Positions 1 through 64,000 of a stretch of DNA of 64,000 nucleotides are shown piece by piece (position 1 is the stretch's first letter; the number at the start of each line of letters is the position of its first letter). Source of the DNA: Octopus sinensis. Lineage: Eukaryota. The DNA is taken from the NCBI RefSeq assembly GCF_006345805.1, contig NC_043005.1:29388001-29452000 (forward strand). The letters are read 5' to 3'. The translations under genes and the position numbers were made by a program. The notes beneath the pieces were generated by a model that was given only the letters and a program-made list of their open reading frames with translations, ran no database searches and was not told where the DNA came from.

Positions 1-247
1 AAAACGGAAAAGTATTAATTTTTAAAGCATAAATGACGTGATATTGTGTTTATTCACCTTGTTTTGGATATTTTCTAATAGCTTTCGAGTTATCTGAAAT
101 AAATCCATGGGGGAGAGTTAAAATAATGGGCGGCTCATAAAACTTGTCTCAAACCGAAAGTTACCACGTTATGCGCGCGCAATCATGTAAATCTACATAT
201 ATGCATGTTTCTCTCTCTCTCTCTTTCTCTCTATTTCTCTCTCTCTC

Positions 248-284
<37 letters not shown>

Positions 285-480
285 ACATTGTAAGGTTATA
301 TATGTAATAGTGTATGTATATTTATATGTGTAAATAAGGATAAGATCGTTATTTAATATTCCGATCATGTCAAATGGCCAGCATGGGAATTAAGGGTACC
401 TAAAAGATACCACCATGCAAGAAATAGCAGTCAAAACTTAACTCTAAAGCCACATCAAATATTCATACATATATTTCTAT

Positions 481-562
481 ACAGTTCTATATATAAGAAA
501 TGAGGAATTATGTACATTATTTACATTTGACGGATATTTGTCTTCATCTTGTTTGTCGTTAA
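481..562 (-). repeat. Inverted 3' tail fragment of the tRNA-headed HHR element
   Basis: Reverse complement (TTAACGACAAACAAGATGAAGACAAATATCCGTCAAATGTAAATAATGTAC...) matches 728-777 and 48739-48828. Confidence 0.85.
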
Positions 563-782
563 GAGCGCGGGCTACTAACCCCAAGATTCCGAGTTCGATT
601 CCAGGTAGTGACCTGAATAACAACAACAACAACAGTAATAATATTGAAAAGTAGCTTAGGAATGAGAACCCAGGTTCGAAATTTCACCAAGACACCTGAT
701 GAAGGTATATCAGCCAAAACGTTGTGTTAGCAACAAACAAGATGAAGACAAATATCCGTCAAATGTAAATAATGTAAATATA
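559..782 (+). mobile_element. 5'-truncated tRNA-headed, HHR-bearing short repeat (HHR degenerate)
   Basis: Colinear with 48527-48790. The HHR at 691-728 lacks part of helix II and has AAAA for GAAA. Confidence 0.85.
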
Positions 783-1209
783 TTTGTATGTGTGATTTAA
801 TTTACTCCCCAAGGTCGCGATAAAATGACTATGGACTTTCATTATATAATGAATATTTCATAAGTGTTCGTACATAACCATTGCTCATATTCAGGTTTTA
901 TTTCACCTATACGTTGCTTAAACAGCTCTAACCAGGGAATAAATGCAATACGTCTGCCTCGATATTTTGTTTGCTATTTTATATTCCGCAACTAAATGAG
1001 ACTTCCTGAATTTTCAGTTTGTGTGAAACGCACACTTCGACTGAAACATTGCCCCTTGATACACATTCTGTCGGCCAGTATTCGCAGGAGTGCTGACTGG
1101 GGCAGTTGTCCTGATTCCTTTCCCCCTCCCCTCTCTCACCATTTATGTGTAAGCATATATGTGTGTGTGTGTGTGTATGTGTGTGTGTGTGGTGTGTGTG
1201 TGTGTATGT

Positions 1210-1293
<84 letters not shown>

Positions 1294-1685
1294 GGCGCAG
1301 AAGTGGCCTATATGGTTCCGGATTCAGTCCCACTGCGTGGCACCTTGGTCAAGTGTCTTCTACTATAGCCTCGGGCCGACCGAAACTTTGTGAGTGGATT
1401 TGGTAGATGGAAACTGAAAGAAGCCCGATATATATGTACATATAGATAGATATATGTGTGGGTGTATGTATTTATGTATATATATGTTTGGGCGTCTGTG
1501 TTTATCCCTTCCCCAACATCGCTTGACGACCGATGCTGGTGTGTTTACGCCCCTGTAACTTAGCGGTTCGGAAAAAGAAACCGATAGAATAAGAACTAGG
1601 CTTACAAAGAATAAATCATGAGGGCGATTTGCTCGACTAAAGGCGGTGCTCCAGCATGGCCGCGGTCAAATGACTGAAACAAATA
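1294..1685 (+). mobile_element. tRNA-derived SINE, family A
   Basis: GGCGCAG head, GGTTCCGGATTCAGTCCC B-box-like motif, internal (TA/TG)n and ...CAAATGACTGAAAC tail; multiple copies in the window. Confidence 0.85.
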
Positions 1686-2239
1686 ATCGAAAAAATATAC
1701 ATATGTATGTATGTGTGTGTGTGTGTGTGTATGTATATATGTATGTATATATACATATATATTTATACATACATACATACATACATACATACATACATAC
1801 ATACATACATACATACATACATACATACATACATACATACATACACACACTTGTATACGCATGCACCCGCGCACGTATATCATGGCTTGTAAAACTGTAT
1901 AGAGATAGACATATCAGTCAAATTAATCTCAAACACGGTCCGATTTTCAGTTTCTTTAATTTTTGTATTTTTACGATTTGACATAGTTTCATATTTCAAT
2001 ATTACGAGTACTTTCACATTTCATAACAATCTCCAGGTAAATGTTTATATTGTGCCAGGATCAACTCACTGCTAACGTGTTTCACAACTATATATATATA
2101 CATACACACAAATATATATAAACGTATACATACATACATGTTTATGTGTATGCGTTAAACGTGTACTGTTTCATTACTACATACTACTTTCCACGACAGA
2201 TCATGTCTACAGATTTTAGCCAACCCTCTGTATAATAAC

Positions 2240-2480
2240 GGGAAGCTTTATGAAAATAGGCAAAAGACGAAGGCAGGTTTACGGAAATAAACAAAAGACG
2301 AAGGCAGGTGGAATACAAACAAACAATTGTATTAGTATGGCGTTCAGGAAATATAAATAAAACAAGTCTTTAACGTTTCGAGCCTACGCTCTTCAACAGA
2401 AAGATACACAGAGAAAAAACACAGAAAGAAGGAGAGAAAAAAATGCGTGCAGAGGCTAGCGATTCAACATGGCGATCTGA
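2240..2480 (-). mobile_element. Penelope-like element terminal repeat (pLTR) fragment
   Basis: Reverse complement resembles 5740-5930 (GAAGAGCGTAGGCTCGAAACGTTAAAGAC) at the 3' end of the adjacent PLE. Confidence 0.75.
2367..2404 (-). ncRNA. Minimal type I hammerhead-like motif, variant core CUGUUGA
   Basis: UCUUU-CUGUUGA-A-GAGC(GUAG)GCUC-GAA-ACGU-U/AAAGA: 5-bp helix I, 4-bp helix II, palindromic ACGU helix III. Confidence 0.65.
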
Positions 2481-3240
2481 TCTTGTGTTTATTATAGCAT
2501 AAAAACAAAGCGATCAGCCAAACTATTTTCAGTGTGTGTCAGAAATCCATAAGTAACTAAATATTACACTTTCACTGAACTCATAGATATGTCATATAAA
2601 GTCACTATTACAAAGCGCTGACGTTAATCAGATTGAACGATTTACACCCGTAGTGCATTCATGGCGTATGCCTGCTTATGCCATGTGACATCCGTTTGGC
2701 ATGTCTCACATACTATTTTTTAAAAATCTTAGACGTGTAACTTGGGATGCGACTTAGGTAATTTACGTTAATTTCTTTTAGTGTAATCTTTCATCATAAA
2801 AGAGAAGCGGATCTCCATCTGACTGTCGGTCACAACATCTATTAGAGTGATGGAAAGAAGGGGGGATACAAAATATACGTCACAATGTATTTTTTAGAAG
2901 AAATCTGATGCGAGGGAAGTACAGTAAGAGAGTGTGTATATGTGAAAGATAGATAGATATATAGATAGTGTTGTCTCCATAGTAACTAACAAGTTTTGGG
3001 TAAAAATGCGGGAACTTTAAGTGCAAGTCTGCCAACACAACGCAACACAGCTACAAAAGAAAAAGATTTTCATATAATAATATATATAATTACTTTTTTA
3101 TTTGTTTATTTGTGTGTGTGTGTGTGTGGTGTGTGTGTGTGTGCACGCGTGCGTGAGTGAATGTTTCTGTATGTCTTTCAACATAGAGACAACGTAACAC
3201 CTACTTCAGAATAATACTTTCACTATAATGACAGGTTGTT

Positions 3241-3292
<52 letters not shown>

Positions 3293-3584
3293 AGAGAAGG
3301 AATATATTGTTGTCACCATAATAACTAAAGAAACTTTCACTATATAACAGTCTACTATCAAAAGAGGGTACATACATGATTAAAGATTAACAAATATTCT
3401 TACCGGCCGCGTAGCGACGGATAGGACCTAGTTTTGTATAAATATTTGTCCATAAGAATTCGTTTCACGCATTATAATCTTTTGTTACGATGAAAGGGTT
3501 CATACCAATCCATCCATTCATCCATCCATCCAGATAGGTAGATAGATACGTACAAACATGCATACATACACCCACACACATCCA

Positions 3585-5930
3585 ATATCCTCGCACCCCC
3601 ACCATTTACTTCCTCCTCAAAATCCACAAACCTAACAACCCTGTCCGCCCCATCGTATCCGCCTGCAACTGCCCCACCGAACTCATCTCCAGATATCGTG
3701 ACCGTGTCCTTGCCCCCCCTAGTGGCTTCCCCCTCTCACATCCATGACACCAACCACGCGCTTCGTTTGTTCAACTCTTTCTCCTTCCCTCCTGGCCCCT
3801 CTAAACTTCTCTTCACTCTCGACATCCAGTGCATGCACTCCAACATTTCCTTGACCTTCTACCCAACCCCCAACCCGACACATCCACACTCGTTCGTCTG
3901 GCTGAACTTGTCCTCTCACTCAACTGCTTCTCGTTCGCTGGTGATTTTCTACCAGCAGATCTCGGGAGTGGCCATAGGAACGAGAATGGGCCCCAACTAT
4001 GCGAACCTGTTCGTTGGCTACGTTGAGGCCCAAATATTCTCAAGTTTCACTGGTTCCACTCCCGAACTATACGGCCATTATATTGACGACTGTATCGGTG
4101 CGACCTCACTCTCCCGCGAACATCTAGACTCCTTCCTCTCTTTTGTCAAATCTTTCTACCCTACCCTCCACTTCTGCACTATCTTTGATACCTCTGTCTC
4201 CTTTCTTGACATTTCGGTCAGTATTCATCACTCCACTCTCACCACCTCCATCCACTACAAGCACACAGACTCACACTCATAACTCAACTTCTCCTCCTCC
4301 CACCTTAAACACACCAAGCTCTTTATCGCCTATTCCCAATTCCTCTCTCTACGCTGGCTCTGTAGTGACGACCATGACTTTGAGAGTCAGTCTCAACTCA
4401 TGGCTCTCCACTTCTTCGTGCGTGGATATCCCCACACCACTATCCACACCGTCCTTGCCAGAGCACGTTCTGTGCACCGTGCATCTGCTCTCTCCCCCCG
4501 AACCCACCTTGCCGTCTCCCGCCTACCATTTTCCCTCACCTACCACCCCACTACCCTACCTCTCCAATGCACCATTCTCCGAGCTTTCCGGCGACTCAAG
4601 TCCGACCCCTCCACTTCGCACATCTTCCCTAACCGACGCCTCCCCTCTTTCAAACGAGCCCACAACCTACGAGACCTCTTGGTCCACAGCTTCTTCCCTA
4701 ACCCAACTTCTCAACTCGGCTCGTTCCTCTGCTCCCGCCCACGCTGCGGCACTTGCCCTTACCTCTCCAACACCACCCTCCTCACCAGCACCCATCATCG
4801 ACCCTATCACATCACCGACTCCTTCACCTACACTTCTACCAATGTCATCTACTGCATCTCCTGCTCTCTTTGCCCTTCTCTATACATCGGGCAAACGGGA
4901 TGCCGCTTTGCTGACCGGTTCGCGGAACACCTTCGAGACATCCGACTCGGCAATGACACCCCGGTCTCGCGCCATTTCCTCTCTACAGGTCACCCTTTGC
5001 AATACCTGTCCGTCTTCGGATTGTCCTTGCACAGGGGCCATCCGGATTCCCGTTTACGCCGTGAACAGAAATTAATTTTCTCTCTTCGCTCCTTTGCGCC
5101 ACATGGGCTCAACTCTCCTCCCCTCTTCATCTAACCTCCTGCACTCGCCTCTTTCCCTCTCATACCTACTTCCTCCCACCCACCTCTCCTCTCTTGCTCC
5201 GACTCCTACTTCTTCTCTTCACTCCTACTCTCCTCTCTTCTCTTCACTCCTAGCCACCTTCTCCTATCCCCTCCATCGTCACCCCTCCCTCGTAACCCCA
5301 CACCACCCCTACACATTCCAACCCCACCTTCCCTATCTTTCCCATCCCATCCCTTATACCCACTCCCACATACCCCACCTCTACCCCACTCTCTGCCTAC
5401 CCACATACCCCATCCCTACCCACCCCTACCCCACCCTCAGCCTAACCCACACCCCACACTTGCTTTCCCCACCTCCCAACACCATCACACCACACCACAC
5501 CCCACTACACCATACACCACATCACATCACACCACCACGCTCACACAAGCACTGACCACTTCCCAGCCTCACATTTTCACACCTACACATACACTCACGC
5601 CCACGTCATGGTCACCATCCCTCTTCCACACGCACATACATACTCTCTTATACACACACACGCGCACCTTCGTTTTGGGATCACCACTACCTTATTATCA
5701 CCCCTTCATCCTAGCTTTCCTATGTGACCCTTCTGTCCGGCATTCGCCATGATAGATCGCTAGCCACTACATATTCTTCATTTTCTCTCGTTGTTTCTTT
5801 CTGTGCTCCTGTCTGTGGAAGAGCGTAGGCTCGAAACGTTAAAGACTTTTCAATTCCCGAGCGTTAAACTAATACATCTGTTTGTTGTCTACACCACCCG
5901 TCTTCGTCTTTTGTCTTTTGTGAATTCTCC
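3585..5930 (+). mobile_element. Penelope-like retroelement, 5'-truncated (RT + GIY-YIG + pLTR)
   Basis: Translation gives IYFLLKIHKPNNPVRPIVS, GVAIGTRMGPNYANLF, YIDD, then CxxCxxC, VIYCISC..LYIGQTG..RFAEH..E..I..L....P.GLN; pyrimidine/CA-rich 3' region ending in an HHR-like motif. Confidence 0.93.
3590..5134 (+). pseudogene. Disrupted PLE RT/GIY-YIG endonuclease ORF
   Basis: ORFs 3698-4282 and 4400-5134 lie in the same frame and are separated by a TAA at 4280-4282; there is a frameshift near 3700 and an apparent internal deletion in the RT. Confidence 0.85.
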
Positions 5931-6039
5931 CATGTATATATATATATATATACCTATTCTCTTACAATTAGAACATTCAAAGATTGCCCTTTCTATATTT
6001 TCTAATTTTCATTTATTCCGTAAATTCTGATGGTTTTCC

Positions 6040-6620
6040 TTTGTAAAATGTCTGTTTATATTGTCAAAAGCCCTTTGGAAACCGTGAAAATTAATAGCCG
6101 CCATTAATTTGTATTCGATGGTGTTTCCAATTCTTCATTGCATCACAAAAATGACATCAGTGCAGTCAGTGCATGATCTCCTAACATGAAATCCAGATTT
6201 ATGGTCTCTTAAAATTGTGTAAAATATCTCCCTCATCCTGTTTAACGCAATCACTGAAAGTAGTTTGTTAGTCACATGCAGAGAGATTTCTATCCATCTT
6301 AAATAAACACTCACCTTTCCTTGGCATTTTCACAATATCAGCTTTTCCCTACTCTTCTCGTATTTTTTCATCACGCAAGATTATGTTACGTAGATTAATT
6401 AACGCTGTCTCCATGGCTTCCCGTCCACATTTAACACACTCACAAAGGATTCCATTTATACCTGCAGCTTCGTCAATTTTCTGATTGCAAAGCTTTCCGT
6501 ACTTCCACTCATATAATTTCAACATACACATCGGTCGTTTATATAATCAGTCACATGTAAAAGCTCACAATGTTCACAATGATTTAGTACTTATTTGAAC
6601 GGGTGCAAATATCTCATGCT
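6040..6620 (-). pseudogene. Degraded non-LTR (RTE-like) reverse transcriptase fragment
   Basis: Broken translation shows AAGINGILCECVKCG, EKIREE*, GFHVRRSCTD and F..FQRAFD, matching LINE RT motifs KAAG.DGI / GFR.GRS.TD / FxDFxKAFD. Confidence 0.7.
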
Positions 6621-7243
6621 TTTGACCTCTCCTGTCTTTAGACAATCCCCATTATTACTCTTTAGAGGCACCCTTACATGTTGCTCAACATCCTGGCACT
6701 TGCCTGTGCACTGAATATACGATTCTTGGATAATATCTAGGAACAGAAGTCTCTTTGAGAGGGGACAAAACACATATGTGGTTACAACTCCAGAGAAGTT
6801 GACTCGAATAGCCTGAAATCAGAATTCCTCTGTTGTTACAACTACATCTATATTTTCCCGCGCTCTCATACATACGTACGCACACGCATATTTATATACA
6901 TACATATATATACACGCGCATGTATATATAATTATGTACATGCATATATATATATATATTTATACACACACCCATACATAAACCTACTATAAGTATGTAT
7001 ATGTATGCTTACATATGTACATATATGTGTGTGTGTGTGCTCATATATATGCATATACATAAATTTATACACATAGAAGCACATATCTATCAACAAATGC
7101 ATACGCACATCTACATAACTACATAACTGTATACACTCGCATCAGATCAACGGTCAGTTTAAAATGTAACGTTTACATGAAAAAACTTTTACACTAAGCG
7201 TTGACTTCTTTCTGCGATATGAAAAGGAACTAGAGGAACTTTA

Positions 7244-7277
<34 letters not shown>

Positions 7278-7460
7278 GAGGTAGATGTGCATTACGCCGT
7301 TACATATATGCAGACAATATAGATAAGCATATAATCATGGATCTATCTATCACACACACATATATACAACACACACACATATACATAACTACATATTGTA
7401 CTTCGGAATGGTTCTTTCATTTATTATTGCTATTGTCTTTTGCCAAATAAACACACGCAC

Positions 7461-7514
<54 letters not shown>

Positions 7515-7534
7515 CTGTTATTTTATTACTTTTA

Positions 7535-7921
7535 TTATTTTGACGTCTGTCCATTGTCCGGAAATCTTTCGTCACACATCTGTGACCTCTTTAGCGACAC
7601 TTTTCGTTTCAGTGTGTGTTCTTGCTCCACTCCATTCTGTTCTTCTAAGATATGATCCTTATGTGTGCATGTGTTTGTGTCCTTGTTTGTGTGTGTGTAT
7701 GTTTGTGTGTTTGTTTGTATGTGTATATGTATGCTTGCGTGTGTGTCATAGTTTTCAGCAGCAGTGTGACCGAGAAAAAACAGGGGGAAGGTACAGTTCT
7801 TGTACTCCTCTGAGTATGTGTATTCGTCCACGATGTTGCCATCGTGGTAGTTGTAATTGTTGTTGCTGTTGTTGTTATTGTCATCGTCGGCCACCGCTGC
7901 AACCCCGATGCGACCAAAATC
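7535..7921 (-). other. Candidate terminal coding exon of an unknown gene (unconfirmed)
   Basis: 128 stop-free codons after CAG (7922-7924); many C/G-ending codons against an AT-rich background; TAATAA stop followed by AATAAA. The acceptor polypyrimidine tract is weak and there is no recognisable domain. Confidence 0.3.
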
Positions 7922-8197
7922 CTGTATGTAAGTCTCTATAAATATACTCCTCTATTTCCAACGATTTTAAAGTCATTTTAGGTGGTTTGTCCACACAGAA
8001 ACTCACACATACAAATATGTGTGTTTGTATATATATATATATAAATTTTAATTTTAATTATTATATATATATATATAGATATATATATTAATTATTATAT
8101 ATGTATATATAAATTATTAATTATAATAGGCGCAGGAGTGGCTGTGTAGTAAGCATTTCGTCCAGTGTTTTAACAATTCTGCCAGCTCACCACCTTC

Positions 8198-8253
<56 letters not shown>

Positions 8254-8276
8254 TATTATTATTATTATTATTATTG

Positions 8277-9174
8277 GAAGTAAGTAGGTTAGGCTTGTGT
8301 AGGATGGAACATTGCAAAAATAAAGCACTGTACAAGCACGTGGAAATGAATGAAACTGAAAATAGGTGGATAAAGAAAATAATGCATGGACAATTTCATA
8401 GGGAAGTTGAAGATAAGACAGAGAGAGAAAAAGGTGGCCACGGATGACTAAAAGTGATTTAAAACCGGAAATAGAGGCTCTAATCCGTGCTACCCAAGAG
8501 CAAGCACTAAGAACGAATTACATCAAACACAGAATAGACAGCACATCAGAAAGTGGTAAGTGCAGAATCTGCGGACAAAATGCTACTCGCCCAGAAAGAA
8601 AATAAGAGACGTCACGACAATATAGCAAGGTTTGTTCATTGGACACTTTGCCACAAGTACGGACTTGACAGAGCAAAAAAGTAGTACGAACATAAACATG
8701 AAGGCATCATCGAAAATAATAATGCAAAAAATCCTATAGGATTTTATGATTTAGTGCGGTCATGAGATAGAAAATAGGAAGCCTGACATAGTGTTAACTG
8801 AGAAAGAAAGCAAACTATGCTGGATCATAGATATAGCATGCCCAGCTGACAACAGGGTATGCGATAAGGAAGAAAGAAAAATTTGATAGATATAACAGGT
8901 TAGTATGGGAGGTTAAGCAGCTGTGGTCGCCGAAAATGGTGGTAGTAATATTAACAATCGTCGCAGTCCTGGGAACAGTGAGTAAAAATCTTGAGAAGTA
9001 CATAGAGCAAATAGGGTCTGCAATAAGGGTGGAGCACTTGCAGAAAACAGCACTGCTTGGAACCGCTCGAATACTCCAGAAGGTGCTCGAAAAATAAGGG
9101 GTGTTACCTTAGTTCACTGGTAGTGAACAGCTGACACCGTAGTGTATCTCCAGCGTTAGAAGCTGTGCAAAGGC
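8277..9174 (+). mobile_element. R4/Dong-type non-LTR element, 3' fragment (restriction-like endonuclease)
   Basis: MHGQFHRE, QEQALRTN, KCRICG, RHD, RKPDIV, IIDIACPAD, LQKTALLGTARIL; flanked by (TAA)n on both sides. Confidence 0.88.
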
Positions 9175-9228
<54 letters not shown>

Positions 9229-10094
9229 TATGATGATGATGAATTTTATTTTGGCCGAGTTACCCTGAGTTTCATTTTCGGGAAAGTTATGACTGAATGA
9301 TGAAATTTGCGCATCTGTGTATAGGATTTTTGTCATAGGGTATGATAGTGGAGAAAAAAAAATGATAATTGGGGTCGGATGGGGGGGAGAAGAAAATAAA
9401 GAGGTAGGAAAAGGAAAGTAAAAGAAAAGAAAGAGAAGAAAAGGGAACAAACGCAAAGATAAAAAGCAAGTAAGGGGAGATTGAGGTCGTATTTTGATGG
9501 GAGAGAATGAAGTAGTGTTGGCGGGTATTAGTGTGGTGAAAGAATACAAAATTCAATAGAAAAATTGCGTATAGCCAAATGAATGAACATTGGAACAAGT
9601 GATACGCAAGGGTAGAAATGAATGATTAAATGAATAAATAAAATTAAAATGTCATGACAGCTGGAATGAATAAGGGATGTGATATTAATGAAAGTTGAAT
9701 GATGAGTAAGGAGGAATCGTGGTGATAGTGATAATTCACAAAGAATAATGCAAAAATATTTAAGGAATAAATCAAGATTAAAAGTATTGAAAAAATATTG
9801 AAAAATACTGAAAAAACATGACAATTAAAATGGAAGGAAACGAAATTATAGCAACAGGAGCACTGTTTAAAACCATTTGTCAATAGTTCAAAGAATAAGA
9901 ATTTGAGTGAAAGTCATAATTAAAGTTAAATGGAATAAAGTAAATAAAATAAAGATAAAAATAAAAGTAAAAATTAATTGGAGAAATTGGGAATATTGAC
10001 GAGGACAGAAAATATATGGAAAAATATTGGGAAAAGTTATGGAAAAGATAAAAGACGTGTTGAGAATGTTAAGATATTGAAAAATTATAAAGAT

Positions 10095-10150
<56 letters not shown>

Positions 10151-10184
10151 TATATATGTATATATGTATATTGGTTCAAATGTA

Positions 10185-10560
10185 CAAAAAAACAAAAGAC
10201 AGAGAGAGGTGAGGGAACAACAAATAAAGTGTACTAATTTGACGCTTAGGAAAAATATAAAAGTCTTTGATGCTTCGAGCCTACGCTCTTCAAAAGAAAG
10301 GAATGAAGAAAGACAACGGAGAGAGAAAAAAGCGAAGAAAGGTATAAAAAAAGGAAAAGCGCGTCTGGGTTGACGATTTCATATACCAAAATGACCAGAA
10401 GGAAGAGGTTGAATAGAAAGGGAAATAACAGTGATCTAGCTAAAGTGTGTGCGTGCATGTGAAGATGATGTGCGTGACAGCATATGTGTGTGTGGGGGGG
10501 GGCGAGTGCGTTTGTATGTCTGTGTGAGAAAGCAAAATATAATGTGAATCTGTGTGTGTA
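10185..10560 (-). mobile_element. PLE pLTR fragment with degenerate HHR (10264-10301)
   Basis: Contains TCGAGCCTACGCTCTTCAA, as at 2378-2396; similar to 5580-5900. Confidence 0.7.
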
Positions 10561-10726
10561 GATGTGTATACACACATATATACATATGTATACATATGTA
10601 TATATATATATATATACACACGCACACATATATATAAATCTATTCTTAAAGATCTACCTTTAAGCCTAAACTCAATCCCTAATAATAAAACGAATTTTAG
10701 TCTTTTATGGAATTTTATCCTTTTAC

Positions 10727-10998
10727 AGGTGCAGGTGTAACCTTGTCGTAAGAAGCTTGCTTCCCAACCACATGGTTCCGGATTCAGTCCCACTGCGTGG
10801 CTCCTTGGGTAAGTGTCTTCTACTATAGCCTCGGGCTCACCAAAGCCTTGTGAGTGGATCTGGTCAACGGAAACTGAAAGAAGCCCGTCGTATATATTAT
10901 ATACAAAGAATAAGTCCTGGGGTGATTTGTTCGACTAAATGCGGTGCTCCAGTATGGCCGCTGTCAAATGACTGAAACAAGTAAAAGAATAAAAGAAT
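10727..10998 (+). mobile_element. SINE family A, internally deleted
   Basis: Head and tail match 1294-1685 and 30804-31188. Confidence 0.85.
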
Positions 10999-11303
10999 AG
11001 AAGAATATACTTTCATGTCATGTACATCTAATTTAGAGAAAGAAGTTAGGCGGTGCCCCAGCATGGCCTCAGCTCTGAGCTGAAACTACAAAAAATGAAA
11101 GAAAGAAAGAAAGAAAAGACAATCTCAGAAATGGAAAAGTTACTTTCGGTTTGTTAATTTGAAAGGAAGAGCTTAAGGACTGTCAAAAATTTATAAAAAA
11201 AATAGAATTTTGAAACGTGTTTCTAGTAATTACAAAAACATTTCCATAAAGAAGAGCAATTAATGTTGGACACGTGGATTTAAATTGTACAGCTCTGCCA
11301 ACA

Positions 11304-11906
<603 letters not shown>

Positions 11907-12134
11907 TGTATGTATATTACTTCAAAAGTTCCCGCAAGCCCATATGTGAAAAAAAAAAATTTTTACGGAAATCGACGGAAATGTCTACTAGAGACGAAAG
12001 ATCGCCTAACATATTTACGAATGCACAGACACATTGACACATTGACACACAGACACATTGACACTCATACTCAACATACACCGAGCATAGAAACAGCCCC
12101 CTCCAACCCATAAAACCACAAGAGCGATAACATG

Positions 12135-12260
12135 GATGGAAGCACTCCGTCGGTTACGACGACGAGGATTCCGGTTGATCCGAATCAACGGAACAGCCTG
12201 CTCGTGAAATTAACGTGTAAGTGGCTGAGCACTCCACAGACACATGTACCCTTTGAAATA
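12135..12260 (-). mobile_element. SINE family C 3' tail fragment
   Basis: CACTCCGTCGGTTACGACGACGAGG...GTGGCTGAGCACTCCACAGACAC is shared with 30144, 46850 and 55810. Confidence 0.8.
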
Positions 12261-12968
12261 GGCACAGAACCACACGTTCAAGGAAAATGGTGTCTCGATA
12301 CTGGGGTACACAACTGTTACTTTATTCTATCGACACTATGAATGAAAGGCATAGTTGATTGGTGGGATTTGAAGTAAGTTCCAGAGGGCACAACACCGCT
12401 ATCCTCTCAGAAACAGTGGGCAGAGAAGATGGATGGACGACCGTTAAAACTCCGTTGATCATTTCTCAGTTTGAACAGAGCCGATCATGAATGAGTTAAG
12501 CAACAGTAACTTAGATAAGACACACAAACTAATTGCAGATATATTATTATGGACATAGAAAAAACCAAAACTCGTGGTTTGTAACTACAGCAAAATATCA
12601 ACGTCAGAGTAAATACAGAATGCTTGGAATAAGTATCTTTATTTTTCTATCGAATCTAACTTCCTCAACTTCTTTCATTTTCAAATTTTCAAATGTACCA
12701 GCGTTCCTGTTGATTATGCTTTCGTTTTGATCACTGGCTCCCAACCAACTCTTGTGACCCTACATCGACGTGTTCTAAATTCTTTTCTGTTTTTCCTTCC
12801 AGATATTCTACACTATTTCTTGTTACCCCTCTAACTCTGTGCCCTTAATATATATACATTCAGTCTTACAAGAAAATATACTGTCTCTGTGTGTCTCTGT
12901 CTCTCTCTGATGACGGCTCCATCTGGAAGTTTAGAACTTTTCTCTTCTTTCAGTTACGTCATATAATT

Positions 12969-15900
12969 TCATCTAGAATTAGATACCACGTATACTCATC
13001 ATTAATTTGATACCATGTATACTCAACTACATTCTGATACCAAGTATATTCATTTACAATCTCATACAAACTATACTCATCTATAATCTAATACCAAGTG
13101 TACTCATCTACAATCTGATACCAAGTATACTCATCTAGAAATAGATACCAAGGATACTCATCAATAATTTGATGCCATGTATACTCATCTACATTCTGAT
13201 ACCAAGTATACTCATCTACAATCTCATACAAACTATGCTCATCTATAATCTGATACCAAGTGTACTCATCTACAATCTGATACCAAGGACTCTCATCTAG
13301 AATTAGATACCAAGGATACTCATCAATAATTTGATACCATGTATACTCATCTACATTCTGATACCAAGTATACTCATCTAGAATTAGATACCAAGGATAC
13401 TCATCAATAATTTGATACCAAGTATACTCATCTAGAATTAGATACCAAGGATACTCATCAATAATTTGATACCATGTATACTCATCTACATTCTGATACC
13501 AAGTATACTCATCTAGGATTAGATACCAAGGATACTCATCAATAATTTGACACCATGTACACTCATCTACATTCTGATACCAAGTATGCTCATCTAGAAT
13601 TTGATGCCATGTAAACTCATCTACATTCTGATACCAAGTATACGCATCTAGAAATTAGATACAAAGTATACTCATCAATAATTTGATACCATGTATACTC
13701 ATCTACATTCTGATACCAAGTATACTCATCTAGAAATAGATACCAAGGATACTCATCAATAATTTGATACCATATATACTCATCTACATTCTGATACCAA
13801 GTATACTCATCTAGAAATAGATACCAAGGATACTCATCAATAATTTGATACCATGTATACTCATCTACAATCTCATACGAACTATACTCATCTATAATCT
13901 GATACCAAGTGTACTCATCTACAATCTGATACCAAGTACTCTCATCTAGAATTAGATACCAAGGATACTCATCAAAAATTTGATACCATGTATACTCATC
14001 TACATTCTGATACCAAGTATACTCATCTAGAATTAGATACCAAGGATACTCATCAATAATTTGATACCAAGTATACTCATCTAGAATTAGATACCAAGGA
14101 TACTCATCAATAATTTGATACCATGTATACTCATCTACATTCTGATACCAAGTATACTCATCTAGAATTAGATACCAAGGATACTCATCAATAATTTGAT
14201 ACCAAGTACACTCATCTACATTCTGATACCAAGTATGCTCATCTAGAATTTGATACCATGTATACTCATCTACATTCTGATACCAAGTATACGCATCTAG
14301 AAATTAGATACCAAGGATACTCATCAATAATTTGATACCATGTATACTCATCTACATTCTGATACCAAGTATACTCATCTAGAAATAGATACCAAGGATA
14401 CTCATCAATAATTTGATACCATGTATTCTCATCTACATTCTGATACCAAGTATACTCATCTAGAATTAGATACTAAGTATACTCATCAATAATTTGATAC
14501 CATGTATACTCATCTACATTCTGATACCAAGTATACCCATATACAATCTCATACCATCTATACTCATCAATAATTTGATACCATGTATACTCATCTACAT
14601 TCTGATACCAAGTATACTCATCTAGAAATAGATACCAAGGATACTCATCAATAATTTGATACCATGTATACTCATGTACATTCTGATACCAAGGATACTC
14701 ATCTAGAATTAGATACCAAGTATACTCATCAATAATTTGATACCATGTATACTCATCTACATTCTGATACCAAGTATACCATATACAATCTCATACCATC
14801 TATACTCATCAATAATTTGATACCATGTATACTCATCTACATTCTGATACCAAGTGTACTGATCTAGAATTAGATACAAGTATACACATCAAAAATCTGA
14901 TACCATGTATACTCATCTACATCTGATACCAAGTATACTCATCTAGAATTAGATACCAAGGATACTCATCAATAATTTGATACCATGTATACTCATCTAC
15001 ATTCTGATACCAAGTACACTCATCTAGAATTAGATAACAAGGATACTCATCAATAATTTGATACCATGTATACTCATCTACAATCGGATACCAAGTATAC
15101 TCATGAAGAATTAGATACCAAGTATACTCATCAATAATTTGATACCATGTATACTCATGTACATTCTGATACCAAGGATACTCATCTAGAATTAGATACC
15201 AAGTATACTCATCAATAATTTGATACCATGTATACTCATCTACATTCTGATACCAAGTATACCCATATACAATCTCATACCATCTATACTCATCAATAAT
15301 TTGATACCATGTATACTCATCTACATTCTGATACCAAGTGTACTGATCTAGAATTAGATACCAAGTATACACATCAAAAATCTGATACCATGTATACTCA
15401 TCTACAATCTGATACCAAGTATACTCATCTAGAATTAGATACCAGGATACTCATCAATAATTGATACCATGTATACTCATCTACATTCTGATACCAAGTA
15501 CACTCATCTAGAATTAGATAACAAGGATACTCATCAATAATTGATACCATGTATACTCATCTACAATCGGATACCAAGTATACTCATGAAGAATTAGATA
15601 CCAAGTATACTCATCAATAATTTGATACCATGTATACTCATGTACATTCTGATACCAAGGATACTCATCTAGAATTAGATACCAAGTATACTCATCAATA
15701 ATTTGATACCATGTATACTCATCTACATTCTGATACCAAGTATACCATATACAATCTCATACCATCTATACTCATCAATAATTTGATACCATGTATACTC
15801 ATCTACATTCTGATACCAAGTGTACTGATCTAGAATTAGATACCAAGTATACTCATCTACAATCTGATACCAACTATATTCATATACAATATGATACCAA

Positions 15901-18900
15901 GTATACTCATCTAGAATTAGATACCAAGGATACTCATCAATAATTTGATACCATGTATACTCATCTACATTCTGATACCAAGTACACTCATCTAGAATTA
16001 GATAACAAGGATACTCATCAATAATTTGATACCATGTATACTCATCTACAATCGGATACCAAGTATACTCATGAAGAATTAGATACCAAGTATACTCATC
16101 AATAATTTGATACCATGTATACACATCTACATTCTGATACCAAGTGTACTCATCTACAATCTCATACCAACTATACTCATCTACAATCTCATACCAAGTA
16201 TACTCATCTACAATCTTATACCAACTATACTCATCTATAATCTGATACCAAGTATACTCATCTACAATCTGATACCAACTATATTCATATACAATATGAT
16301 ACCAAGTATACTCATCTAGAATTAGATACAAGGTATACTCATCAACAATTTGATATCATGTATACTCATCTACATTCTGATACCAAGTATACTCATCTAC
16401 AATCTTATACCAACTATACACATCTATAATCTGATACCATGTATACTCATCTACATTCTGATACCAAGTATACTCATCTAGAATTAGATACCAAGTATAC
16501 TCATCAATAATTTGATACCATGTATACTCATCTACATTCTGATACCAAGTACATTCATCTAGAATTAGATACCAAGTATACTCATCATTAATTGATACCA
16601 TCTATACTCATCTACATTCTGATACCAAATATACTCATCTAGAATTGGATACCAAGATACTCATCATAATTTGATACCATGTATACTCATCTATATTATG
16701 ATACCATGTATACTCATCTAGAATTAGATACCAAGGATACGCTTCAATAATTGATACCATGTATACTCATCTACATTCTGTCACCAAGTATACTCATCTA
16801 CAATTAGATACCAAGGATACTCATCAATAATTTGATACCATGTATACTCATCTACATTCTGATACCATGTATACTCATCTAGAATTAGATACAAAGGATA
16901 CTCATGAATAATTTGATACCATGTATACTCATCTACATTCTGATACCAAGTGTACTCATCTAGAATTAGATACCAAGGATACACATCAATAATTTGATAC
17001 CATGTATACTCATCTACATTCTGATACCAAGTATACTCATCTAGAATTAGATAGAAAGGATACTCATCAATAATTTGATACCATGTATACTCATCTACAT
17101 TCTGATACCAAGTATACTCATCTAGAATTAGATACCAAGGATACTCATCAATAATTTGATACCATGTATACTCATCTACATTCTGATACCAAGTATACTC
17201 ATCTAGAATTAGATAGAAAGGATACTCATCAATAATTTGATACCATGTATACTCATCTACATTCTGATACCAAGTATACTCATCTAGAATTAGATACCAA
17301 GTATACTCACCAATAATTTGATACCATGTATACTCATGTACATTCTGATACAAAGTATACTCATCTAGAAATAGATACCACGTATACTCAATAATTTGAT
17401 ACCAAGTATACTCATCTACATTCTGATACCAAGTATACTCATCTACAATCTCAAACGAACTATACTCATGTATAATCTGATACCAAGTATACTCATCTAG
17501 AATTTGATACCACGTATACTCATCATTAATTTGATACCATGTATACTCATTTACATTCTGATACCGAGTATACTCATGTACTATCTCATACCAACTATAC
17601 TCATCTACAATCTGATACCAAGTATACTCATCTACATTCTGATACCAAGTATACTCATCTAGAATTAGATACCAAGTATACTCATCAATAATTTTATACC
17701 ATGTATACTCATCTACATTCTGATACCAAGTATACTCATCTAGAATTAGATACCAAGGATACTCATCAATAATTTGATACCATGTATACTCATCTACATT
17801 CTGATACCAAGTGTACTCATCTACAATCTCATACCAACTATACTCATCTACAATCTGATACCAAGTATACTCATCTACAATCTTATACCAACTATACTCA
17901 TCTATAATCTGATACCAAGTATACCCATCTACAATCTGATACCAACTATACTCATCTACAATCTGATACAAATTATACTCATCTATAATTAGTTACCAAG
18001 GATACTCATCAATAATTTGATACCATGTATACTCATCTACATTCTGATACCAAGTATACTCATCTGCAATCTCATACCATCTATACTCATCTACAATCTG
18101 ATACCAAGTATACTCATCTAGAATTAGATACCAAGGATACTCATCAATAATTTGATACCAAGTATACTCATCTAGAATTAGATACCAAGGATACTCATCA
18201 ATAATTTGATACCATGTATACTCATCTACATTCTGATACCAAGTATACTCATCTAGAATTAGATACCAAGGATACTCATCAATAATTTGATACCAAGTAC
18301 ACTCATCTACATTCTGATACCAAGTATGCTCATCTAGAATTTGATACCATTTATACTCATCTACATTCTGATACCAAGTATACGCATCTAGAAATTAGAT
18401 ACCAAGGATACTCATCAATAATTTGATACCATGTATACTCATCTACATTCTGATACCAAGTATACTCATCTAGAAATAGATACCAAGGATACTCATCAAT
18501 AATTTGATACCATGTATTCTCATCTACATTCTGATACCAAGTATACTCATCTAGAATTAGATACTAAGTATACTCATCAATAATTTGATACCATGTATAC
18601 TCATCTACATTCTGATACCAAGTATACCCATATACAATCTCATACCATCTATACTCATCAATAATTGATACCATGTATACTCATCTACATTCTGATACCA
18701 AGTATACTCATCTAGAAATAGATACCAAGGATACTCATCAATAATTTGATACCATGTATACTCATGTACATTCTGATACCAAGTATACTCATCTAGAATT
18801 AGATACCAAGTATACTCATCAATAATTTGATACCATGTATACTCATCTACATTCTGATACCAAGTATACCCATATACAATCTCATACCATCTATACTCAT

Positions 18901-21900
18901 CAATAATTTGATACCATGTATACTCATCTACATTCTGATACCAAGTGTACTGATCTAGAATTAGATACCAAGTATACACATCAAAAATCTGATACCATGT
19001 ATACTCATCTACAATCTGATACCAAGTATACTCATCTAGAATTAGATACCAAGGATACTCATCAATAATTTGATACCATGTATACTCATCTACATTCTGA
19101 TACCAAGTACACTCATCTAGAATTAGATAACAAGGATACTCATCAATAATTTGATACCATGTATACTCATCTACAATCGGATACCAAGTATACTCATGAA
19201 GAATTAGATACCAAGTATACTCATCAATAATTTGATACCATGTATACACATCTACATTCTGATACCAAGTGTACTCATCTACAATCTCATACCAACTATA
19301 CTCATCTACAATCTGATACCAAGTACTCATCTACAATCTTATACCAACTATACTCATCTATAATCTGATACCAAGTATACTCATCTACAATCTGATACCA
19401 ACTATATTCATATACAATATGATACCAAGTATACTCATCTAGAATTAGATACCAGTATACTCATCAACAATTTGATATCATGTATACTCATCTACATTCT
19501 GATACCAAGTATACTCATCTACAATCTTATACCAACTATACACATCTATAATCTGATACCATGTATACTCATCTACATTCTGATACCAAGTATACTCATC
19601 TAGAATTAGATACCAAGTATACTCATCAATAATTTGATACCATGTATACTCATCTACATTCTGATACCAAGTACATTCATCTAGAATTAGATACCAAGTA
19701 TACTCATCATTAATTTGATACCATCTATACTCATCTACATTCTGATACCAAATATACTCATCTAGAATTGGATACCAAAGATACTCATCAATAATTTGAT
19801 ACCATGTATACTCATCTATATTATGATACCATGTATACTCATCTAGAATTAGATACCAAGGATACGCTTCAATAATTTGATACCATGTATACTCATCTAC
19901 ATTCTGTCACCAAGTATACTCATCTACAATTAGATACCAAGGATACTCATCATAATTTGATACCATGTATACTCATCTACATTCTGATACCAAGTACACT
20001 CATCTAGAATTAGATAACAAGGATACTCATCAATAATTTGATACCATGTATACTCATCTACAATCGGATACCAAGTATACTCATGAAGAATTAGATACCA
20101 AGTATACTCATCAATAATTTGATACCATGTATACACATCTACATTCTGATACCAAGTGTACTCATCTACAATCTCATACCAACTATACTCATCTACAATC
20201 TCATACCAAGTATACTCATCTACAATCTTATACCAACTCTACTCATCTATAATTGATACCAAGTATACTCATCTACAATTGATACCAACTATATTCATAT
20301 ACAATATGATACCAAGTATAACATCTAGAATTAGATACAAGGTATACTCATCAACAATTTGATATCATGTATACTCATCTACATTCTGATACCAAGTATA
20401 CTCATCTACAATCTTATACCAACTATACACATCTATAATCTGATACCATGTATACTCATCTACATTCTGATACCAAGTATACTCATCTAGAATTAGATAC
20501 CAAGTATACTCATCAATAATTTGATACCATGTATACTCATCTACATTCTGATACCAAGTACATTCATCTAGAATTAGATACCAAGTATACTCATCATTAA
20601 TTTGATACCATCTATACTCATCTACATTCTGATACCAAATATACTCATCTAGAATTGGATACCAAAGATACTCATCAATAATTTGATACCATGTATACTC
20701 ATCTATATTATGATACCATGTATACTCATCTAGAATTAGATACCAAGGATACGCTTCAATAATTTGATACCATGTATACTCATCTACATTCTGTCACCAA
20801 GTATACTCATCTACAATTAGATACCAAGGATACTCATCAATAATTTGATACCATGTATACTCATCTACATTCTGATACCATGTATACTCATCTAGAATTA
20901 GATACAAAGGATACTCATGAATAATTTGATACCATGTATACTCATCTACATTCTGATACCAAGTGTACTCATCTAGAATTAGATACCAAGGATAAACATC
21001 AATATTTGATACCATGTATACTCATCTACATTCTGATACCAAGTATACTCATCTAGAATTAGATAGAAAGGATACTCATCACAATAATTTGATACCATGT
21101 ATAACATCTACATTCTGATACCAAGTATACTCATCTAGAATTAGATACCAAGGATACTCATCAATAATTTGATACCATGTATACTCATCTACATTCTGAT
21201 ACCAAGTATACTCATCTAGAATTAGATAGAAAGGATACTCATCAATAATTGATACCATGTATACTCATCTACATTTGATACCAAGTATACTCATCTAGAA
21301 TTAGATACCAAGTATACTCACCAATAATTGATACCATGTATACTCATGTACATTCTGATACAAAGTATACTCATCTAGAAATAGATACCACGTATACTCA
21401 ATAATTTGATACCAAGTATACTCATCTACATTCTGATACCAAGTATACTCATCTACAATCTCAAACGAACTATACTCATGTATAATCTGATACCAAGTAT
21501 ACTCATCTAGAATTTGATACCACGTATACTCATCATTAATTTGATACCATGTATACTCATTACATTCTGATACCGAGTATACTCATGTACTATCTCATAC
21601 CAACTAACTCATCTACAATCTGATACCAGTATACTCATCTACATTCTGATACCAAGTATACTCATCTAGAATTAGATACCAAGTATACTCATCATTAATT
21701 TGATACCATGTATACTCATCTACATTCTGATACCAAGTATACTCATCTAGAATTAGATACCAAGGATACTCATCAATAATTTGATACCATGTATACTCAT
21801 CTACATTCTGATACCAAGTGTACTCATCTACAATCTCATACCAACTATACTCATCTACAATCTGATACCAAGTATACTCATCTACAATCTTATACCAACT

Positions 21901-24900
21901 ATACTCATCTACAATATGATACCAAGTATACCCATCTACAATCTGATACCAACTATACTCATCTACAATCTGATACAAATTATACTCATCTATAATTAGT
22001 TACCAAGGATACTCATCAATAATTTGATACCATGTATACTCATCTACATTCTGATACCAAGTATACTCATCTGCAATCTCATACCATCTATACTCATCTA
22101 CAATCTGATACCAAGTATACTCATCTAGAATTTGATACAACGTATACTCATCATAATTTGATACCATGTATACTCATCTACATTCTGATACCAAGTATAC
22201 TCATCTAGAATCTGACACCAAGTATACTCATCTAGAATTAGATCCCACGTATACTCATCAATAATTTGATACCATGTATACTCATCTACATTCTGATACC
22301 ACGTATACTCATCTACAATCTCATACAAACTATACTCTTCTATAATCTGATACCAAGTATACTCATCTACAATCTCATACCAACTATACTCATCTAGAAT
22401 CTGATACCAAGTATACTAATCTAGAATTTGATACCACGTATACTCATCATTATTTGATACCATGTATACTCATCTACATTCTGATACCAAGTATACTCAT
22501 CTACAATCTATACCAACTATACTCGTCTACAATCTAATACCATGTATATTCATCTACAATCTGACACCAAGTATACTCATCTAGAATTAGATACCAAGTA
22601 TACTCATCAATAATTTGATACCACGTATACTCATCTACATTCTGATATCAAGTATACTCATCTACAATCTCATACCAACTATACTCATCTATAATTGATA
22701 CCAAGTATACTCATCTACAATATGATACCAAGTATACTCATCTAGAATTTGATACCAAGTATACTCATCAATAATTTGATACCACGTATACTCATCTACA
22801 TTCTGATATCAAGTATACTCATCTACATTCTGATACCAAGTATACTCATCTACAATCTGATACCAACTATACTCATCTACAATCTAATACCAAGTATACT
22901 CATCTACAATTGACACCAAGTATACTCATCTAGAATTAGATACCAAGTATACTCATCAATAATTTGATACCACGTATACTCATCTACATTCTGATATCAA
23001 GTATACTCATCTACAATCTCATACCAACTATACTCATCTATAATTGATACCAAGTATACTCATCTACAATATGATACCAAGTATACTCATCTAGAATTTG
23101 ATACAAAGTATACTCATCATTAATTTGATACCATGTATACTCATCTACATTCTGATACCAAGTATACTCATCTACATTCTGATACCAAGTATACTCATCT
23201 ACAATCTTATACCAACTATACTCGTCTACAATCTAATACCAAGTATACTCATCTACAATCTGACACCAAGTATACTCATCTAGAATTAGATACCAAGTAT
23301 ACTCATCAATAATTTGGTACCATGTATACTCATCTACATTCTGATATGAAGTATACTCATCTTCAATCTCATACGAACTATACTCATCTACAATCTGATA
23401 CCAAGTATACTCATCTACAATCTGATACCAAGGATACTCATTTAGAATTAGATACCAAGTATACTCATCAATAATTTGATACCATGTATATTCTTCTACA
23501 TTCTGATAATAAGTATACTCATCTACAATCTCATATCAACTATACTCATCTACAATCTGATACAAAGTATACTCATCTAGAATTAGATATCACGTATACA
23601 TATCAATAATTTGATACTACGTATACTCGTCTACATTCTGATACCAAGTATACTCAGCTACAATCTCATAAAAACTATACTCATCTAGAATTGATACCAG
23701 TATACTCATCTACAATCAGATACCATGTATACTCATCTAGAATTTGATACCACGTATACTCATCATTAATTTGATACCATGTATACTCATCTACATTCTG
23801 ATACCAAGTATACTCATCTACAATCTCATGCCAACTATGCTCATCTAGAATTTAATACTAAGTATACTCATCTACAATCTGATACCAAGTATACTCATCT
23901 AGATTTTGATACCACGTATACTCATCATTAATTGATACCATGTATACTCATCTACATTCTGATACCAAGTAAACTCATCTATAATCTCATACCAACTATA
24001 TTCATCTAGAATCTGATACCAAGTATTCTCATCTACAATCTCATACCAACTATACTCATCTATAATCTGATACTAAGTATACTCATCTACAATCTGATAC
24101 TAAGTATACTCATCTAGAATTAGATACCAAGTATACTCATCAATAATTTGATACCATGTATACTCATCTATATTCTGATACCAAGTATACTCATCTACAA
24201 TCTCATACCAACTATACTCATCTATAATCTGATACCAAGTATACTCATCTACAATCTGATACCGCGTATACTCATCTAGAATTTGATACCGCGTATACTC
24301 ATCATTAATTTGATACCATGTATACTCATCTACATTCTGATACAAAGTATACTCATCTAGAAATAGATACCACGTATACTCAATAATTTGATACCAAGTA
24401 TACTCATCTACATTCTGATACCAAGTATACTCATCTACAATCTCAAACGAACTATACTCATGTATAATCTGATACCAAGTATACTCATCTAGAATTTGAT
24501 ACCACGTATACTCATCATTAATTTGATACCATGTATACTCATTTACATTCTGATACCGAGTATACTCATGTACTATCTCATACCAACTATACTCATCTAC
24601 AATCTGATACCAAGTATACTCATCTACATTCTGATACCAAGTATACTCATCTAGAATTAGATACCAAGTATACTCATCAATAATTTTATACCATGTATAC
24701 TCATCTACATTCTGATACCAAGTATACTCATCTAGAATTAGATACCAAGGATACTCATCAATAATTTGATACCATGTATACTCATCTACATTCTGATACC
24801 AAGTGTACTCATCTACAATCTCATACCAACTATACTCATCTACAATCTGATACCAAGTATACTCATCTACAATCTTATACCAACTATACTCATCTATAAT

Positions 24901-27900
24901 CTGATACCAAGTATACCCATCTACAATCTGATACCAACTATACTCATCTACAATCTGATACAAATTATACTCATCTATAATTAGTTACCAAGGATACTCA
25001 TCAATAATTTGATACCATGTATACTCATCTACATTCTGATACCAAGTATACTCATCTGCAATCTCATACCATCTATACTCATCTACAATCTGATACCAAG
25101 TATACTCATCTAGAATTTGATACAACGTATACTCATCATTAATTTGATACCATGTATACTCATTTACATTCTGATACCAAGTATACTCATCTAGAATCTG
25201 ACACCAAGTATACTCATCTAGAATTAGATCCCACGTATACTCATCAATAATTTGATACCATGTATACTCATCTACATTCTGATACCACGTATACTCATCT
25301 ACAATCTCATACAAACTATACTCTTCTATAATCTGATACCAAGTATACTCATCTACAATCTCATACCAACTATACTCATCTAGAATCTGATACCAAGTAT
25401 ACTAATCTAGAATTTGATACCACGTATACCCATCATTAATTTGATACCATGTATACTCATCTACATTCTGATACCAAGTATACTCATCTACAATCTTATA
25501 CCAACTATACTCGTCTACAATCTAATACCATGTATATTCATCTACAATCTGACACCAAGTATACTCATCTAGAATTAGATACCAAGTATACTCATCAATA
25601 ATTTGATACCACGTATACTCATCTACATTCTGATATCAAGTATACTCATCTACAATCTCATACCAACTATACTCATCTATAATTTGATACCAAGTATACT
25701 CATCTACAATATGATACCAAGTATACTCATCTAGAATTTGATACAAAGTATACTCATCATTAATTTGATACCATGTATACTCATCTACATTCTGATACCA
25801 AGTATACTCATCTACATTCTGATACCAAGTATACTCATCTACAATCTTATACCAACTATACTCGTCTACAATCTAATACCAAGTATACTCATCTACAATC
25901 TGACACCAAGTATACTCATCTAGAATTAGATACCAAGTATACTCATCAATAATTTGGTACCATGTATACTCATCTACATTCTGATATGAAGTATACTCAT
26001 CTTCAATCTCATACGAACTATACTCATCTACAATCTGATACCAAGTATACTCATCTACAATCTGATACCAAGGATACTCATTTAGAATTAGATACCAAGT
26101 ATACTCATCAATAATTGATACCATGTATATTCTTCTACATTCTGATAATAAGTATACTCATCTACAATCTCATATCAACTATACTCATCTACAATCTGAT
26201 ACAAAGTATACTCATCTAGAATTAGATATCACGTATACATATCAATAATTTGATACTACGTATACTCGTCTACATTCTGATACCAAGTATACTCAGCTAC
26301 AATCTCATAAAAACTATACTCATCTAGAATCTGATACCAAGTATACTCATCTACAATCAGATACCATGTATACTCATCTAGAATTTGATACCACGTATAC
26401 TCATCATTAATTTGATACCATGTATACTCATCTACATTCTGATACCAAGTATACTCATCTACAATCTCATGCCAACTATGCTCATCTAGAATTTAATACT
26501 AAGTATACTCATCTACAATCTGATACCAAGTATACTCATCTAGATTTTGATACCACGTATACTCATCATTAATTTGATACCATGTATACTCATCTACATT
26601 CTGATACCAAGTAAACTCATCTATAATCTCATACCAACTATATTCATCTAGAATCTGATACCAAGTATTCTCATCTACAATCTCATACCAACTATACTCA
26701 TCTATAATCTGATACTAAGTATACTCATCTACAATCTGATACTAAGTATACTCATCTAGAATTAGATACCAAGTATACTCATCAATAATTTGATACCATG
26801 TATACTCATCTATATTCTGATACCAAGTATACTCATCTACAATCTCATACCAACTATACTCATCTATAATCTGATACCAAGTATACTCATCTACAATCTG
26901 ATACCGCGTATACTCATCTAGAATTTGATACCGCGTATACTCATCATTAATTTGATACCATGTATACTCATCTACATTCTGATACCAAGTATACTCATCT
27001 ATAATCTCATACAACTATACTCATCTAGAATGTGATACCAAGTATACTCATCTACAATCTTATACCAACTATACTCATCTATAATCTGATACCAAGTATA
27101 CTCATATACAATCTGATACCAAGTATACTCATCTAGAATTAGATACAAAGTATACTCATCAATAATTTGATACCATGTATACTCATCTACATTGTGATAC
27201 CAAGTGTACTCATCTACAATCTCATACCAACTATACTCATCTAGATCTGATACCAACTATACTCATCTACAATGTGATACCAAGTATACTCATCTAGAAT
27301 TAGATACCAAGTATACTTATCAATAATTTGATACCATGTATACTCATCTACATTCTGATACCAAGTATACTTATCTACAATCTAATACCACGTATACTCA
27401 TCATTAATTTGATACCATGTATACTCATCTACATTCTGATACCAAGTATACTCATCTACAATCTCATACCAACTATACTCATCTATAATCTGATACCAAG
27501 TATTCTCATCTAGAAACTGATACCAAGTATACTCATCTAGAATCTGATACCAAGTATACTCATCTAGAATTTGATACCAAGTATACTCATCAATAATTTG
27601 ATACCATGTATACTCATCTACATTCTGATACCATGTATACTCATCTACAATCTCATACCAACTATACTCATCTAGAATCTGATACCAAGTATCCTCATCT
27701 ACAATCTGATACCAAGTATACTCATCTAGAATTTGAAACCAAGTATACTCATCAATAATTTAATACCATGTATACTCATCTACATTCTGATACCAAGTAT
27801 ACTCATCTACAATCTCATACCCACTATACTCATCTATAATCTGATACCAAGTATACTCATCTAGAAACTGATACCAAGTATACTCATCTAGAATCTGATA

Positions 27901-28783
27901 CCAAGTATACTCATCTAGAATTTGATACCAAGTATACTCATCAATAATTTGATACCATGTATACTCATCTACATTCTGATACCATGTATACTCATCTACA
28001 ATCTCATACCAACTATACTCATCTAGAATCTGATACCAAGTATACTCATCTACAATCTGATACCAAGTATACTCATCTAGAATTTGAAACCAAGTATACT
28101 CATCAATAATTTAATACCACGTATACTCATCTACATTCTGATACCAAGTATACTCATCTACAATCTCATACCAACTATACTCATCTAGAATGTGATACCA
28201 AGTATACTCATCTACAATCTCATACCAACTATACTCATCTAGAATCTGATACCAGCTATACTCATCTACATTCTGTTAGCAAGTATACTCATCTAGAATA
28301 TGATACCAAGTATACTCATCAATAATTTGATACCATGTATACTCATCTACATTCTGATACCAAGTATACTCATCTACAATCTCATACCAACTATACTCAT
28401 CTATAATCTGATGCCAAGTATACTCATCTAGAATTAGATACCATGTATACTCATCAATAATCTGATACCAGTTATACTCATCTACATTCTGATACCAAGT
28501 ATACTCATCTACAATCTCATACCAACTATACTCATCTAGAATCTGATACCAAGTATACTCATCTACAATCTGATACCAAGTATACTCATCTAGAATTAGA
28601 TACCACGTATACTCATGAATAATTTGATAGCATGTATACTCATCTCCATTCTGATTCCAAGTATACTCATCTACAATCTGATACCAAGTATACTCATCCA
28701 GTATTAGATACCACGCATACTCATCAATAATTTGATACCATGTATACTCATCTACATTCTGATACCAACTATACTCATCAATA
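12969..28783. repeat. 27-bp tandem array (~585 units) with higher-order structure
   Basis: Unit approx. GATACCAAGTATACTCATCTACAATCT with recurrent variants (...TAGAATTA, ...TACATTCT, ...CAATAATTT); 9-aa periodicity in the ORF track; no TE or microsatellite insertion seen inside. Confidence 0.98.
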
Positions 28784-28844
28784 AAAAAACAAATTAAAAC
28801 AATGAAGGATTTCGGAAAATGGCTTATTTTTTCTTTTACTTGTT

Positions 28845-29050
28845 TCAGTCATTTGACTGTGGCCATGCTGGGGCACCACCTAGAATAATTTATTTTTTTC
28901 AGTTGAATGAATCCACCCCAGCACTTATTATTTATTAAAGCCCAGTACTTATTCTATCAGTCTATTTTGCTGAAGTGCTAAGTTATGAGGACAGACATAA
29001 ACCCACCAACACTGATTGTCAAGTGGTGATGGGGGACAAACACAGACACA
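28845..29050 (-). mobile_element. SINE family A 3' fragment
   Basis: CTTGTTTCAGTCATTTGACTGTGGCCATGCTGG is the reverse complement of the family A tail. Confidence 0.75.
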
Positions 29051-29295
29051 AAGTCACACACATAGCTATATATATATATATATAAAATAAGGGTGAAAAA
29101 ATTGGATATTAATTTAATAACATCAATTTAACACCAAGTGGTTTAGCGCATAAAAACTAGGATTCAGTAAATATTAATACACAAATATAAGAGAGAATCC
29201 TTGAGAACAATTCTTGGTGGTTGAGACCATTGCGGATCTATTTTTAGCGCAAGAGCGTCCACATAGTGGATTCTCTCTTATATTTGTGTGAATAT

Positions 29296-30100
29296 ATATA
29301 TATATATATATATATAAACGGCAGTTTGTCCGTCTGTGTGTCTGTCAGGTTGTACCCTCACCCTGACCACGGCTTTCAACCGATTCTGATGAAACTTGAC
29401 ACACACGTAGCCCTATGTCATAGTTCAAAACTAACGCAGCGAAAATTTTGAAAAGTTCCCCTAATTCTGAAAAAAAATCGATAAATTCGACATGGGTGGA
29501 GAATCTAAGCTTTTTATATGCAACACATTTTCTACAGACTGTCTAGGGGACGCAACTCGACCTTTTTAACTCTCGGAACACGTGGGGTAAGTATCCCAAA
29601 ATGTATAAAAATGTACAAAAATGGCAAAAAAGCGGGCAGCAATGTGAGTGACAACAACGAAAAAGTCAAAAGTGACCAAACTGAACAAACGAATGGAAAA
29701 GGATTTTTTGGTGCACACGACAAAAGCGGTTTATAATAAACCAAGAGTTTGCAAGTAGCGTCCGAGGATTCTTAGGGTACGTCAAAAATTTAAGGTAAAA
29801 CATTTGGGGTGGTAGTTATAAAGAAAGTGTAAACAAAAAAAGTATTCGAATAACTTGCGGCTGCAGCAGCTATTAGCAGAAGTGGCGGTGTTGGGGTAAA
29901 GTCTCGAATGTAATTTCTTCCTGGTAGGAATTGGTTGGGTTGAATTATCGATATCTGTTTGATAGTTATTTGGGAGTGAAGAGAAGAAATTGCAACCTAC
30001 ACATGTGCCTTCGTTCCCTAGAGGGAAAGGACTAGATTGGGATTAGTTGTTGCCTACTAGGGGCTCTTACATACCCGGGCAACGCCGGGCTATGCTGCTA

Positions 30101-30101
<1 letters not shown>
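29296..30101 (+). mobile_element. Non-autonomous Helitron/DINE-1-like element
   Basis: 5' GTCCGTCTGTGTGTCTGTC and ACCGATTCTGATGAAAC; 3' hairpin CCCGG-GCAACG-CCGGG (30074-30089) and CTAG|T (30098-30102). Confidence 0.7.
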
Positions 30102-30143
<42 letters not shown>

Positions 30144-30144
<1 letters not shown>

Positions 30145-30497
30145 TGACACTCAGTCGGTTACGACGACGAGGGTTCCAGTTGATCCGATCAATGGAACAT
30201 CCTGCTCGTGAAATTAACGTGTAAGTGGCTGAGCACTCCACAGACACGTGTACTCTTTACGTAGTTCCCGGGGAGATTCACGTGACAAGGCTACGACAGA
30301 AACAGGAAGAAAGAGTGAGGGAAAGTTGTGGTGAAAGTGTACAGCATGGTTCGCCACCCCTCAGCCCCCCGCCAGATCCTCGTGCAGCTTTAGGTGTTTT
30401 CGCTCGATATACACTCACAACGCCCGGTCTAGGAATCGAAACCGCGATCCTACGACCGCGAGTCGCTGCCCTAACTATTGGACCATTGCGCCTCCAC
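30144..30497 (-). mobile_element. tRNA-derived SINE, family C
   Basis: Reverse complement of the 46604-46957 copy; head GTGGAGGCGCAATGG..AGTGGTTAGGG, B-box-like GGTTTCGATTCC. Confidence 0.88.
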
Positions 30498-30527
30498 ACA
30501 CACACACACACACACACATACACACAC

Positions 30528-30578
<51 letters not shown>

Positions 30579-30803
30579 AACCTACGTATACCTACATACT
30601 TACATGTGTATACGTATATACATATGCATATGTAGGCACAGGACGTCATAAAACGTAAACAACAAAAAATACGAAGTACGAAGACATGGAATATGAACTT
30701 TCTTTGCAAGCAACGAAAGAAACAAATGGAAAACAACACAAAGAACGACCCTTCATCAGTTGTTTTTCTTATCCGTACACACACACACACACACACACAC
30801 AGA

Positions 30804-31188
30804 GGCGCAGGAGTGTTGTGTGGTAAGTAGCTTGTTTACCAAGCACATGGTTCCGGTTTCAGTGCTACTGTGTGGCACCTGGAGCAAGTGTCTTCTACTA
30901 TAGCCTCGGTCCGACCAAAGCCTTGTGAGTGGACTTGGTCGACGGAAACTGAAAGAAGCCCGCCGTATATATATGTGTGTGTGTCTGTCTGAGTTTGTCC
31001 CTCCACCATCGCTTGACAACTGATGGAGGTGTGTCTACGTCGCCGTAACCTAGCGGTCTGGCACTAAGAAGCTGAAAGAATAAGTATTAGGCTCACAAAG
31101 AATAAGTCCTGGGGTCGATCTGTTCGACTAAAGGCGGTGCTCCAACATGGCCGCAGTCAAATGACTGAAATTAATAAAAGAATAAGAG
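30804..31188 (+). mobile_element. SINE family A, near full length
   Basis: GGCGCAGGAGTG head through ...GACTGAAAT tail. Confidence 0.88.
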
Positions 31189-33027
31189 AATATATATATA
31201 ATTTTTGGAATAGTAGATCTCGAAGTACATAAGGTTATAAATCATAGCGTGCAAATATTGGGTTAAAAACATTCCCTGGATAGAAAAAGTCGAAAACGTC
31301 TCATAGGACTGAAACCGTATTGCTTGTAAACGTGACAGGCATAAGCCATCGACTTTATCTTTTATTGAAACTTTATTCTTACCAACGAGAGTTGCATGAC
31401 GTTGGAGTCATAAAAATGTATAAACTTTGAGAGGACGGGAAACGTTTACGGGAGACGTGAGTTCGAGCCTCACGGGTATCCTTACACTTTTTCTAATACT
31501 TTTTAAGGCCAAGTATTTACACATTATTGTTTATAGCTTTATCTGATTCGTGATCTACCGCCACAGAAACGTATTATTTCACGTTCTCTCTGACAATTAT
31601 ATATTTCGGAGATGAATTTTTCTGAGAAGTGGTTTAATCGCAGACAGTGTGTCGAAGCCAAAACGATTACGAGTATTACGCATTGAGAATCACACAAAGT
31701 CTGTGAGCTTATATATAAGCCCCTGGTCTTTGTGTGTCTCCAGCCATTTGCTGTGGAACTGTGTCACTGACCCGATCGCTGTTGGCACGGCAACAAATTT
31801 AACACCAAATGATAAACGTATGATTAACAATAATTGTGTTTTGGAATAGCAAATATGTCTTCCACTCACACACACACACATACGCGCATACACACATACA
31901 TACACACACTTACACACACATACATACACATATACACACCCACATACACGCATACACACATACATACACACACATACATATACACATACACGCCCACATA
32001 CACACCCACATACACACCCACACACATACACACACGCGTATACACTCACTCGCATACACACACGCATACACACGCGCGCGCGCGCACAATTTATTTCAGG
32101 TATATATTTCATTTAATAGAGGTGTTACGTGGTTGCGTGATTGCGTGATTAAGAATGTCACATCTTGCTCAACAACAACAATAAAGGCAGTCACTTGTCA
32201 TTTTAAGCGAGAAACGTCGAGCATAAGTCATTTCGGTGCTTCAGCGTAACGAGGTCCACATGAAATTAAAAGCGCTTAATTGGTCAAAAGAACGTAGTGA
32301 AAGTGTTTTCCTACAAAATGAAACCATCCAGGAATAAAATACGAATAATGAACTTTAGAACACCTGCGAGACATTATTAAACATCCCTTGTAATGTTTCC
32401 ATTCTAGCAACTTTATTTACAAAATAAATTAATAAAATGCATTATTAATGTGAGCAAAACATGCTTGTTAGCTACTCAGGTATATCGAGTGTTAATTCAT
32501 ACAAGGTTGCAACGATAACACAGCAAATACACAAGACACAATGCAAAATAAAAGGTTCTGCAAAATTAAAGGTTTATCACATTCGACTTGTTGTTTATGG
32601 TGAAGACCTGCATTACACAAACGGATGTCTGTGAAAGTGTATCAAAAGAGTTTATTGCAAAAGACTGTCATTGAAACTACAGCACATTTCCCTAGTAAAT
32701 TATCTTCCATGCAATTCAAGTTCAGATGAGCGCCTGAAACTGTGAGATTTACAGAAATAGATTTAGCGAAGGATTTCCTGGTCTTTCAAAAATACTTGCG
32801 ATTTTTTTGTTTTGTTTTGCTTTACAAAGAAGAAGCACTTTCAGTTTTTGACCCGGAAAACATATACATTTTGCAAGACAGATACTTGCTCTGTAATGGA
32901 ATCTTAGAAACGAAGAAGCGCTGACGTCTCTAATTTAAAAAAAAATGATTACGAAGTGTAAACAGATATACGATCATTGATTTTAAAGTTTTCAGAAGAG
33001 AAAAAGAAATAATCTCCCTTCTTGTGA

Positions 33028-33083
<56 letters not shown>

Positions 33084-33304
33084 GTGAGTGTGTGTAGATA
33101 TGTGCATACATACATACATACATACATACATACATACATACATACATACATACATACATACATACATACATACATACGTACATACATACGTACATACATA
33201 TATACATAAGTACATAAATGCCAACATGTCATTTTAATCTGCGCAGATTAAGATGACAAGATTCTTCTTTTTTCTCCACCGATATATGTGTGTGTGCGTT
33301 CGTG

Positions 33305-33369
<65 letters not shown>

Positions 33370-34130
33370 TTGTTTGTTTGTGTGGGTGTGTGGGTGTCGG
33401 TGTGTGGGTGTCGGTGTGTGGGTGTCGGTGTGTGTGTGTCGGTGTGTGTACAAGCATAAATGCACACACAACCACATACGCACATACGTACACATGCATA
33501 GAGATGTAAAATAAAAAGAAAATGGTGGCTTCATGAGTGTCACCGCTAAATTTCATGCTTCTGATTCTTCAAATACTTGTAGTTGGTAGGAATCTAATTT
33601 TCCTCAAATCATCTGAGAGTAAAGCCTAACGAGAAATTGCAGTTTAATGATATAAATTCCAACCATCTCTTACCAATCCTAAGAAAAATATTTTGCAATA
33701 TATGTGACGTTTGTCTTCTGGAGAGAAGTCATAGAATTCTACAGCCCATTATTACAATGATGCATTGCAAGATAGAATACTCTACAGACAGCATGTTAAA
33801 ATGCCCGTTCTAATATTGCCATGGTTCTTTAAACTATATAAATAAATAGTCCCCCTAGTACATATACCCTACAAGATCGTCAATAGGAACAAAGTAAAGG
33901 TGACATATAGTTGCATCGATAACTTCGCTGCTTTTATAGCAGCATAAATAAACATAATGTTTCCAATGCGGACGTGCAAAAAGCGCTTTTTTAATGCAAT
34001 TTTAACAACTCTAATATTATATTCTCAAAGATATATTTCTAAAACATTATATAAGTGCGCGTGTTTACATATAAGTAGGTATATACGTGTATATGAATAC
34101 AAACATATAAATATATGTATATGTAGTATC

Positions 34131-35929
34131 GTCATCATCATCATCATCATCATTTAACTCCGTTTTCCATGCCAGTTTGACAGGAGCTGGTCAGCTGAAG
34201 AGCTACTCGGGTTCCCTGTGTTGGCATGGTTTCTACGGCTGGATGCCCTTCCTAACGCCAACCATTTTACAGAGTGTATTAGGTGATTTTACGCTGCACG
34301 GGCATGGGTGCATTTACATGGCACCGGCAGCCATGAGCCCATGAGACTCGGATCGCTCGGCTGAAGAGGGACGCAGGAGACATGCCTGTATGTAAGGACA
34401 ACCACGATTTTACTTAGCTTGACGTGCCTTTTCAAGCACAGCAAACCTCCAGAAGTTTAGGTCCCTTGTCATCCTCTCTGTGAGGCCTAACACCTGAAGA
34501 TTCTTTCTCACTACTGCATTCCACATCTTCATGGGTCTACCTCTTCCATACATTCTGTCCAGAATGAGAGAGTCACACTTCTTGTTACAACTGTTTTCAT
34601 TCAAACACATTACATGACCGTACCAGATACTATTTCAGATACTCTGCATACACAGTTTTTGCTCTCAAATCATCTACACTCTGTCGTAAATGCACGCTGA
34701 CATTACCCATCCAGCGGAGCATGCTGTCTTAATTCATTTCTAGTCTTCGCATGTCTTTACAGCCCATGTCTCAATGCCATGTAGCATAGCTGTTCGCACA
34801 CAAGCAACATACAATTTGATTTTCACTCTGAGGGAAAGGCCCTTCGTTACTAACAGAGTTAGTAGTGCTCTGAACTTTGCCCAGCCCATTTTTATTCTAG
34901 CAGCTATTGTTTTCAGAATAACTTCCACCACTGCTAATTTGGTCATCTAAATAACGGAAGCTGTCTACTACTTCTAAGGAACTTTTCTGATTGAAGAGTT
35001 TATATTTTGTGCATTCCTGGTGTTTGATGGGCCTGCACATTTTCAAGATGTAAAGACTATTTTCTCTGTTAATCTTCCAGTGATACCGTTGCAGCTCTTA
35101 TGTGTCTATAGCTTTCACTGGGTGCGCCTTATGGAGTTTTTCCTGACACTTTTTCATTGAGCAGGGCCATCTCCCTGAAGGGAGCCGTAATTTGTCTGTT
35201 TTCCTACTTATCAATACTTTGGTCTTTGCTAAAGGCCCTTTGATTCCAGACTTTGTTTCCGTACCTGAAATTTCTTCTCTAGTTCTCGTAGTGATTCATC
35301 CACAAGAACAAGGTCATTGACATAGAGAGGCTCCCAATGGTACCTCTCTTAAATTCCTGTTATAGCTTCGAGGACATTGATAAACAAGAGAGGGCTGAGA
35401 ACCGATCCCTGGTGAATCCCTACTTGTACACTAAATTCCTTACTACACTCATTGGCAACTCTCATCTTACTGACAGCATCTCTATATATGGCTTGTACAA
35501 CTCTCACCAACCACTCATCTATCTCAAGCTTTCGCATTGTCTGCCAGATAAGGGAGTAGAGAACCCTGTCAAAGGCTTTCTCCATGTCAACAAAAGCCAA
35601 ATACATATTTTCGGCCAAGTATTTCTCTTGCAGCTGTTTCACCTGAAGGATAGCATCAGTGGTGTTTCTGCCTGTCACAAATCCAAATTGTATCCCATAT
35701 ATGCTCTCTTCCTAATTAATTGAGTTATGACCCTTCCTGTGACTTTCATCACCTGGTCCAGTAATCTGATGTCTCTAATTATTTCTGTTTAAGGTATCAC
35801 CTTTGCATTTTTAGCGGTTGACTACGATACTGCTACACCCATCGTTGGGTGTAGATGTATCGTAGACCACCTGATTAACAATACGCGAGACTAGGTCATA
35901 TCCCATTTCGCCCGATATTTTAATATTTT

Positions 35930-35930
<1 letters not shown>
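34131..35930 (-). mobile_element. RTE-clade LINE, 5'-truncated and disrupted
   Basis: AFVDMEKAFDRV, GIHQGSVLSPLLF, ARIKMGWAKF, GRGRPMK; 3' UTR ends in a (GAT)n tail at 34131-34152. Confidence 0.92.
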
Positions 35931-35967
<37 letters not shown>

Positions 35968-36007
35968 GTGTGTGTGGAAAGAAAGGGAGAGAAAGAGAGA
36001 GAGAGAG

Positions 36008-36048
<41 letters not shown>

Positions 36049-36173
36049 GGGAAGGAGAGAAACACGTCTACAAACCGAATATTGTGGATTCTACTACACT
36101 GTGAAAGCCCAGCGCTTGTATCAAACCGGTTAAACAGGGTGGCAGTTAATTATGTGTGTGTGTGTGTGTATAC

Positions 36174-36246
<73 letters not shown>

Positions 36247-36264
36247 GTATGTGTGTGTGTATAG

Positions 36265-36327
<63 letters not shown>

Positions 36328-36329
<2 letters not shown>

Positions 36330-36575
36330 GAGTAAACACATAAATGTGAAACAAGGTGGAAAAAAGAGTACTCAAATACCAGTGGTAGAGTAATATGCTT
36401 TATTTAAAGCAGCAGAAAATTCAACAAAACCTGTTACTCTGAGTTTCCCGTTGCCGTTCGTCGGACAGTTTTTGCATAAAATACTCCTTATTCCTTCGCA
36501 ATTAGGAATATGCAGCCTTCGAAACATATGTTGAAAATAAAAGAATTTTGTTAATTCGTCGTTCAACTCCATTCT
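36328..36575 (-). mobile_element. Probable PLE terminal fragment carrying an HHR
   Basis: Non-coding segment between microsatellites that contains the HHR motif at 36431-36468; PLE assignment is inferred from the HHR type. Confidence 0.5.
36431..36468 (-). ncRNA. Minimal type I hammerhead motif, core CCGACGA
   Basis: CUGU-CCGACGA-ACG(GCAA)CGG-GAA-ACUCAGAGU-A/ACAG; 4-bp helix I, GUA triplet, weak helix II. Confidence 0.6.
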
Positions 36576-36641
36576 TTCATATATTTATATATATATGTAT
36601 ATGTATATATACATATACTATATATATGTATACACACACAC

Positions 36642-36676
<35 letters not shown>

Positions 36677-37078
36677 ATATATATATATATATATAAACAT
36701 TATATATATATATATAATTGTGTATAGAATTATTTAACTTGTAATTAGTTTATTTGTTCAATTGTAGACCTAAATGCATATAAGTATATGGATATGTATG
36801 TGTTTTTACACATTGATTTATATGTTGATGTATAAATCTATGTGTATGTATGTATGTGTGTGTGTGTTTATATATATATATATTGGATATGTCTCCATAA
36901 ACAACATATCTCTCTTCAAGTGGGCCATGTTGTCCGATTCGTGATTTGAATGACTTTCCCTAGTGATGCTATTTAGTTAGACATGGCCTGGGCCAGTATT
37001 GGTCAAAACCTATCAATGTATATATATATGTGTGTGTAAGTTTTATACATATATGTAATATATATATATATATATATA

Positions 37079-37330
37079 CTAGCAGCTAAGCCCAGTTTCA
37101 CCCGCTCTGTTTGGGTGATATGGCTGTCATCGTTTTCGGTTAGGAATAATCTATAACAGCGTTTGTCAGCCTTATCATTTCTGGTCCCCTGTTTCGATTG
37201 GAGCCTCCAGCTATATGAAAATTCCCTGATTCTCTCCCACCCTTGCCAGAAAACAGATTCAGGTGTTGTGTAGAACCAAATTGTACGTAGTCTGTTTCTG
37301 AGAGCTATTGAATTGGACCTCTGTCTAATC
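37079..37330 (-). mobile_element. Helitron-like 3' end
   Basis: Plus-strand ACTAGCAGCTAAGCCC matches the reverse complement of the 30082-30102 terminus; inner boundary uncertain. Confidence 0.5.
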
Positions 37331-38609
37331 ATTAAAACATTTATTTAATTATGAACATATAAAGAAATTATACATTAATCCCTATTTTTGTAAGCAGTTG
37401 TATCCGTAAAAATTTTATTTGCAGAGAACAGAAATTGAAAGAAGATATATAAAATGGACGTGTGTATGTGTGTGTGTGTGCGTATGTGTGTGTGTGTGTG
37501 TGTGCGTGTGTGTGTGTGTTGTGTGTGTGTGTGTGTGTGTGCGTGCGTGCGTGGTTACGCATGTGTATGTGAGAGAGAAAGAGGGTGGTAAGGAGAGAGT
37601 GAGTGAAGGTGTGTGTCATGATGATTGAGGTATTTGTACGTAGTCTGTTTCTGTTTATTTGCAGAGAGCAGAAACCGAAAGAAGATATTTAAAATGGACG
37701 TGTGTGTGTGTGCGTGCGTGCCTCTGTGCTTGCGCATGTGTATGTGAGAGAGAAAGAGGGGGATAAAGAGAGATAGAGTGAGTGAGTGAAGGTGTGTGTC
37801 GTGATGATTGACGTCTTTTAAGGTAAACCCCACAAAGAGGTGAAAGAAGAGAGACAGTATAACGAAAGCTTTGGCTGACTGTCATCCTGTACTCCCTTTG
37901 TTGCTAGCGAAATGGTATATGCCTGCTGTGTGAGCAACTGGTTGTTATAATGGCGGAACAAACGGGAATTCCATTAGAAAAGTTTTAATAGATTTTCTCT
38001 GTAAGTATGGGGACTAAGAAAAAAATACTAACCGCATTCCAATGCATGCATCTGTCTCCATATGTGTGCCATTTTTCACGCGAATCCACCCACCCGTTGG
38101 GCTGTGAACCTCAAGACACGAAAGAATACAACGAACGCCCATGTCCAATTTATATTATAGATATATTATTTATATTAAGGGCATTATTATACATAAATGC
38201 CTCACGCTACGAGGGACTCTTAAAGTTAAAACTATAATAATAAACACATTTTTACCGAACGCGAGGGAATGCAACTCTCGAAGCGAGCATCTTAAAAACA
38301 GATTCAGCCGCAGATAAGATAAGTTCCTGCGTAAAGAATTTTGCAGTGATTGTGTTTGACAGAATTAATCAGGACATTGCTTTTTTGTGAAGAATTGTGT
38401 TTTCTGATAAGTTCTTTAGGCTTCAAATAAGACTTTAAAAAATACGCGCGCAAAGACACACAGAAATATATACACACGCACACGCACACACGCAAGCACG
38501 CACGCACACACACACACATACACAAGTGTCCGAGCGTTTTCTCTTCGGAGGATAACAGATTCAGGTTGAGCTAACGTTTCCGGCAATCCACCGCCATCCG
38601 GACGGACAC

Positions 38610-39345
38610 ACACACATGACAGAAGTAAATAGACACCCTTATAATCATTAAAATTTATTTAAATTTGAAATTATTTATTCATATTATTTATTAATTGTTA
38701 TAACGTAAATATTTAATATTTAGTAGATATGCCCTTTGCATTTTTCAATGCAAGGACCCTATTAGGCATATTACTGATCAGATGGTGACTATTCTCTAGC
38801 GGAATTTCTTGCTAAGTTTCATGCAGTTAATCTCAAAAGAACTGGCTTTGAAGATGCTTTCCTGTTCTTTTCATGAAGTGTCCTGTCCATTATGTCCTAT
38901 AGGTGTTCAATAGGGTTCACATCTGGTGACTGGGTTGGCAATGGAAGCTTTTTAATGCCATTCTCATCCAGCAAATCTTGGGTCATTTTAAGCGTGTGAC
39001 AAGGAACCCCATCATCCATAAATAGTCTTCTTTAATCATTTCACCATTGGAGAAGATTGGAAGGAGTTCTTTCTGCAATACGGACATGTATTTGAGTTTA
39101 TGTTTCCCTCACACTCCACCAGCCCTGATCAACCATTGCTCCAAATTGCTCCCCAGACCATCACAGAATAGCTGCCGTGTTTGATTGTTGACTGCAATCT
39201 TTTCACATCAAATTCTTGATCACAGAGTTTCCAGACCCACACTCGACCACTGTCAGGAAATACAGCAAATTTGGACTCATCAGAGGTTATGACAGTGTCC
39301 CAAAATCCTAGTGGCCTCTGCACCATCTCACTGGCCCAAATCATG
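38610..39345 (-). mobile_element. Tc1-family transposon, 3' part with one TIR
   Basis: VITSDESKF, VMVWGAI, FMDDGVPCH, PSQSPDVNPIEHL (DD34E-type); terminal CACATGACAGAAGTAAATAGACACCCT at ~38612-38639. Confidence 0.88.
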
Positions 39346-40848
39346 ATCCATACTTACATACATTCATGCATAGGTGCGCGTATATATGGCGCATGCATAT
39401 ATAGATAATGAATATAAAGAATGAGGTTGTATGAAGAACATTAAAACTGGTTTCTCTTAAAGTAACTCATGTCTACAAACAAATTCTTGTAAACGTCAAT
39501 GAGAACGCTAACGCTCTTAATTCAGTAAAAACAATAAATGTTGATGAATTAAATTCACAGCCGTAGTCATAAGATAAAAATCATTAGTTAAATTATTAAT
39601 TCTACTCAGACAGCATTCGGCTAATGAAACCATGGACGATATAAAAATTATAATTCAATATGGTATCTACCCATAAGTAGGTACTTATAAATTCGGCCGT
39701 TAACAATTAAGTATTTTCGTTTCGTTTTACAGTTATTTCACTTTGCAAATTTTGTTTGCCACAAGTATTATAGTTTGTTTGCATTTGATAAATTATCTAC
39801 GTAGTTGATTATCTTTTCAAGACCTTATTCATTTGGACTAGTGGTTCTAACTCGGGCTCCATATTGCCCCTGAAGGTCCATATAAAATTTTTGGGGGTCC
39901 GAGCAACAAAATAGTAATTTGGTGGTGGTGGGGATCTACAACAGTATTTTAAGGGCCTTTGAAAAAAAATTGAGTTAGTTATATGTATCGGTATCTATTG
40001 CAAGAAACTGCTAAATGTCTTTCTCCGGCGTTTTACATGGTTTAACCGTCACAAGTTAATGTCCGTAAAACAAAAGAGGAATTTTGAAAGGAGATTCTAT
40101 AAAACTAGTTTTAAACATGGAAAGACAATGGGGATCCCCCAGAGTAGAATAGTAATCAAAGAGTTCATAGGTAAAAAATGAATGAGAATCTCTGATTTAG
40201 TTACTTTTCAAACGTTTACTCTTATTGACTTTTTATGGCAGTTATTCTGACGACCATAAATTTTTTTTTTAATGAACCAGATCTTGTCATATGCTGATGA
40301 AAGGACTGTAAAATAGCACCGGTTGCAGTGTCTGATGCATCAATTACAGGCAAATGCTTTGCATCGGAGACACGGTGTGCAAGGAGGGATGCTGTAGAGA
40401 GAGTGTTTCCCAGCGTTGAAAACCTGAGTTAAGCATGTGCAAGTGAAACGAAATCATTCTCCATGCGGCGGGTCTGGAGAAGCTAGGTGAGTTGAGGCAG
40501 TAGTCCAGTGCGGTGAAGAATGAAACGGCATAACTTCAACCAGAATCGAATATTACATTATGGCAAGCCAAAAAAATTCATCCAAAATGAGGCGAGACAT
40601 TCGCGTTGAGTTCGGCTGCGCAAGCGTAAGGCATGACTACAGTATAATGAAGAAAAGAGGTAGCCATATTGGAAACATTTGCTGAATAACTTATTACAAA
40701 TATATATATATATTTGGAGGTGAAATATTTCCTGAAAAAATATTTCAACGTTCGGATCATCAATTTAGTGCTGTATATTTTATTGTGTGTGTTAGAAATG
40801 TATGATTAGATCAAATATAACAATCTATTCCTTGATGGTAGTTCACAC

Positions 40849-42691
40849 GGTGCTAGGACAATTCGTTCCTGGTTATTTCGTCGTCGGTTAATTAGACCCC
40901 GATCAATCCGTCGTTGATCAATTCATTTCCAGGTCAATTCGTCCCCAAATACTCTTAAATGTGGTTTTCGAGGGAAAGTTTAGAACAATCATTTTAGAAT
41001 TAAAATTGTCGTTGGGCAATTTTAGATATTTTTTTCCTTTCTTTAACCCACCTCTTCTCTCAAGTTTCTGCGCTGAACAGTTTACGAACAAATATTTTCA
41101 AGTAAATCGAATTAAATTTATTCAATACGCTTGCCCATCAACATGACTGCTTGCAAGATCATAACTTCAGAGAAAGGAAAAATCTAAGTGGTCGATTAAG
41201 AAAATTATACATGCACAAAAAATAAGCAGAATGCAGATGGATTGAAGATATACTGGAGGTGCGAAAATCATGTATGCAAGGCGAGGCTTCATACAGATGA
41301 AACTATAAAGACCTTAAGATGACTGGGATCCATAATCACGCTTCAACTACTGTAGAGGTAAATGCAAGGATAATAGTTTCAAATATCAAAGTCTATTTCA
41401 TCTCGTGATGCTCCGCTCTCAATTATCGCTAGTGAAGTTCAGAATTTAAACCACTCTACATTGTCGCAAATACATCCGTTTGCACAGCTTAATAGGAATA
41501 TTAGACGTCGGAGGCAAGTTGATTCCAGCACTCCTGCCCACCCCCCACTTACAAATGTTGGGTTTTCCATTCCAAGTGAATACTTGTACCTTGACAATGA
41601 TGAAACGTTTTTAAAGTATAACAGCGGGATGGAAGATTCAAAACGAATAACTAGTATTTGCAAGTGACGAAGCACTTCGACAGTTAAAACAGTACAAGAA
41701 CTGGGTGACAGATGGAACATTAAAGAGCTGCTCTAGTATATTTTTTCAGTTATATATACTTCACATTCAAATTGATAATTTTAATGTCCCACGATTGTTC
41801 ACATTGCTCTCTGACAAAACTCAAAACATATAGTAGACTTTTTGCCAAAATAAATGAATTACTATAGAATGAGGGACCTTATAATATAATTATGGATTTC
41901 GAAAAAGCAGCACATAATGGATTTCTGGAATCGTTTCTGAGGTCATATTTGGCATGCTGCTTGTTTCATTTAGGACAAAATGTGTACAAGCATGTCGTGC
42001 AAGAAGGACTAAAATGCAGATATCATGAAGATGACAGTTTTAGTCCCAAAATGCGGTGTTTTGTTGCCCTTGTTTTACAGCCAGCTAATGATGTTGCAGA
42101 TGGATATGAACAACTTGTAGATGATGATGATATTCCTCAGTCAAATTGTATCCTATTTTGAAAATAATTATATAGGACCACCTAGAGGAAGAGGACAGAG
42201 GAGGCGATGCCTTGAACCGCCATTTCTATTACCTATATGGAATGTTTGGGATCGAAGTATGACAGGGATTGCTGGTACTACAAATAGTTTAGAAGCCTAA
42301 CACAGGTCGCTGAAAAACACAGTGATTATCAGCCATCCAAGTACTTGGAAATTTATTGATGTGATTAAATGTGAGGAAAGGTTTGCCAGTACCAAATTGC
42401 AGAAATTTATGCAAGGAGGAGAACCATGCCAAAAGAAAAAATACAGAGATATGAACCTGCGTATAAAGAATGTCATAGCAGAATTATTTTTCTAAAAGCA
42501 ATTGCAGACAATCTTAAACTTTAGGAAAAAATAAATATGTAATACAGCAAACCTTCAAATAAACGTTTTTTTTAAAATTCAGATATTCGTTCTTCGATTT
42601 TTCCTATGATCTCGACGAATTGACCTGGGACGAATTGACCAACGACGAACTGCCCGGGGACGAATTAACCGACGACAAATTGACCGACACC
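40849..42691 (+). mobile_element. MULE (Mutator-like, Phantom-type) transposon with decayed transposase
   Basis: YWRCENHVCKARLHT..H.H zinc finger; DGTLK, MDFEKAA, CLFHLGQ, TTNSLEA*H; GGTG...CACC termini with subterminal repeats; GTTCACAC/ATTCACAC flanks. Confidence 0.9.
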
Positions 42692-44321
42692 ATTCACACA
42701 TAACATAGTAGAAAGTATATCACAAGGTAATGCTAAAGTTAAACAGGGTGTAATGTGAGACATAAATTAATTCACCCATAACTTCCGAGGTAGTTAAGAG
42801 CTGCAAGGTGTAAATTGATGCAAAAATCTAATGAGTGTAGTTTAGTTGCGAAGGGAAATAGAAATCCCAAGGTAGTAAAAATGATGTTTACTAATTGGCG
42901 TTAAATCAGCGACGTGTCTTGTCATCTGGTTGTTCAATCAGCAACTGGTGTTTCCGACTCAAAGTTCTATCAGCATCTAACTTTTGCGCTTGAAAAAGGC
43001 GCGCTTCACTGCTGTGCGGAAGTTGCTACATGTATCCTTCCGCAGCCAGCAGTAATTGGATGAAATGGGCATAGCACGACTGTGCTATACCGCCACCACA
43101 AAATAGTGCTAACATGCTTCACTACAAAGTCATCTAAGTAAATATAAATACTGAACAATGTATACATTGAAAGTTTCAGAAATAAACAGTTTTATTTAAG
43201 CAATATTATAAGGTTATTATTTACTAAGCTTTCGCTGGGAAAGATCACCCAAATTTCTATTAATTACCCAAGTATTTACCGAACATGCCATATATTTTTC
43301 TGAAACTGAGATTAGAGTGAAAATTATTGATTTTTAACCTAATTCTTTCGATGACACTGATGTATTTAAACTGAATATATCTTCTATTATAATAATACTC
43401 TTGTGTTTTTCTCCATCACAACATTTGAATGAGAAAAGAAGAGGAGATAGATGAATAAGGAATGAATGAATGAAGGAAGGAAGGAAGGAAGGAAGGAAGG
43501 AAGGAAGGAAGGGGTGATGGCAAACTTGGTAGTGGTATGATGGAAAATCTAGGATGAAAAAAGAATCAAATCGCGTTTCAACTCTGTGTGAGTATATGCG
43601 TGTGTGTGTAAAAGGAAGGTATGTGAATGTGTGTGCAATGGAAGTGGGATGGTGAACATTCAACGTTGAAAAGAAAAATCAGACAGCGTTTCAACTCTGT
43701 GTATTTGGTATTTACTTGCCAGCTTCCCTATTTACTCACAGTCAACTTTATGTGGCCTTAAGTCGGACAAGAAAGAAGGAAAACTTTAAAATTCTATTGA
43801 AACAGGCAGTCAAGGAATGTTAGTTGCAGATAGATTTTTCGCAAAAAATTTGGTAATAAAAGAATTATTAAACTCAAAATTTGGTTTTGTACCTTATCTA
43901 TATATAAAATACTACTATTAGCCGTCATTTTTGACGGTACGGAGTCAGCTAGCTTTATATAAAAGTTAACAGTATAAACGGACAAACAATTTGAAATTGA
44001 TATTTTAACATGTCACCAGCAGACGATAGTTGTTTAACCCCAAGACAACCATGCCAGAGCAGATGTATGATCAAAGAGCATTCCAGTTATTCCCATCTGG
44101 TACTTTTGTATACCTAGGACTATATTTTCATATAAAAAAAAATCGTGAGCCTCAGGTTTTATATGGACAGTCACTCGATTTTCATGGAGTATAAATGACC
44201 GATAATATAATGTTCCCCCTGAATGGGACGCTAGACCGTTGCCGGGTTCAAGGCCAGTTATTTTGAGGTTAGGAGACAAATTCATTATATAAATCCTAGT
44301 ATTCGGCTGGTTCTCCGTTTT

Positions 44322-44451
44322 ATCGTCCCTGAAGGGATGGAAAACAAAATTGACCTTGGCGATACTGAGCTCAGAACTTAAAAGGCAGGAAGAAATGCTG
44401 CTAAACATTTTTTTCCCCAAGGGCCTAACGATTCTGTCAATTTGCTGCCTT
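44322..44451 (-). mobile_element. SINE family B, old 5' fragment
   Basis: Diverged match to 61120-61249. Confidence 0.6.
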
Positions 44452-44889
44452 CACAAATCCACATACATTCCATTTCAAGATGGTGAAATGTTACTTGAGG
44501 GAGATTTTACTCGTATTTCTAGTAAGTAGCATGACTAGTGGATGGCGACTTTTACTACATCACAATATCAACTGTCAGTCACTGATACACGCGAAAATAT
44601 TAACGGTGGCGAAAGAAACCACTTAAAAGAAAGAATTGATCGAATTTAATTTATAGTCTTTTTCATTAAAAGTACAACATCAAAGAGCAGCTGTTCCCTT
44701 ACCTCTCTCTCCCTTTAAGCTATCAAACACACGCAAACAAAATATAAACACAGACACACACACATAATGTGCGCATAATGATTTTAAGAATCAATTTGTA
44801 ACATACACATACATGCACTGACATATAAACTGTAGAAACTGCCTTATGTGATCTCTTTGGAAGAAAATCTTTTCGATAATAACTGCGAT

Positions 44890-45305
<416 letters not shown>

Positions 45306-46099
45306 AATATGTTTATAGTTATATTAACAGTCAAGGTACAATATGTGCCTGTTTGCTTGAAAAATCGAGACAAGAAGAAAAAAGGATAATTCAGCAGAAT
45401 TTATTGGAAGACATAAGCAAAGAAATAACGTTTTATGAGAAACATCAGAAGAGACACCCAGGCGGGCTCCATTGCTTGCATACAACTTGCTGAGTTATCC
45501 TTATTCTTTTTCTCAATTTGTCAAATTGTAAACGTATACATACACACTCTCATAAGCTCGTCCTCCTAGCGTTCATAATAATTTTTCTGTCGTCTTGGCT
45601 TAACAGACCTCACCGCTTGTTTTTACTGTCTTGTTCTCACTGTCCGGTTTTTGTTACCACTTTCACCCTCCGCAAAAAATCCCAAATTTATTTGCTTTGC
45701 GGGAAGGACTGTTTCAACAAAGTCGCGTATTGTCCTTGCCTTCGTCACGCGGAGTGGATGAAACAAGGACAACTGATGGAGGGGAATTTTCTTTGTTGCA
45801 TGTCTGGTTTCTCTGTTGTTTTTTTCGTTGTTCGAAAAAAGATCGATTTCTATGTTTTTGTTTTTATGTTTTCGCTTCTCATTGTGTTCAAAGTTTTTTT
45901 ATGTCCTGTACCCATATATACATGTATATATACATATATATGTAGGTATGTAATATATGTATGTATATATGCATATATTATATATATATATATATATATA
46001 TAAATTATATATATACACACACGTACATATGTTGTGAACATTATATATATATATATGTATGTATGTATATCTATCTGTCTGTATATGTATATATATATA

Positions 46100-46154
<55 letters not shown>

Positions 46155-46200
46155 TCTAAGTCTCTCTAAAGGAGACTACGGCAGCAATATTGGGTATTAA

Positions 46201-46492
46201 TAGTTATTGCCAGCAGTCCAGGAAAATAGGATGAATGCTGCTGTTGAATAGGTCCAAGAGAGCATCGCTTCTAGTTAGCTATGTAAGACACCACACAAAC
46301 CTGTGTTAATTACAACCTTCGAACAGGGGAGGTCAGCAACTTCCCCATGGTGGTTCAGACATCCACAGACTAGTTTCAGGGTATTTGCCCCTTATCAATG
46401 TGGAGTAGTCGGACCCAGCAGGCGTCGCTGTTGACTGCCTGTTCGAAGGTGTCCTATTTTTCTGGACTGCCATGTTAGCTTGTTGATAACTA
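46201..46492 (-). ncRNA. Foldback element with central hammerhead (retrozyme-like candidate)
   Basis: Nested inverted repeats 46213-46231/46452-46470 and 46316-46327/46438-46449 enclose the HHR at 46362-46404. Confidence 0.6.
46362..46404 (-). ncRNA. Type I hammerhead ribozyme with U3-A8 core pair
   Basis: UCCACA-UUGAUAA-GGGG(CAAAUA)CCCU-GAA-ACUAGU-C/UGUGGA: 6-bp helix I, GUC triplet, palindromic helix III. Confidence 0.8.
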
Positions 46493-46507
46493 TATCTATC
46501 TAACTAT

Positions 46508-46573
<66 letters not shown>

Positions 46574-46603
46574 GTCTGTCTATATATATATATATATATA
46601 TAT

Positions 46604-46957
46604 GTGGAGGCGCAATGGCCCAGTGGTTAGGGCAGCGGACTCGCGGTCATAGGATCGCAGTTTCGATTCCCAGACCGGTCGTTGTGAGTGTTTATTGAGC
46701 GAAAACACATAAAGCTCCCTGCTGTACTCTCTCACCACAACTTTCTCTCACTCTTACTTCCTGTTTCTGTTGTACCTGTATTTCAAAAAGGCCGGCCTTG
46801 TCACTCTCTGTGTCACGCTGAATATCCCCGAGAACTACGTTAAGGGTACATGTGTCTGTGGAGTGCTCAGCCACTTACACGTTAATTTCACGAGCAGGCT
46901 GTTCCGTTGATTCGGATCAGCCGGAACCCTCGTCGTCGTAACCGACGGAGTGCTTCC
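46604..46957 (+). mobile_element. tRNA-derived SINE, family C, full length
   Basis: A-box-like TGGCCCAGTGG, B-box-like GTTTCGATTCC; tail ...GTCGTAACCGACGGAGTG. Confidence 0.88.
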
Positions 46958-46969
46958 ATCCATCCATAT

Positions 46970-47012
<43 letters not shown>

Positions 47013-47496
47013 CTCTACGGAAAATGCATCATTGATACACATTTATCTGGATATATATAATACTGAATTCCAGTTACATGGCTGTAGATGTCTGCAGTTA
47101 TAAAAGTATAAATTGTAACGGCAGAAACAGATTGGTTCAAGAAATGTATTTTAGTTCCGTAATCTTTTCATTCCAAACCTTTTTATAAATGTACAGTTAA
47201 AAATCTCTTAAAAGGAAACTGCTAGCTTCGACTTTTTTTATGACTTACGTTGTGTGACAAATCGAAGAGGTTATATTTATAAACATCTATCCGCAAACCA
47301 TAAAATACCACAAAACAAACTTATGTACAAAATAATCTTGATTAACAGTAAGAAAAACTTCAATCAATGCATGTTGTGACCTGATTATGTCGCGTGTTTT
47401 TACTCCTTTCTTTACACGGCACACTGAACATTCTAGTATCAGATCAAAATACTTTTTTCATAATCTCTTTCTCTCAACCCATACCCTAAACTTAGA

Positions 47497-47587
47497 AGCA
47501 CTTGCCCAAGGTGCCACGCAGTGGGACTGAACCCGCAACCATGTGGTTGGTAAGAAAGCCTCTTACCACACAGCCACCCCAGCGCCT
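47497..47587 (-). mobile_element. SINE family A head fragment
   Basis: Reverse complement of the GGCGC..GGCTGTGTGGTAAG..GGTTCAGTCCCACTGCGTGGCACCTTGGGCAAG head. Confidence 0.8.
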
Positions 47588-47707
47588 AGATATATATATA
47601 TAATTTTTTCAATAACTTCGAAATTTCGACTCACCGGTATATATATATATATAAAATATATTAATAAATAAAACATATGCATATATATATATGTACGTAC
47701 CTACCTC

Positions 47708-47738
<31 letters not shown>

Positions 47739-47937
47739 TTCGTTTTGGGATTTGGTTTGCAAGATTCTTTATGTGAGTTCGAGTGTTGAAGCATATTCTG
47801 TTGTGTCTGGGGAGAGTCATTCTCTTTGAGTGCCTAAAATCCTAAGATTTCCGTTTGCGTCTTGCAACCTTTTCAATATACATGCACACACACACACAGA
47901 CCTCCCCCCACACACAGACAGACAGACACACACACAC

Positions 47938-47990
<53 letters not shown>

Positions 47991-48270
47991 CATAAATAAT
48001 ATATGTATCTATATATGTAGTAATAATACTTTTTCAATTCACAAATAAAATCCCAAATAGGTCAGGAATTTTTCTCAGCTTTAGATAATCACTTCCCAAA
48101 TTCTTGCAAATATCACAAAATTATCAACAGACATAATACGAAATTAGCAGATGCGACATCGTACAGTCTTGAATACTACATACACAACTTAAATAGCTTA
48201 AAAGTCAGTGGGATAAAACAAGAGGGGGCTTACAGAAAAACCGCAGATGAAAACAAAAACAACGATGGAA

Positions 48271-48513
48271 TGTACATTATTTACATTATATACTGTCCAG
48301 CCTTCATCTGTCTTGGGGAAATTTCGAACCTTCGAACTTGGGTTCTCATTCCTAAGGTATTTTTCCGATGTTTTTGTTATTATTATTATTATTGTTGTTG
48401 TTGTTGTTGTTGTTGTTATTATTGTTATTATTATTATTCAGGTCACTGCTTTGAATCGAACTCGGAATCTTGGGGTTAGTAGCCCGCGCTATTAAGCACT
48501 ACGCCATATGCCC
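48271..48513 (-). mobile_element. tRNA-headed HHR element, internally deleted copy
   Basis: Head GGGCATATGGCGTAGTGCTTAATAGCGCGGGCTACTAACCCC; HHR core and 3' half deleted. Confidence 0.85.
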
Positions 48514-48579
48514 GAGGGCCTAGTGGTTAAGAGCGCGGACTACTAACCCCAAGATTCCGAGTTCGATTCCAGGTAGTGA

Positions 48580-48639
<60 letters not shown>

Positions 48640-48830
48640 CAACAACATCGAAAAGTACCTTAGGAATGAGAACCCAGGTTCGAAATTTCCCCAAGACACC
48701 TGATGAAGGCTGGATGGTATATCAGCCGAAACGTTGTGTTAACAACAAACAAGATGAGGACAAATATCCGTCAAATGTAAATAATGTAAATAATGTATAT
48801 AATTCCTCATCTCTTAAATATAAAACTGTA
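48514..48830 (+). mobile_element. tRNA-Ser-like-headed short element with intact HHR
   Basis: TAGTGGTTAAG, GGACTACTAACCC anticodon-like arm, GAGTTCGATTCC, (AAT)n, body, HHR, AAATGTAAATAATGTA tail. Confidence 0.85.
48695..48740 (+). ncRNA. Minimal type I hammerhead ribozyme, canonical core
   Basis: GACAC-CUGAUGA-A-GGCUG(GAUGGUAUAU)CAGCC-GAA-ACGU-U/GUGUU; predicted cut after 48735. Confidence 0.8.
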
Positions 48831-49049
48831 ACACACATACACAATATTCATGCATAAACACACATAATACACACACACACACAACAGTATGACCGATTAC
48901 ATTTTTACATCCACACACACACCTAAAAACGACACAAGAACACACACGGGAGAACACATGCTACGCGCACACATTTGTTGCTACTTACATACGTTTGCAC
49001 ACACACATACACACACACGCACACACACAATTGATAACCTCATTCATAT

Positions 49050-49475
49050 ACGTTAGATAGCCTCGCACACTCCAACACATATGCAAACGTCCACATACGC
49101 ACACACCACTCCCTGCGCGCACGCATTTGTTTACTCACACATATATTCATACGCATGCACTCGCCCACACACACATATGCGCACGCACACATTATCCTCA
49201 CATACACTCACATACTTGCGAGCGCACACTTTAGACAGGTTGCTGTTGTCTCCCTCGCCACCCTTGTCTCCAATAACTTCCTTTCTTCAGGTTAGTTCAA
49301 CTTGTGCAACCGTTAATTCAGACACGTTTCCCCCACTCTCCATCAGCTTTCTTTCCTTTGTGTAGAATAGCATAGGTTCGAAACGTCAACGACTCTTCCA
49401 TTATTCCTGAGTGTCAAATTGATATACCACCTTTGTTTTTCTCCCACTTGTTCTTTGGTTTTTGTACGATTTTGA
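49050..49475 (+). mobile_element. Old PLE pLTR fragment with degenerate HHR (49355-49392)
   Basis: Colinear with 5580-5920; ...AGAATAGCATAGGTTCGAAACGTCAACGAC. Confidence 0.65.
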
Positions 49476-49487
49476 ATCATATATATA

Positions 49488-50140
49488 CGAGGGTAAGTCA
49501 AAAATTACCGCACTTTTGCCATGACATACCTTTATTATTGTCACACTGCCTTCTGCGCATGCGTGCTTATACTCGGTACTCTTGTGGTCACACTGCTACT
49601 ATTGCGGTGGTATTGTGGTCACGAAGTTTGAACCTGATCGCGCTGTTTTTCTTTCTCGCTTTACAGTGTAAGGATGGCCGCTCCACTAGCAGTAAGCACC
49701 AAAGAAGAACAAAGAGCAGTGATTCGATTTCTTTGGAAAAGTGGTGTACGATCAACATTGCAAGATACAGTGCTTTACTGGCCAACAAACTGAAGCTAGC
49801 AATTCGCACCAAACGCCGAAGCCTGTCGTCGAAGAAAGTTTTGTTGCATGACAACGCCCAGACCGTTGAAACCATTAACCGATTGGGTTTTGAGGTGCTG
49901 AAACACCCTGCAAACAGCTTAGTCTATCATATCTTTGGACCGTCCAAAGATGGTTTACGACGTCGTCGATTTCCTATGGATGAAGCTGTGAAGGAAGCAG
50001 TGCATAAATGGTTGCACGACCAACTGAAAACCCTCTTCTTGGAGGGAGTACGCAAACTTGTGGACCGCTGGACTAAGTGTATCGAAAAGGAAGGAGACTA
50101 TATAGAAAAATGATATACTTGTTTATCCCCTGCTTTTGTG
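49488..50140 (+). mobile_element. Mariner transposon A, internally deleted
   Basis: TA|CGAGGG terminus; MAAPLAVSTKEEQRAVIRFLW N-terminus fused to LLHDNA..HP....YHIFG..WTKCIEKEGDYIEK. Confidence 0.88.
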
Positions 50141-50159
50141 TGAATACATTGAAAAAAAA

Positions 50160-50662
50160 AACAACACAGGTGTTGATGAGTGGTTGAATAAACAAATCCA
50201 AGCTTCTCTGCTAGTTCCTCAACAGTTACGATGGGATTTTGTTCCACCAGAGTTTTCAAAACGCCCTCGTCGAGCTCTACATATCTTCCAGTACGAGGCT
50301 CGTCTTCTAGGCTGTAGTTTCCGGCTCGGAATTTCTTGAACCACCGTTGACATTCGCTTACGCATATTGTCCAATCCCCATATACTGCATTAATATTCCT
50401 CGCACTTTTCGCTATGATGTTGCCTTTATTGAATTCATAAAGCAAAATATGCCAAATATGCTCCTTTGCCACTCGCATTATAGCTTTGAAAAAATAACTA
50501 TTAACATCGAACTGCACTCTTCAAAACTTGCACTAAGAATAAATACAAGGTGAAATTACTACCTGCTTTTATGGCAATTTGATGCAGGTAGTTGATCCTG
50601 TCCCCCTGTGACTTTTAATTCATGCAATTGAAAAAAACCGCATTATTTACGGGATGACCCAA
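50160..50662 (-). mobile_element. Mariner transposon B, 5' half
   Basis: TA|TTGGGTCATCCCGTAAATAATGCGG terminus; HIWHILLYEF, CQRWFKKFRAGNYSLEDEPRTGR, VEELAEKLG helix-turn-helix region. Confidence 0.88.
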
Positions 50663-50820
50663 TATATATACATGTATACACGTCCTTTACGGGAAACGTT
50701 TTTGAGTAAGTATATAGAAACCCTTATTTTATTATGTCGGATACAGCCTAACTAATGATACCAACTTGCAATAGCAGTTTTGCAGGGTTGTACTGAGTTG
50801 TGCCGATATAATATAGGATA

Positions 50821-50907
<87 letters not shown>

Positions 50908-51199
50908 AATGATGATAATAATTCATGGATGGAATTTATAAACATTTTAACGCATCACTACGCGCGTTTGCACAAATCGCGTTTCTTTTTTATCCTAGTT
51001 CGTATTCTTGAGATGTTTATAGCTCAGACCGTAGTATCCATGGACATCGGGTGGATTATAGTTCATGTGCTCATTTCATTGGGGGATATGGCACTAACGT
51101 TGGAAGCAACGAATGTATAACCGAAGGATGCTTATCAATTTTCACCAATCAAAAGCTTGATTGGTGTATGTAGGCAGTTTTGTGTATAATTGATAGGGA

Positions 51200-51420
51200 G
51201 GCGATGGAAAGAGAAAAAGGAATGGTAATGATAAAGGAGAGAGAAGAGTGTGTGGTGAGGCTAGACTTGTTTTGAAATTTGTTTCTGCAGATGTCGGGAT
51301 GGGCAGTATAGTTCATTCGTTTGACCTTAATCACAGCAGACGCTTCCTCAATGAATTCAGATGTAGGGTCGGGAAGTAAACAGTAAATTCTGGTGTTGAA
51401 GTTCATTGTTTAAGTCGACA
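51200..51420 (-). pseudogene. Possible PLE pre-RT coding fragment
   Basis: IYCLLPDPTSEF resembles the Y..L..DPT segment that precedes PLE RTs; short and diverged. Confidence 0.4.
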
Positions 51421-51899
51421 AATTGTGCTCTCTTAAAGGGTCCTTCTAATTACTTCTGGCGGTATAATGATATAGTATAAAGTATTGGAAAATAATATTT
51501 TGTTATTATTTGTTTTTTGTTTTGTTTTGTTTAGTTGGTTTATATGTTCTCTTGTTCCATTAAATGCCAATGGCGGTAAGAGTTTTTCTGTTCTGTTCTT
51601 TTCGTATTCTAGGAATGATGCCTTGGTTTTATGCTTGCATGATATAATTACTTTGAAATGTCAATTAATTATATTTTCTCTGGATGTGATGTCCAGGGTT
51701 TCCTCTTGACATAAGTTACACACCCGCGATGTTATATTGTATGGTCTAGCGTTTCATGTTTTGTTTCGTTGGATCATTTCCCTTTGAAAGGCAGTTCGGA
51801 CACTGGTAGAATGTGTCATATAAAAGATCATTTACTCTTAGTGTTGTTGAGAAAAGTTTCTATTTTCAAAGTTATTTCGAGTTAAAGTTGTCGTATTTC

Positions 51900-52345
51900 G
51901 GTAATTTCAACCAATCAATGACGTGTATTCAGCTGAATGAAATTACTGCAGTTGTTTGTCAACAACAACTATCGGTGGTGAATATTTCGTTTGAAAGTGT
52001 TTAGTTACAAAAATTTAATTCCTCGATCTGCCGTTCAAAGGAAAAAGATCCGTTTTGTTTTTTATAGATCAGTTAGTCGAATGCTCCACTCCATTCTGTT
52101 TGAGCTTCCAGATGAAGTTAGATAATGATGTAGAGTGCCTTTTGGTTATATTGGAAAAAATGGTTGCGCAGACGATTTTGCATGGTGCCTCTGGTATTTC
52201 TGTGTACCCTTTTTTTACTTCACATTCGTAAACCACATTTCTTACCATGCAGTTGTTATGACATTTGAATGAATTTTTCCGTCTGATGTTACATGATATA
52301 ACTTCTTTGATTCTGACAGCGGAGTTATTATTAGTTCTCACATTT
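51900..52345 (-). pseudogene. PLE GIY-YIG endonuclease fragment
   Basis: CNIRRKNSFKCHNNCMVRNVVYECEV...KRHSTSLSNFIWKLK. Confidence 0.75.
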
Positions 52346-52469
52346 TTCTTCCTTCAGCAACAGTGTCCTCATTTTCCTTAGGTATGTATTGCACCTCCTA
52401 TTGTATGACGCTGTTTCGACCCATTTTTGCCATGAAGAAGCTTTTATCATTCCTATTTATTATTATTCC

Positions 52470-52648
52470 ATCGTTACAATTCTATATTTAAGAGATGAGG
52501 AATTATGTACATTATTCACTTTTGACGGATATTTGTCCTCGTCTTGTTTGTTGTTAACACAACGTTTCAACTGATATATCATCCAGCCTTCATCAGGTGT
52601 CTTGGGGAAATTTTGAACCTGGGTTTTCATTCCTAAGGTATTTTTCAA

Positions 52649-52650
<2 letters not shown>
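52470..52650 (-). mobile_element. Headless copy of the tRNA-headed HHR element (HHR 52556-52601)
   Basis: GACAC-CUGAUGA-A-GGCUG..CAGUU-GAAACGUU/GUGUU; helix II is retained through G-U pairs; followed on the plus strand by (TTA)n at 52650-52790. Confidence 0.85.
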
Positions 52651-52711
<61 letters not shown>

Positions 52712-52714
52712 TAC

Positions 52715-52789
<75 letters not shown>

Positions 52790-52799
52790 TGAATATAAC

Positions 52800-53083
52800 G
52801 GTGTAGAGATGTGTAGGGTAGAGGATGATACGCAGCGGAAGGTGGGACGTGTATGGTGTGTGGAGGTGGGTTTAGGTCAAGAGAGACGACGAAGTGAAAC
52901 AGAAGAATGAAGAGAGAATATAAATTTCTGCTCTCTACGGAGGGGGGAATCCGGGTGGCCTCTGTACAAAGCCAGTCCGGACACACAGACACAGATGTGG
53001 CGAATGACCAGTCGAGTGGCGGTGATACGCGACCGGGGTGATATTTCCGACTCTGATGTCCCGAAGATGTTCAAGATACAATG

Positions 53084-53139
<56 letters not shown>

Positions 53140-53800
53140 CAGAGGATGCAGTGAACGACGTTGCTAGAGGTGCAAGTGAATGAATCTGTGATGTGGTAGG
53201 GGCAGTGGTGGGTGCTGGTGAGTGTAATGGTGTTGGAAGGGTAGGGACAGGTGCGGCAACGTGAGCGAGAGTACAGGAAGGAGTCAGGTTCGGTGCCAGG
53301 AGAGGAGAGGTGAGTGATAACCAAAACATCGAGAAATAAATAGAGGCGTCGGAGACAAAACAGGAGAATTCAAAATCAGGCTGGAAAGACTGGATGAAAG
53401 AGAGGAAGGAGTCGAGTTGTTTGCAGGAAGGTCAGGTCGCGCCGTTAGTGTAACGACCATATAGCTCACGAATGGAACCGATGAACTGAGTGAATAGCTG
53501 GGCCTCAACAAGGCCAACGAATATGGACACTCCCGAGACTTGATGGTCTCTCGTTCCCATGACTATTCCCCGAGACTTGATGGTAAAATTCACCCACGAA
53601 CGAGAACCAATTTATAGAGAGGACAAGAGGCATTTAGAGAGAAGTTCAGAGGGGCGACCAGGGTTGTTGGGTTTGTGGATTTTTAGGGAAATATATGAAA
53701 GGGTGCGTGGGCTACGGACAATGAGGTTGGAGGCGGTTTAATGATGATGGCTTGATAGCATTGGAGGCATCAAAGGGTTGAGAGTTCGGCTCGGGAGACA
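52800..53800 (-). mobile_element. PLE of the same family as 3585-5930, internally deleted
   Basis: KIHKPNNPGRP, SRSRCRTCPY..YHITDSFTCTSSNVVHC, HLRDIR, RREQKFIFSL. Confidence 0.88.
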
Positions 53801-54081
53801 TTGAAATGCTGGGGACGCCCCCCCCCCCCGACACGCGCGCACGCGCACTCACAAACACACAGTAGGTTCATTTCTACAGTACTCGACTTCTCATTACCAC
53901 AGTAAGCCTACTCCTACCATACAGCCTCCCCCTCTCCGCCTAAAGGAACGTTGCTATTCAAAGAAAAAGAAAACAGGAAGGAAAGATGAAAGAAGAAATC
54001 GGAAGGAAAAGTATAAATTGTAAAGAAATAATTTCTTTATTTGCTATTTTGCTATAAGGCATATGTATGTGTGTATGCTTA

Positions 54082-54129
<48 letters not shown>

Positions 54130-54133
<4 letters not shown>

Positions 54134-55747
54134 TAAAAAATGGAGTTAACGCAGGTGTAAACAAATATTTTTACTTTCGACACATGTTTCGAAAATTCCA
54201 CTGATACTATTCAAAAGAATAAATGGTATAAACAATGCAATCTTCTCTTCGGGAAAGTGAAAAAAAACGAAACTCGTCAATACGACATTTTAGCAAAAAA
54301 TGATGGATTTGTATAGCGATTGACAGAACGCTATTAATATTGTTTAAAAAAACGTTATATGATATAACGTCATAAGTAGCTAACAGAAAGAGTAGGGATA
54401 TTAATAGTGAATGTTAAATATAAAGGAAATTAAAGTTTAAATTATATATAATGATAGAGACTACTTATATGCACTAAATGTATGTTTTTGCCAATGCTTA
54501 CATCTGTATGCTCGCTCTATAACCGTGTTTACTAGAGTATTTTTAGAAAAAATAATGAAAAATAGCTCAGAATTGCAGAGAAGACAGAATTTCTTGCCTT
54601 TGTCATATGGTATCGAAACTGAGAGGATCAATCATTCTAAATGAAATTGTTCATTGTGGTCTTTTAAATCCCAAATCAGTTTTCTGAGACCGGTACTATT
54701 CCGTTTATTTATATCCCTAAATGTTGAGTAAAGGATAGAAATTCTTTTAGATAACTCTAACGATGTGCTTCCAATGTAAAATCGTACTTTATTACGAGTA
54801 CTGATTATACACTGGTATATAGAATTTTTAACCTTAGAGTTACTTGACATAAACTTAATTCTATTGGAATTGACTTCAGATACAATAACCTTGTTATTAA
54901 TATTTGATGGTATTAGCTAAATTAATGTTAGTATTAGTAAATGTATTAATATTTAACAGTTTGTTATTATGAGAAGATATAATTTGCAGAGATTTTTTGT
55001 GTTTGAAAAACCTATCCTAACCTTATGTGAATTAATTATAGAGTAATATCTAGAATTGTTTAGAAAATTCCTAGCAATAGCTTGACGAAACAGCAGTGGG
55101 AGATTAGATTTAATTTGTCTCCCGTAAGGGATTATTAACCAAATATTTTTACTAGTATTCATAGCGTAATTACTTTTGAAGGTGTTATATTTACTTTTAG
55201 ATCTATAATAGGGGATTAAATAAGGGTTATCTGCCTTCATTCGCTTTGTATCGGTGCGTAAGTTATGTTTGTTATCAATAATTCTTTTACGACTAGAAAT
55301 CTTATCTACATTATTGAATTTACAATTAGACTGAGCAGAATCAATGTAGAAAATTTTTTCTGTATAACCTGCTTTGATTAAGGCAGAGTTATAGAATTCA
55401 GCGTTATTATTGAAAATATCAACATTAGCAGATAATTTTGATAATCTAAATGAAATATTCTTAACTAAATTCTTAGTAATTGCTCCAGGATGATTACTAA
55501 ATTTGCTAATGTACTTAAGATTGGTCAACGGTTTATGATATGGGAAGTAAGAGTCACTGTGTAAATTAAGCGTAATATCTAAAAAGTTGGCCTTCGTCAG
55601 ATCGTCATCAAAAACGATTTTTTAAGCCCATTCTACTGAAAAAATTAACTAAGCTATTCTTAACTTTTTGTACCTTTTGGTTGGAAACATTTTGGAGGTA
55701 AAGTAAACAATCATCACGATATAGACCATTTCTTCTCGGGTTATATA

Positions 55748-55750
<3 letters not shown>
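54130..55750 (-). mobile_element. AT-rich PLE (different family), RT end + GIY-YIG + 3' terminal region
   Basis: GLYRDD, YISKFSNHP, ALIKAGY, SIYQCII..FYIGST..STGLRKLIWDLK; HHR in the 3' region. Confidence 0.88.
54174..54257 (-). ncRNA. Type I hammerhead motif, core CCGAAGA, long loop II
   Basis: CUUUC-CCGAAGA-GAAGAUU(41 nt)AAUUUUC-GAA-ACAUGUGU-C/GAAAG; GUC triplet. Confidence 0.7.
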
Positions 55751-55809
<59 letters not shown>

Positions 55810-56128
55810 GTCACTCCGTCGGTTACGACGACGAGGGTTCCAGTTGATCCGATCAACGGAACAGCCTGCTCGTGAAATTAACGTGCAAGTGGCTGAGCAC
55901 TCCACAGACACGTGTGTCCCTAACGTTCTTTTCAAAGAGATTCAGCGCGACACAGTGTGACAAGTCTGGGCCTTTGAAATACAGGTACTACTCATTTTTG
56001 CCAGCTGAGTGTACTGGAGTAAAGTGAAATAAATTGTCTTGCTCAAGAATACAACGCGTTGACAGGAATGAACTCACAGCCTTATGATCATCAGCCGAAT
56101 GCGCCTAACCACTAAGCCACGTACCTTC
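55810..56128 (-). mobile_element. SINE with a different tRNA head but the family C tail
   Basis: Head GAAGGTACGTGGCTTAGTGGTTAGG; 3' ~170 nt matches 46775-46955. Confidence 0.8.
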
Positions 56129-56197
56129 ATTTACATAAATTATACAACAGTAAACTCAGACGCATAAACATATGACTTGTTAACAATAACACTCTGG

Positions 56198-56249
<52 letters not shown>

Positions 56250-56375
56250 ACACACAGACACACACACAGACACACACACAGACACACACCCATACATACA
56301 CACACACACACATACATACACACACACATACACGCACACACACATGCACATTAAATATTCGGGGGTCAGTATACT

Positions 56376-56485
56376 CCAGGTACAAGGCTCGAAATTTTGG
56401 GGGAAGAGGCCAGTCGATTAGATCGACCCCAGTGCGTAACTGGTACTCAATTTATCGACCCGGAAAGGATGAAAGGCAACGCCAA
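56376..56485 (-). mobile_element. SINE family B 3' fragment
   Basis: TACAAGGC..AAATTTTGGGG..ACTGGTACT..TTATCGACCC.GAAAGGATGAAAGGCAA, as at 61050-61150. Confidence 0.8.
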
Positions 56486-56613
56486 GTTATACATGAAGCC
56501 ACTCACACTCACACATGCATGTACACGCACATACGTATTAAAAGCATACATATATGCATATACATACATACATAGATACATACATGCATACATATATACA
56601 TACACACACACAC

Positions 56614-56649
<36 letters not shown>

Positions 56650-56653
<4 letters not shown>

Positions 56654-56819
56654 AAAATAAGAAAACGGAGAAATACATCCAAATCAAATATCAATTACCA
56701 GATTATACCCAATCACATACTTTATTAAACCACCGGTGGTTTAATAAAGTATGTGATTGGGTATTATCTGGTAATTGATATTTGATTTGGATGTATTTCT
56801 CCATTTTCTTATTTTGTAT
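56650..56819. repeat. 170-bp spacerless palindrome
   Basis: 85-bp arms centred on ACC|GGT (56734/56735) with 2 mismatches. Confidence 0.95.
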
Positions 56820-57009
56820 TATGAATTTGTAGTAAAACATTTTACCTTTGCCCATATAATACAGTAAATGAATTAATTGCATCGCAATTCTTAACATTTA
56901 TGTATTAACTTTGTTGGGTACTTCGCTAGCAGTATATTGGATATATGTTATCCCATAGAGGGTTGCATTTACAACCCCTATCTCAATTTGTACATATATA
57001 TATATATAT

Positions 57010-57872
57010 GTTCTTGTCCCAGTTTGTGTTTTTTTAAACTTTTACATATATACATGGCGGCTACGTATCCTACCTTTTGACCCTATACGTAAGTATATTA
57101 CTCTCTAACATTGGTACGACTCTACTACACTGTCTCTTTTTCCCCCCCTCTCCTACATTTCTCTGCCTTCACCCTTTGCACTCCCCTTGTTCTGTCTCTT
57201 TCCCTCTCTTTCTTCTCCCTTGTTCCCCTTCTTTCTTTCTCTCTTCCTCCGTCCCCCCTCTCCCACATTTCTCTGCTTCTCAGACCTTATACCCCACTTG
57301 ACCTGTCCCTTTCCCTCTCTTGCTTCTCCCTTGTTCCCCTTCTTTCTCTCTTCATCTGTCCCTTTCTCCTTTTTTGTGCTCACGTGACCAGCCAGCTACT
57401 ACTGCCTTTTCGCATCAAGTAGTCTGTGTGGCAACACGTATTTGTTTGTGTCCGTTGCCTTCAGGCACTTTTTCCACAGCCAGCCCTATACTCAACTCGT
57501 CCTGTCGAAAGACGCTTGTCCTGACGTCCTGGTTTCGTTATTACTGTTTTTACGTTATTTTGTATTCTTATTCGTGCTATCGTTATTGTTTTTACGTATT
57601 TTTGAATTTTTTTTTCGAGTAACATCGTCCGTTTTTCCGTCACCGTGTTGTATACTTTCGAGGTTTTCTTCCAAGGAATCTAATGCTTTTGGCTTAGATT
57701 TCCCTTGGTGGCTGCCCAGATCGGAGCAATCTTAAGATTAATCAGCCGAAATTGCGAAGATGATCTGGTTCTTGACTGATGACTGAGAGCTTCGAAAGTC
57801 CCGTCTGTATGTTTTTTTGTCGTCTTCTAAATGTTTCACGTTCTTGTCCCAGTTTGTGTTTTTTTTAACTTT

Positions 57873-57880
<8 letters not shown>
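57010..57880 (+). repeat. Element bounded by ~40-bp direct repeats, probable PLE terminal tandem
   Basis: GTTCTTGTCCCAGTTTGTGTTTTTTT..ACTTTTACATATA at 57010 and 57840; internal ~110-bp pyrimidine-rich duplication at 57143/57254. Confidence 0.55.
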
Positions 57881-57927
<47 letters not shown>

Positions 57928-58364
57928 TATGTATTTGTTTTGAAAGATTTCAGATGTGAAATCGTGTGCTGAAAGGTCATTTGGTGGTGGTGGTGGGGAT
58001 AACGCCGCCATCACTAGTGACGACTCCAAACACCACGGTGTTGACTGGATGTTTGATTTTTATCACACTCGGTACATACACTTTCTTGAGATTGACACCC
58101 AAACGCTAAGAAATGCTGGTATTTGAGCTTCGAGCGTGAATTCCATGCAGTATAGCATGTCATTCCCAAAGTTCTGGTAGAGTGAATTGCATCATGGTGC
58201 TGTTATTTTGTTTTCTCAGAGACGGTGCCCAACTGATCCTACTATCCTGTATAGTCGACAAAATCAAAAACAAACAATGCACATTCGCGAAATTAAGAAT
58301 ATAAAATGGCGACAATTTACCCATCGCACCGTGTGTGTGTCTCTGTGTGTGTATGTGTATTCTT

Positions 58365-58695
58365 TTATTCTTTTACTCTTTGACTTGTTTCAGTCATTTA
58401 ACTGCGGCCATGCTGGAGCATCGCCTTTGGTCGAGCAAATGAACCCCAGCACTTATTCTTTGTAAGCTTAATCCTTATTCTATCGGTGTATTTAGCCGAA
58501 CTGCTAGATTACGGGGACGTAAACACACCAGCATCGGTTGTCACGCCATGTTGGGGGCAGACAAACACACACACACAAACATATATATATATCTATACGA
58601 TGGGCTTCTTTCAGTTTCCGTCTACCAAATCCATTCACAAGAGTTTGTTTGGCCTGTGACTATAGTTGAAGACACCTGCCCAAGGTGCCACGTAC
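58365..58695 (-). mobile_element. SINE family A
   Basis: Reverse complement from GTGGCACCTTGGGCAGG to the ...GACTGAAACAAG tail. Confidence 0.85.
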
Positions 58696-58837
58696 ATAAT
58701 TGTAAATAATATGTAACTTCGTAATAATCGTTATTATTATCATTGTTGATATATATATTAATAGATAATAATAATAATAATATGACAGCAAAAGAATGAA
58801 TGAGACCTCGATATTATGTAAAATAGAGGAATTTATC

Positions 58838-59025
58838 TATATGTGACAATTAGTTGGTTGTCATGATAAAACTCAGAGTTTCGGATATCGGGGCTGAAGT
58901 CTACTCCGGTATCTCAACACTTATTAAGACAAAACGTTATGCTTTTGTTTTGCAAGATAGCGTATTGTTTTAATAACTGATGAGATGCGGAGCAGACTTC
59001 ACCCCCGGTATCCAACTAATTGTCA
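58838..59025. repeat. Divergent inverted pair of an HHR-bearing terminus
   Basis: Minus HHR-like motif at 58864-58926; plus copy at 58971-59025 with CUGAUGA but lacking GAAAC/helix III. Confidence 0.65.
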
Positions 59026-59027
59026 TA

Positions 59028-59075
<48 letters not shown>

Positions 59076-59994
59076 AGGGAGAGGCGTCGAGTAGCAAAAA
59101 GATAATCGACCTCAGTTCTGGACAGGTGTTTTATTTATTAACCATTGCAACTGAAAACCAGAATATAAAAACGGAGACGACCTCCATCGGACTTGAACAT
59201 AGACCAAGAGTTAAAGAAGAAACTGTGTAGCGTACATTAATCGATGCACAAGCAACTTTGCCAATTCACAACAGCACCAGAAACCTCACATAATTATAAT
59301 AAAAATATAACCAAAAAAACGTTATAATTTTCGGTTAATTATTGTTAATTAAAGGTTAAATAATGAATGAGATGGGAGAACACCGGGGGTGTTATTGGCA
59401 TGTGGTAATCTATCAACTATTCTGTAATTAATGGATCACAACAGAGTACAGCTGCGTACCAGAGGTGTGTGGGTTCAATACTGATCATGGGAATACAACA
59501 AATAGTGGAACATCATTGGAATACAACAGATAGTGGTACGCAGGCAACAGCTGCGTACCATACGTTTGTGGTTTCGATACTAACCAAGGGATACCACTGC
59601 AGTTCCAGCAATTGCCACTAAAACAACGCAAATAACCTCTACCACAACTACAATAAAAGCTGCTACTAGTGTTGCTGCTACTACTGCTACTACTATTGCT
59701 GCCGCTGTTGCTACTGTTGCCGTACTAACATTGCTGTGCTACTAATGCAGTCATTGCTACAGAGAGAAGTGGTATGGGTTAAAACGTGTGTGCGTGTGTG
59801 CGTGTGTGTGTGTGAGTGAGTGAGTACTGGCATAGTTAGCCTAACCAGAAACACATGGTGTAATAATAAATACGGGTGGTGGTCGGTGTTGGCATGAGAT
59901 CGCCAGGTCAAGGACTCCATGTAATGTATACAGTAAATACGGGTGTGTCGGTAGTGGCAGGGTGGCGAAGTCAGTAATTAATGATAATAGTTGC

Positions 59995-60193
59995 TTAAAA
60001 TTTCGGAGAAAAGCCAGTGGTTTTAGCGGTGTGGACAGGTCGATTACATCAACCCCAGTGTTTCACTGGTACTTAATTTGTTGACCCCGAAAGGATGAAG
60101 GGCAAAGTTGACCGTGGCGGAATTTGAACTCAGTACTTAGAGACGGACGAAAAGCCATTAAGCATTTTGCCCGGCGTATTAACGATTCTGCCA
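59995..60193 (-). mobile_element. tRNA-derived SINE, family B
   Basis: Matches 61040-61249; GAGTTCAAATTCC B-box-like motif on the minus strand. Confidence 0.8.
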
Positions 60194-60199
60194 AGCAGC

Positions 60200-60406
60200 A
60201 TGTGCTACTCGACCCGAAGAAAATTCTAACTGGGCCCCACCTGCTAGGTCATGCACTGTTTATCTTGATATGAGTTCACCATATCGCGCACATATCGTTG
60301 TGATGCATGTGCCTGGTGTACCCTCATGACGGGTACTCATGATGGGTATACTGGGCTGCGTATATTTCACCCCACTGTCACTTTGATGGCATGCGCTGCT
60401 CTCTCA
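60200..60406 (+). repeat. 3' part of a ~560-bp (AAT)n-tailed repeat
   Basis: Matches 60812-61015; followed by (AAT)n. Confidence 0.85.
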
Positions 60407-60415
60407 ATAATAATA

Positions 60416-60463
<48 letters not shown>

Positions 60464-60465
<2 letters not shown>

Positions 60466-61020
60466 GCCCTGATGCAGTACCAGGCAGTGGCTCTCATGGC
60501 TTCTGATCTTAACTGATTGGAAGTGTTATCATGTACATTGTTTTGTCTTGGTATAAAAGATGGTCTACAGCAAATATTCTGCTCAATACCACAGATTTGC
60601 TTGTCAGTTGTTTGACCTTAACCAGTTGAGCATGTCCCTTAGTGGCTGACGATATGTGCATCTCTGATCACGAGCAGAAGTAGTGGGGGAGCATCATAGC
60701 CATGTGTTGAGAGGGATTGTTTGGGGTTTGAATAATTCACCTCTGGAAACATGGGTGGTTCTTTCAACATCCTTAAACAACCCTTATTCAGGGACCTTTT
60801 GAGCGGGATGGGCTACTCAACCTGAAGAAAATTCTAACTGGACCCCACCTGCAAGGTCATGTGCTGTTTATCTTGATATGAGATCACCATGTCGCGCACA
60901 TATGGTTGTGATGCATGTGCCTGGTGTACCTTTATCAGACGGGTAGTCATGATGGGTATATTGGGCTTCGTATATTTTACCCCAGTGTCACTTTGATGGC
61001 ATGAACTGCTCTCTCACTCA
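60464..61020 (+). repeat. ~560-bp non-coding (AAT)n-flanked repeat
   Basis: High similarity to 62324-62823; (TAA)n on both sides. Confidence 0.88.
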
Positions 61021-61039
61021 ATAATAATAATAATAATCG

Positions 61040-61249
61040 TTTCTACTATAGGTACAAGGCCTGAAATTTTGGGGAAGGGACTAGTCGATTACATCCACCC
61101 CAGTACGCAACTGGTACTTACCTTATCGACCCCGAAAGGATGAAAAGCAAAGTCGACCTCGGCGGAATTTGAACTCAGAACGTAAGGACAGACAAAATGC
61201 CGCGAAGCATTTCCCCGGCGTGCTAATGATTTTGCCAGCTTGCCGCCTT
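61040..61249 (-). mobile_element. SINE family B, full length
   Basis: Head AAGGCGGCAAGCTGGCAAAATCATTAG, B-box-like GAGTTCAAATTCC, core CTTTTCATCCTTTCGGGGTCGATAA, (ATT)n tail. Confidence 0.85.
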
Positions 61250-61286
61250 AATAATAATAACAATAATGATAATAATAATAATAATC

Positions 61287-61357
<71 letters not shown>

Positions 61358-61382
61358 GTAATAATAATAATTATAATAATAA

Positions 61383-61499
61383 TGGGAACCGCTCGAATAT
61401 TCGTATGGTGCTCGAAAAATAAGGGGTGTTACCTTAGTTCACTTGGAGCGAACAGCTGGCACCGTAGTACATCTCCAGCGTTAGAATCTGTGCAAAAAC
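61383..61499 (+). mobile_element. R4/Dong-type element, extreme 3' fragment
   Basis: Matches 9058-9174 (GGAACCGCTCGAATA...GGGGTGTTACCTTAGTTCAC...CTGTGCAAA); preceded by (AAT)n. Confidence 0.85.
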
Positions 61500-61508
61500 A
61501 ATAGATAA

Positions 61509-61700
61509 CTAGAAAGGCACTCGGAGAGCGCAGACCTCTGCCAAGCAGCTCATTTCCACCCATATACACGCATGCTGAAAATCGTCCAATATCTCAAACC
61601 AACGCCGGCAAAAACATAACCTTCTTGGCGTGGTTAAAAAAAAATAACACAGCCATATGATTAAGAAAAGACCTTTAAAAACCGGAATCATCTGAAGTAG
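61509..61700 (-). mobile_element. Helitron-like 3' end (second family)
   Basis: Minus strand GCGCTC-TCC-GAGTGC hairpin (61517-61531) then CTTT-CTAG|T; inner boundary uncertain. Confidence 0.5.
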
Positions 61701-62269
61701 TTATAATACATCAATGACAACAGCAAGCTAGTTTCACCATACAACTAAAATGAAATAATTACCTAAAACTTGAGTTTGAGGATAGAAACCAGGTCTAAAC
61801 ACAATAGCTTATAGACATACTCTGAATGTAGTTCTATATAAATCTTTAACAATGTTTTTTATACTTAAGACCATCAGAAATGTTAAGATCTTATCCCCTA
61901 CCCACGTTGTCATGCTTTGATTAAAAGGTTACAGCATAGATTAGATTACTTAGATAAGTTTCAGTCGAAGTTTCTCAGGCCATGTCTAATTTAATAGCAC
62001 CACCTGGAAGACATACACAGTCAGCTCTGGGGAACCGTAGCCCATTCAAGCAGAGGGTTATTGTTTTCAGAGACATATCTGGGTATGGGTGGTTTATCTG
62101 GTATTTGTTGGAGGTAATCATCTAGGGATCGCTTGAATGCCGTGAAGTCATTTTCCTCCTTTATGTATGTCTGCCACGATATTGAAGAGAGCAGAGCCAA
62201 TTGTGGTGAAATAGTTCTGTCATAGTATTGTGATACGTCACGAACATTTCTGTCGTATTATTATTATCC

Positions 62270-62323
<54 letters not shown>

Positions 62324-62325
<2 letters not shown>

Positions 62326-62823
62326 CAGTGGCTCTCATGGATTCTGATCTTAACTGATTGGAAGTGTTATCATGTATATTGTTTCGTCTATAAAAGATGG
62401 GCTACAGCAAATATTCTGCTCAATACCACAGATTTGCTTGTCAGTTGTTTGACCTTAACCAGTTGAGCATGTCCCTTAGCGGCTTACGATATGTGCGTCT
62501 TTGATCACAAGCAGAAGTAGTGGGGGAGCATCATAGCCATGTGTTGAGAGGAATTTTTTGGTGTTTGAATAATTCACCTTTGGAAACATAGGTGTTTCGT
62601 TCAACATCCTTAAACAACCCTTATTCATGGACCTTTTGAGCGGGATGGGTTACTCGACCTGAAGAAAATTCTAACTAAGCCCTGCAAGGTTATGCGCTGT
62701 TTATCTTGATATGAGATCACAATGTCACGCACATACGGTTATGATGCACGTGCCTGATGTACCCTTATCAAACATGTAGTCATGATGGGTATACTGGGAG
62801 TCCTATATTTTACGCCAGTGTCA
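62324..62823 (+). repeat. ~500-bp copy of the (AAT)n-flanked repeat
   Basis: Colinear with 60487-60990; between (AAT)n tracts. Confidence 0.88.
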
Positions 62824-63243
<420 letters not shown>

Positions 63244-64000
63244 GCTAGGCGCATGAAAACCCGTGCCAAAACTGCGGCCTTAGATATTCTGAATAATAAA
63301 TGGCAAGAAAAACCTCTCTATGGCAAATACCCAAAGAGAGCGAATAATGCAGATATCGACAAAGCCCTGACCCATCAATGGCTAATGGCCTCTGGCTTAA
63401 AATCTGAAACAGAGGGGTTTATCATAGCAGCTCAAGATCAATGCCTACCAACAAGAAACTACCAGGCCAACATATTAAAGATCAGAAGCAGTCCAACGTG
63501 TCGTGTATGCAAGCAACAAAATGAAACCATTGACCATGTGGTCTCCAAGTGCAGTCTTCTAGCGCCTACAGAGTATCTCAACAGGCACGATAGAGCTGCA
63601 CAATATATTCACTGGGTAATCTGTAAAAACCTGGATTTGCCCCATGAAAAAAACTGGTGGGAACACAAACCACCCCCAGTGCTTGAAAATGACCACATCT
63701 CACTCCTCTGGAACTTCACCATTCAAACTGACAGGAAGATAGATGCAAATAGGCCAGACATCATATTGAAAGACTTCAAACAAAGAACATGCCTCCTCAT
63801 TGATATGACTGTCCCAATCGATATAAACGTATCTGTCAAGACCTACCAAAAACTAAGCAAATATAAAGATCTTGAAATAGAAATCAGCAAAATGTGGAAG
63901 CTGAAGACTAAAACAATACCTGTTGTCATAGGTGCCCTGGGAATGATAGCAAAAGGGGCTGATAGCTACCTAACTCAGATACCAGGAAACCCAAAAATGG
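63244..64000 (+). mobile_element. R4/Dong-type LINE, 5'-truncated, open ORF running off the window (CCHC + RLE)
   Basis: 252 stop-free codons: KPLYGKY, AAQDQCLPT, CRVCKQQNETIDHVVSKC, RHD, NRPDII, LIDMTVPID, KLSKYKDL; starts directly after (TAA)n. Confidence 0.93.

Follow-up and report, generated by a model that had tools for sequence, protein, structure and literature searches.

Tandem arrays of the kind described here are common in animal genomes, and a few known systems offer points of comparison. Minisatellites are typically GC-rich, and the hypervariable ones of humans have been studied by variant-repeat mapping. Alpha satellite has a nucleosome-sized unit and forms arrays on the megabase scale. 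Bivalve satellites are often associated with transposable elements, and an origin from the internal or terminal repeats of such elements is common among mollusc satellites. For octopods, no description or catalogue of satellite DNA was found in the searchable literature.

The locus that we analysed is a tandem array of 27-bp units in Octopus sinensis, contained in a window of 64,000 nucleotides (contig NC_043005.1, positions 29,388,001 to 29,452,000) to which all coordinates below refer. Its units run head to tail in a single orientation and show no coding constraint, which places it among satellites and minisatellites. A centromeric satellite would have a roughly nucleosome-sized unit, extend over megabases and bind CENP-A; this array is 15.8 kb long, has a 27-bp unit and is bordered within the window by ordinary sequence on both sides.

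Results

TRF reported one array at positions 12969-28784 (period 27, 587.4 copies, 81% matches, score 18238), and a separate anchor parse counted 587 units. Both counts agree with the original prediction, which had proposed about 585 tandem 27-bp units over 12969-28783. The array is AT-rich, with a GC content of about 31%, and the minus-strand consensus of the unit is GATGAGTATACTTGGTATCAGATTGTA. The distances from anchor to anchor were 27 bp in 539 cases, 26 bp in 31, 24 bp in three, 28 bp in three and 25 bp in two, and the four distances of 53-55 bp represent two units with one anchor damaged. This distribution of spacings implies that inserted sequence never amounts to more than a few bases, and the array has no interruption beyond the length of two units. 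In the window, the unit 20-mer had 548 matches at up to 3 mismatches where 0.02 are expected by chance, and all among the matches listed lie on the minus strand. A looser scan allowing up to 4 errors gave 8456 minus-strand matches and 4 plus-strand ones, each of the latter lying outside the array. Neither scan found convincing matches to the unit elsewhere in the window.

Across all unit types, 18 of the 27 positions of the unit are more than 90% conserved and variation is limited to 9 positions. The unit has no 9-bp sub-period, as the observed autocorrelation at lag 9 was reached by 79% of shuffles, and no clear gradient of divergence runs along the array that would indicate degeneration of its edges. 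Its tendency to form hairpins or cruciforms is ordinary (DNA folding z of 0.2 to -1.3). The junctions with unique sequence are clean on both sides.

The surrounding stretch of the octopod genome is poor in genes and rich in TEs and microsatellites. It had been proposed that the array carries no SINE, LINE or microsatellite while its flanks carry about one repeat per kb, and this contrast is real. Mono- to tetranucleotide runs of 12 bp or more are absent from the array, whereas the 48 kb of flanks contain 36 dispersed-repeat segments of at least 60 bp (about 0.75 per kb) and have a microsatellite density above one per kb (103 TRF rows, some of them overlapping). Remnants of Penelope-like, mariner and SINE-like elements occur in the window; the Penelope-like ORF gave matches at 46% identity only. 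The octopod origin of the stretch was deduced indirectly from the mariner ORF and from flank repeats that also occur at an Octopus sinensis locus. An old SINE-like repeat at 28825-29084 begins 40 bp beyond the right edge of the array. When copies in the window were compared, it was 68-72% identical to four other full-length copies, with one 51-bp piece reaching 90%, and it is 72% identical to a copy at an Octopus sinensis locus. It lies outside the array, and we used it as a yardstick of age. In the left flank, some 700 bp away from the array, is a dispersed repeat (12132-12254) that shares 93% identity with a copy at 30148-30258; it is not a terminal repeat of the array.

Five unit types, QNV (125 units), QII (111), LIL (84), QIV (49) and EIV (47), together make up 416 of the 587 units (71%). 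The unit-type string and the identity between units at different lags divide the array into two domains. The left domain (12969-22300) is dominated by a higher-order repeat, an 81-bp trimer that reads QNV-QII-LIL on the minus strand, and from about 13000 to 22300 this lag-3 periodicity is accompanied by superperiods of 9, 18, 24 and 33 units. It is also overlaid by copies of a segment from the right domain. The right domain (22300-28784) is a mixture of QIV, EIV, QIL, KIV, HIV and QIN with the three main types, arranged in periods of 6, 13 and 14 units. Identity at lag 3, lag 18 and lag 33 is 0.89-0.93, compared to 0.78-0.81 at lag 1. The trimer, the periods of 6-33 units and the multi-kb duplicates described next are the marks of higher-order organisation and concerted evolution.

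Nearly the whole array, 552 of its 587 units, belongs to long duplicates within the array whose unit-by-unit identity is about 95-96% or higher, with lags of 2646, 2997, 3132, 4023, 4104 and 7020 bp. By nucleotide alignment, five of the longest duplicate pairs differ by 1.4-2.2% substitutions. The longest duplicate (88 units, 19871-22232) pairs with 15858-18226 (lag 4023 bp, 1.5% substitutions); another of 69 units at 24223-26082 pairs with 21243-23091 (lag 2997 bp, 1.7%), and one of 63 units at 25381-27079 pairs with 22743-24435 (lag 2646 bp, 1.4%). Of the 236 substitution differences between duplicates, 126 exchange one allele for another where each of the two is frequent among the units, and transitions account for only 40 of 147 mismatches. 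Switching between alleles together with so few transitions is better explained by conversion or type switching than by point mutation. Set against the much greater divergence of the neighbouring SINE from its relatives, the low divergence of the duplicates shows that the array either is young or turns over rapidly; relative to that SINE it is young. Indels and stops common to the duplicates show that the array has grown by copying.

These results agree with most of what the original prediction had said about the organisation of the array, namely a small number of discrete unit types, a trimer in the left half with longer mixed periods in the right, and a young or actively homogenised array, to which the little-diverged duplicates, the lack of insertions and the divergent adjacent SINE all point. 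Its expected restriction ladders can be compared to the computed sites. For BstZ17I (GTATAC, 386 sites) the commonest spacing is 27 bp (233), followed by 54 bp (84), which is the ladder of about 27 bp that had been anticipated. For XbaI (TCTAGA, 136 sites) the expectation of multiples of 27 was correct, but the peak is not at 54-81 bp; the commonest spacing is 81 bp (37), then 162, 54 and 108, putting the computed peaks at 81 and 162.

Discussion

We consider it likely, and with good confidence, that this AT-rich tandem array, with its minisatellite-sized unit and satellite-sized length, is non-coding and arose as a side effect of recombination and replication. Nothing that we found in it points to a function encoded by the sequence, and it may well be neutral under selection. 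Its growth took place in three nested layers. A 27-bp monomer first gave rise to a few variants, groups of these variants were co-amplified as higher-order repeats (the 81-bp trimer on the left and sets of 6-14 units on the right), and blocks of 1.3-2.4 kb were finally duplicated inside the array at several offsets. Turnover most likely proceeds by unequal exchange, between sister chromatids or homologues, together with gene conversion between units. The absence of transposon and microsatellite insertions from the array is then due to this turnover or simply to its youth.

One alternative is that the array derives from a transposon, in which a tandem repeat located inside the element or at its end (Helitron, MITE or SINE tail) would have expanded. 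In its favour, TE remnants are abundant in the window, and TE links are frequent among bivalve satellites (PMC8268682). However, when 3 kb of each flank were compared on both strands, no TIRs, LTRs or direct repeats were found to bracket the array, and the only sequences that the two flanks share are microsatellites and ordinary dispersed copies, the latter not collinear. The unit also has no significant similarity to anything in the 48 kb of flanks. Lacking both bracketing repeats and any likeness between unit and flanks, a TE-internal repeat was rejected within the window, and we regard a TE derivation of the array as improbable.

The original prediction had not recognised the unit, and our searches lead to the same result, with no catalogued match in Rfam, protein databases, Pfam, PDB, metagenome and viral collections or the searchable literature. 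In particular, no exact match to the unit 20-mer was found in JGI metagenome or IMG/VR contigs, no ORFs of the array are on record in the assembly collection, and the literature gave no string match to the unit sequence or to the flanking SINE. A more ambitious view would make this the first described octopod-specific satellite family, present at many loci and with a role at the level of the chromosome, such as association with centromeres or enrichment on a sex chromosome, in which the 18 conserved positions would form a putative protein-binding box. We think that this is unlikely to be the case.

Other doubts could be associated with the assembly. The exact length of the array rests on a long-read assembly that has signs of imperfect polishing. 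The 1-bp deletions are mostly private to one duplicate, lie in homopolymers and are concentrated in the centre of the array, with 21 of 35 in its central third (P=0.001). Deletions with these properties are probably assembly errors for the most part, and they mark a locally under-polished assembly. It could be argued from this that the array is real but that its size and duplicate structure are partly an artefact of mis-joined or over-expanded long reads or of merged haplotypes. There is about one private 1-bp indel per two substitutions between duplicates, which is odd for true divergence, and the centre where the deletions gather is the hardest place to anchor reads. Such an artefact should however leave near-identical blocks at one lag, while we see several distinct lags, 1.4-2.2% divergence and structured shared variants, as well as clean junctions with unique sequence at both ends. 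An artefact of this type is thus quite unlikely.

A further possibility is that a giant exon, still active or lately dead, encodes here on the minus strand a protein of 9-residue repeats (DEYTWYQxx), with frameshifts that are assembly errors. The unit length equals 9 codons, one frame is free of stops in every abundant unit type, and from a reading of the edge sequence this minus-strand frame terminates with TGA exactly at the array boundary. The mostly private, central homopolymer deletions would then perhaps be artefacts that break a genuine frame. Against this, in-frame stops occur in 40 units, and in 35 of these the stop is common to the paralogous unit of a duplicate (about 17 independent events). 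Stops shared in this way must be real and predate the duplications; sequencing noise does not account for them. Duplicates likewise have in common a +1 unit and a -1 double unit that break the frame. No run of units without a stop exceeds 69, even with indels left out of account, and each of the six frames has at least 253 stops, with a longest open stretch of 403 codons. The pattern of changes also does not look like that of a protein. Trp-to-stop changes make up 25 of 74 substitutions at the two relevant positions of the Trp codons, about the one third expected by chance, and rare variants at conserved codons number 87, 134 and 82 for positions 1, 2 and 3, with no excess at the third. An open frame is itself unsurprising, as 3 of the 6 circular frames of the consensus are open and at least one is open in 99% of shuffled 27-mers.

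No protein homologs of the translated array were found in the indexed protein search, Pfam or PDB, and the 111 HMMER matches are unrelated 9-residue repeats that agree at 3-5 of 9 residues. The closest of the likenesses is to a STELLO-domain protein (P0021, GCA_021962125.1), which has a 27-bp period, a partial DEY..Q overlap and, with the phases best aligned, a DNA identity of 66%. That array differs in having about 28 units, a GC-richer composition and a position inside an annotated exon, and since it was picked as the best among 1.8 billion proteins its likeness is not evidence of homology. From the inherited stops, the codon-position pattern, the chance open frame and the lack of homologs we rejected a coding tandem-repeat exon; this reading is largely refuted and we hold it to be very unlikely. 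The array is non-coding, and the peptide shorthand for its units is a label only. Several of the database proteins matched by the translated array appear to be 27-bp-type repeats within gene models.

A structured RNA or tRNA-derived element was also rejected, with no Rfam family at gathering score and no tRNA anywhere in the window. Least probable of all is a functional satellite (centromere-associated, a small-RNA source or a chromatin boundary) with an invariant GATGAGTAT...TGGTAT core as a putative protein-binding box. The more than 90% conservation at 18 of 27 positions in all types could reflect a bound motif, but recent descent from few founder variants predicts the same pattern equally well, and for a centromere 15.8 kb amid ordinary flanks rich in TEs is small.

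Taken alone, the array is of little import and gives no pointer to function. It does provide a clean example of three-layer array growth, and it shows how 27-bp repeats can masquerade as 9-residue "proteins". In practical terms it is a candidate for a hypervariable marker and cytogenetic probe for octopods.

We can now return to the known systems. Like the satellites of the Crassostrea gigas satellitome (PMC8268682), the array belongs to a mollusc genome where tandem arrays are scattered among transposable elements; it differs from bivalve satellites in that its host is an octopod and the window shows no link between it and a TE. With primate alpha satellite it shares the progression from monomer to higher-order repeat to larger duplicated blocks, and in both the higher-order copies are more alike than neighbouring monomers. 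It departs from alpha satellite in its 27-bp rather than nucleosome-sized unit, in its kb rather than Mb scale, and in that centromeric signs are absent from the window. Compared to typical minisatellites it is far longer (587 units, 15.8 kb), is AT-rich instead of GC-rich and does not contain a Jeffreys-type core. Nevertheless, it resembles the human hypervariable minisatellites known from variant-repeat mapping in its unit, which is within the range of 10-60 bp, and in its few interspersed variant types, and it is similar to minisatellites and VNTRs in being a single euchromatin-like locus among dispersed repeats that has apparently grown by unequal exchange and conversion.

Structure of the array

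The 27-bp repeat forms one array. Tandem Repeats Finder placed it at 12969..28784 (period 27; 587.4 copies; 81% matches; score 18238). An independent parse keyed on a 9-base anchor found 583 anchors, spaced by 27 bp (539 times), 26 bp (31), 24 bp (3), 28 bp (3), 25 bp (2) and 53-55 bp (4), and splitting the double units brought the count to 587, in agreement with the roughly 585 units originally predicted. A 20-mer of the unit, with up to three mismatches allowed, matched 548 times against 0.02 expected from shuffles, and the matches listed were on the minus strand throughout. A looser scan gave 8456 minus-strand matches against 4 on the plus strand, all 4 of them outside the array. No convincing copy of the unit was found in the window beyond the array. 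The prediction of an insertion-free block between repeat-rich flanks was also borne out: the anchor parse met no interruption above a few bases and simple-sequence runs of at least 12 bp are absent inside, whereas self-comparison alone places 36 dispersed-repeat segments of at least 60 bp in the 48 kb of flanks, where Tandem Repeats Finder also reports numerous microsatellite loci. G and C make up about 31% of the array, whose strong strand skew stems from the unit's own composition. Its single-strand folding is unremarkable, and no clear gradient of divergence runs along it.

The minus-strand consensus of the unit is GATGAGTATACTTGGTATCAGATTGTA. Of its positions, eighteen are over 90% invariant, and the common variation lies almost wholly at nine (10-12, 19-21, 23, 25 and 27). 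With peptide shorthand as labels for the DNA variants, the types are QNV (125 units), QII (111), LIL (84), QIV (49), EIV (47) and QIL (34); the few discrete types proposed earlier, the first five of these, make up 71% of units. The proposed division into an 81-bp trimer on the left and longer mixed periods on the right was recovered as well. In the left half (about 13000-22300) the QNV-QII-LIL trimer prevails, with a unit identity of 0.87-0.89 at lag 3 against 0.78-0.81 at lag 1, and superperiods of 9, 18, 24 and 33 units reach an identity of up to 0.93; the top lags of the right half are 6, 13 and 14 units. The computed BstZ17I sites (GTATAC, 386) are spaced mostly by 27 bp (233) and next by 54 bp (84), which is the ladder of about 27 bp that had been anticipated. 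For XbaI (TCTAGA, 136 sites) the anticipated multiples of 27 bp were found, but the peak at 54-81 bp only in part, the computed order being 81 (37 spacings), 162, 54 and 108 bp.

Inside the array, runs of 20-88 units recur, about 95-98% identical at the unit level, with lags of 4023, 2997, 2646, 3132, 4104, 891 and 7020 bp, and 552 of the 587 units lie in at least one of these internal duplicates. Nucleotide alignment of five of the longest pairs gives 1.4-2.2% substitutions. Only 40 of the 147 mismatches between aligned duplicates are transitions, and 126 of 236 substitution differences exchange one allele that is common in the array for another. Given these switches and the few transitions, much of the divergence looks like conversion or unit-type switching, not new point mutation.

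Neighbouring elements and a possible transposon origin

The array could be derived from a transposable element, several of which lie in its flanks, but we consider this unlikely. Comparison of the two 3-kb flanks found no inverted or direct terminal repeats around the array; what the two have in common is microsatellites and non-collinear dispersed copies of an ordinary kind, 87-93% identical. The unit resembles no other sequence in the window, and no Rfam family or tRNA was found there. Full-length relatives elsewhere in the window are 68-72% identical to a SINE-like copy at 28825-29084, 40 bp off the right edge, which is thus far more diverged than the internal duplicates are. The array is young relative to such neighbouring insertions, and the idea of a young or actively homogenised array therefore holds. 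A 21-kb O. sinensis locus, chosen for a mariner-related gene, shares dispersed repeats, this SINE included, with many flank sites at 72-95% identity.

A Penelope-like remnant with GIY-YIG relatives lies at 3698-5134 (plus strand), and a diverged second copy, 68-69% identical to it, at 52909-53627 (minus). Their translated ORFs, read by eye, carry a YIDD-type RT motif; no Pfam domain was found in them, and the homologs of the GIY-YIG region, at 46% identity, include several with Pfam GIY-YIG. Decayed mariner-type transposase fragments occupy 49433-50517, with Pfam HTH_48 on the minus strand (50098-50517) and an adjoining plus-strand ORF (49433-50113) that is transposase-like by eye, with no Pfam support. 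Among named proteins, those closest to the mariner ORF are SETMAR-like ones from Octopus sinensis and O. bimaculoides. Together with the repeats shared with the O. sinensis locus, this places the window in an octopod or a close relative. As DNA, the minus-strand mariner part is 80% identical to a chromosomal copy in Octopus sinensis. Its identity to contigs of the JGI "metagenomes" 3300007188 and 3300002938, which show no further likeness to the window, is 87% and 79%, respectively. Two short transposase-like ORFs, at 41892-42161 (plus) and 39129-39344 (minus), gave no Pfam match at E up to 1; by their motifs they look MULE-like and Tc1-like. Di-, tri- and tetranucleotide repeats occur at extreme density across both flanks. 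AAT/TTA microsatellites of up to about 140 copies lie at 62823-63243, 52651-52788, 61249-61383 and 50821-50922, and small tandem duplications at 57143-57351 (C/T-rich 111-bp unit, 1.9 copies) and 42613-42688 (15/30-bp CGACGAATTGACCGA repeat, about 5 copies).

Assembly quality

The size or structure of the array could also be partly an artefact of assembly, which we think quite unlikely. Three kinds of indel, a 3-bp deletion (three copies), a unit longer by one base (three copies) and a double unit shorter by one base (two copies), recur across duplicates and are therefore real. About 35 single-base deletions are nearly all private to one duplicate, the partner units being 27 bp long. Most of them cut down an AAA or TT run, and 21 of the 35 (26-bp units) fall in the central third (18241-23513; binomial P=0.001). 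Between duplicates there is about one indel per two substitutions, which is atypical of real divergence. These private deletions are probably errors in the long-read consensus, made in the stretch of the array where anchoring is most difficult, with very recent slippage as the alternative.

Coding potential

The peptide labels of the original prediction, and a unit length of nine codons, raised the question of coding. The array is not protein-coding. None of the six frames has fewer than 253 stops, and no stretch stays open for more than 403 codons. Column-by-column alignment places an in-frame stop in 40 units, 35 of which share it with their paralogous unit in an internal duplicate; these shared stops are about 17 real mutations, copied later. 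Because stops are inherited between duplicates, treating the deletions as assembly errors does not rescue a coding reading, and even with all indels disregarded, stop-free runs extend no further than 69 units. The two Trp-codon positions at which a change can create a stop carry 74 substitutions; 25 of these, about one third, turn Trp into a stop, which is the chance proportion. Within the conserved codons, rare variants total 87 at codon position 1, 134 at position 2 and 82 at position 3, the opposite of a coding pattern. Three of the six circular frames of the consensus are open, but at least one is open in 99% of composition-matched shuffles, so an open frame is uninformative. A dead or mis-assembled coding exon is thus very unlikely. 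The array junctions (12940-12975 and 28780-28800) show two further features: in plus-strand reading, a polypyrimidine tract and then "cag" precede the left one, much like a splice acceptor, and the minus-strand frame of the units meets TGA right after the last unit. Both are likely chance in AT-rich DNA.

A 396-residue ORF from the array had no match among 5.8 billion proteins in an indexed search, none in the PDB and a sub-threshold one only in Pfam. Exhaustive HMMER search with the array translation gave 111 matches. Six were read in sequence, and all are 9-residue tandem repeats of another kind (GLDEYSGNQ, LLGPSYTWH, SHQIIDPAT, EPEYAWLGT, ITWYQRLDP and SIDELSWDP). Homology to such proteins was rejected, as they have 3-5 of nine residues in common with the array and their scores are inflated by periodicity, which multiplies them. 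The best of these reaches 66% DNA identity, which, for a match chosen out of 1.8 billion sequences, is not evidence of homology. Periodic queries draw very small HMMER E-values from gene models with 9-residue repeats without homology. Long runs of perfect 9-residue repeats occur in the public gene models P0021, P0022, P0024, P0028, P0037 and P0043, and P0021 joins its repeat to a genuine domain (STELLO). The sole case read as DNA, locus L005 (3040-3770; GCA_021962125.1, JAGDYQ010000097.1), is a 27-bp minisatellite.

Origin and class

The array is a single-orientation tandem with three nested levels of repetition that descend by copying, free of coding constraint. It most likely grew by unequal exchange at several registers, with gene conversion between units acting alongside. 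The array appears to have no sequence-encoded function, and we regard a functional satellite as extremely improbable. Satellites are undescribed for the octopod lineage in the literature searched: the most detailed octopus repeat annotation consulted (PMC13282606) leaves them unmentioned, and pairing satDNA with an Octopus species name returned nothing relevant. The array is apparently uncatalogued, and in kind it belongs to an ordinary class, that of non-coding satellites or long minisatellites with higher-order repeats.
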